DNA of 55,908 bases from Rhizaria sp. SCN 62-66 (taxonomy: Eukaryota). Positions 1-55,908 of the stretch are shown in pieces. The stretch lies in the NCBI GenBank assembly GCA_001724265.1, contig MEDY01000023.1, positions 124,001 to 179,908 of the forward strand, written 5' to 3'. Below the pieces are notes generated by a model. It saw only the letters and a list, made by a program, of their open reading frames with translations. It did no database searches and had not been told where the DNA came from. The position numbers and the translations under genes were made by a program. How positions within the stretch are numbered: the stretch's first letter is position 1; every line of letters begins with the position of its first letter.

Positions 1-1572
1 GCAGGCGCGAGTGCGACTGCGGCTCGGCGGCTGCACGAGAGCGCGAGCGGCCCTGCGAGCGGCGCTGCGAGCCCCACCTCCGGCTCCGGTCGCAGTAACA
101 GTAGCAGCCCGCCGAGCGCTCGCGATCACCGGGGCGGCGGTGACCGTGACCGGCAGCGCCGCGCAAGCGACCATGAACAGGAGAGTGCTGATGCAGAGCC
201 TGCGTGGGCGCAGTCGCTGCGGGCCGCGCCGGCGCCGCTGCGCACTGCGAAGCTTATGCGCGCGCGCGACGTCGCCCTTGCAGACGCAGACGCAGACGCC
301 GCTGCAGTGTCCGCCGCGATCCCTGCCGGCCCAGTATATGCACTACCAAGCACTGCCTCTGCTCCCGCTTCCGCTGTTGCTGCAGCAGTCGTGCCAGCTG
401 TGCGTGCGCGGACGCGCGCGCCTGCGTTGGCTTCCGTTGTCGACGACGCCGCGTTCGCCGCGCCCGTGTCGGCCGCCGCGCGCACCGCCGCGCTGGCGCG
501 CTCGGCCGCAACCAAAGTCGCCGCAGCGGCTTCCGCAGCCAACAGGCATGCACACAGTCGCGGTCACGATCACGTCCACGGCGATGCGCAGACGCCGGCA
601 CCGCATGCCAATTCGTTTGCGTCCCCACCGCGTAACGCTCGTGGCCCCGCGTATGCAAGCCCGGTGAGCGGCCCTCATGTTCACAGTCACCACGTAACGA
701 CTCCTCCGGGCTCCAACGCTGCTGCTGTTGGCAGCGCGCCGGAGTCTGCTTCGGCGGCGCTGGCTGCACTGCGGCCTATGTATGCCTCGCCTCTGCAGCC
801 CTTCATGCGCCAGCAAGCGCTGTACGCCTATGCTGACCGTTCAGCAGCAGCGGCAGCAGCAGCGGCAGCGCAGGTTCAGTCCCAGATTGGTACTGTTGGC
901 GCGGGTTCGATGTCGCCCATGCCACAGCCTGTGTTCGCGACGCCTGCGCCGGAGTTGGGGCCCGGTCGGGGCCGCGCGCGCGCCGCTGCCGCAGCTGCCG
1001 CTGCCGCGGCCGCAGGCGCTGGCGCTTCAGTCGGTCTAAGCGTCAACTCTGTCTCTGTCACAGCAACGCCGCGTCTTGTAACAGGAACTAACGCCAGACA
1101 CCCTCACCCTGCCTCTCGAGGCGCGTATGCTGGGCTGAGCGCGTATGCCGCTCCGGCGACGCCGTATGCAGTGGCATCGGGCGCGTACACAATGCCGCAA
1201 ACTCCGTACACAGCGCCGTACGTACCGCTTTCCGTGGCGGCGGCAACGCCGTACGGAGTTGCGCCGAGTGCTTACGCAATGCCTGCGACGCCCTACATGC
1301 AGCGGCCTGTTGCTTACGCGTCTGGTTATGGTGCTGGCTACCCTGCGCACCACGCCACAATGCAGCCATCAATGTATTCAGTCCAGCAACAAAGATTGCA
1401 GCCAGGTCTTAACCCGACAAACAGTCACTTTGCGCGCTCTCCGACCTACTCCGGGGCGAGACCCGCTTACTCCGGTGGGCTGTCTACTCCGGGTGCTGAA
1501 GCGAAGGCGTTGCAGTCGCTTCAGTACCAGTTGCAAGCAGCGAGGCACGGGCTTGGCACGCATCAGTACTGA
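1..1572 (+). CDS. 3' part of an uncharacterised low-complexity Ala/Pro/Tyr-rich protein (5' truncated by the window edge)
   Basis: Frame 1 is open from base 1 to TGA at 1570-1572, has coding-like GC composition and repeated ATPY/QTPY motifs, and is followed by an abrupt switch to AT-rich sequence. Confidence 0.75.
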   Translation, partial: AGASATAARRLHESASGPASGAASPTSGSGRSNSSSPPSARDHRGGGDRDRQRRASDHEQESADAEPAWAQSLRAAPAPLRTAKLMRARDVALADADADAAAVSAAIPAGPVYALPSTASAPASAVAAAVVPAVRARTRAPALASVVDDAAFAAPVSAAARTAALARSAATKVAAAASAANRHAHSRGHDHVHGDAQTPAPHANSFASPPRNARGPAYASPVSGPHVHSHHVTTPPGSNAAAVGSAPESASAALAALRPMYASPLQPFMRQQALYAYADRSAAAAAAAAAQVQSQIGTVGAGSMSPMPQPVFATPAPELGPGRGRARAAAAAAAAAAAGAGASVGLSVNSVSVTATPRLVTGTNARHPHPASRGAYAGLSAYAAPATPYAVASGAYTMPQTPYTAPYVPLSVAAATPYGVAPSAYAMPATPYMQRPVAYASGYGAGYPAHHATMQPSMYSVQQQRLQPGLNPTNSHFARSPTYSGARPAYSGGLSTPGAEAKALQSLQYQLQAARHGLGTHQY

Positions 1573-2324
1573 TCTCCTCCAAGATCGATCTTCCTTTCCT
1601 AGTTTATTCAACATTTCCGACGTTATCCAGATCAATACAATTTTTAGTGTTACTCATGAGTACGTTTCTCTTTTAAGCCCAGTCCATAGTTATTCCAGTC
1701 TGCATGATATCAGAAGAAAAAAAATTGGAAAAAAATGGATTTTTTTAGCCACACGTACTACTGGTTTGCAAGCTTTATCATTCTTAGTCAACACTTTCAA
1801 GATTTTGTGTGTTATCACAAAGAATAAGGTGCGGCATATGAATCATTGTTGTAAAAATATCGGTTATGTCCGTCTATCCCAATATGCTGTGCAGGCTGAA
1901 CACATTCCAACCACAAAAGACCTCGAGCGAGACTGGTCGCTGCATCTCGTCTGGCCCGAACAGGCCCGTTGAGGACAAACCAACACAGAGTTTATTCGAG
2001 CAACAATAATCCAGATCGACGTTTAGCGGTCTTCATCATATTGCGTGTGATGTTATTTGATCATGTTTTCAGTTGCGGGTCTTGTAATGCCTATTGCATT
2101 CCGCTATCTCGGTTCGCGATGTTTCATCTTGAACTTTGTGCGATTGTGTCAGCACTCCCGAAAACACGTTCTAGCTCGACACAATCTCCGTCAGCGAGGA
2201 CATCACGCCAATAACTTACTAAATCTGGTGTAAAATTCCTAATTATTACAACGCCTCACCTTGAAACTCTTTATTTGTGTCCCTAAACTCTTCCTCATTC
2301 CGGCTCCTCGGTTGCTGACTGCAG

Positions 2325-4415
2325 ATGACGAGTAAGATCAAGCAAGACAAGATCGACAAGCGCATGGCGGAGCTGCGCCGTCTTCCTGACAACCGCATCT
2401 GCTGTGACTGCCGCGCAAAGAACCCTACGAGCGTTGTTCTGGACCTTAACACCTTCATCTGCACCAATTGCACGACGTTCCACCGCAACCTGAACCGCAA
2501 GTGCGTCACTATCTCCATGTACAACTTCGGCGAAAAGGACGTCGCGCGCCTCGAAGCGGGCGGCAACGCCGTTGCTAACGCCTACTGGTTGGCGTCATAC
2601 ACCGACAAGGACTTTCCCATCCCTCCGTTCGACGCCGAGTCCTCGTACCGCGACTCGCGCATGGCTGACTTCATCCGCCTCAAGTACGACAACAAGCGCT
2701 GGATCGCGCGCGACGGCGTCCCGTCCCGCACCAACACGTCTAACACGACGGCTGCCGCGGCCCCCGGTGCGCTTGCCGCGCCCCCCGGCGCCCGCCCCGG
2801 CGCCTCGCGCAATCACTCCCCCTCGCCCTCCCCGCGCACCACCCCCGCCGCCGCCACCGCCCCCGCGCCTCGCGCCGTTGCGCCCGCGCCCGCGCCCGCC
2901 CCGGCCGCCGTGGCGACGGCCACGTTCGACGTCTTCGCGTCGATGGGCAGCCCCAACGTCGAGGAGGACTGGGCCGCGTTCGACGCCAACGGCGCGCCGG
3001 CGCACAAGCAGCAGCAGCCCCACCAGCCGCAGTCTCAGCAGCAGCAGCAGCAGCAGCAGCAGCCGGCCGGTTCCGTGCTCTCCGGTCTCACATTTGACAA
3101 CAACAGCGCTAGCGCGCCGCGTGGACCGACGCTGGACCAGGTGATGGCTCTCAACAATCAGCTTCACACGGCCCCGCAGTACGGCATGAACCCGATGATG
3201 GGCGGCATGCAGATGCAGATGCCAATGCAGATGATGCAAGTCCAGGGCCCCAACGGCCCGATGATGGTCCAGGTCCCTATGAACGCCATGCAACCCGGTA
3301 TGCTGATGCACGGCGGCATGCCGATGGGCGGGGGTGGGGCACCCATGTCCGGTATGATGATGAACCCTGCTATGGGCGCCGGCGGCATGGGCGCGATGGC
3401 AGCTATGCCGATGACCGCCATGGCCAATATGTCCATGATGAACACTATGAACAACAGCAACAACAACGTCATGCCGCAGCAGCAGCAGCAGCAGCGGCCG
3501 CCTCAACAGCCGCAGCAGCAGCAAGCTCCTGTTGACCCGTTCTCATTCATGGTCACTCCCGCTGCCGCCGCGCCCGCCCCCGCCCCCGCTGCCGCTCAGC
3601 CTCCGCGCCCCAGCGCGGACGCGTTCAACGCCAGCTTCGACGACGACCCGTTCTCCGACGCCGCGATGGCCAAGTTCGACGCCACGCCCTCCAGTGCCGC
3701 CGCTGCGACTCACAGTCACTCCACGGCCGCTGTCTCCGCCATGGCAGTCCCCGCGGCGGCCCCGGCGTCCAAGAACGCCACTGTGCGCTCCCCCGCGCGC
3801 TCCCCGGCGCTCGGCCCCGCAAACGCGCCCGCCAACGGACCATCATCGGACGACGTCTTCGGCGACTTGCTGTCCGCCAATAACAGCAACGCCACCGGCA
3901 GCAGCGCGCGCGCCGTCACCCCTAACCGCGGTGGCAGCGGCGGCCAAGCAAGCGTGCACACGGCTGACGTCTTCGGGTTTGGCTCCCCTGCCGCTGCGCC
4001 CGTGTCCGCGCCCGCGCCCGCGCCGGCGATGCCTGCGTACAACGCGCCCATGATGGCGACCGCGCCCCCGATGACCGGCGTCGGTGCTGCAGGTGGTGCT
4101 GGAAACAACATGCAGGCCGCGCAGATGCAGATGATGTTGCAGCAGCAGCAGATGATGCTGCAGGCGATGCTGGCTTCGCAGCAGCAGCAGGGCGGCGGCA
4201 CCAATCCCGCTCTCGTTGCCCAAATGGCTCAGATGCAGGCGCAAATGCAGGCGCTTATGCTCAGCAACGGCAGCCACCCCGCCGCGGCTGGCCACCCTAA
4301 CGCGGGCGGCTTCGGCGGCTTCCCTCAGCAGCAACAACAGCAGCACGGCCAGCCCCAGCAGCAGCAGCAGAGCAAGGCTGAGGAGCCCGATGCGTTTGCA
4401 GGCCTCGGGTTCTGA
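2325..4415 (+). CDS. AGFG: ArfGAP domain protein, AGFG-like subfamily (696 aa)
   Basis: N-terminal CxxC-x16-CxxC zinc finger with arginine finger (CCDCRAKNPTSVVLDLNTFICTNCTTFHR), ISMYNF, GGNAVANAYW and FIRLKYDNKRW. The long disordered tail has DPF/DAF/DVF/FG motifs and Met/Gln-rich tracts. Stop is TGA. Confidence 0.9.
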   Translation: MTSKIKQDKIDKRMAELRRLPDNRICCDCRAKNPTSVVLDLNTFICTNCTTFHRNLNRKCVTISMYNFGEKDVARLEAGGNAVANAYWLASYTDKDFPIPPFDAESSYRDSRMADFIRLKYDNKRWIARDGVPSRTNTSNTTAAAAPGALAAPPGARPGASRNHSPSPSPRTTPAAATAPAPRAVAPAPAPAPAAVATATFDVFASMGSPNVEEDWAAFDANGAPAHKQQQPHQPQSQQQQQQQQQPAGSVLSGLTFDNNSASAPRGPTLDQVMALNNQLHTAPQYGMNPMMGGMQMQMPMQMMQVQGPNGPMMVQVPMNAMQPGMLMHGGMPMGGGGAPMSGMMMNPAMGAGGMGAMAAMPMTAMANMSMMNTMNNSNNNVMPQQQQQQRPPQQPQQQQAPVDPFSFMVTPAAAAPAPAPAAAQPPRPSADAFNASFDDDPFSDAAMAKFDATPSSAAAATHSHSTAAVSAMAVPAAAPASKNATVRSPARSPALGPANAPANGPSSDDVFGDLLSANNSNATGSSARAVTPNRGGSGGQASVHTADVFGFGSPAAAPVSAPAPAPAMPAYNAPMMATAPPMTGVGAAGGAGNNMQAAQMQMMLQQQQMMLQAMLASQQQQGGGTNPALVAQMAQMQAQMQALMLSNGSHPAAAGHPNAGGFGGFPQQQQQQHGQPQQQQQSKAEEPDAFAGLGF

Positions 4416-4899
4416 GCGGCCTAAGTTTGAGCTCTAACAAGGCTGTCATTTGAAACGCACAATGTGTGTTGAGTGTTTGTCAACAGGGCGCCCCGGCCAG
4501 GATGAGGTTTAGTTTGTAGTTTAAGCTTCAGAGGAAAGGTATTTTATAGTTTCTGTTGGATTAAAGTTCTTGTTGTTGAAAATTGTTTTGTCGGTGTATG
4601 TTTAGTTTGGTTAACGCTTTATATTTGAACTGAGATGACTCAGTTTGTATGTGTGTGTTTTGTTGTTTTGTTGTTGTGCTGAATTTGTGCTGTGATTTAG
4701 CCCACTTGTGCTACGAGTCCATAGATTCAGCTACAGGCACAGACGTGTCAATCAATACACGAAATTATGTTTGCTTAAATGTTAATGTTCATTGGGTTCA
4801 AATCGCACAGAAATTGTATTGCTAGATAAGAGACTCTTGATTTCTCTTGAGTCCATTCGTTTCAACTAAATATTCATTTATGATATTAAATTAATCTTT

Positions 4900-7800
4900 T
4901 CATAGTAAATCTCCCGGACGCATCACACGGCCGCCCGGAGCAGCGTTGCCAGCCGCGGTCGCAGCTGTGGTCGGGCGGCCAAGCCGCGCCGCGCGTCGCT
5001 GCTCCGCAGCAGCCGCATTCGCGTTGCCCGCAGCGCCCGCAGTCGCGCCAGTGCCCCCGCTCTGCGTGGTCTGAGTGAAGCTGTGGCTGCTGCTGCGGCT
5101 ATGGCCGCTAGTCATAGCGGCAGTGACCGCAGCGGCACGGCCGTAGCTAATCACCCCCGCCTGCTGCTGCGCTTGCAGCAACGCCTGCGTTTGGGAGTGC
5201 GTCTTCGTCTGCGGCTGCAGCTGTGTTGGTGGCTGCGGCAGCTGCGACACTGGACTGGGGCGCGAAAAAGCAGCGAGACCGGCAGCGGCGGCCGCGGACA
5301 CAGCAGCCGCCCTCAGGCCATTCGAAGACACCGCGCCATTGGCAGCTGCAGGACCACTCCCAGCGGCAGCAGTATTGAGGCCGGTGTGCGCAGTCGGGGT
5401 GATGAGACCGCCATTCGCACTCACACTCGCATTCACAGCGCAGGTGCTAGTGCCAGTGCCAGCGGCCGCGGGGCGCGGTGAAGGGGAGACTGGTGCGAAC
5501 GCGAATGGTGACGACATGGACACAGCGCCATTATTCGCCACTGCAGCGCCAGCAGTAGATACAGAGGATGACGCAGGCGGAGATGCAAGGCGCGTCAACG
5601 CCTGTGCTGTCGTGAGCCGAGTGCGCGCAGGCGTCGCAACTGCACTCACGCTCGTACTGGCGTTGGAACCAGTACCTGTGCTCAGAGGTGCCCCGTTGGT
5701 GCTCGGCGTTGCGGCCGCGCAGGCGGCCATGCTTGGAGTGGGGACAGTAACCGTAAGCGCCCTTGCGTTGCCGCTGCCGCTCGGCCCGTGGCTGTGGCCT
5801 CCGCCAGGGAGGGCGACTGCCACAGTCAGCGGAGTCGTCGCAGGCGCACTTACATGCGCAGTTACAGGGGCAGTTACAGGGGCAGTCGTAGCCATAGAGG
5901 CGGAGCCGGGACGCATCGCTGCCGCCGCTGTTCCTGTGGCGCCAACGCGAGTGCTGGACGGTGCACGGGGCGTTGCCGCGGCTGTGGCCGGCCGCGCAGT
6001 CGCAGGCCTCACGGCCGTAGACTGCCTTGGAGTCACAGCTGCAGTCGCTGTCGCCGTTGAGGCGCCGGTATTCGCAGCGGTGGATTGGCGGGCACTTAAG
6101 GTTGTGCGAGTGGCAGATGTCGCGCGTGATGCTGAGGTCGCGCGCGCCACACTGGAGCCACGCACTGCGTTCCCGCTTCCCCCTGCACCGGAGGAGGACG
6201 AGGGGGTGCTGACGCTGACCGCGCTCCGTGCACCAGTCCGTGATCCCACTGCACTTGAGCGCTGTGGAGTAGTCGCACTTGTCGCGTGAGCAGCGGAGTT
6301 CACGACTGGTGCAGCAGCGGCACTAGCGGCGCCCGTGGGAGCGCGCGCCGGCACGGGGGTCACCGACGGGGGCTCGTCTGAGAAGCGCACGCGGCCCTTC
6401 GCAGGCGTCGCAGCGGGCGCAGACGCGCTGTCGCCGCTAACACTGCTCGGGCCGTTCGTGTTAGGGCCGTTTGGACTGGCCGTGTTGACCGTAAGACGAG
6501 AGCCTGCGGTCGGCACGCTCTTGTTCGGAGCAGCGCCATTGGACGGCGTCGACGCTGAGCGCATGTGTCTAGCAGCCGCGTTTGCAGCAGTAGCAACAGC
6601 GGGCGCAACGGCAATGCTTGCGTTCGCGCTAAGTTGATGTGCTTGTCTCTGTACAAGTGCTTGTTGTTGCTGGAGCATCTGCTGTTGTTGCTGCTGTTGT
6701 TGCCTGATAAACTGCTGCTGCTGCGCAATCTGCTGTTGCTGCTGTTGTTGCTGTTGCTGCGGCTGGGACGGTACAATCCGGGCCTGTGCCCTGCCCAGCA
6801 TCGCAGCCGCCACGGCCTCGCCGACAAGCGGGCCCGTGCGCGCCGCGATCGCCGCCAGCGGTCCCAACACACTCCGCGCCAGCTCAGCCTCCTCCTCCCC
6901 CTGCGTCCTCGCGCCGCCCGCCCCCGCGTCCCCGGCGGCGTTCAGGTCAAGCACGGTGTTGCCGCCGCCGCCGGCCGCCGGGTCGGCGAGCGTCTGCGTC
7001 AGCAGCGCCAGCGTGCGCAGCTGCTCTGCCGCCGCGCTTCCGGCCGTCGCCAGGGCTGCGCGCGCCGCGGCCGCCCGCTCCCCGCGCAGCGCGAGCAGCT
7101 CCTGTCGAAGCAGCGCGCGCTCCCGGTCCGCGGCGGCGAGCTGCAATGTGAGCGCCTCAGCACGCGCGCGTTGCTGCAGCGCGCGCTGCGCCCAGGTCGC
7201 GCCGAGCTCGCGCAGCGCGGCGGCCGCGCGCTCCTGTCGCTCGTGCGCGTCGGCCACGACCTCGGTCTCCCGCAGAGTCACCGATAGGCGGGCCAGCGCG
7301 GCCTCGGCGGCAGCGGCGCGAGAATCGGCGGACACAGCGCGCGCCTCGGACGCGCGGGCACGGGTTTCCGCGGCAGCGAGCGCGTCATTCAAGAGCGCAT
7401 TATGCGCGCTCGCAGTGACATGGGCTGCGTTAGTGCTCTCGACTGAGTTAACGGCCGCCGACTTAGAAGCAGCGGATGCTGAGAGCAACAACGGGGAGTG
7501 GGGTGGGGCAATGGTAGCGGCACAGCGGCGGCAAAGGCGCGACGAACTTAAGCCGCCCAAGTGGGGAGTTAGGCCGCTTCCTTCGGGGCCGAGGTAGCTC
7601 GAGTCGAGGATGCTGTTCTCACCAGCATCGCTGTTGTTGCTGATGATGTTGTGGCTCAGGTCATCGCCATCAGTCTGTGTCAGCAGCAAGTCGCCGGAGC
7701 CCGTAATCACAACGTCGACGTCGTTGTGATTGTTCGCATCGGTGATTAGTTCATGATTAGATGCCGAAATATCATTTTTTTGACTGTGACCCTGATCGTG

Positions 7801-9774
7801 CTCTATGTCACCACCCGTGACTTCAGAGTGGCGAATCAAATCAGCGCTGTTGTTTTCGTCGTTCTCAGCGACGGGCTCAGCAACAGCAAACAACGCACAC
7901 AGCGCGGCTGCAACAGGATCCGCGCCTGCCTCAGCGACAAACGAGGCCACATAATCGGTATCCCCCGCCGCGGCTGCTCTCGCGTCATTTGCGCTGTGGC
8001 GCCCCACAAGCGCTGGCGTAAAAGTCGCCAGCCGCGCGCATAGTGCAAACACAGCGAGCATCGCGTGATACGCCGCCGCCCTTAATTCGCCGCGGTGACT
8101 GTGAGCAGCGAGTGGACCGCGCGCTCCGTCAACACCGCGTGCGCCGTCACCGCTACTACTGTGGTGCGACAGACGTGCGCGCGCGGTCGCCGGCGTCGCC
8201 GGAGCCGAGGCTGGCGCAGACGGCGGTGCGGAGCCCGGTGAACCGCCAACTATAGCAGCAGCCACCGTCCCAGCAGCAATCGCGGAGCCCGAAGCAACTG
8301 CAATTGAGGGTAGCCCGGCGAGAGTTGGCGCCAAAGCCACCGGCGACACGCCAGAGGTAAGCGTGAGAGACAAACGCTCCCAGAGGCGCTCAGCGCATTC
8401 GCAGTCGTACTGACAGTCGTTGACGCTGTCGCTGTTGTCGGTGTCGGTGTGCGCGAAGATGCAGCTAGGACCACAGGATACATCGAATTGCTCGCCGTCG
8501 ATGCTATGACTGGGAATGTTGTTGTTGCTGCTGTTGCCGATGGGCGGATTGTGCGCGCTGCGCGAGCCATGTGGCAACAGAGCGCTGGACGCAGCGGTGA
8601 CGCACTGCAACACTGTCTCAACGCGCGGGCTGTGCGCGTTGTTTGGTCGCGCTAAAAGCTCGCGCAGAGCGGGAACCCCAGCAAGACCCGCAGAGACTGC
8701 AGCATCAATGTCGTCGCAGCCAAGTAGCGCCCGAGCAGCCTGCCACTCACTCCCAACCAAGATCTGGCTCTGACCATGACCGTAAGAGTGACTGTGGGCA
8801 GCCAGTGTGACTGCAGCGCTTGCAGTGGCGGTCAGCCGGGCAGCAAAGGCACGGCGCCGCGCGCGCAATGCGGTGCGCAGGCGGTCAAGCGAGTCCGCAG
8901 TCGCGCCAGTACCGTCGAGTCCAACATCCAACAGCGATGATGCGGAACCATCACAGCTGTTGCTGCTGTGGGCGGTAATGTCGTTCTTCCCGAGATTGGT
9001 CGCTTCAGAGGCGTACCTGTGGCTGTAATCACGATTGCTAGAGTCAGCAGAGCCAGTCGATGCTTCGATGAGTGTCACAAGTGCCGCTGTCGCCGTTGCG
9101 CCGAGCGCATTCCACCGCAAGTCTAGCCGCGTGAGCCCGCGGCGGCCTAGCTTTGGCACGCGCGGCGGGGCCGGCACGCTGCAGCAGAGCGCTCTCGCAC
9201 GGTCACTCTCCACAGTCACCAGTGGACTACCCAGCGCACTCGTGAACTCAGCAGACAGCTCGGTATCACTCGCGCTAGATGCACTGTTGCTGCTGCGACC
9301 GGTATTGGTGAACAGGAGCGAGAGAGCAGGGAGGTGGGCATAGGTGAGGCCGCAGTTGCGCAGGTCGAGGCTCAGTAGCGACGGCGACGCGTTCACCGCA
9401 TGTGCAAGATACTCTACAATACAAAGGGGAGGAGAAAGTGAGGACATGAGTTGTTGTGCACCAAAGTCGGTTATAATGCAGTATAATGTGTTTCTTGCTG
9501 TTGAAGGGACACTGCTCAGAAACGTACCTGGGAAGCCGATTTTGTTCCACTCGAGGCTGACGTGCTGGATCGAGGTACTGCGGCGCAGAAAGCGGCACAA
9601 CGCGTCGGTGACATCCGCGCCCTGCAGCACGTTGCCCTTGAGGTTAAGCGAGCGCAGCGTGGTGTCGGTCTCAAGCAGAGCCAGCAGCTCGACGCACTCG
9701 GCGCCGATGAAGCGGTCAGAAACGTCGAGTGTGTCGCCCACGCGCAGGTCAAACACCATGCGGCGGAGGGACAT
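4900..9774 (-). CDS. LRRC45: LRRC45-like leucine-rich repeat plus coiled-coil protein; exons 9774-9528 and 9413-4900 (about 1586 aa)
   Basis: The LRR series LNLKGN / VSLEWNKIG / LDLRNCGL / LDLRWNALG recalls the LKGN-LEWN-LRNN-LRWN order of LRRC45 (recognised from memory). A central coiled coil follows. Removing intron 9414-9527 (GTACGT...TGTAG) restores KIGFPEYLAHAV. Stop is TGA. Confidence 0.75.
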   Translation of the reverse strand: MSLRRMVFDLRVGDTLDVSDRFIGAECVELLALLETDTTLRSLNLKGNVLQGADVTDALCRFLRRSTSIQHVSLEWNKIGFPGTFLSSVPSTARNTLYCIITDFGAQQLMSSLSPPLCIVEYLAHAVNASPSLLSLDLRNCGLTYAHLPALSLLFTNTGRSSNSASSASDTELSAEFTSALGSPLVTVESDRARALCCSVPAPPRVPKLGRRGLTRLDLRWNALGATATAALVTLIEASTGSADSSNRDYSHRYASEATNLGKNDITAHSSNSCDGSASSLLDVGLDGTGATADSLDRLRTALRARRRAFAARLTATASAAVTLAAHSHSYGHGQSQILVGSEWQAARALLGCDDIDAAVSAGLAGVPALRELLARPNNAHSPRVETVLQCVTAASSALLPHGSRSAHNPPIGNSSNNNIPSHSIDGEQFDVSCGPSCIFAHTDTDNSDSVNDCQYDCECAERLWERLSLTLTSGVSPVALAPTLAGLPSIAVASGSAIAAGTVAAAIVGGSPGSAPPSAPASAPATPATARARLSHHSSSGDGARGVDGARGPLAAHSHRGELRAAAYHAMLAVFALCARLATFTPALVGRHSANDARAAAAGDTDYVASFVAEAGADPVAAALCALFAVAEPVAENDENNSADLIRHSEVTGGDIEHDQGHSQKNDISASNHELITDANNHNDVDVVITGSGDLLLTQTDGDDLSHNIISNNSDAGENSILDSSYLGPEGSGLTPHLGGLSSSRLCRRCAATIAPPHSPLLLSASAASKSAAVNSVESTNAAHVTASAHNALLNDALAAAETRARASEARAVSADSRAAAAEAALARLSVTLRETEVVADAHERQERAAAALRELGATWAQRALQQRARAEALTLQLAAADRERALLRQELLALRGERAAAARAALATAGSAAAEQLRTLALLTQTLADPAAGGGGNTVLDLNAAGDAGAGGARTQGEEEAELARSVLGPLAAIAARTGPLVGEAVAAAMLGRAQARIVPSQPQQQQQQQQQQIAQQQQFIRQQQQQQQQMLQQQQALVQRQAHQLSANASIAVAPAVATAANAAARHMRSASTPSNGAAPNKSVPTAGSRLTVNTASPNGPNTNGPSSVSGDSASAPAATPAKGRVRFSDEPPSVTPVPARAPTGAASAAAAPVVNSAAHATSATTPQRSSAVGSRTGARSAVSVSTPSSSSGAGGSGNAVRGSSVARATSASRATSATRTTLSARQSTAANTGASTATATAAVTPRQSTAVRPATARPATAAATPRAPSSTRVGATGTAAAAMRPGSASMATTAPVTAPVTAHVSAPATTPLTVAVALPGGGHSHGPSGSGNARALTVTVPTPSMAACAAATPSTNGAPLSTGTGSNASTSVSAVATPARTRLTTAQALTRLASPPASSSVSTAGAAVANNGAVSMSSPFAFAPVSPSPRPAAAGTGTSTCAVNASVSANGGLITPTAHTGLNTAAAGSGPAAANGAVSSNGLRAAAVSAAAAAGLAAFSRPSPVSQLPQPPTQLQPQTKTHSQTQALLQAQQQAGVISYGRAAAVTAAMTSGHSRSSSHSFTQTTQSGGTGATAGAAGNANAAAAEQRRAARLGRPTTAATAAGNAAPGGRVMRPGDLL

Positions 9775-10296
9775 GTGCTGTGGGGGTGCCGGGCAACGAC
9801 CTAAAGAGGTGTTGGGGACTTATGAGCCAGTTGGAATCGGAGTGTCAGGTTGCCAAACTCTGTTCTGACTGTCTATTTTGAAACGACGAAAAATACATGA
9901 TTAACGTGTGCTATCAGCTCTATAATTAAGGTGTTGAGTTAATTATAGAAGCATTCTACATAGAATCACATCGGCATCCACATTAACGATCAAACTGTAT
10001 CAGAAATCTCACAGTTTATCGCTTTGTTTGCTCTTCTCGGTTAGTTGGCATTACAGGATGATTTTTTTTGCGAACCCGTAGGAGCTGGACTGCTTCCCTT
10101 TCGGTTTGGGCGGGAAGGAGTGAGCGTTACACATGGCTTTGCAGTGCTTTAATTGATCGTGAATAGCGACTTATGCAAAGCATCTTTGATAAAACGTTTC
10201 TATTTAGATATTTATTTACGAACACAATTCAAAATCACCTCACGGTCTCTTCTACTACTCATTGCAAATTCCGATCTCCACCTAACGCTTGCGCAG

Positions 10297-11823
10297 ATGT
10301 CGAAAAAGACTCCTCTTCCTGTCACCCAGAGCGACTCCAGTGATAGCAGCGATGCTGCCCCTGTCAAGCCCATCAAGAAGGTTGCTCGCTCTATGTCCTC
10401 GTCCGACTCCAGCTCCACCGATGACGACAGCAGCGACAGCGATGTCGAGCCTACCAAGCCCGTTGCCAAGCCTGTTGCCAAGCCCGCCGCCGCCCCGGCC
10501 GCTGCCCTCGCCAAGGGCAAGTCCCCCGTCGTGGCTTCCTCCAAGCCCGCTACTCCCGCCTTTGCCCCCGTCTCCGCCGCCCCCAAGAAGGCCGCCGCGC
10601 CCGCTCAGCAGAAGGAGGCGAGCTCCGACTCCGAGTCCTCCGACTCCACATCTTCCGACGACGACGAGGACGAGGAGGACGGCGAAGGTGCCAGCGCCAG
10701 CGCGCCCAAGAAGCTCTCCCGCGAGAACATCTTTGGCAACGTATGGCGCCCGGACGAAGACCTGATCATCCTGAGCTCGCTTGACCCCAACCAGCCCCGC
10801 ATCGAGCTGTCTCACGTTGACACCATCGTCGCCAAGCTCAAGGACCGCAAGTCGACGGCCGTGATCACGCGCTACCGCCTGCTGCTGAAGGCTTACGCAA
10901 TGACCGTGGACCCCAATGCACCCGAGGCGAAGCGCGAGCGCGCGTTCAAGGGGCTGACGAAGAACCTCACCGAGAAGGATAAGGGCGAGAAGCTGGCGCT
11001 TCTCAAGCTCCACTACGAGGCCGCCAAGGCCCGCAAGGAGCAAGCCGCCATGACGCCCGCGAAGCTGCTGAAGATTGCCAAGAAGGAGGCTGCGGCCAAG
11101 GCCGCCAAGAAGGTACGACACGATAACTGAGAACAGCAAAAGCGAAAACAGCAATACGCAGTGCATCGATGCAAAATATCTAAAATCTATGAGCGTACTT
11201 GGTGCATAAAGGGATGATTGTAATCCTCATAATATGCTGAATATCATTCCACTCTCTGTCTCGACTCTCAAGGTATTTTTTTTATCTCTTTCTCTCTCTC
11301 GTTTTTTCTCCTTTAGGCCTCCGCCGACGAGAGAGATGGCGAGGCCGCTGCTTCCCCTGCCATCACGGGCTCCAAGCGCCCCGCCAGCGACGTCGGCGCC
11401 TCCCCGGCCGCCGACACAATCGCCACGACCTCCAAGAAGGCCGCACCCGCCCTCCTGCCCGGCTACGCCCCCTCGTCTTCCGCAGCATCCATCGCGGCGG
11501 CTGCGTCGGCCGCGGCGGCGGGTGCCCCGTCTGGCGACGCGCTGGTGACCGGTCTCAGCGAGGAGTCGCGCCTCAAGCTCGCGCTGCGCGAGGCCGAGCT
11601 GCGCGCCGACACGGAGAACCGCCGGCTGTTCTTGGCCGAGTGCGAGCGCCAGCAGAACGCGCTGCTCGCCGTCATCGCCAACAGCGACAAGGCGCGCGAG
11701 GCGGCTGAGAAGCTCCGCGAGAAGCGCTACCAGAAACTCAACAACGCACTCATTGCCGCGCTCACTGGCGGCAAGACCGGCAAGGCTGCCGGTGCTGCTG
11801 CGGTCGACAGTGACTCCGATTAA
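10297..11823 (+). CDS. Acidic/Lys-rich protein with a Myb/SANT-like motif and C-terminal coiled coil; exons 10297-11112 and 11317-11823 (440 aa)
   Basis: WRPDEDLIIL...DRKSTAVITRY resembles a Myb/SANT repeat, with Ser/Asp-rich tracts nearby. The phase-0 intron 11113-11316 (GTACGA...TTTAG) joins two coding-like frames. Stop is TAA. Confidence 0.75.
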
Positions 11824-12234
11824 GCGCGTCACATGTGAGTCGGTCTGTCAGCGATTATGTCAACACGCGACGCACATCGCAGTTTATTTTTGTTGGTCTT
11901 CTTTTTTGTTTGTGTCTCATTTTTGTTTTTGTTTTCAGTAACTTATAATAGTATTTTCTTTTTGATACATCGTATTTTCAACATCAGTGAGATGTGTGAT
12001 TTCCCAGTTCTTTCGTTGGTGCGTGTTTGTTTGTGCGCCGCGAAACAAAGTCGTCCAACTCAACGTTCATTTAAACAAAAAATACAACCATGTAATCATG
12101 CTTATCTTCGAACACAATAACTCATATATTTAATAACCCCCCGGTTTTCATTGAAATATATAGCTTGTATTTGTGTTTTCTCAAAACTTTTCATTCTTTT
12201 GATGAACTCATGATTTTAACATCGCAAAAGCAAC

Positions 12235-15200
12235 TCAGCCGACCCGCGGCCTCCTGATGGGCCCGCGCGGCGACGGCGTCTCCGTCGCGCCCACCGAAAC
12301 CGCCCCCGCAACCGTGACCGTCATGTTTCCGCCGCTGCTGTTGCTCACGGGTGTCATAATGACCGTGGTGTTGCTGCTGCCGGCGCCGCTGGCGGGCGAC
12401 TGCGCCTCTGAGCCCAGCCCACCCCCGTGCGGCACCGACAGCGCTTGCGTCAGCACGGTCCGCCCGCCCCTCTGCTGCTGCTGCTGCTGCTGCTGGTGTT
12501 GCTGGTGTTGCTGTTGAAGAGCGAGCTGTTGCTGGTGTGCCTGTTGCTGCGCGGCGCTCAGGTGCGGCTGCGGCAGCGGGGGCATGCCGGCCCTGTTGCT
12601 CATCGCCTGATGCTGCTGCTGTTGCGGTTGCTGCTGCTGAGGGAGTGTGCCGTTGCTGCTGCTGTTGCCCACGAACGTGAACCCCGGCCGACTGCCTCGC
12701 GCCGCACCGGGCGTGGCCGACTGGCCAAACACAGCCCTCCCGCTGCTGCCGCGGCCGACGGCCATGTCCGGCGACGGCGTGCCGCGGTACGTCGCGTCGT
12801 GCGCGTGCGTGGCGGCATCTTGCCCCGGTCCGCCGGCGCCGGCGAGCCCGTCAGGTCCGTTCTCGCCAGAGTCGCTCGTCTCCGTCGCCGACGACGGCAT
12901 CATAAACGCCGAGAACGCCGTGTCGACCGACGCAGTGTGGTGATGACCTCTGCCGGGCCCGTTGTGGGGCCCGCGGCGCGACTGCCCGGGGCCGGGGGAC
13001 GGACCGCCACTGCCGCTGTCATCCAGCTGAGCGCCCGCGCCGTGTCCACCGAGAACATGATTGTTGCTGTAGTTGTTGCTGTAGTCGATGTAAGAGCTCT
13101 CGCGGCCAATAGTCGGGACGTTGAACATCGTCGTCAGCGACTGACGCGCAGCGCGCCTCTGTGAGCCTGTCAGCTGCTGCTGCTGCAGTTGCTGCTGCAG
13201 TTGCTGCTGCTGTTGTGCTTGTTGCTGACTTTGCGCCTACAGCGGCGGAGTCCTGCTTGGAGCCGCCCTAGCGCCGGCGCTGGCGTTTGCGATATTGTTC
13301 GCGGCAGAGAGACGAGAGACACTCTACTGCGAGCCACCCCCAGCGCTATTGCTGAAAGGAGCGACGGGGGTCGATGCCCACGGCGCGCTGCCATGAGCAC
13401 CAGCATTGGCAGAGCTGTTATTGGTGTTACTATTGACAGTGCCAGTGCTAGCGGGCGCGGGCGTTGCAGCCAGCATCGCTGCCGGCGGCATGCCCCCGCC
13501 GCTGCTATTGCCATTGCTCAAGCGCGGCCCGTTGGCGACGCGCGCGGCAATGCTCGACGCCTGTGGCGCATTCTCCGCGAGCACGCGCTCGACGGGCACG
13601 CCAGACGACATCGCGGCCGCCGCGAAGGCGTGGAACGAAGGCACGACGGCGCGGTTCTGCGCGAGGATGTGCGCCGCGACGAACGAGTCGGCGTCCGTGG
13701 CCAGCGCCACGCGGCGGAGAAGCTGCAGCTCGCCGGGCGCAAGCGCGAAGCCCACGGCGCCGACCGTGAGCAGCAGCGTGACTGTCTGCGCGCGCACGGG
13801 CCCCGCGCCAGCGGACGCGGGGGCCCCGGGCGCGCCCGCGGCGGGCTGCGGGCGGCGGACCTGGAACGAGAGCACGTCTCCTGGCCGCGCGAGCCGCAGC
13901 AGCGCCTGAAGGTGCGCGGCGCCGCGCGGGACAACGCCGTCGACGGCCTCGATGATGTCCCAGGGGCGGATGTCCGCCGCGGCCGCGGGTGTGCCTGGAG
14001 TGACGGAAGCGACGAGCACGCCGCCCGCGGCCGCCGAGCCCCAAGGGCTGCCGCCCGCGCCGCCGCCAGGGCCGCCGGACTGCGGGATAAGCCGCGCGTT
14101 GTCGCCGCAGACCATACCGAGCAGCGGCCGCAGCTCGGTGAGCTTAGCGCGCACTTCGCGCGTCAGCACCTTCTCGCGCGGGAACATGTCCGCGGGCAGA
14201 CTCGCGCCCGCGCTAGCGGGCAGCGGCGTGCCGGCGGCAGCGGCGGCGGCGTGGTCGCGGTCCTGCTGCGCTCGCAGAAGCTCGTTGTGGTGCTGCAGCG
14301 CGGACTGGAGCCGCGCCTCGAGCATCGCAATGCCGCTCGAGAGCTTGACGACTTGCTGTTGCCGCGCGGCGGCCTCGGCGCGCGCCTTGTCGAGCTCGCT
14401 CGCCATCGCGGCGAAACGCTCGTTTTGCTCTGCGCCGCTGCTGTTGTCGCCGCCCGTCGCGGTGCTGCCGCGACCGCCGCCGCGCGTGACGACGACAGTG
14501 CTCCCGGCAGCACCGCCACCAATGGCGGAGGCTCCGTCGCCGGTACTGTTGGAGCCGCCGTCGCCGACGGAGCCCGCGCCGTCCTGCTGCGACTGCTGCT
14601 GCTGTTGCTGTAGCTGCTGCTGCAGCTGCTGCTGTTGCTGAAGGTACTGCTGCTGCAGCTGGTTCTGGCGCGTCAGCGCGCCGACCGCGCGCCCCGGCGC
14701 AGCGCCCGGCGCGCCGCCACCGACGCCGCCACCAGCGCCGCCAGCGTTAGTGCCAGCGCCAGCTCCTGTCCCGGCGCCGGCGCGAGAGATGCCCGCCGTC
14801 GCCGCCGCAGCGGCCGCGTACGCGCTGGCCGCCGCCGCCGCGCTTCCCGTAGCGCCCCCGGCCGCGCCCGCGCCGCCGGCCTCGAGCGCCTTGATCGTGG
14901 CCAGCGCGGACGCGAGCCGGCCCTGGACGAGCCCAAGCTCAACCTGAAGCTGCTTGTGCTGGTGCGCGGCACGCGCGGCGACGCCCTGCGCTGCCTGCGT
15001 CTCCTGCTCCAGCGCGAGCCGCTCGCGTGAGACGCGGTCCTGGTCGCCCCGCAGCGCCGCCGAATCGCGCTGTGCCGCTAGCAGACGCTGCCGGTCGGCG
15101 CGGGCGCGCGCCCACAGGGAAGACAAGTCCGCGCGCAGACGGTGGAAGGTGGACTGCGCCGCCGCCACAGTCGTCGACGTGGACGTCTCGCCCTCGCTAT

Positions 15201-18200
15201 AGCCAGCGCTCGCGCCTAAGGTACTGGTGAACGCGGAGGAGTCGGCGATCGCGGCGAGCTCGTCTTCAATGGCCTGCCAGGGGTCGGTCTCGACGCCGGG
15301 AGCGTTCGCGTTGACAACGCCCGGTGCGTTCATCTGGCCCTTGCCGCGCGAGCCGCGCTTTCCGGCCGCGGCCCCGGCGGCACCTGCAGCCGTCGCTGCT
15401 GGAGCGGTGCCGCTGCTGCTGTGCGCATTGGTGGTCTCGATTGCAACGGCGCGCGCGAGCGCCGTTTGCGTGGCCGTGACGACCTTGAGTGCGCGCGACA
15501 GTGCGGCGCGCTCTGCGAGGGCGCGGTCGGCCTCAGCCTTCTGCTGCGCAGCCGCGGCGTCGGCCCGGGCTTTGGCGGCGCGCGCGGCCGAGAGCTCGAC
15601 CGTGACGGCCTCTTCAGCAGCACGGCTGCCGTCGCGGTCGCGCGTAGCCTGCAGCAGCTGCCGCTTGAGCATAGCGACGAGCTGCTCGAGCTGTTCGTTG
15701 CGCGCCAGCATCTGTGTCGACGGCGACTGCGACGCCGCCTGCTGCGCTGCCCACAGCGCGCGCTGCAGCTCCTTGAGCGACGCCGTCGCCATCGCGTTGC
15801 GCTCTTCCAGCGCGGCAACGCGCGCAGTTGCCGCGGCGTCCTCGAGCGTCTGCGCGCTAAGCAGAGAACCGCTGCGCCCGTGGCCCGCTCCGATATGCGC
15901 GCCTACTGCACCGCTCTTCGCACCGAGCTTGCCGGTCTTGCCGCCGCGCTCAGGCTTCGCGCCAGCCGTGCCCGCGGACTTGGTGTTCGCGGCGTTCGCC
16001 AGTGAGCGGCGGCGACGGCGCGTCGCAGCGTGGCCATCGTCGTCGTAGCCGCCCTCCGGAGCGTTCTCATCGTCTTCGTCGTCATCATCGTCATAAGGGC
16101 CATCGTACTCATCGCCACCGTTGCCGTCAAAACCGTTGGCCTCCGACAGAGCGGCGGCCGCGGCGGCCTCGGCTGCGGCGACGGCCTCCGCAGCCGCGGC
16201 AGCGCCCGCAGCCTGCGCCGCATCCAGCGCAGCCCGCGCGGCCTCAGCCTGCGCGCGCCACTTCGCGGCCTCAATCTTGGCGTCGCGTGCGTCGTTCTCG
16301 GCCTGCGCCGTGCGCTCCTGCTCCTCAGACAGGCGCCCCGCCAGCACGGCCCGGTCGCGCGCAACAGCCTTCTCGCGCGTCACCGCGTCGGCCCGCGCCG
16401 CGGCGAGTTCGCCCTCTTTGAGTGACAACGCGCCCTCAACCGCGGCCTTCTCCCGCAGCGCGCGCTCTTCGGCGGCGGCGAGCGCGCGCACGTGCGCCAG
16501 CGACGGCCGCGCGTCCTCAGCTGCTCGCAGCGCAGCGACTTCCACGCGTCCGGCCGCGAGGGCAGCGCGCGCGGTCGCGGCGGCGTCCTCGGCGACGGCG
16601 CGCGCGGCCCGCTCCGCGTCAAGCGCCTGCGCTACGGCGAGCAGCTCGCTCTCGATCGCGCTGTGCCGCTGCAGAGACGCCTCGTACGCCTGTGTGCGCG
16701 CGTTGAGCGCGGCAGCGTCGGTCTGCACGCCGACGTCCGCGACAGTGGGGCCGGAGCCGGCGCCGCGGGAGCCCAGCGCTAGGGAAAGCGAGACAAGCGC
16801 GGTGGCCACGTCGTCGCTGTCGCCGGCACCGTCGGCGCTGCTGGCGAGGCTGCGGCGCGAGGCGGCGATGGCGCGCGCGAGAGAGAGCGGCACGGTCACG
16901 TCGCGGGGCTGGCCCGTGCGCGGATCGGCAACCTTAAGCCGCAACATGTGCCCGCCGTCGTGGCTGTGGCTGGTGGCCACCTCCGCGTCATTGGCCGCAG
17001 TGCTGCTCTCTCTCGGGACTGACGCGTCAAGGCCGTTCGCGGCAGTGGCGTCGTCGCCCTCAGCATCAGTCGCAGTGCTTCTGGTGATCTTGCTGCTACT
17101 AACGCTGTTGTTATGGCTCACGTGCGTGTACGCAAGCGAAGGGTTGCTCGCAATGGCGCGCGCCGCTGCTTCCGCAATCGCCATTGCGTATGCGAACGCG
17201 GCGTAGGGACCGCGCGGCACGATGAGCGTGCGCCACGAAGGCTGCGACACGCGGCCCGAGGCCGGATCCAGCGCCCAGCGGTAGCGCTGCGTGGCCACCG
17301 CCGTGTCACTGCCGTCTGCACCGGTGGTACCAGGGCTAGAAGCACAGTCAGCCGCCGCCACCGCCGCATCGCTGTTGTTCCCATTGGCGCCGCTAACGTT
17401 GGTGTTAAGCGCGATTGCAACGAAGTCAGCGCCGGCACCCGCGCCCGTGGCGGCCGGTGACGCGGTGACCGCGCCCGGGGCCGGCGCGTGCGGCTGCGCG
17501 GGACCGAAGCTCTGGTGTGGCGCGTGATGATACGGCAACGCCCCGCTGGCGTTGCTGCTGCCCGCCGCAAGCGCGCCGCTTGGCGTCAGTTTAGAGCGGC
17601 CCAGGTAGATCTCTTTGTCGGCGCCTGTGGCCGTCGCGCCCGGCACGAGTCCCGCCGGGCCGTGTCGGAACCCCTGGTACCCGTGTCCTTGCGTGCCGGG
17701 CGCGTGGTTGTACGCTGTGGCAGCCCCGGTGAGGGGGGCGGCACCGTCAGGCCCCGGCACAGCGTCGTGAAACGCATAGCTCCAGCCGCTGAAGACTGGC
17801 ACGGCCGCCACAGCCAGCGCGCCGTGCTGGGTGGCGCCGCGCGGAAACGGTGCACCGTCGTCGCCGTCGGTATCCGGTGCATCCATACTGAAGAGGCGGG
17901 CGGTCGGCGGCGGCGATGGCGAGCGCGCCGCGGCGTGGCTGCCCGGCGTCACCGCGCGCGTCGAGGTGAATGCGGTGCGGTATGAGTACGACTGGCCCTG
18001 CCCCGGTGTGTTCGAGGACGGCAGGCCTGCAGCGGCGACGCCGGGGGTTTTGCTGCTGCGTAGTCCGACAGAGCGCGTGTATCGGCCAGGTGTGTGCGGC
18101 GCAGCGGCCGCAGGAGTGCCCAAACAGGCCTTGGACGCAGTTTGCGTCATTCCAACACCGGTAGGGCCCTCGGCGCCAGCCTTCGTAGTTTCGTTAGCGG

Positions 18201-18885
18201 AACTGGAGATGTTGTTGTTCGAGTTGCGACTAGCAGAGTCAGAGTCTGCGGCGTCGAGCGCGGCGACGAGCGCTGCGGCCGAGACAGGTGTCGCGGAGGC
18301 CGTGGGCGCAGATGCCGCGAGCGGAGCCAGCGATGGAGGTAGCACTGGGCCCATTGTGGGCGACGACACACCGCTCGAAGCGCCGGGAGCATTGTTCAGG
18401 TTGTTAATTGTGTTGGAATGTGAGCCGCGAGCGGAGTACGGCGACTGCGGGCCGGGTCCGCGCGGAGTTGACCCGGATGCTGCGCCATTGCCCGCAGCAG
18501 CGCGGAACGACAGCGTGGAAGCCGCGGGGAGGCCGGGGCGCGAGATGGGCGGCAGCGCGCCCGTGGCGACGTCCTGACCGCCGACCTGCGCCGCCTCCGC
18601 CGTGGTGAGCATTCCGGCGGCCTTGAGATGGTGTTGCGCCTCCGCCAGCGCCACAAGTGCGGCCTGACGCAGAGCCGTCGCTTGCAGGTCGACTGTGGTC
18701 GACGCGCTCGCCGTCGCGGAGGCGGACATGGCACTCATCTTGGCGAAGTTGCCACCGCTGTTGCTGCCGCTGCCGTCCGTGCTACGGGCGGAGTGAGGAT
18801 CGGCGGTGGTGTCGCCACCATGCATGCGCGCGGCCGCCGCCTCCTTCTTGCGGTTGCGCAGAAGCTGCGCTTTGACGCTGTGCAT
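12235..18885 (-). CDS. Large coiled-coil plus PDZ-domain protein (2216 aa if two in-frame TAGs are read as sense)
   Basis: PDZ-like segment at about 14125-13850 (GVLVASVTPGTPAAAADIRPWDIIEAVDG...PGDVLSFQVRR) and long coiled coils. ORFs 13324-19026 and 12235-13128 are in the same frame and separated only by TAGs at 13324-13326 and 13237-13239. First ATG is at 18885 and the final stop is TGA. Confidence 0.75.
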
Positions 18886-19257
18886 TACTGGGACGTGAGA
18901 AGCCCGCAATGAAGGTGGGCTGTGCTGTGGAGAAAGGGAGAAACGGACTGTCAGCACCACAAGGGATTCACAAGGATTAACGTTTGATGAGAGAGTTTTG
19001 AAAAGAGAATAAAAGGAAAAGTACACGACTTAACTTAATTTGATCGTAACACAAAACATCCACGATGAAACCAACCCGCTAGTGATACTTTTCAGAAGCT
19101 CGACCGAGCAAGGTTGATCGTGGCTCTCCATGGGGCAGCAACTTGGATCCAAACTTTCAGCACATAGCTCTCTCAAACCTGATCGTCGTCAGCAGTACTG
19201 ACGTGCTCAATGACATAGGTTCCTGTTGATGAACTAATTCTTGTTTTAACAGACTGC

Positions 19258-20148
19258 ATGCGCAAGTCTGTGGCTATCCACGCCGGCGCGCGCCGTGCCG
19301 CCGTCCTCGCTGCGACCTCCGTCAACAACACTGGAGATATGTATGACAACGACGAAGATGACAGCGTCTGCATCTACGCTTCCAAAGCGGTCTCCGAACA
19401 GGCTCGCCTTCTGTTCCGCTTTCACACTCTCCTGCTCGCGCCCATCCCCGACAAACACCGCTTGGCGATCATCAACGCGCTCGTATCTAGTCCAGTCGCA
19501 GGCTCGTTCCTCGCCGCGCTCGCTGCGCTGCTTTACGACGGCCAGTTTGCGCTCAGTTACTCCCTTGGCTGGCTTGCCGTGCTTGCCTCGCACCACCTTG
19601 CGTTTCATCCACGCTTTGCTGCGCTCGCCGCAGACACTGCGCTGCTCGACAACGCCGCCGTGCAACTCAAAGCCTCTTCCTCTGCAGCGTTATCCAATTT
19701 AGACAGCGCAGACGGCGACATCACAGGTAACACAGGCACTGGTGCATCCGTATATCCACTGTACGCCGCGTTGGTACACTTTTTTAGTGATCTCGGTGCA
19801 ACCCGCAACGGTATCGCCGTGCTATCGCATGTTCCGCTGCTGCCTGCGACGCTGCATGCGGTGTACGCGCGCGAGCTGCGGCGCGCGCCGGGGCGGGGCC
19901 GCGCGGGCGAGCGGCTGGTGTCGACGTTGCCGCTGGCCGCGCTGGCCAAGGATCTGCTGCTCGCGCTGTCGCCCGGCGTGCGCGGGGCGAGGACGGCGCT
20001 GGCAGCGATCGCGGCGCACCGGCGGCAACACGCGACGATGACACCGACAAATGCGACTATGACTGCGAACGCGAACGCGGCTTTGGTCCAGCAGCAAAGT
20101 GGGACGGTGGTGTTGCAACAACAGCATCATATACATGCAAGCAGATGA
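19258..20148 (+). CDS. Uncharacterised helical (possibly ARM/HEAT-like) protein; 5' structure uncertain
   Basis: 296-codon Leu/Ala-rich ORF with coding-like composition. An acceptor-like CTAAT...TTAACAG lies 5 nt before the ATG. Stop is TGA. Confidence 0.55.
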   Translation: MRKSVAIHAGARRAAVLAATSVNNTGDMYDNDEDDSVCIYASKAVSEQARLLFRFHTLLLAPIPDKHRLAIINALVSSPVAGSFLAALAALLYDGQFALSYSLGWLAVLASHHLAFHPRFAALAADTALLDNAAVQLKASSSAALSNLDSADGDITGNTGTGASVYPLYAALVHFFSDLGATRNGIAVLSHVPLLPATLHAVYARELRRAPGRGRAGERLVSTLPLAALAKDLLLALSPGVRGARTALAAIAAHRRQHATMTPTNATMTANANAALVQQQSGTVVLQQQHHIHASR

Positions 20149-20736
20149 CCCAAGGGCTATTATAAAAGTATCAACGACACCCATGGAGGCAATGCTCGTA
20201 CGTTTCTGAGATAACACGTGCACTGATTTCATGCGCAGGTGCGTCAAAGTCACACCAGTGCAAAAGATGGCAACTATTTAGCAACCTTTCTTCACGGTCA
20301 GTGTCCCAAAAGAGTGAAAGCAGTTGCCTTTACCGCATTTGCATCAAAAGCTTTGACCTTGAAACGAACAAAATCAACCGCCGGTGAAGAGTGAGGATCA
20401 GCTGAAGGCTGAAGCAACGCTAAGTGAGACGCGCGTCGAGCTGAAAAACGTTCAGTCTTAGCTTGATAAACTAATTCATCACCAGGTCCACATTGAGACT
20501 CTGCACCGTTATGACGTGGAGATGAAACAAATTGTGTATAATAGTAATATTGATGTTAAGAACGAAAATAAAATACAATAGAAAAGAACATAAAATACAA
20601 ACAAAAATAAGCGCTGAACAAAATGAAGAACCCGCAAATAAATTGTCATCTTGATCAGTTTTCGGACCAAATATCTCGAAAGTCAGAATCGGTCAGGTCA
20701 CTTCAATAAAGCTGAACCGGTACGAGAACGTGTTCT

Positions 20737-23700
20737 TTACGCGGAGCCGGTGTGCGCGGCGGTGACGTGCGAGAACAGGTGCCCGTGGGCAGCGGCCGTG
20801 GCGAGCTCAGCCGCGGCCTCGGCGACGGCAGCGGCGATGGCGCTGCGCTCGGCAGGCTCGGCGCGTGCGGCGCCTGCGCAGAGCGCGAGCAGCGGGAACA
20901 GTGCCACGATCAGCGGACGGCGGTGCGGCGCGGCACCGTCGGCAGGCGTCGAGTGCGTCGCCGCCGCGCGCGCGGGGACGTGGCGGGAGACAATGGGCGC
21001 GGCGAGCAACGCAGTGGCGGCCGTGGCGGCGACGCGCGTGTTGCACGCGAGCGCGAGCAGCCAGCGCAGGTCGGGCGTCGGCAGCGGCACAGTGATGTTC
21101 TTGGTTGCGGGGCCGTGCGGCACGCCGGCAGACTGCTGCGACAGCGGCGACATCTGCGACGGCGACGAGAGCAGCGTGGCGGACGCGGGCGGCATGCTGA
21201 TGCGAGCGGCGTCGAGTTCAGCGGCCGCAGCGGCGGCACTGGAGCCGGCAGTGGCACCAGTGGCGGCGGCAGCAGCAGAGTCGATGCGCTTGCCCTCATC
21301 ATCGTGGTGTGCGGGGGACACGTCGTCGGCGAAGAAGTCGGCGGCACTGGTGACGGGCGTGGCGAGCGCCTCGGCCTCGGCGGCCGCAGCGGCCTCCGCC
21401 TCGGCGACGGGGTCCGGGAACGCCGACAGTGGCTGCGGCACGCCGGCCGTCTCGAGCCACTGGTCGATGATCGCAGCCGACGCCCGCGCCAGCGCACGCG
21501 AGGCGGCGACAGGCAGCGCGCGCTCGTACTGGCCGACCGAAGCCGCGGGCGGGCCGGCGAGCGCGGCAAGCAGCTGCAGCCGCACGCGCCAGAGCGGCGC
21601 CGCAGGGCCCGCGAGCGCGAGGCGCGCCCAGCCGGCGATCGCGGCGCTGGGGCGCGCGGCGGACGAGAAAGGCTGCAGGGTCGCGGGCGCGACGGGCAGC
21701 GCCGCCCAGAGCGCCTTGGGGGCCGACGCCGTGGCCGTGACGAGCGCGAAAAGGCGGCGGCGCACTGCGGGGGCCGCGGCGCGCGCAGCGGGCACCACGG
21801 ACTCGGTGAGCGCGCGGAGCACGCCGCGCTGGATGAGCGACCACGCGTCGACGTCGGCCCACGTGAGGCTGCCGCCGGAGCCGCGGCCGCGGAAGAGGGC
21901 CGCGGCGAGAGTGGCGGCGTCGGCGGCAGACTCGGTGCCGAACAGCGCAGAGGTCGCCTCGGGGGACAGAGACGCCGCAAGAGATGCCTCGGCGAGGTCG
22001 GGGCCGCCAAGGAACAGCGCGCTGAGGTCGCCGACGGCCGCGAAGAGCGCGTCGAGCGCGGACGGCGCGGCGGGCGCGGGGGCTGACTCAGGGATCTCGG
22101 TCGGCGCGCCCGCGGCGCAGGCGGCGGCGACGGCGCGGGGCAGCGCGACGCGCGCGATGGCCTCGACGAGCGCGCCCGCGGCGGCGAGCACAGGGCGCGC
22201 TGCGGCCAGACCGTCCGACAGTGCAGGGTGGCGCGGGAGCGGCGCGGCCGAGGGAGACGCCGCGGGCAGCCAGAGGAAGGCGTCGGCCGCGGCCGGGGTC
22301 GGCGGCTGCACGAACAGGTGAGCCAGCGCCGGCGTGAAAGCAGCTACAGGCGCGACACTGTTGTCGCCCTCATTGGAGTTGCCGTCGACGGAGGAGACGG
22401 TGACGAGCGCGGTGAGGATGCCGGGCGCGGCGGCGACGGGGACGAGCGCGGTGAGCGCGGCGACGACGGCGGGCAGCGATGCGCCGAGCGCCGCGGCGTC
22501 AGCCTCGGGCGCGGTCACCAGCGCGCGCAGCGCATCAAGCGCAGCGACGACGAAGTCCGGCGACGCCACCATGAGCTGCTGCAACCCGGCGCCGGAGCGC
22601 AGCGGCCACTGCGGCGCGGCCTCGGCGATGGCGGCGGCGCCGGGCGCGGCGGCGTGGGCCGCGGGCGCGATGGCCGCGAAGGCCGCACTGGCCGACGGGC
22701 CCGCCGACGGCGACGGCGCGCGCACCGAGAGAAGCGACGTCAGCGCGGCAACGGCGACGGGCCACGACGCGGCGTCGGCGGCCGATGCGGCAAGCTGGCG
22801 CAGCACGCACTCCTGCAGCGGCGACGGCGCGCCGCGCGGGCGGTACGCGGCCGACCCGCCCAGCGCGGCGGCCGCGGCAGCGCGCGACAGCGGCAGTAGC
22901 GGCTCCGTGGCGGCGAGCGCGGCGGCTGCGGCAGCGAGCGCGGACCGCTCGGCGCCCGTCCAGCTCTCGCGCAGCGGCGACTTGGTGGCGGCGGCGGATA
23001 TGATCTCCGCGAGACCCGTGGCGGAGCGCGACCACTGCTCAGCGGCGCAGCGCGCGGCATCGCCGTCGAGCGCCTGCGCCGTCGCCAGCGCGCCGCGCAG
23101 GGGCTGCTGCAGCGCGGCGCTGGGGCCGGCCGCAGCGACCGAGCCCGAGCGCAGCAGCGCCAGCACCGCCTCAGGGCCGTCCACAGCAGCGGCAGCGCCA
23201 GTGGCAGCGGTAGTTTCGTCGCTGTCGTCGGAGTCATCGTTGTCGTTGTCGTCGTCGGAGAACGTGGCCTCCTCGGCGGCGCCTAGTGTGAGCGCGCGCT
23301 GCAGCGCCGTGGCGGCCGACACGCGCGCGGGCGCGTTGCTCGCGGCCAGCGGCGGCAGCAGCGCCGTAACCGCGGGCGCAGACGCCAGCAGCGCGGCGAT
23401 CTCCTCGCCGCCCTCGGCCGCGGTCACGCCGGCGACGCGCGCCGTGTGGCCCAGTGCCCAAAAGGCCAGCGCAGAGGCGCGGGACACGGCGTGGCGCGTC
23501 GCGGCAACGAGTGCGGGTGCCGTCAGCGGGCGCAGCGCGGCAGCAAGCGCTGCGCCGGAGGGCACGCGGGCCAGCGCGGCGGGCGCCGGGAGCGCCTCGG
23601 CCAGCGCGGTCGCGGCCGCGGCGGAGACTTCGGCGGACGGGTGCGAAAGGCCCGAGGCGAGCAGGCGCAGCAGCGCGCCCCACGCGCGGCGCGCCTGGCC

Positions 23701-23778
23701 GGCAAACACCGCACCCGCGGGGTCAGACCAGTCGATGCGCGCACCGACGGACGCGTTGCCGCCCGCGGCAGTGACGAC

Positions 23779-23809
<31 letters not shown>

Positions 23810-26800
23810 GCGGCCGTGGCAGCGGCGGTGGGTGACGCGGGCCCGCCCGCAGCGGCGGCGGCAGCGGCCGCTGCAGCGGCGTTGGCGGCGTTGGCGGCCG
23901 AGGGCGCGGCGGCAGGCGCCGGGGCGGCCCAGGCGCGGAGCAGGGAGCGGACCGCGCGCGACAGGCCCTGGAGGCCGAGCACGCGCGTCTCGTCCCACTG
24001 CTTCTCGAACGTGTCGCGGCGGTAGTGCGCGACCATCATGACCGCGCGGCCCGTCTCGCGGTCACGGCCTAGCGCCGTGTTGCTGGGCGCGACCGAGACG
24101 GCGCCGCTGGTGCCCGAGATGAGCGTGCGCGTGAGCTGCGGAAGGAGCCCGCCGGTGCAGACGGCGGCGAGCGCGCGCTGCGCCATGCCGCACTGCGTCT
24201 CGACAGCGCGGAACAGTACGCGCGCGGCAGAGTTGCGCACTTCGCTGCGCGCGTCAAGTGCAGCTGCGGCAAGCGTCTGGTAGACAAGCGCGAGGAGGCG
24301 GTCCGCGGCGGCGCGGGCGGCGGCGCGCGCACCGGCGGCGCCGACAAGCGGCGTGAGCGCCACGTCGGCCAGCTCGGCCGCGGCGTCGGCGGGCAGCAGC
24401 GGCGCAGACGCGAGCAGCGAGCCGAGCGAAATACGCGACTGGATGAGGTGGCCGCGCGCGGTCGAGCCCTCGGCAGCGCGGGGCAGCGCGGCCGACACGC
24501 GGCGCCACAGCGCCAGCGCGGCGCGGACGAACGCGGGCGACGGCGGCACCTCGAGGCACGGGTGTGACAGCGCGTGCTCCGGCGGCGACAGCAGGGCGTC
24601 AAGCGCGGGACCGAAGAACGTGCTCTCCACGCCTGCGGGCGCCGAGTTCGCGGTGTCGCCGGCGGCGAGCAGCGCGAGCTCCTCCTCGTTGGCGGCCAGC
24701 GCGGCGTCGGCGGCCGCGGCGTGCTCGGCCAGGCGCCACAGCAGGTTGATGGCGGAGAAAGCGACGTTGGCCGAGGCAGTCTGCAGCGCGTACCAGCCGC
24801 ACGCGGCGACGAGCAACGGCAGCTGCTGGGGCGGGAAGGCGTCGAGCAGCTCCGACACGATCGTGTTGACGGTGTGGAAACCGGCGCCGACGAGCGAGGC
24901 CGAGGCGGCGGGCATGGCGCGGAGGCCGGCCGCGGCGAGCGCGACGTCGGACGACGCGGACGCCACGTCCAGAGTCGCCGCGTTGTTACCGCTGCTGCTG
25001 CCATCGCCGTTGCTGGTGTTAGTGTGGCTGGCGTTGGCTGAGAGCGCGCGCGCGGCGTGCGCGCGGACGGTCGCGTCGACGACGGCAACGGGCGACAGAT
25101 GCAGCGGTGCGCGGCACAGCACGTGCAGCAGCGGCTGCCAGCCCGCGCGCAGCGACGCGCCGCATAGGCGGACGACGGCGTGCACGCCCGAGAGCGCGTA
25201 GGCGCGGACGTCGGGCGAGCGCGCGCAGATGAGGTCGCACAGCGGCGCCACGGCCTCAGACTCGACGATCGCCACCGTCGCAGCCGCGCCCTCAGTCTTC
25301 GCAGCAGCGTCACCTGCAGCTGCAGAGGACGCGGATGAGGAAGAGGAGGAGGCGGTGGCGGCGGCGGCGGCGAGGTCGAGCGCGAGGACGACGAGGCGGG
25401 CCAGCGCAGTGGCACCGAGCGCGCGCAAGGCGGGCAGACGCGCGTCGCTGAGCGCCGCGGCGAGTGCAGTGGCTTCGTCCCACACCAGACGTGCGCACTC
25501 GACGCCGCGCGTCGCGAGCGCCTCCTCGGCGACGGCAAAGTACGTCACGGGTGCAAAGACGTGCGCGCGCGACAGCAGCGACGCCAGCGGCGCGGCCGAG
25601 GCCACGGAGGAGAAGGACCCACCGCGCAAGGGCAGGTCAGCGAGCACGATGAGCGCGCCGTCGCCGGCGATCTCGCTGCCGCTAGCGCCGTTGAGCGCGG
25701 GCAGCGGCTCGACGCCAGCCGTCGCAGCGACCGCAGCCGCCGTGGCAAGCGCGGTGACTGTGAGCTGCGACAGCGCGCGCATGTACCCCACAAGCGCCGC
25801 GTCCGGCAGCGCGCGCGGCGTCTCGCACAGCCGCACCAGCGCCAGCGACAGCGTCTGCGCTTGGCGGATCGTCGGCATGCGCTTCAGCAGCAGCGACAGC
25901 AGCGCGGGCGACACCTTGGCCGCGGCTGCCGCGGCGGGGTTGCTGAGCCCGCCGCGGACGGTGACCGCCTGCGCGTTGGCGGCGGGGGGCGCGCCCGACT
26001 CGGACCCGTCGTCGGGGCCGCCGAAGCCGTCGTCCTCGTCGTCGTCGATGGCTGCGAGGGCCGTGGCGGCGACGGCCGCGGCGTCGGGCCCGCAGTGTGC
26101 GAAGATGGCGTCCCACGCCATGATCACCGGCTGCAACCGCGCCGCGGTGCGCAGCAGCGGGAGCCAGCCGTCCTGCAGCCCCGAGCCCAGCGCGAGCGCC
26201 AGGGAGAAGAGTGCCTTGAGCGAGAGCAGTGTGCGCCGGTCCGCGCCCACCAGCGCCGAGAGCAGTCCCAGCGACAGCACAGGCGGCGCCGCGGCGTTGG
26301 GCGCGAAGACGACGTCGCCAGACGCGCCCACAATGACCGCGCCGGCGTTGCCGCCCCTGCTGCCGCCCGCGCCGCCGGCGGGCACCAGCGCGCCGCCGGC
26401 GTTGCCGCCACTCTGCGCGCCGCCGCTGCCGCCCCCGGACTCGTCGGTGAGCGCGTTGCCGGTGCCCGCGCTGGTGCTGTGGGCCTCGGTCGCGCGCGTC
26501 GCGAGCGCGACCGCGGCGGCCGCGGCGGCGGTGTCGGCGGGCGCGACGGGGACGCCAATGCTGACGGCGAGCTCGGGCGCGCGGTTAGCCTTGGGGTCGG
26601 CCTCGACCTTGACGAGGAGCTGCTTGACGGCGTCGGGGAAAAGCAACGCGTCAAGCGCGTCCGCCGTCGGGTCCGCGGGCGGCAGCGCGGCGGCCGGCAG
26701 CGCGAACCCGCACAGCGTGTTGATGCACTGGTCGCGCGGCCCCACGGCGCCCAGCGCGCCGCACGCGACGGCGAAGGCCTGGCACGTCGTGAGCATGTGG

Positions 26801-28445
26801 CGCAGCAGCGGCGTCTCGCGTGAGCGCGCCAGCGTGTGCGCGATGGTCGTCACAAGCGGGCCCGAGCACGCGTCCGCGAGCGCGATGAGGGCCTCGCGGG
26901 ACACAGCCAGCGGGGACGCGGCGAGCGAGCACTGCGCAGGGGTGCGGGGCGTGGCCGCGAGCGCCAGGTCGACGTCGCGGATCGAGCCGGACGGGAACGC
27001 GCGGGCCGCAATCGTCGCGGCCTCGGCCTCACGGGCGCGCTCAGCAACCCTATGGGATGATAAGGAAACGAAGTAGATACTAGATGAGAAAGATTCTTCA
27101 AGGAAGCACTTATTTAGAGAGATAATAAAACAATGATACAAAATAATGATACTCCGTTTTACGTTTTGGTAGTGACGTACTTGGCCTTCTCCTTGTCGGC
27201 CTCGGAGGCATTCGCGTCGAGCGCGGGGAGTGGGGCTGGGATCTCCGGCGCGGACCGCAGCGCGGCGGGGCGCAGCTGCGGGCGCTTGTGCAGCGCCTCG
27301 GCCACGGCGCTGCGCGGCAGCGATAGCCCGTTGCGGCGCGCGGCGGCAGCGGCAGCAGCGGCCGCGGTGGTCGACGCAGTGGGGTTCGCGGGGGCCGGGC
27401 GCGGCGCGAGGTCGGCTGAGAGCGTGGCGAGCGACGACACGAGCCCGCTGAGCACGGCCGTGGACATGGCGAACACGCCCGCCTCGCCGAGGTCGCTCTG
27501 CGGCGGCATGCCCGAGGCCGTCGCGGCGAGCAGCTGCCCCGCGCCGGCGCCGCGCGCGCGAGGCCCGTGCGGGTGCCACAGCGGCGGCAGCACGAACGCG
27601 CCGCGCTTGGCCGCGCTCGCCGCCAGCGCCTGCTGTTGCGCCACATTCCCCGCGCCCGTAGACGGCGCGCCGGGCGCCGGCATCGTGTCAGGCACCGCGA
27701 TGGCGTCCGCGGCGGCGTGTGCGATGCGCGCGACGGCGTGCGCCAGCGCGCCGCACAGGTGCGCAGTGAGGCCGGACCCCGAGGCGGCGGCCGTGGCGGC
27801 CACCACAGCGGCTTGTGCGGCGGCAGCGGCCGCGGCGGACGGCGACTGCGTGCCTTCACTGAGATCGACCACGGCCCCGTCGTCGCCGCCGCCGCCCGCG
27901 CAGGCGCCTGCAAGCGCGGCGGCGATGGCGGCTTGCGCGGCCTCGGCGGCGGCGGCCTCGGCGGCGGCGGCGTCGCCGACGTACGCCAGCGCGTGCAACG
28001 CTTTGGGCTGCGCGCACAGCACGGCGAGCGCGTCGAGCAGTAGCGCGCGCTGCGTCGCCGGCAGCGCGGGGCGGAGGCCGCGGGTGAGCTGCCCCACGAG
28101 GCGCGCCGCCGCGGGCTGCAGCAGCGGCATGCCGCCGTAGCGCTGCGAAAAGGTCACCGCGGCGCGCACGCCCGACGCCACCAGCACGTTGGTCTCGGCC
28201 GCGGCGGCGTTGGCGGCGGCGATCGCGGCGGGCGTCGTCGGCGCGGGCACGGGCGCGAGCACGGCGGAGAGGTGCGCAGAGAGCGCGGGCGCGACGTCTG
28301 AGGCCAGGACGGCCGTGAGCACGGGTTCGCTGACAAAGAGACCGGAGTGGTCCGCCAGCGCGGACTCGAGCAGCTCAGCGGCCGCGGCAGCGGGCATCGT
28401 CGACAGCGCCAGAGAGAAGAAGTACCGTGTGGGGCCCGTGGTGCC

Positions 28446-28476
<31 letters not shown>

Positions 28477-29762
28477 GCAGCAGCCTTGACGTTAGCGGGG
28501 GCCGGGGCGCGCGCGGCGGCGGCTCCGCGCGCGGCGGCGGCGGCGGCGGCGCGGAGGCGCGTCGACAGGTCGAGGATGACGAAGTACGCGTTGCGCAGCG
28601 GCGCGGGCAACGAGAGTGCCTCGGGCGGGAAGAAACCCACGTAGTCGGCAGCCGACGCGGCTGAGAAGCTGTTGTTGTGGTTGAGGTTGCTGTGGCTGAT
28701 GACATCCGACTGCGAGTTCTGCGCAGGCGTCGCGGGCGCAGCAGAAGAAGCAGCAGGCACAGCAGCAACGGAGGCGGACGACGCATCGTCAGTACTCTTC
28801 TTGGCATTGTCGTTGCCGTCATCGTCCTCGAGGTCAAAGTCGGGATTGGTGTCGTTGCCGATGCTCGACCGCCGGCGCGGGGCCGCCGCGGCGGGCGTCG
28901 TCGTCGCAGACGGCGTGTCAGCCGCTGCGCCAGTGGCCGTAGCAGCGGAGCGTGGGCGAGCTGGCGTGTTTGGCGTCGTGGCAGGGCCGGGCGGCGCGGG
29001 CGGGGCCGTACAGAGCGCGAGGAAACCCTCGGGGTCGCTGGAGCGGACCTCAGCGCGCGCGGCACCGGCGGAGACGGCGAGGTCAAAGAGCAGCTGCAGC
29101 AGGCGACGCGCGGTGCCAGCCGCGGTGACTGAGACGGCGGGGGCGCGGTAACCGACGAGCGCGAAACACGCGGAGAGCGCGCTCGCCATACCCGTGGTGA
29201 CCATCGCGCGCGTGCCGGCGACGGAGGAGGACACGGCGATAAGCAGCGTCTGCAGAGCGCGCAGCAACGGGCGCTCCCACTCGGCGACCTTGTCCGTCGT
29301 GCTCGCGGCCGCGGCGGCGCAGGCCTCGGAGATGGATTCGGTGATGGCGGAGGAAAACACGGCCGAGTGGTACACGGTCGAGAGAAGCTGGAAACCGTGC
29401 AGCGCGTTCGACAGCAGCGCGGGGTTGCGCGTCGTACAGGCCAGACGCAGAGCCTTGAGCACGGTAGTGCCCTCAACGGAGGCGTCGAAGGCGGCTGACG
29501 GGGCACGGCCACCGAGAATGGCCGTCAGGTGCGTCTTGGCCAGGTCTGCGGCAGCGCGGACTTCGGGCACACGCTTGGCGTCGGCCTCAATGGTCTTGAT
29601 GCACGCCAGCAGATCGGGCAGCTTGGTGCCGTTGAACTCGGACGACGGCGCAGGGCGCGGGGTCCACATCGGACCGTCGCCAGCAAAAGGCACCGGCACA
29701 AACACCGTTGTCGCCGTGGGCGCCTTGGCCGCAGGTGCGCTGCTCGAGGAAAACAAAAACAT
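20737..29762 (-). CDS. MON2: Protein MON2 homolog (Sec7-family-related Golgi/endosome scaffold); exons 29762-27181 and 27049-20737 (about 2964 aa)
   Basis: DCB-like N-terminus (IEADAKRVPEVRAAAD; LRLACTTRNPALLSNALHGFQLL), FAVACGALGAVGPRDQCINTLC, NVAFSAINLLW, LDARSEVRNSAARVLF and the MON2 signature HYRRDTFEKQWDETRVLGLQG. Intron 27050-27180 (GTACGT...CATAG) joins the two ORFs in frame. Stop is TAA. Confidence 0.9.
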
Positions 29763-30593
29763 CAGGCGTGTGTAGGAGGAAAGATAGCTCCTGGAAACGC
29801 CGAGAGGGCGAGAAAACGCGCAGAGGCGGCAGGGTACAGCGAAGGGAAAGGGCGCGCTGGGACTTTAGAGGCTCTTGGTGCGAAAGCCTGGTTCCAAGAC
29901 AAATAGAGCGCGAGAAATCATGGAAATGTGAGTATGGAAAATAATAAAAGGTATATCGAGAGTGTCGCAATCTTTTACACGACATTTAATGATTGGATGT
30001 GCGCTTCTACCTGCTGTAATATCGATTTTTCCGATGTTGCCCTGGGCGAGAGTGAGGCCATCGCGACCATCGGCTGGTGGAGAATCGTCCCAATAGGTCT
30101 CGAACTGTCGTTGAGACCCATGATGGTTGGATAACGGCTGCTGAGTGCTTAGCAACGAAGCGGTGAAGAATTATTTCTGCTCTTCAAATCGTAACCATAT
30201 GAATATCACCTCACCACCAGTTACAAGTGCTGGCACTTGCTTATGCACGACTCTGAGTCTCTACACAGTGAGAGTGCGTCTACGGTTGTCGTTTGGTCTT
30301 CGTCTGCGCTAGTTTTGTTTGCCAAACCGCCGCCTCGATAGCAGCACTGATGAGTACGAGGATCGGAGATGACTTGACATGTTTTTGGATATGCAACGCA
30401 AAATTGTTGAGCGTGGGTGAAATGTTAAGCTGTGTATGTATTAGATATTAGTAACCTTTAACCGCGCGCATATTCAATCTATGACGCCCAAATCGTAAAA
30501 CTTCTCTCCCGTCATCATGCCATGTGAAGTGACTTAACCGTCTCTGACCATTAGTGACTACATTTTCGTAAGTCTGTGTCTTGTATAGTTTGC

Positions 30594-31576
30594 TTAGAAG
30601 AAGCGCTTCTTGATGTTGCCCTTGCCCATGGTGTAGAGGTCGGGCTTCTTGACCTGCTCGGGGTACTCGTTCAGCAAGTACTCGGCAATGTCATACGACA
30701 GGTCACCGTTGAGCGTGATGCCCTATTGTTGTGTCGGAAAGCGCAACGCGACAAAGTGTGATCGAGGAAGAATATTGGGGCGAGTGCAGCGAAAAGGCGT
30801 GGGAAGCGGCAGTGGTATCGCGAAAGTGGGGAAAAAGTGAGTGATTGGTCGGAGCTGTGTAATATATATAGTATATCCAAAGGAGGTCTGCATCAGAACT
30901 TGTTATTCTCGCCGAAGTCGACATTATATTGAAGATTGTGGCCGTGTGCTGATTCACTTGCGCGAGGACGCAGTATAATCATGTCAGGTATAGAAAGGTA
31001 TGAACAAGTTGGACAGCGTTGGCGTTGCGGGGATAATAAAGGTTGTTGTGTAGCACGTACCTCGGCGCTGACGGAAGCGGAGGTGGCGAACTTCTTGGAG
31101 AAGACCTTGGCGATCTCCTTAGACTTGAGCCCAACGGACTCGAGGCCAGACACGGTAGTTACGTGCTTGCGTCGCGTGCGGTCCTTGGTCTGGATCACGA
31201 TCTCGCGCTTGGTCGCCTTGGCCGCAGCAACGGGTGCAATCTCGCCCTCATCATCGCCCTCGTCCTCGTTGTCCTCGTCGTCCTCGTTGGCGTCGCCGTC
31301 GCCGTCAACGTCCACAGTGTCGACGCCAGCCTCGCCGTCCTCGTCGCCCTCGGCCTTGGGCTTCGGCGCCGGCTTCGGCTTCTCGCGGCCGGAAGAGATG
31401 CGCAGCGCGCGCAGCTTCTCTAGGAGGTCCGGGTCAGTCTTCTTGAGGTTCGCGGCGCACGTCTCCCACTTGGGCGAGTACTCGCAAAACTCGAACGGGA
31501 ACGAGCAGTGCGGGCACAGCTCCACCTCCTTGGGCTGCAGCAGACTGGTCGTTTGTTCCTCGTCGTCGCTACTCAT
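30594..31576 (-). CDS. DENR: Density-regulated protein / translation machinery-associated protein 22 (SUI1 domain); exons 31576-31061 and 30722-30594 (214 aa)
   Basis: Zinc motif CPHCSFPFEFCEY...C and SUI1 domain (KDRTRRKHVTTVSGL...FSKKFATSASV|GITLNGDL). Phase-0 intron 30723-31060 (GTACGT...AATAG). Stop is TAA. Confidence 0.92.
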
Positions 31577-32996
31577 AGTAGATTGCGTAGAGTTCTTTCG
31601 GGTTAAGAAACTGCGGGACACTTTAACGGACGTCTCGACCACATATCAGTACCACTTTGCCTGCCCCCGCTCCGCCGAACCAAGTGCGCACAGTCACACG
31701 CAGTCCGCCACTGAACTGCTTAATTACACATATGTATTTCCTCTATATGATGTTGATATGATTTGTACGCATCGCATCGTGTGTTTTTCAAAGCTTTGTA
31801 TTTAGTTTGATTATTAGTACCTCTAAAGGCTGCACTTACCCTGCCCTATCGAGATGCCTTTCTAACGTTCATCTCAAACAAGGGTCAAAATATGCTGCCA
31901 TTTGGCGGGCGTATGTCAGGCGAGTAACGGAATGGTGGGCCCTATCACGGTATATAAGATACACATGTGTATTGTCTATCATTTATTATGCGGCTTTTGC
32001 TAAAATAGACGTTGATTGATCGTGCAAATGCCGTCGGATGTTAGACCTAGGTACGGGTTCAGGGTAACGATTTTAGCTACCCCAGTCGTGCACCGACGTG
32101 AAAATAATGCAGCTCGTGCAATAGCGCGTGTGCTGTGTAGATACGGTATACATCTACGTTGCTGCAGAGTGGCATCGGCTCTAAGGCTCGCTGTCCCCTC
32201 ATGATACGAGTCGTATTTAGGCGGCTACACATGACCGAAGATTGGATGCACGCACATGCTGTGCACCATGGGTAATGACGACGTCCAGTCAGTATATCAA
32301 GAGGCAGATGTATTGTCAAGGTTCGAATTTACCGCTTCTGCTGAGCATTGTTTCTTTTTCGTTCATACCCATCCTGATAAGGAAAACAACTGGGAAATCC
32401 GAGACAGTGTCGTTACATTCGTTAGGCTATAATTTCATTCAGCGAGCTCCGCAACGATTTAAAACAGCACTTCCATGTTAAAAGGTACATTTTCAGATGT
32501 CACCTTCAAGATTTTTTGAATCAGTATTTGTCTTGTGCTGAACTATCCCACCAGAAATCCAAATCAAACCTAGTATTCTCTCAAACTACGAGGATATACC
32601 CATTAACAATGCCCTTCACTTAAAAACATATCAAAGATATGTACATCAACCTCATTATCGCCACAAATAAACAACTTTATTGACAAAATGCTTGGCTACT
32701 GTGCCGAAACCGGTGGCTTTTGCAATTGCGCCAGGGTGACGTCGACGAACCTCGTCGCGGCCTCGTGACCGCTCACAAGAAATCGCCGTATTAACAATGC
32801 ATGTTTTCGCAATCGGTGATCTTAGAACAGAGTATATTGACGTTTCTTTGTTTTTAACTTTTGTTTCTTGTATTCCTTTCAATTTTTGTGTCCCAACCTG
32901 TGCATATATCACATGTACTACCCCGTCTTCTAATCCACCTTCGCCACTACTGCTTCGCCCGCACCTCCTGCCCACTCCCCGCACTGCTCAGCGTCG

Positions 32997-35900
32997 ATGG
33001 GAAAAGACGCTTGCGGCAGTTCGCTCACATTGGGCACTCGCCTTGTCCTCACCTTTATGGGTGCGACGCTGTGCCTCGCGCTGGCCTGCGTCGGCGGCTA
33101 CGTATGGTCGCGCGAAGGCTGGTTCAACTTCGCCGGCCCCATCTGGCCGGATCCGTGGTATGGCTACACCGCGGGGGGCTTCTTCGGTCTCCTCGCGCTC
33201 GTCTTCCTCGCCCCGCTTGCCTTCACGCTGTACTTTGTTGTCGCGCAGCACGCCCTGCGCCGCGCGGGCAACTCGTCCTCGCTGTGCAGCTACGTCACTG
33301 TCAACACCGTCGTCCTCTCCGCGCTCGCCGGGCTCGCCGTCGGCGGCTGGTACTACGCGCGCTTCATCCTCAACTGCGGCTTCGGCTTCCTCTGCGTGCA
33401 CGAGGAGAACCACTTTGTCCCGCCCGGCCCCGATGGCGTCCCGCTCGCCGGCGAGGCGTGGTGGGCCACTCTCGGCGCTAAGATGTTCTTCCCAGCGCTG
33501 CTCTTCCTCGCCACCACGCTGATGGGGCTCGTCTCGCACGTGGTGTACCGCCGCCACTACCACCGCATCGCCGCCGACGCCGCAGCTGACGCGCAGGACA
33601 TGCCGCTGCTGCAGTCTCCGTCTTCCCTGCTCGAGGCCCAGCAGTATGGCATCACCAACGGCTCCAACAACAGCAGCGGCAAGGGCTCCAACAAGGGCGG
33701 CAACAAGAACCGCTCCCGCGCGGCGCGCTCCGACGCCGACATGGACGACGTGTATCACCGCCTGGGTGCCGGCAAGCTCTCGGCCGACGGTGACGGTGAG
33801 AGCGACGGCAACAAGTACGCCTCGCCCGCCGACGCCGCGCGCGCGATGAGCCGCACAGCCGACAACACGGCCATCGGCGCCGGCCGCAACACGCCCAGCG
33901 CGCGCGAGTGTCCCGGGCTCGGTCTGTGGGTGCTGCTGCTAGCGTGCCTCGCCGCGCTGGGCGTGCTCTTCTGGCTCTCGACTTATTTCCCCAACAACTG
34001 GGAAAACTACGCTCCCTTTCGCCTGGCGCAGGCCGCCAACGAGACCATGACGCAGGACCCCGAGCTCTGCGGCAACTGGCCCTACAACTCATGCCCCGAG
34101 CTCCCCAGGGTCCGTGTTTCTTCTGCTTCTTCTTCCTTACATGCAGCACAGAAAAACAAACTGTATCAGCTTTCACATGTATTGCCTTGCATTATCTCAT
34201 ATCATGATTGGTATTCGTCTGTTTTACTCACTTGTACTGACGTTCTGACCTCACCGACCGACACTTGTTTGCTTTATTTCGTGTGTGTGTGTTTTTGCTT
34301 TTTTGTTGTTGTTTTGCTTTGCGCTGTCTGGGATCTCTCCAGGCAGTGTTCACGACTGTAAATGCGGAGATGGCCCGTTACTGGAACCTCAAGTTCTACC
34401 CTTCCAACGTCATCTTCTACCTCTTCCTCGCCTCCGTGCCCGTGCTCGCCATGCTGTTCCGCGCCACGGCCACGACTGACGCCCTGATGTCCCGCAAGAT
34501 CCGCGTGCGGCGCTGCTCCTTGCGCGAAGCCCTGACTTTCCAGTGGGGCACCTCAGCGGTCGCGACCCAGCCGGCGCGGCTTGCGTTCTTCACGCTCCGC
34601 GAGATCGGCGCGGTGCTGGCCACGGCCACGGCGGCCGCGCTCTTCTTCTTCTACTGGGTGCATGACCACAACTACGGCAACAGGTGGCCCGGCGGCCAGG
34701 TGTCGTCGATCGAGGCGTGGTGCCGCTCGCTCGGACAGCTCGCCACCTTCTTCCTCGCGCTCCTCATGTTCCCCGCGGCCCGCAACTCGCCCGTGCTCGC
34801 GCTGCTGGGCGTCTCGTGGGAGGCCGCGATCCAGTACCACCGCTGGCTCGGTGTTGCGTTCCTCGGCGCCTCGCTGGCCCACATGGGCACTGCCTGGGGC
34901 TGGTTCGGAGACCTCGTACGTGATGCACTTCACTAAAACAAAGATAATTCTTCATAATACTCTCTAGTTAGACGTTTCAAAATATATGTATATGTAAAAT
35001 TCGGTTATATTTCTATATGACTTAAAATTTATTCTCAACTAACATTTATATTCTGTGAATCTATCTTTTGTTTTCTATTCGTAGGGCGGTTTCCCCGCAG
35101 ACGTGTTCCAGCTGCCGCAGACGCACGCGCACTCGAAAGACAACTTCACCGTCCCGCTCATGCAGTGGGTTATGTGGATTGTCATCATCACCATCGGCGT
35201 CTTCTCCCTCCGCGAGAAGATCCGTCGCACGTCGTTCGAGCTCTTCCTCTACGCGCACCACATCACCTACTGCCTGCTCATCCCGGCTGTGCTGTGGCAC
35301 GCGCAGGCGTCGTGGGAGTATCTCTTCCCCGGACTCATCATCTGGATCGTCGACCGCGCCGTACGCGCCTTCCGTTCCGCGCGCGCGCTGCGCTTACTCC
35401 CGCTGCCCGTGCCCGCCAATGCCACGCCTGCCTCCATCGCCGCCAACAACACAGGCAACAACGCCAACGCGGCGGTGGCCGAGGCGGGGGGCGTGGCAGC
35501 CGCGCCGCAGACCGTGCTGGGCGCCGTCGCTGCCGACTACGGCGCCGCTGGCCCCATGGTCGAGCTCCGCGTGTCCGGCGACGCGTTCAACTACAAGCCC
35601 GGCCAGTACGCGTTTATCAACGTCGCCGAGGTGTCGCTGTTTGAGTGGCACCCGTTCACCATCGCGTCCCCCGTGCACGGCACCGCGCGCAACGAGATCG
35701 CCTTCCACATCAAGGCCATGGGCGCCAAGACCTGGACCGACGCGTTGTACCGCTACGTCGAGGACCGCCAGCTCCGCGCGGGGCTCAACCTGCCGCTCAC
35801 GCTCTCGGTCGATGGCCCCTACGGCACGCCGATCGACTTCAAGGCCTACGCTAACGTCATCCTCGTCGCCGGCGGCATCGGCGTCACGCCCTGCAAGTCC

Positions 35901-36611
35901 ATTTTTGAGTCTTTGCACCACTCGTACCTCGCCAGCCGCGCCGCCGAGCAGCAGAGCGGCGACTCGAGTTCCCTCGTCGGCAGCGGCAGCGCCGCAGCGG
36001 CGTACGGCTACGGCCAGGCGGTCAGCGGCGGCGCGGCCAACGGGTCGGCCCCGCTCGCGCGCCGCGTGCACCTGCTCTTTGCGGCGCGCGACGCCGCTCT
36101 GTTCGACATCATGGGCGACTCGCTCACGGCTCTGCCGCAGGGCCCGTTCTCGGCGCAGCTGTTCCTCGACGTCCCGCCCGAGGCCGCGGGCGCCGGCGCC
36201 GTCGCGGCCGCGCAGCGCGGGCTGCTCAACAGCTCCGTCGCGCCGGGGGCCGTCGCCACAGCCGCGGCGGCTAACGGCAGCGCCAACGGCGCCGGGGCCA
36301 GCACGCCCTTCGCGGCGGCCGCGGCGGCGCGCGTGGCGAGCCAGTTCGGCCACCTGCTCGTGCGCGGGCGGCCTAACTTCTCAGAGACGCTGACGGCTAT
36401 CGCGCGCCGGTCCGACGTGCTTGTCGACCCCGCGTACGCCAGTGATCCCACGCTCAACACCGGCTACGGCAGCGGATACACCGACGCTGTGCACGCCAAG
36501 AAGAATAAGACGCTTGTCTTCGTGTGCGGCCCGCCCGGAATCACGGCCGCGTGCGAGGCGCTCGCCCACGAGCAAGGCTGGGACTTCCACACCGAGACCT
36601 TCGCGCTCTAA
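32997..36611 (+). CDS. Ferric reductase / NADPH-oxidase superfamily flavocytochrome with a long N-terminal membrane extension; exons 32997-34109, 34343-34915 and 35085-36611 (1070 aa)
   Basis: Heme His pairs (YHRWLG...AHM; YAHH...WHA), PGQY, WHPFTI (FAD), DGPYG, VAGGIGVTP, FVCGP and the C-terminal FHTETF. Introns 34110-34342 (GTCCGT...TCCAG) and 34916-35084 (GTACGT...CGTAG) are both phase 0. Stop is TAA. Confidence 0.92.
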
Positions 36612-37975
36612 GTGCAAGTGCTGACCTCAGCTGAGGTCGAAGTGCCACACACCCTTAATGACCTGAGTGAGCCTGTGTGTGTGCGTGTTCACATCGCGAC
36701 TGTGTACATTGCGGTGTTTTATTACTCTATTTGTGATTGTCGTCCGTCTATACTAGCTTATTCCTGGGGAGCGACGCGTGTCGCGCCCTGTTATCATCCA
36801 ACAATACAGTGTGAAAGCATTTATCATTCGGACTTCGTTTCACAATCAGAGGCCAATGACTGCAGCATGATCTTCGGTGCAGCTGTAGATCATGCTTATT
36901 TGTCGTGTTAAATGTGCACACACCGTTGACACTTGTGTCGATACACAATGATGTTGTAAGCAGAGACGTGATATACAAATTAAGACACGATTATCATACG
37001 AGTATTTGTGTTTGATAAACCATGGGTGTATAGAATTCAGTGAAATATCATTATATTTGTTGTTATTATAAAATCTAATACAATATTTCGCAGCATCATA
37101 TCAATATATCTTTCCGCTATAATATTTATCGCATTATTTCGCAAAAATATTTCGCATCTCCGTAGCTAAGTACAATGAAAAGGAGCCACGACACGGCCGC
37201 AAGCCCCCCCAACGCCGCGCTGCGCCGCCGTAACATCCGCAAGACATGTATAACGCACGCCGCTGTTTGCGGAAGCAGCAGTGCAGTGAGGATATGATGC
37301 CGCGAATGTGGCGGGGACGGGTGAGTCGAGAGGGGGTATGTCAAGCCGCGGTGGCAGGGCTAGAGGAGCAAGTGGTGCACACTTGCTCTCGAGAAAGAAG
37401 AAAAAAATTAAAAGGAACAAAACACACGAAAAAAAAGAAAAGGGAACAAAAAAATATACACACTTTAAAACAAACAATGACAACAACATGAAAAAGAAAA
37501 CCACCGCCTGCGCCGCCCCGGCCAGGATCGCTCCAAAGCGATAGCCAGAGACGGGCGCGGACGAGCGCTTTTTCTTTCATTCCCTCGCCAACTCGTAAAA
37601 ACAAAGAATAAACACGGGCATAAGCACCGTCGCAGCAGACACACTGAGAGAAAAAGGCACAGTGCTGAAAGGTCTTGCTCGCACCGATAACGATATCAGT
37701 CTCGCAAAGCTCTCTGCGTGTGGCGGCGTGTGCTCTTAAAATGATGCGAATTTTGTCAAAAATGTGTGCTTTGTTCGTCAGCCAGTCAGTCGAGACGACG
37801 TCGCAACGTAACTACGACACCCTTTCTTCTTCTGCGTGCTTATTGACTTTCCTGCTTGGTTATTGCTCATTTTTAGCCGTGACTCAACTCCGCTGTCGTG
37901 TTATTTGATGAGTGTTGACCTCCTAAGTAGATACTTCCTTGTGTAAGTAGTCAGGTCCTTACATAGTTCGCTAAC

Positions 37976-39448
37976 TTACTTGTCGTCCTCATCGTCGGCC
38001 TCCTCGAGCTTCGCGCCGTCGTGGTCGCCGTGCTCATCCTCGTCGCCGTCGTGACCGTCGAGCCCGGCGCCGTCGTCCTCGAGGTCGATGTCGGCGTTGT
38101 TGGAGCTCGCGTACCGCATGAACTCAGAGATCATGAACTCCATGTTGCTCGACGGCCCGCCTCCGCGCTTGACGTTCGACTTAGTCGTCGGCAGGTTGTG
38201 CTCCTTCTCGAAAGCGATGATGCGCGGCAGGATCTCGTCGAAGTCGTAGCCGTTGGCCGCGAGGTCCTTGCGGTACGCCTCGTCGAAGTTCGGATCGTCG
38301 GCGTGGCGGTGATACGGCCCCGCGACGAACTCCTTGACGTCGTACTCCTGCGTGTAGGCGTTGCCGTTGCCGATCTCGACCAGCATCGCCGTGTGGTTGT
38401 CGCGCGAGCCGGCGGCGATCGACGCGTTGATGATAACCGACAGCACCTGCGCCAAGTCCCACGAGTCGTCCTTGACGCCCAGCGACGCCAGCTCATCGAG
38501 CAGGATGCGCACGACGTCCTCGTAGCCCAGCTGCTCGAAGACGCCGTCGCAGCACACAAAGAGCAGGTCCGTCGGGTGCAGCACGTGAGTCTGGTAGTCG
38601 GGCACGGCGATGACCTTTTGCTTACGCGCGTCCAGCCGTGGGTTTGCCTTGTACACGTAGTCGCCCACGGCGCGGGACAACGCAAGGTTACCGTCGACGC
38701 GGCCCGCGGACACAGAGCCCTGTAATAGAAGAGACGACAGCAAGCACAAAGAAAAGAGCAAGACGTGAAGTGATGAGTGACCGAGGAGAACAATATAAAA
38801 ATCGATCTAGAAAACAGATTTTGATATTAAAAAAAGCAAGAAAAGGTCTTTCGCTCGTCGTTATGTGTGATACTAGATAAGTATAGAGCGTACCTGTGCG
38901 TCGAGGATGCGCATGCGCTCCTCGTCGTTGTCGGGTTTGTGGTCCTGCGTGAGAGCGAGCCACGAACCGTCGCGGCGGATCACCATGGCGCGCGAGTCGC
39001 CGACATTGACGGCGAGCAGGCGCAGACCGAGCTTGTCGGCGGCCACGTCACCAGGGGCCGCGACGGGCTCGTTGGTGTCGATGTCGACGGGCTGGGCGAC
39101 GACCATGCACGCCGTGGTGCCGTGCTCGCGGTTGGGCGTCGCGAGGAAGCGCGCGTCGAGGTCCAGCACCGTCTGCGTGATTGCGTCCTGCGAGAACGGG
39201 TCCGAGAGCTTCTGGAAGGCGGGAGAAGCCTGGTTGTGCATGAAGATGGCAGCGTCCTTTCCGCCGTGGCCGTCGAAGACGCCGAAGTGCATCACGTTGG
39301 GGGACTTGAAGCCGTCGAGAACGATCGTGTGCGCGTCCTCCATGTCGTTGCGGAAGCCCTGAACGGAGACGACGGCGGCGCGGATAAATTCGTTGCCGTG
39401 CCGCTCGACGAACTGAGAGGTAATGGGGGCAGAAAGAACACCACCCAT
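37976..39448 (-). CDS. Protein phosphatase 2C (PPM family, Ptc2/3-like, possibly N-myristoylated); exons 39448-38894 and 38719-37976 (432 aa)
   Basis: MGGVLSAP start, QGFRNDMEDAH, FGVFDGHGG, GTTA, NVGDSR, DHKP, RVDGNLALSRAVGD, CCDGVF and GSRDN. Phase-0 intron 38720-38893 (GTACGC...TACAG). Stop is TAA. Confidence 0.95.
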
Positions 39449-40613
39449 TGGATGAACTGTGTTGGCACGAGAGTGGAAAGGGCAGAACGAGGAGCGAAAC
39501 AAAAAGAATGTGAAACAGCAGGATACCAGCGTCAAGGAAGAAAAATGGAAGTGAGCAATTAGATAAAAAATGATCGATGTTGTGTCTTGCAAAATACAAT
39601 TTAAAGACAAAGCGGTGGATAGCCCAAGATGCTGCTTGATGGCGGCACGATGCATGGCCACTCAAACAAACGGTAGCAACACAAGCTCTCTCGCGCGCGC
39701 CGCCCGCGCGCCCGACCACCACCGACACCCGCGCCGAAACAATGCTGAATAGCAACTAGAGGCGCCAGGTTACGCGGCAGTGCAAGCGCAGGCAACGCGG
39801 ACGGGCGGCAGCGACGCGCGCAGGGCGCTGAGTAGGGCGGCTTGGGCTCAGCGAGATCTCTCGTCTGTGTGTGTGTGACTCCCCCCTATCCGCGAAAAGC
39901 AATATATCGGCCTCAAAGCCACCGTGAGCGAGCGATCGTGCACGCCCTGCGCGGGGTTTGCTCCTAAACAGAGCGTGATAAACATGTGCCGAGCGCAGCG
40001 GCAGCGGTGGGCGCGCGCGGGGAAGCAACAGCGGGTCGGGCCCGAGCGAGGCACCTCTCTACCACGACGATCCTGGTGGGCCACAAATCCGTTATGGACA
40101 GACCGGCCCGCGGGCGCCGCGCACGATCGGGGCAAAGAGGCTAATACAATCCGCGTGGTCAATCAAAATACATGCGCCGCACGATCATAGCTCGCCGTTG
40201 GGGCCCTATAAGCTCAAAAGTTGATCGTCTCCAACGCCCCCGCGGCTTAATCTTCGACCAACAGAAAATCAATTTCCGGTTCCGCAAAACTCTCCTCCGA
40301 CGAATTTCGACACAGCTGCTCGCGCCCCTCTCTTTGTTGAAGCCACTCGAAGACGCTGATTTGAGGCGCAGATTTAATTGCCAATAACTGCGGATTTTTT
40401 CTGCCAATTGCGCTGAAGATGTCGCAATAGGATTATCATGTTGTTGTGCTACCATTTATTTTCTACTTTTTGTTTTGCTTGCAGTACCATGGCTCATTTA
40501 CTCTTTGCCTTTTCGCCCCCCACACCTCCCTTTACTTTCAGTCGTGACACTCTCCTCTTCTCCCGCGCACATCCACTGTTGTCCAGAACACTCACAGCTT
40601 GCGGCGTGCACCG

Positions 40614-40951
40614 ATGTCTGATCACGGCACCCCGCTGGGCTCTCGCCGCTCGCTGCGCAAGCCCGGAGGCACGTCCTCGCGTGCCTCGACGTTCGCCGAA
40701 TCCTCCTCTGCTCCAGCTGACTCTGCGAGCACTGCCCTCGCTGGCTCCGACTACGCCACCGCAACGTCTGCTGGTGCTGCAGGCAGCTCGTCCATCTTCT
40801 CCCCCACGGACTCACTTGGCTCATACGGCCCACATCAGATGATTTCCCCGTTCTCGGACGCCCCCTCTGCGGTTACCTCCAGCTCTACCCAATTGAACCC
40901 TGTGCACAACGCTCAATTCGAGCAGCAGCCGCAACAGCCTCAGTTACAACC

Positions 40952-40984
<33 letters not shown>

Positions 40985-43079
40985 GTACATGGGGCCGAGT
41001 TTTGCGCCCCCGCCGGCGTCGTTTTTCGCTGAGCCCGAGCTCTTCCACCGCCACGGCATCATCGACGACACTCTCCCTCCCAACAACAACAATAACAACG
41101 CATATCTTAACAGCAGCAACAACTCTTACAACAACGGCGGTGATATGTCCACCTACGCGAGCAATGCGGCAGCGACGTTGACGAGTGCGTTCCCAGCCTT
41201 TCTCGACGCCGACTCAGGCTACGAGCCCCACACCATGCACGTCGCCTCCATCCCTGCCTCCTCTGCTGCCCCCACTATGACAGCGCCCGCGGCGGCGACA
41301 GCGGCGGTGACTGGCAGCGCGCCACCGCACCCTGTGGCGGCCGAGTTTGTGTCCACGATCACTGCCGCTCTGCAGGCCGTGCCCGCCGCCAACCTCGACC
41401 GGTGCCAGGAGGCACTCGCGATTGTTGAGGCGGCGCTGGCCAGGCTCGAGGCCATGGCGCCACCGCACGCGCACGCGCTCGTACAGCAGCAGATGCAGCA
41501 AATGCAGCATGCCAACAGCAACAGCAATGGTGGCAATAGCAGTAATGCGGAGAGCAGCTCTGGTGTCGCGTTTAAGCGCACGTCCTCAGCTTTCGCCAAC
41601 GAAGCCGCCTCTGCTTCCGCCGCCGCCGCCGCCGCCGCCGCTGCCGCCGCGTCCGCTGCTACTATGGCTCTAACCGATGCCTCGCCCGTCAGCGCGCCGG
41701 CGCCCTCCGCTTTAGCTGAGACTGCGCCGGAGACTGCGACTGCACTGGTTGCTTCAACCGAAACTGCGCAGGCGCCGGCTCTGTACCCCGCAGTCTCGCT
41801 GCTGCCCGGCGTCAACGGCTACAGTCCCCTGGACAGCGGGGGCGCCCGAGACAGCAGCCACCACGCCCCCCTGGACAGTCTGAGCCGCGCGCACAGCGGC
41901 CTCAGCAGCCTCAGCGGCCTCGGCGGCAGTGGCGGCGTGGGTCTGCACTCGCAGTCGTCTCTGCAGCCAACGCTCATCGCGGCCCCGGTCGACGCGCGCC
42001 TGCACTCGCTCTCTGGCACGCCGCAGCGCTCGCTGGCGCTCCTCCCCAGCCACGGCCACGACCACGGCCACGCCGCCTCCGGCTCTGGCGCCAACTCCGT
42101 CTCTCTCAGCAACAGCAATAGCAACAGCACCGATGTGAATGCGGAGGGCAGTGGGAACCTCGTCAGGGGTGCGTCTGGCGGCAGTCACGATGCGCTCGGG
42201 CTCGGCCGGGTGATGACGGTGGACGCGCTGGCTTCTGGCAACAATAACGACGTCAGCACGCTCAAGAGTAGGAGCAGTTCTAACACTGTCGACAAGCGCG
42301 ACAGTGCTCCTCCTGCTGCCGCTATTGCGACTGAGATTGGGCCTGCGTCAATGAACAACAACAGCAACATTGCAAGTGGCGACAATACAGACGCGAACGC
42401 TGCTGGGAGTGATGTCGACGTGGGTAACGCTGCTATTGTGGGCCCTTGCAGCACTTTGCCCCCCTTGGACGCACTCACTCCCTTCGACGCGCTGCCGCCC
42501 TTAGACGCTCTGCCGCCCTTAGACGCGCTGCCCCCCTTAGACTCGCTGCCCCCCTTCGACGGCCAGGACAGCAGCAATTACTACGCAGGCCTCGCATCGA
42601 TCTACCCCTCTGCAGCCGGCAACTGCAGCAACGGCAACGGCACTCACATCGACCACTACATTAACAGCAGTGCCCCCGCGTCTGCGACTGCGCCTGCTGC
42701 CCCGGCGACTTTGACTGCTGCGGGCGTCGACGTTGCTGCTGCGGCGGCGGCGGTTATGGATGAAGAGGTCGCGAGCGCGGCGCGGCTGTCTGCACAGCGG
42801 CAGCGGCTGCAGAGCCAGGAGGAGCGGATCCGGGCCGACGCGCGCCGCCTCGCCGAGCAGCAGGAAGAGCTTTGGCGCCAGCAGCTGCTCATGGAGCGCA
42901 TCGAGCAGGAAGAGGAAGCGCAGTACTGGAGCGGCAACGGCAACGGCACCGGCACCGGGAGCGATCGCACTGCTCTGGGGCTGGGACTGAGGCCCAAAGA
43001 GGTAGATGACGGACGTCACGCCGCTTCCTCCACTGCCGCCGCTGTGGGCAATGCGGGCGTTGAAGTCGCGGGCCAGTGA
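40614..43079 (+). CDS. Uncharacterised low-complexity protein with short coiled coils (821 aa)
   Basis: Long ORF from ATG 40614 with poly-Q/N/A tracts like those of neighbouring genes, flanked by AT-richer sequence. Stop is TGA. Confidence 0.7.
42456..42563 (+). repeat. Coding tandem repeat, 6 x 18 nt, peptide (LPPLDA)n
   Basis: LPPLDA LTPFDA LPPLDA LPPLDA LPPLDS LPPFDG, with synonymous variation between units. Confidence 0.9.
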
Positions 43080-44749
43080 GCTACTCACAACCGTTTGGCA
43101 GCTTACGGTTAGTCAAGCTCACGGTCAGTGTCATTTTTCTCCTGGTCGATCGATCGAGTTCACACAGGGTACCTCCAAGAAGGCTATTTACCCGGCACTG
43201 TAGTCGTTGGTATCGGATTTGTTTGACGAATTTGGTCAATCAAAGTGACAATTGGATGTTTTGTTTTGTCTGTGGGGCTTTATACGCCTTTTCAACTCTT
43301 TTTCGCCGGCTGATCGCGGAGAGCTCTGTGTGGGTTCTCACGTGAGGGAGCGAAAGAGGAAAACAAATGCGAGACGTGATCCGTCACCGTGGCGATGTGT
43401 CATTATGGATTTGAAAATGTGTTTGGTTACTACCTTCACTTCACTATTAGCTCTCTTTATTGTCCCATTGACTTTATTTCGTGACGTTCTATCCTTTTTT
43501 TAAGTCGAGTTCTTGCCTGGAGGGAGGCCTTACCAGATGCGGGGTGGATTCGCCAATATTCAGCTGTAACTGCCCTGCTTTGACTCCATTTTTGCCTGAC
43601 CAGGCCGTTGCACACGTATTTTCACGGGATTGTGAACGCCCGTTGGAGAACGTGAAGATGAAGCGTGCAGAGAGCTTGCTTGACTGGGATGAGCGTGTGT
43701 GTGACCCGACTGTCCGACCAACTGCAACCCCCCTATCCCAGAACCCTTGTCTTCAGCGCGGACTCCGTATCCTCTTTAGACACTGTAGTGAGACTGTACA
43801 TATGTTATTTCTATGTTCGAATGTGGACTTTAAGCACGACAACGGCGATCTTGCAGCTGTGTCCAGTCACGGGCATCTTTCTGCTGTGACTGTCCTTCAG
43901 CCTTTCGTGCGGCGACTTAATACAATATCGATTATCTGTTTGTTGAATTGAACCTTTATAAACATGTATTGGACACGTTGGAAACTCAATCTACGCAAGC
44001 AAAATATTTTTTGCAGCTTATCTCGAAGGAATCGAGTTAAGAAAGAGAGAGGGCGGCTTGAGTTACGCATCGAGCCTCCTGAGAGCAAGGACCGTGTTGG
44101 CGCGCTTCGAAAAGCACTGACCGGTCAAGATAAACACCGACATTGACGGTATAGTTTGTTCTGTGGTATTTATGTAACAAGAGATTTTTAAATATAAGTT
44201 CACGTCCTCAGAATCCCTCATCCTGGTGTGGTGGTCACTCTTAAATTCCAACTCTTCTGCTCGAGCTACTCACACCACACCATATCAGTGACGCCACCTA
44301 TGGCGCGGCCTCCGCTCGCGTCATTTCACCGCGCTGCTTCGCGTGTATATTTACCCGCGTGGTCACGCTTGCCCAACTGTATCACATTGTCTTGCCGTCC
44401 TCGTAGTGTCTCGCGCGGGCGTGTCATCACTGCGTGCCCGCGTCACGCTGTGCATTTAGCTTATACGCGTACATGTCTCACCCACCTCCCTCATTCACCC
44501 ACTTTCCCTCGCAGAAAAAACTCCACCGCGGTTGCGCGTGCTTCTTTGCAGGAACCTTGCCTTCTTAGCCTGGTTTCCGCGCTTTCCGCACCCGCCCCGC
44601 GCCGCCCGCCGCCGCGTGACCGAGCAAGCGTCACCGCCACTCTGGCCACGGCGCTCTCTCTGGCGCTCCCTGTTCTTCGATTCCCTGCGCGGCAATCCGC
44701 TCACGCGCATTCTCGCTGCCTTTGAGTGCGCTCGGCGCATTTTCCGCTC

Positions 44750-47700
44750 ATGAGTCGCATCCCCGACCGCAGCAACGGTCACACGCCCGCCCCGGCTGCG
44801 GCCTCCGCCACCGCCGCGGCCGTGGCGGCTGCTGCCGCGGCGGCCTCTGCCGCATCCAGCCCCGCGCCGCTGCCCGCCTCCGCGTTGGGCCCGGGCGCGG
44901 GCGCGCCAATTTCCTCCACGTTGTTCGCAGTGCTGGCCACCTCGTCGTCTCGCTCTGCCATCCGCAACAACGCAGCCGCCGCCGCCGCAGCCGCTCACGC
45001 TGCCGCCAACGTCGCTGCCGCTGCCGCTGCCGCCAACGCCGCAGCCGCCGCAGCCGCCGCAGCTGCCGACGAGTCCGACACGGACGACCGTGACCAGGAT
45101 CGTGACCGCGAACGCGGGCGCAATCGCGATCGCCTGCGCGCTCGCGACTCGGGCCCCTGGTTCTCCCGGTCTTCCGCGTACAGCGACCTCGCCGAAGGGT
45201 TTTCCCCGCGAGCGCTCGCGTCCCCGCGGGGCTGGGCCGCCGCGCTCCCGCAGCACCGCGTGTGCGTGTACGACTCGGCGCGCCCCCTTGCCGCGCTGCT
45301 GACCGAGGTCGCCGTCCCGGCCATCGCGCTGGGCATCGCGCTGCTGGACTCGCCCATCACGCCCGCCGTCGTCGCGGCTGCGGCCGTGGGCGACCCCCGT
45401 GTCGCGATGCTGCTGGGCCACCCGGACGATCCCGCGCTCAGCAAACTCGCCGCCCTGCCCCTCAATGACAGCAGCGGCAGCGGCAACGTTGGTATAGTCA
45501 GCAGCAGCGGTAGTAGCCGCCGCGCAGCAGCCCAACAACAGCAGCAGCAGCAGCAGCAGCGGTCACAACAGCTGCAGCTGCTGCTGCCCTCACCGGTGCC
45601 CGCGTCCGCGCAGCCCGCGGAGCTGGCGCTGTGGCGCGCGCTGTCGTGGAGCGGCGCCGAGTGGGCCGCGGCGCTCGGGCCCCGCCGCAGCGCGGCCATG
45701 GCAGGCCCGCCCCCGCCGCGGTTGGCCGTCTCCGCGCGCACCGCCGCGCGCATCGTCCGCACGCTTAAGGGCGGCTCCGACTCCGGCGCCAGCGGCGGCA
45801 GTGCTGGTGGGGACAAGAGCGTTGGGGGTCATGAGCACAACGGCAACGACAACGACGACGACGCAGATGCTGACGGCGACGGCGACGGAAACAAAGACGG
45901 CGACAACTACGACGGCGTCGACGACGACGATAGCGACGACAGCGGTGGCGGCAGGAGCAATACAGCCGGCCGTCGCAGCCGCAGCCGCAAGGGAGGTCGT
46001 GGCGGCCGCGGCGGCGCTAGCAGCAGCGGCGGCGGCGCACGCCGCTCCCGCGCGAGCGCCGCGCCCGGCGCTGCGACGAGCTGGGAGGTGCGCTGCAACC
46101 TGGCGGCGGCGCTGTCTGCGCAGCTCCAGGACGTGCGCCGCGCCGTGCCAACGCAGCACGCCGGCCCCGTGCTCGCGGACCCCTCGCAAGCCGAAACCGA
46201 CGCGCTACTGCTCCCGCGCCGCGCCGTGCTCGACCTCTATGCGCTGCTGCTGCTGCTGCGCCGCGCACGCCCGCACGTGCACGACCACTTCCTGCGCTGG
46301 CAACAACGGCGGCGGTCTGCGCTGTCGAGCGCCAGGCTGCGAGCGCGCCAGCGCTCCGAGGAGCTCGACGAGGACGCATGGCGCGATGCGTATAACGCCA
46401 TGAACAGCATTCCCGGTCGCTTCCCGCGCCTCGTTGTGCTCTTCACGCAGCGTGGCAGCGAAACCATCACTGCGCCTGAGACAGGTTCTGGTGATAGCTC
46501 CTCCTCAATGTCGTCGTCGTCACCGTCTGATGGCAACAACAGCAGTGATATTATCGTTAAGACTGCGTGCAAGGTGGTGCGCAGGTCACCGCACCCGCCT
46601 GCGCTCTCTGCCTGGACGCTCTCTCAGAGCAGCGACAACGCCGCAACTTCTGCTGACACTGCCACCGTCACCGCGAGCGCGAGCGCGAACGCGAAGAAGC
46701 AGAGGCAGTCGGCGGTGACGGACGGAGACAACGACGTTACTGCGAGTGCGGGTGCGACAGTGTTGGAGCCTCCAGGTGGCTGCAAGACGTGGCTGGGCGC
46801 CTTCAGGAGCGCTCTCGCCAAGGCCCAGCTCGCCCACGCCCGGCGCGCCGAAGCGGCCCTCGTCCGCGCCGGGGAGCCTGGGGACGAGTGGGAGGTCGAC
46901 GTGCTGGTCGAGCTCACGTGGCGCGTCGACTTGCCAGCGCTCAAGGCGGACGAACGCTTCTCCACCTACGTCGCTGTCGGCACGCTCCCTCCTCCGACGA
47001 TGATGACGACGACGACGACGATGACGACCCCGACTCCGTCATCCGCGCCCGCGGTCTCCTCATTCGGTTCTGCGGCGTCCAGCTCCCAGCGCAGCGCGGA
47101 CCTCCGCAGCGGCAGTGGCAGCAGCCCTTTCGGCAGCGGCGGCGGTGGCGGCGTTATTGGCGGCAGTGATCAGCTGCTGTGCGCGCCAGTGCCCGCGGCG
47201 CCACTGGTGCACGCGGCCGCCGTGCTTCCGCACGCCGCGGCACTGGCCCGCGCAGTCGCCGCGGCGGCCGCGCGCGCGCCGGGCCCGCGCCAGCCGCTGC
47301 CGCCGCGCGGGCCGGAGCCGTGGGGCGAGGAAGTCGCGGGCGCGGAGCCCCCGCACGCGGTGCTGTCTACCGCCGACGCCACGGACCCGCTGCCGCTGAT
47401 CAACTCGTACCCGCTCTCGGACCCAGCGTACCCAGTTGTCGCTGAGACCGACGTCCCAGGCGCGTGTTTGAGTACCAATCTTCTTGATGGTGCGTTGAGC
47501 GCTGCGGTGTTGACGCGACTGCCCGCGACGCAGGTTTTCTACCAGCGGCTGTGCTTCCTGCAGGCACGGCGGCTGCTGCAGCACTACGCGCAGGACGTGC
47601 TCGTCACGCGCGCCGCGCCCTTCGCGCCGCCGCCGCCCGCCGCGCTGGCCCCCGTCGGCGGCCTCCCGGTGCGCGCCGCGCTCGCGCACGCCGTCGCGGG

Positions 47701-50700
47701 GCTACCGCGCGTGCCGGGCTTCCCGCTCCCCACGCTGCCCGCGGCGCTCGTCGCGCGGGCGCGCGCGGACCTGCGCGCCGAGGCCCCGCACCGCGAGCGC
47801 GACTTCCTCGCCTCGGTCGGCGGCGCGCGGAGGAACCACACGGCGGCGTTCGTCCCGCCCCTGGGCGCGGGCGCGATGCAGCCGCAGCTGCTGCTGCCGT
47901 CGCAGGCCGAGGCGCGCGCGGCGTCGGCGGCCGCGGCGGCGCTGTACCGCTACACCACGCTGCCCGTCTCGCTGCGCGCGGTCGAGAATCACTACGACTT
48001 CGCGGCACAGGCGCGTGAGCACGTGTTCCCGTCGCTGCACGACGTGCTGGGCGCCGAGTTCCCCGTCCACGTCGCCGTCGCCGCGCCGTACGACACCACC
48101 ACCGCGCTCAGCGTCGACGCGTTGCGACACGGACTTGCGTTCAACGCGAAACCGCTCACCGCCGCAGACGCCATGACAGATGCGGACGAGGACGCGGCAG
48201 ATGTGACGACGGTGCCCTCAGCGGCCTTCACGCTGGAGCCAGTCGCCGAATCTGGAACGACGGCGACGACGACAAGCGGGAGTGTGCGCGGTGGTGCTGC
48301 TGCCGTGACCGTTGCTGCTGCTGCTGCTTCTGGTGCAGCGGTTTCAGCGGCGGTGACGGCGGGTGATGTGCCGCTGTTCTTGGCGATGGACACGCCGCCA
48401 CTGCGCACGCTGCGGCTGCTGGAGCTTAGCCAGGGCACGGCTGACGCGCTGCCCGCGCTCGCGGGCCCCAGCAAGGCGCTGCTGCCGCTGCTCGCGCCGC
48501 TCCAGGGCGCGGGCGACTTCTCGGACCTCGCCTCCGCCGCCCCGGGCGCCGCGGCAGATGCGGAGCTACAGGCGATCCTCCAGGACACCGCGCGCACCGG
48601 CGGCCGCACCGGCGGCCGCAGACGCGGCGGCGATGACGCAGACGCAGACGCAGACGCAAACGCGGCCGCGGATGGCGCACCGCGCCGGCGAAGGCAGCGG
48701 AGCGACGCCGGGGTGCCGCGGAGGCGTGGGCGCACGACGGGCGCGAGCTTAGGCGGCGCGACCAGGCGCGGCGCGCGCGGAGCGCGGCGCAGGCGCGGGC
48801 GCCACGACTACTACTCGGAAGACGATGACGACGACGGCGATGGCACTGTCGACGACGACGATGACGACAACGACGATGACGACGACGAAGAGGAAGAAGA
48901 GGACGAGGAGGACGAGGCTGAGTCCAATGAAACCGCCGAGGCCAAGCGCAGCCGCAGCGGCAGCCGTGGCGGTCGTCCCCAGGCCAAAGCGGCCGCCAAC
49001 GCCACCGGCAGTGGTAATGGTAATGGCAACGGCAACGCCAGCGCGGACGACGACGATGACGACGACGCTGTTGCAGCTGGCGGCGCCGGCGTGCGCGCTG
49101 CTGGCGGCGATGGCCCCCGCGCGCGTCGTCAGCGCAACCCGAGCATCGAGCCCCGGTACCGCGGGCCCAAACGCACGCCGGAGGAGATGCGCGCCGCGCG
49201 CGCCGCCGCCGCCGTACTGCGCCGCCGCGCGCTCAAAGAGGCTGCGCTTGCCGCCGCCAACAACGGCACCGCCCCCGCGCCCGCGACGACCAAAGGTGGC
49301 GAGTCCTCCGGCGCGGCGGCGGCGGCGGCGGCGGTGGTGGCGTTGAGTGCGGGCGCCGCGCTCGCGGGCCGCGTCGGCGCTGCGCCGAGCTTTGCCGTGC
49401 AGCCGCCGCCGCCGCCGACCACCGCGGCGGCACACGCCGCGGCCGCCGCGCGTGCGCTGCTACGGTCGCAGGACTCGCAGGTGCCCGCCGCGACTGTGGC
49501 CACGCCGTTCCACCCGCGTTTCGCAGTGTCGCGCGAGCGAATCGCACTGATGCTGCTGATCGTTGCCACCGCGGCGGGCGCGCCTGGCACCGCGCACGCA
49601 CCGCCGACCGACTGCGACGCCGTGGCCGCGCTCATGCTGGCCGACGACAGCAGCGACAGCGACGGCTGTAACGGTAATAGTGGCGGTGACGATGACTCCG
49701 GCTGTGAGGACGCTGTGTACAACGGCGAGCGCCTGCGTTGCTCCAAGGCGCAAGCCCGGCTCGAGCGTTCAGCTCTCCGCCGCTACACTCGCGCCACCCC
49801 TTCTGCTGTCTCAGCCACTGCCCCTCTGGCTGGCGCAGACGCTGCGAGCGGGCGCACGCCGGAGCAGTGGGCGCTATTCTGGTCCGCCTGGGCGCGCGCG
49901 CTCGTCGCCGCGGCCTCGCGAGCGATCGCCGGTCTCGCCACCACGAGCGCTGGCCGCAACCCCGCGCTGTGGCCCGCGCTAGGCCCCGCGGCACCCGTGC
50001 CGAGCACCGACGCGGCCGTGTACGGCGACGACGATCTGCCGGCGTCCAAAGCCGACGTCAAGGCCGCGCTGCGGCGCGCGCGTGAGACGCCCTTTGCGGA
50101 CTCGGCCGAATCCGAGGTCGCCGCGCCCGCCGTGCTGTTGGGCGCGCGCCAGATCCTGGGGCTGCCGCAGCGCGACCGGCCGCCCGCGCCGCCCGCGCAG
50201 GCCCCCGCGGCGGCGGCCGACGGCTTCTTTGGCGCCGTGGCGACGCACACGCAGCTGGCCGCCGGCAGCGAGGTCGGCGAGATGGCGCGTGCCACGCTTA
50301 AAGGCGGCGAAGAGGCGCTCGAGACGGCCATTGCGTGGGTGTACGCGCGCATCGGCGCCGGTAATGCCGAGTACTTGGGCTCCGCGGACGCGTCGATCGC
50401 GGCCGTCGCGGCCACTGCGGCGCGGGACGCTAAGGTGGAAGAGGGCGAGAACGACAAGGCTCGCGCGACGGCCAGTGCGGCTGCGAGTGCGACCGCTTCG
50501 AGCGCGAGCGCAAGCGCAAGCACGAAGATCAAGACCGAGTCGGGATCATCTAACAGCAAGACCACTGTGGCGACAGCGACTGGAAGCGCGAGTGCGAAGA
50601 AGACGCCTGAGAGCCGCTTCCCGCCCGGCGCGAGCGCCGTGAGCGCACGTGCAGGATACACGTGGAACGCTGACTTCGCGTCAAACGTGCCGACGCTGCC

Positions 50701-53671
50701 GTACGACAACCACCACGCCGTGCCCGTCGCGGAGCATCACAAGACGCCCTTCCTCTCGCTCTCAGTCACCAAGGTCAACTCGCGCGAAAGCAAGAGTGCC
50801 GCGAACGCTGCTTCAGCTGCGTCTACGACCACAAGCACTAGCAAACGCAGGTCGAACAACACCACCACCGCTGCTGCCGCTGCCACAGTCGCTGCTCCCG
50901 CGTTGTCGCTGGAAGACACATACTACGTCGCCGGCGCGGCCGCAGTGCAGTCCGTACTGGCGGGGCTACTGCCGCCGCGGCTGCTTGCGCGGCAGTTCCG
51001 CGTCTTCACGGCCTCAGTCGCGCCGCTGGCCGCGCGCGGGGACGCCGCCGCAACGACCGCGCGCGCCACGGCCGCGCTCGAGCGCGCGTGGCGCAGCGAC
51101 CAACTGCGGCTCGCCAACGAGCTCGTCGTGCTCACGGCGCCCATCGCTCGCCTGGCGGGCTTTGCGCCCGGCAACACTCACATGGCGCTCGCGCGGCAGC
51201 GGCTGGAGCGGCTCAAGGAGCGGCTGCACGAGTACGCGCTCGAGGCCGCCGCGCTGCGCCGCGTGCTGCCCGTGCTGCGCGTCGCGCGCAAGGCGTGGGC
51301 CGGCGAGCCCGAGCGGCTGCGTGCGCGGCTCACGGCGCTTGCGGACCAGCTGCTCGCCGCGCTCGTGAGGACCGCGGACGCGCTGAACCGTCACGTCGAG
51401 TTCCTCGAGAACGCCGTCGCCGCAGAGGACCCCAGCACGCTGCACTGGGCCGCCGTCGCCGCCGCCCAGCTCGCCGGCGACGCCATCGCCGCCGCCAGAG
51501 CCGCGGACGCTGCCAGCGCTGCCTCTGCCAAAGCCTCCGCTAACAGCGGCAAGGACAGCGAGGATGAGGACGCGGCGGCGCTGCTGGCGCTGGTTAAGTC
51601 CACGGCGCCCGACGCCGTTGCAGCATGGCAGCTGCGCGTGTGGGCGCGCTGCACGGCGAGCCAGGCGCGCGGGCTGCTGGAGGAAGTCAACGCGCACGAG
51701 CTGCAGCAGGTTTGCGACTACGGTCCGCGCGTGTCGCGCGTCGGCGACACTTACCACGCCGTGCCGCTGCCGCGCCTTCTGTCGGCCAAGGAGCAGACGC
51801 GCGACGCACCGCTGCTGGAACGTCTGGCGCCGCGGGACCCGCTCGCGGCGCGCGGCGTCGACTGGTTGAATCAGTCGCTCGAGCCCATGCTCTTTGCCAC
51901 CGAGTACGCGCCCTGGGCGCGCGGCAAGCGCCCGCGCGTCGCAGAAGTCAAGGGCGGCTTTGTGGCGTGGCAGCCGCCGATCCTGCCGTTTCCCTGGGAG
52001 GCCGCGGCGGCGGCACGCTGCCAACTTGGCCACAGCGCGTACCGTGCGCGCCACAAGTTCTCCCCGCTTGAGACGGACGTACGTGAGGCTGTGCTGACAC
52101 TCAGCGGTGGCACCGCGCCTTACACACTCGCCGGCGCGGCCACCAACGCCGCGTTCGCCGAGTTTGGCCCGCACGCGGCGCCGCGGCCGTCTGCTGCGGA
52201 GCCCGACGGCCACATCGCGTCCTTTGTGTCGCTGCCGCTTAACGCGCCCGAGAAAGCCTACGCCGCGCTGCTCACCGCGCCCGGGTTCGCGCGCGCCATT
52301 GCCGAAGTGCAGCGTGCGCTGCTGCGCCTCGCCGGCTCGCGGTCCCAGAACAGCGCCAACATCAGTGCCGGTGGCAGCAGCCGCAGCAAGAACAACAACA
52401 GCAACAACAACACTCGCGGCACTAAGCCCGCGCTCCCGCAGCTGCGCGGCGCGGGGCTGCTGCGACCCGCCGCGGTGCTCGCGGCCGCGTTGGTGGGCGA
52501 AGACGCCACGCGCGATCCGTCCTGGGGCGCCCCGCGGCCTGACCTCGTTGCCGCCTTGAGCTCTGCGGACAAGTGCAACGCCGCGATGACTGACGGCAAC
52601 GACAACGACGACGACAGCACCAAGATTAAGAACGAGTCTGGTCTGTCCGCGTCCAACGTCTTGCCACAGCCTGCGTCCCGCTCCGGTGGCGTCCCGCCGT
52701 CGCGCTCGACCTCCGCGGCGGCCGCGACACGCGGTGCGGACCTGCAGGCGAGCGGCGACGTTAGCGCCGAGACGTGGGTTGCGGTGTTGCACGAGAACGA
52801 AGCGCGCGTCCGCCGCTGCGCCGCGCCAAGCGGGCTCGGCGCGCCCGCGCTGCTGGCCACCGCGCGCGGGCTCACGCTCGTGGCGCCGCGCGCGGACCCG
52901 TTCGTCGCGCTGATCGGCGGCGTTGCGCACCACGGGTTCGGCAGCGACAGCGGCGCCGCACTCGTGCCGCGCGTGGCGGGCTGGATGGGGCTGCGATATG
53001 CGCCTGACGCGCCCAACAAGCCCACAGCCGCGGGCGGCGCGTGGGCGCGTGGCGCCGCGTCAACCAGGGACGGCGACTGGGACATGATCCCGGCCGAGGG
53101 CGAAGGACTGGGCTCCGCCGCTCGGCGCGCGGCGGCGCAGCGCGTGCCCATGCCGTACAACCCGATCGGCGCCTTTAACTCGCTCTACGTGGGCAACTCG
53201 CTCACGCTCTTCGCGCTCGACCCTGGCGGGCTGTCGGATGACGATAGGCCGAGCAGCGGCAGTGACGACAGCAGCAGTGACGGCAGCGGCAGCGACGGCG
53301 AGGGCGGCGCCGGTGCCGGCGGCGACGACGACAGTGCGAGCGCGTCGGACGACTACAGCGACGAAACCGAGGACGACGAGGTTGACGCGGCCATCGCGGC
53401 GGCCAGGGCGGCGGCCAGGGCGGCCGCGGCGGCCAGGGCTCCCGCGCGCAGGAACAGGCGCCGCTCTGGTGCCGCCGTGGCCAGGAGCGCCGCACGGCCG
53501 CGCAGGCGCGTGGTTCCTGTCGCTGCCGGAGCTACAGCTGGCACTGCCGCTGGCACTGTTGCTAGTAGGGCTGCTGCCGCAGGCTCGGCAGCAAGGAGTG
53601 GAGGTTCGCGCAAGCGCGGTGGCGATGCGGCTGATCCGCCGACGGTCAAGCGCAGTAGGCATCGCCGCTAA
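44750..53671 (+). CDS. Very large uncharacterised, probably nuclear protein (2973 aa)
   Basis: Uninterrupted 8.9 kb ORF with acidic and Arg-rich tracts, an NLS-like C-terminus (RKRGG...KRSRHRR) and a weak ELM2-like motif SRVGDTYHAVPLP near 51730-51770. Stop is TAA. Confidence 0.8.
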   Translation: MSRIPDRSNGHTPAPAAASATAAAVAAAAAAASAASSPAPLPASALGPGAGAPISSTLFAVLATSSSRSAIRNNAAAAAAAAHAAANVAAAAAAANAAAAAAAAAADESDTDDRDQDRDRERGRNRDRLRARDSGPWFSRSSAYSDLAEGFSPRALASPRGWAAALPQHRVCVYDSARPLAALLTEVAVPAIALGIALLDSPITPAVVAAAAVGDPRVAMLLGHPDDPALSKLAALPLNDSSGSGNVGIVSSSGSSRRAAAQQQQQQQQQRSQQLQLLLPSPVPASAQPAELALWRALSWSGAEWAAALGPRRSAAMAGPPPPRLAVSARTAARIVRTLKGGSDSGASGGSAGGDKSVGGHEHNGNDNDDDADADGDGDGNKDGDNYDGVDDDDSDDSGGGRSNTAGRRSRSRKGGRGGRGGASSSGGGARRSRASAAPGAATSWEVRCNLAAALSAQLQDVRRAVPTQHAGPVLADPSQAETDALLLPRRAVLDLYALLLLLRRARPHVHDHFLRWQQRRRSALSSARLRARQRSEELDEDAWRDAYNAMNSIPGRFPRLVVLFTQRGSETITAPETGSGDSSSSMSSSSPSDGNNSSDIIVKTACKVVRRSPHPPALSAWTLSQSSDNAATSADTATVTASASANAKKQRQSAVTDGDNDVTASAGATVLEPPGGCKTWLGAFRSALAKAQLAHARRAEAALVRAGEPGDEWEVDVLVELTWRVDLPALKADERFSTYVAVGTLPPPTMMTTTTTMTTPTPSSAPAVSSFGSAASSSQRSADLRSGSGSSPFGSGGGGGVIGGSDQLLCAPVPAAPLVHAAAVLPHAAALARAVAAAAARAPGPRQPLPPRGPEPWGEEVAGAEPPHAVLSTADATDPLPLINSYPLSDPAYPVVAETDVPGACLSTNLLDGALSAAVLTRLPATQVFYQRLCFLQARRLLQHYAQDVLVTRAAPFAPPPPAALAPVGGLPVRAALAHAVAGLPRVPGFPLPTLPAALVARARADLRAEAPHRERDFLASVGGARRNHTAAFVPPLGAGAMQPQLLLPSQAEARAASAAAAALYRYTTLPVSLRAVENHYDFAAQAREHVFPSLHDVLGAEFPVHVAVAAPYDTTTALSVDALRHGLAFNAKPLTAADAMTDADEDAADVTTVPSAAFTLEPVAESGTTATTTSGSVRGGAAAVTVAAAAASGAAVSAAVTAGDVPLFLAMDTPPLRTLRLLELSQGTADALPALAGPSKALLPLLAPLQGAGDFSDLASAAPGAAADAELQAILQDTARTGGRTGGRRRGGDDADADADANAAADGAPRRRRQRSDAGVPRRRGRTTGASLGGATRRGARGARRRRGRHDYYSEDDDDDGDGTVDDDDDDNDDDDDEEEEEDEEDEAESNETAEAKRSRSGSRGGRPQAKAAANATGSGNGNGNGNASADDDDDDDAVAAGGAGVRAAGGDGPRARRQRNPSIEPRYRGPKRTPEEMRAARAAAAVLRRRALKEAALAAANNGTAPAPATTKGGESSGAAAAAAAVVALSAGAALAGRVGAAPSFAVQPPPPPTTAAAHAAAAARALLRSQDSQVPAATVATPFHPRFAVSRERIALMLLIVATAAGAPGTAHAPPTDCDAVAALMLADDSSDSDGCNGNSGGDDDSGCEDAVYNGERLRCSKAQARLERSALRRYTRATPSAVSATAPLAGADAASGRTPEQWALFWSAWARALVAAASRAIAGLATTSAGRNPALWPALGPAAPVPSTDAAVYGDDDLPASKADVKAALRRARETPFADSAESEVAAPAVLLGARQILGLPQRDRPPAPPAQAPAAAADGFFGAVATHTQLAAGSEVGEMARATLKGGEEALETAIAWVYARIGAGNAEYLGSADASIAAVAATAARDAKVEEGENDKARATASAAASATASSASASASTKIKTESGSSNSKTTVATATGSASAKKTPESRFPPGASAVSARAGYTWNADFASNVPTLPYDNHHAVPVAEHHKTPFLSLSVTKVNSRESKSAANAASAASTTTSTSKRRSNNTTTAAAAATVAAPALSLEDTYYVAGAAAVQSVLAGLLPPRLLARQFRVFTASVAPLAARGDAAATTARATAALERAWRSDQLRLANELVVLTAPIARLAGFAPGNTHMALARQRLERLKERLHEYALEAAALRRVLPVLRVARKAWAGEPERLRARLTALADQLLAALVRTADALNRHVEFLENAVAAEDPSTLHWAAVAAAQLAGDAIAAARAADAASAASAKASANSGKDSEDEDAAALLALVKSTAPDAVAAWQLRVWARCTASQARGLLEEVNAHELQQVCDYGPRVSRVGDTYHAVPLPRLLSAKEQTRDAPLLERLAPRDPLAARGVDWLNQSLEPMLFATEYAPWARGKRPRVAEVKGGFVAWQPPILPFPWEAAAAARCQLGHSAYRARHKFSPLETDVREAVLTLSGGTAPYTLAGAATNAAFAEFGPHAAPRPSAAEPDGHIASFVSLPLNAPEKAYAALLTAPGFARAIAEVQRALLRLAGSRSQNSANISAGGSSRSKNNNSNNNTRGTKPALPQLRGAGLLRPAAVLAAALVGEDATRDPSWGAPRPDLVAALSSADKCNAAMTDGNDNDDDSTKIKNESGLSASNVLPQPASRSGGVPPSRSTSAAAATRGADLQASGDVSAETWVAVLHENEARVRRCAAPSGLGAPALLATARGLTLVAPRADPFVALIGGVAHHGFGSDSGAALVPRVAGWMGLRYAPDAPNKPTAAGGAWARGAASTRDGDWDMIPAEGEGLGSAARRAAAQRVPMPYNPIGAFNSLYVGNSLTLFALDPGGLSDDDRPSSGSDDSSSDGSGSDGEGGAGAGGDDDSASASDDYSDETEDDEVDAAIAAARAAARAAAAARAPARRNRRRSGAAVARSAARPRRRVVPVAAGATAGTAAGTVASRAAAAGSAARSGGSRKRGGDAADPPTVKRSRHRR

Positions 53672-54458
53672 ATGTGCGTTTGAGTCTGCAACCAGTCATT
53701 TGTGTCGCAGGCTGCAAATGGAGGGAACTCACTTACTCGCATGGCAATCTAACACAATGCAATAAAGCTTATTTTTGTATGATTATGGGACTATTATAAA
53801 GATGTAGTCATTTTTTATTCAGCGCTAGATATTATAAAGACACAAACCCCTATTTTTCTCCGATGTCTGTGGATTTGAACTACGTAATATTCATTGTAAG
53901 CTTGCGTCGGAAGCAACCCAAAACTTGCCTCAATTTTAAGAGTGAAGTTCCGTTGTGACGAATGAATGTGCCGGCATGGGATACTTGGGGCATATCTCTG
54001 TTCTAGAACCACCGCAGCATCGCGGCGTCCAAAGGCGCTTCCGGCACACACGACATCATGCGACCAACGGGTTCAGCGCCACGCAGAAGGTGAACCGAGT
54101 AGCCCACGCTCCTACATCGCGTCGTAAAGCCGGAGAAAGAAGAAAAGATGCCACGCTGCCTCGTTTGCTCATTATAAAGTTTTGCCCGCATGACAATGTC
54201 AGATGTTGTCATATCGGGCTCGTGCACCAAACAGCGCGTGCAATCCGCAATGCGTTCGCGCGCCCGAGGCGGTCTAGTGGCCTACAGGCTACCGCGAGCC
54301 GGGTGACATTAGGTCACTGGAGCACATCAACACGATTCTCGGTCTCGCTGACCGCACGGGGGCAGAAGATATAAGGCCTTGTGACGCACGACATTTTACA
54401 TATTTTCGCGCGTAACAGGCCTACCTTGACGTTACCTACGCAGCGTACTGTTAGACAG

Positions 54459-54711
54459 TGCTTTACCACCCCTGCGCGACCACCCCTGCGCGAGCACTTG
54501 CGTTGACGGGGTCGACGGCGCGGTCATTAAGGCGGTCAACAACATCTTCAAGGACGGCAGCGAGAGCTTCTGGGCGCAGATCCGTGACATCCACAAGAAG
54601 GGCGCGCGCCGCCTCAAGCGCACCACCAAGACTCAGTGCAGCCCGGCGCAAGTGAAACGCAAGCGGGGTCGGCCCAAGAAGAGCGGAAAAGGAAGTGTGT
54701 GTACACAATAA
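54459..54711 (+). pseudogene. Orphan coding-like exon or gene fragment ending in an AT-hook
   Basis: Open frame ...CVDGVDGAVIKAVNNIFKDGSESFWAQIRDIHKKGARRLKR...KRKRGRPKK...TAA(54709-54711) with GC3-rich codons. It has no in-frame ATG, and a 14-nt tandem duplication lies at 54465-54492. Confidence 0.45.
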
Positions 54712-55378
54712 ACACAACCTTTATTTCGCGACAGGCAATTGTTGTACGAAGGAGATTTTATGCAGAATGTCGACTGTAACAGTATTAATACATCAGATTT
54801 GACAATCCATAAACTTTCTCATCACACAAAATCGCCGTTGTGATTGTGCGCAATTGGTTAGCAATCTCACATTGCGATTGCTCACACTTTGACTCCACTG
54901 TTAGAGTTAGAGGATCCAAGTCCAAGTGGAAAAGGTCGATTTGTATTGAGTTATTATGATATCATGAATTGCACCAAAGTGGTACCAATTCCATCGGTTA
55001 GTTCTGGAGACTTCCGGAACTGTGGAATTGCTCACAGTAACATCCACGACCTGCCCCGACCCAGAGGTCTCAAAAGAGCGTCGCTCACAGTCACGTTAGA
55101 GCCTAACGGTCACTCGAGGAGGCGGCTCTTAGAGGAACTTTTGGGTGAGGAAAACGGCATGCAGACAGATGTTCTTGATATGAGAATGGTTGCTTATTGT
55201 TATGTTTGTTGTGTTCTGTTTGCTTTGTTTAAAGGGTCGAGTTGATGTCGCCACCAGCGCAGCGCGGAGTTGGACCTTTTTGGTTGCTCGCCCTTCTTCA
55301 CACTGACCACGGAGTGGTTTGCCTCTTGCTAACCGTTTACCTTTTGTTGTTGTCTGTTTGCTTTCCTTACGCAGAGAC

Positions 55379-55781
55379 ATGGCTACGCCCGAGGATCGCA
55401 TGCTGGACTCCGTCCTCCGTCGCCTCGAAGTGGCCAACCAGGCCCTGTTTAAGACCGTTGGCAAGGAGGCGCGCGAGACCATCCAGGCCCAGCTGACCGA
55501 ACTCAAGCTGGAAAAGGACCTTATTGTGGCCAAGATTGAAGTCCGCAACAAGATGAACTCCGTCCTCCATCGCCTCCAAGAGGCCAACCAGGCCCTGTAT
55601 AAGACCGTTGACTAGAAGCTCCGCACGACCATCCAGGCTTAGCTGGCCGAATTCAAGCTGGAGAATGACCTCGCTGAGGCCAAGATGGACGCCCTCAACA
55701 AGGTGGACGGGGCTCAGGAGCGTGTTACTCGCTCCCAAGAAGCCCTCGACGCCTTCAAGCGCTCCGCGGCGGCACCTGTCG
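55379..55781 (+). CDS. First coding exon of a coiled-coil repeat protein containing two in-frame TAG codons; gene continues beyond the window
   Basis: ATG 55379 follows CTAAC/polypyrimidine/CAG. Two 50-aa repeats follow. The frame stays open, apart from TAGs at 55613-55615 and 55640-55642, up to a consensus donor G|GTACGT at 55782. Confidence 0.7.
55406..55702 (+). repeat. Internal tandem duplication with a period of 150 nt (50 aa)
   Basis: Copy 1 DSVLRRLEVANQALFKTVGKEARETIQAQLTELKLEKDLIVAKIEVRNK versus copy 2 NSVLHRLQEANQALYKTVD*KLRTTIQA*LAEFKLENDLAEAKMDALNK. Confidence 0.9.
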
Positions 55782-55865
55782 GTACGTTTCTGTCTGCTGT
55801 TGCTCTTTGCTGTTGCTCTGTTGGCGTGCTTGTTTTGACTGCTGTTGTTTAGTATGGTTGGCTCA

Positions 55866-55870
<5 letters not shown>

Positions 55871-55908
<38 letters not shown>
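55871..55908 (+). repeat. (CT)n microsatellite inside an intron, running to the window end
   Basis: Perfect CT dinucleotide run downstream of the donor at 55782. Confidence 0.95.

Follow-up and report, generated by a model that had tools for sequence, protein, structure and literature searches.

Two in-frame TAG codons interrupt an exon near the end of the stretch of DNA analysed here (55,908 nucleotides, hereafter the window), and in the gene family to which this exon belongs TAG is the only codon that breaks otherwise intact frames whose splice sites are kept. A second gene, outside the family, also contains in-frame TAGs, and none of the gene ends marked by a drop in GC content is a TAG. 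We hypothesize that UAG is decoded in this organism, through a reassignment that would be rare and young or through strong readthrough, and we regard this proposition as evenly poised. Under this hypothesis we infer that ribosomes pass the TAGs. UAG would probably not be read as a stop, or would be read as one inefficiently, in an uncultured, GC-rich, intron-poor eukaryote; the two TAGs of the exon would be translated, with TAA and TGA as the working terminators. TAG would be a rare codon, tolerated at unconstrained positions only, and the state would be that of an early or low-usage stop-to-sense reassignment or of strong constitutive readthrough. The main alternative, which we hold to be somewhat short of evenly probable, is that the standard code applies and that the exon's gene and two of its relatives (L002 and L003, below) are inactivated members of a rapidly evolving family with intact, expressed members. 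In that case TAG would dominate simply because, among the codons that a single change turns into a stop, AAG, CAG and GAG are the most frequent, and the second gene, which encodes a PDZ domain, would end at its first TAG and carry a recently dead C-terminal tail. Both a translated TAG and a broken copy are compatible with the present data.

Exon 1 and its internal repeat

Exon 1 (55379..55781, plus strand), a member of a multi-copy family, consists of 134 codons plus one base (phase 1), and its translation is coiled-coil-like. A single frame runs on the plus strand from the ATG at 55379 to the G at 55781, and the TAGs at 55613 and 55640 (site a, 55613..55615; site b, 55640..55642) are its sole interruptions. 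Codon-usage scores were 0.68 before the first TAG and 0.69 after the second, whereas intron and upstream sequence scored about 0. An earlier note on this DNA had described the frame as running on to a perfect GTACGT donor, and this was borne out: the frame is kept to 55781, the donor stands at 55782-55787, and GTACGT is the consensus donor of the organism. The window holds the start of intron 1 (55782..55908, plus strand), which comprises the donor, a T/G-rich tract, and a (CT)n run up to the window end. The plus-strand region upstream of the exon (55123..55378) is conserved in the family and is probably a promoter or 5' UTR; BLASTN matches with three paralogous loci (L002-L004) begin at 55118-55123. 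Two other readings of the locus were rejected. An antisense ORF (55367-55906) is open throughout, yet it has a codon score of only 0.26, below the 0.51-0.52 of the plus-strand frame. A 36-nt GT..AG mini-intron (55607-55642) would remove both TAGs; the known introns measure 109 to ~345 nt and have GTACGT-type donors.

The exon contains a direct, ungapped tandem repeat of 150 nt (copy 1, 55399..55548; copy 2, 55549..55698; both on the plus strand), identified by alignment and by Tandem Repeats Finder (score 410), and the similarity of the copies is far beyond chance (self-BLAST E = 1.6e-37). They are 81% identical, and both TAGs lie inside copy 2. Codon-by-codon alignment agreed with the pairing that had been described previously, in which site a faces AAG (Lys) at 55463 and site b faces CAG (Gln) at 55490. 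The accompanying statement that all other differences between the copies are synonymous or conservative proved to be wrong. Half of the 50 aligned codons differ (25), and these comprise 3 synonymous changes, 20 non-synonymous changes, and the 2 TAGs. The 29 base differences are distributed over codon positions 1, 2, and 3 as 11/11/7, and non-conservative changes include A>L, E>T, I>A, V>E, and R>L. The dN/dS ratio between copy 1 and copy 2 was 1.9 (p = 0.32 against 1).

Family copies and their TAG sites

Metagenome contigs were scanned with the exon 1 translation, and four loci were found (L001-L004). L001 equals the window sequence, both TAGs included, except for one 37-nt gap, and it continues beyond the window end: its intron 1 measures 191 nt (GTACGT...CTGCAG), and its exon 2 is open for 89 codons until the contig ends. 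The other three loci are paralogues, with introns of 109 nt (L002), 111 nt (L003), and 121 nt (L004). Intron position and phase, donor, and acceptor are kept in 4/4 loci; the same exon is found throughout, which supports its being real and its frame being carried into exon 2. L003 contains the whole gene, 619 codons that end in TAA TAA and are followed by an AT-rich, stop-rich tail. Over the 220 + 192 + 619 + 195 codons of L001-L004 there was no in-frame TAA, no in-frame TGA, and no frameshift; in exon 1 the repeat structure confounds indel counts made at the nucleotide level. Decoding is favoured by these loci because TAG alone interrupts the frames while frames, splice sites, and coding signal are kept, and the same observations speak against broken copies. 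A family DNA word and a family protein profile gave no match in the genome-contig or viral-contig collections.

Five distinct in-frame TAG sites were identified among L001-L003, namely sites a and b and three sites in exon 2 (c, d, and e), and there was none in L004. Read with the standard code, the window copy has 2 in-frame TAGs, L002 has 1, and L003 has 4. The comparison with paralogues that the earlier note had proposed gave the following partners. Site a (partners K/M) is a TAG in the window and L001 only; other copies have AAG or AAA, and once ATG. All three runs with contigs at 55613 (X5, X4, and X2) have A there, giving AAG, and run X1 is without cover. Site b (Q/K) is a TAG in the window, in L001, in L003, and in contigs of X2 and X4, two runs of different studies, and it is CAG in L002 and in the poly(A) run X5 and AAG in L004. 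Site c is a TAG in both L002 and L003 (K/E/N in other copies), and sites d (G/D) and e (K/W) are TAGs in L003. Site b is thus common to the window/L001 copy and to L003, whose exon nucleotides differ by ~10%; a TAG held in common by copies that have since diverged to this extent favours decoding and counts against inactivation.

The positions of the TAGs point in the same direction. The exon-2 TAGs of L003 are, in 3/3 cases, in columns that vary among the other copies, while 27% of all columns vary. Among columns with codons one step from TAG 30% vary, and random placement of the TAGs gives P = 0.02-0.03. Nor does L003 have an excess of private amino-acid changes: over the same 276 columns, in which the compared paralogues are free of stops, it has 16 and they have 19, 12, and 3. 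Its divergence does not exceed that of the stop-free paralogue pieces P0017 and P0018. These results, too, favour decoding and argue against L003 being a broken copy. On the other side, the number of TAGs in L003 is, by a rough estimate, about that expected from neutral decay, and stop-free exon-2 copies exist (P0023, 485 aa; P0016, a 401-aa piece without the C-terminal end), which disfavours decoding and suits a family made up of intact and inactivated members.

Past site b, dN/dS of the window copy was 0.59-0.72 (p = 0.15-0.53 against 1), and in exon 1 it was 1.8-2.2 (p = 0.11-0.21 against 1), with ~100-130 codons per comparison in both cases. The dN/dS check suggested for the segment after 55615 therefore gave values below 1, but not significantly so, and a broken copy remains compatible with them. 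Divergence among the family copies was 9-13% in coding sequence, no lower than the 7-9% of the upstream non-coding DNA (284-nt region). Both the dN/dS values and this comparison of divergence are points for broken copies and against decoding. The earlier remark that the pattern is not typical of a decayed pseudogene holds in part: frameshifts, TAA, and TGA are absent and the splice signals are kept, but dN/dS is indistinct from 1.

The RNA and depth data also bear on inactivation. In the poly(A) RNA run X5 the sole contig over 55613/55640 is a TAG-free variant (AAG, CAG), which counts against decoding and for broken copies. One X5 contig extends into intron 1 and so shows no splicing; the comparison was with contigs only, in which neither uncovered parts nor a missing splice joint at 55781 carries weight in either direction. 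The single-copy DNA contigs of runs X1 and X4 reach no further than 54342, and beyond this point there are short variant contigs with a summed depth 7-15 times higher. The region 54343-55908 is multi-copy, a further point for broken copies, and the repeat boundary is marked by the contig ends. This boundary probably explains why the window contig ends in a (CT)n run. Most contig joints and loose ends seen in read placement stem from GC-rich low-complexity repeats.

A further explanation, which we consider very improbable, is an assembly artefact: the short-read contigs would be mosaics of copies or strains, and the combination of TAGs would perhaps be present in no single gene. It is consistent with such mosaics that X1, the run that contains most of the window, is without a contig over 55613, that there are several variant contigs per place, and that L002 and L003 are identical over their first ~480 nt and divergent afterwards. 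However, the TAG at 55640 recurs in two runs from different studies and in L003, the L001 match to the window is exact at both TAGs, and mosaic assembly creates no TAGs and would leave the single-copy PDZ gene unaffected. The L002/L003 pattern, and a sharing of sites b and c that does not fit one tree, could result from gene conversion between copies or from a chimeric assembly. At ~55228 the window lacks 37 nt that L001 has (~720-760) and that, by eye, are seemingly present in L002-L004; the difference between the window and L001 is either an upstream deletion allele or an assembly variant. RIP-like C>T hypermutation was rejected as a source of the TAGs, 3/5 TAG sites being most simply derived by A>T from AAG (by eye only).

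The pairing of TAG with CAG across the repeat had been presented as the most direct evidence for Gln, a claim that the comparison with paralogues does not support: the partners are mixed, and the BLOSUM62 sums for the partner residues of the five family TAG sites were K 8.8, Q 5.4, and E 4.6. Gln is not established, and the aligned residues are compatible with Lys at least as well. Every family TAG site is at a variable position and none coincides with a conserved residue, which leaves the alignments without an indication of the amino acid. In addition, AAG, CAG, and TGG are one-step neighbours of TAG, and any new TAG will therefore show such partners, whatever its meaning; partners of this kind are also in line with broken copies.

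The family is a multi-copy, fast-evolving one in which exon 1 would form the coiled-coil start of the protein and exon 2 possibly encodes a protein-kinase-like domain. The exon-2 product had no Pfam match at E <= 0.01. The family profile gave weak matches to PknG (E 0.007) and PKA (E 0.06-0.3) in the PDB, over a stretch with YIDLRPSN...IDLEF, which we read as a putative kinase catalytic loop, and the nearest Atlas clusters of the exon-2 product are partly kinase-like. An AlphaFold2 model of P0023 had a mean pLDDT of 34 and was unusable. We also observed two C-terminal forms in the family, which differ by reading frame (L003 2310-2420; P0022-P0024). The short form (L003, P0017, P0018) stops shortly past PAKK.R, and the long acidic form (P0022-P0024) uses the same nucleotides in another frame; there L003 has TAA for Glu.

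Other genes of the window and the PDZ gene

The window has a GC content of 51% to 79%, ORFs of up to 2981 codons, AT-rich spacers, and few introns. It encodes ArfGAP, PDZ, Mon2, ferric reductase, PP2C, and DENR/SUI1 domains (Pfam), and its sequence is present in bioreactor and wastewater metagenome runs. Elsewhere in the window four introns could be verified, either through homology spanning the gap or through the reading frame: in the PP2C gene (38771-38890, GTACGC, donor match 38888-38893), the ferric reductase gene (GTACGT, donor 34916-34921), the DENR gene (GTACGT, donor at 31060, match 31055-31060; the intron ends in TAG), and the Mon2 gene (GTACGT, donor at 27180, match 27175-27180). In the parts that were read, the introns of the PP2C and ferric reductase genes are AT-rich; they end in TAG or CAG. 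A protein search with the PP2C exon gave matches of <= 33% identity, a search with the ArfGAP protein found nothing beyond the window's own protein, and the Atlas neighbours belong to fungal or oomycete clusters, which are no more than leads to the affiliation of the organism. Over five introns, including that at 55782-55787, the 5' splice site is nearly invariant (four GTACGT, one GTACGC). The donor at 55782 is credible because GTACGT occurs only 15 times in the window, both strands counted; the hexamer class GTRCGY as a whole is under-represented (189 found vs. 292 expected).

Three observations concern individual genes. The Mon2-like gene (20737-29864, minus strand) consists of two long ORFs that lie in different frames, share the stretch 27159-27687, and are joined by the intron. 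On the plus strand, the frame of the ferric reductase gene is open for another 100 codons past its TAA (36609-36911) with a moderate coding score, and this stretch may be a further exon or a product of chance. An 18-nt tandem repeat of 5.8 copies (42457-42561, plus strand) lies within an 843-codon ORF without a known domain.

Gene ends marked by a GC drop (n = 11) use TAA in 7 and TGA in 4 cases and TAG in none, a tally from a small sample; if the family copies and the PDZ tail were dead, the first PDZ TAG would have to be added to it as a terminator. The absence of TAG terminators favours decoding. A purine follows the stop at 10/10 tabulated terminators of the window, and C follows 3/7 in-frame TAGs; this shows only that the TAGs are not in a terminator-like context, as is expected under both explanations. 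A scan for stops with a coding score on both sides was too noisy to be used, owing to shadow frames and AT-rich UTRs.

The second TAG-containing gene is single-copy, encodes a PDZ domain (12235..19029, minus strand), and reads as 1901 codons, TAG, 28 codons, TAG, 334 codons, and TGA, with its terminator at 12235-12237. At the first TAG (13324..13326, minus strand) GC is 0.63 upstream and 0.61 downstream, with no drop. The second TAG (13237..13239, minus strand) is followed by the 334 codons of a Q/S/G-rich tail with GC1/2/3 of 0.69/0.56/0.81. Across both TAGs GC remains at 0.60-0.65, and at the TGA it falls from 0.71 to 0.31 (0.27-0.41 directly after it). The segment between the TAGs has a codon score of 0.26 in frame vs. 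-0.48 and 0.0 in the other two frames, and the tail falls at the 31st percentile of 334-codon windows from real genes. These data count against the recently dead tail that the standard code calls for, as the tail scores as normal coding sequence and stops exactly at the GC drop, and the 3' region of the PDZ gene would be the sole GC-rich, ORF-like case among the 11 gene ends. The presence of TAGs in a gene outside the family likewise favours decoding.

The inter-TAG segment of the PDZ gene does not look like an intron of this organism: its GC content is 64%, GTRCGY donors are absent from its vicinity, and the splice candidates within reach are all non-consensus. Two such candidates were rejected: GTAGAG...CTGTAG (91 nt) shifts the frame and leads to a stop after 22 codons, and GTAGAG...CAAAG (99 nt) keeps the frame but departs from the donor consensus, uses AAG as its acceptor, and lacks a pyrimidine tract. 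When the junction region was compared with 1.84 billion representative proteins, a single weak, low-complexity match and no orthologue spanning the TAGs were obtained.

Beyond the PDZ gene the window speaks against frequent use of TAG. Ten other genes or exon sets, with ~10,500 codons and ~370 Gln codons, contain no in-frame TAG, and TAG is thus present in only 1 of ~11 non-family genes. Decoding is disfavoured because this is far below known UAG-sense usage, and the same count is a point for broken copies. With the codon usage of the window, 64-73% of one-step nonsense mutations lead to TAG, and ~3% of random substitutions create a stop. This dominance of TAG among expected nonsense mutations weighs against decoding and for broken copies; for all of the in-frame stops (7/7) to be TAG, plain decay gives P ~0.07. 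The TAGs form a close pair in both genes, which is predicted by neither explanation. No tRNA (ARAGORN) and no RNA family (Rfam) was found in the window, and decoding is further disfavoured because the window holds no tRNA.

Comparison with known systems and meaning

To our knowledge, UAG-only nuclear reassignments are confined to very few lineages, and all described cases known to us are mature ones, in which UAG is common and occupies conserved residues. UAG encodes Gln in Iotanema spirale and Leu in the rhizarian exLh, and the counts for these organisms are 384 UAGs in 71 genes and 204 in 126 genes (1.6-5.4 per gene), at hyperconserved Leu or Gln positions (PMC5304391). The window resembles these two systems in that UAG is the only in-frame stop, terminators are UAA and UGA, no UAG acts as a bona fide terminator among the genes examined, and UAG usage is uneven among gene classes (PMC5304391). 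It differs from them in that TAG is rare, is at variable positions, and corresponds to no single amino acid, and in that the case for decoding is built on DNA sequence.

GC-rich DNA with long exons is unlike ciliate genomes. The window, with its GTACGT introns and with TAA as a terminator, differs in these respects from the ciliates with altered codes. UAG is reported to have been reassigned in phyllopharyngean ciliates (PMC11687900), and one ciliate is reported to read UAA as Lys and UAG as Glu (PMC10553269). These cases resemble our proposal in that UAG can switch meaning alone, and also to residues other than Gln (PMC11687900, PMC10553269).

The family also resembles the nonsense-bearing pseudogenes of big, fast-evolving families, in being multi-copy, in a dN/dS near or above 1 in a variable domain, in its premature stops and intact paralogues, and in signs of mosaicism or gene conversion. 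It differs from such pseudogenes in that there are no frameshifts, TAA, or TGA, the splice signals are kept, and the TAGs are at variable columns only. A search of the literature on code variants in wastewater eukaryotes returned nothing relevant.

A more specific form of the decoding hypothesis is tentative, and we think it rather doubtful: the organism may be in the early phase of a change of UAG from stop to sense, in which UAG has been purged from gene ends and is tolerated at unconstrained sites in fast-evolving or disordered proteins, through readthrough or a new suppressor tRNA inserting Lys or Gln, and in which conserved genes have not yet been reached. As far as we know, the stage of stop-codon capture has so far been discussed mostly in theory.

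A standard gene caller would cut the PDZ gene short and split the exon-1 family, even if the copies are broken; in that event the case would be an ordinary one, still relevant to annotation. If UAG is decoded, the organism would add a lineage to those with a UAG-only change and would stand out by how little the codon is used, and UAG that is gone from gene ends yet very rare inside genes would be a snapshot of stop-codon capture.
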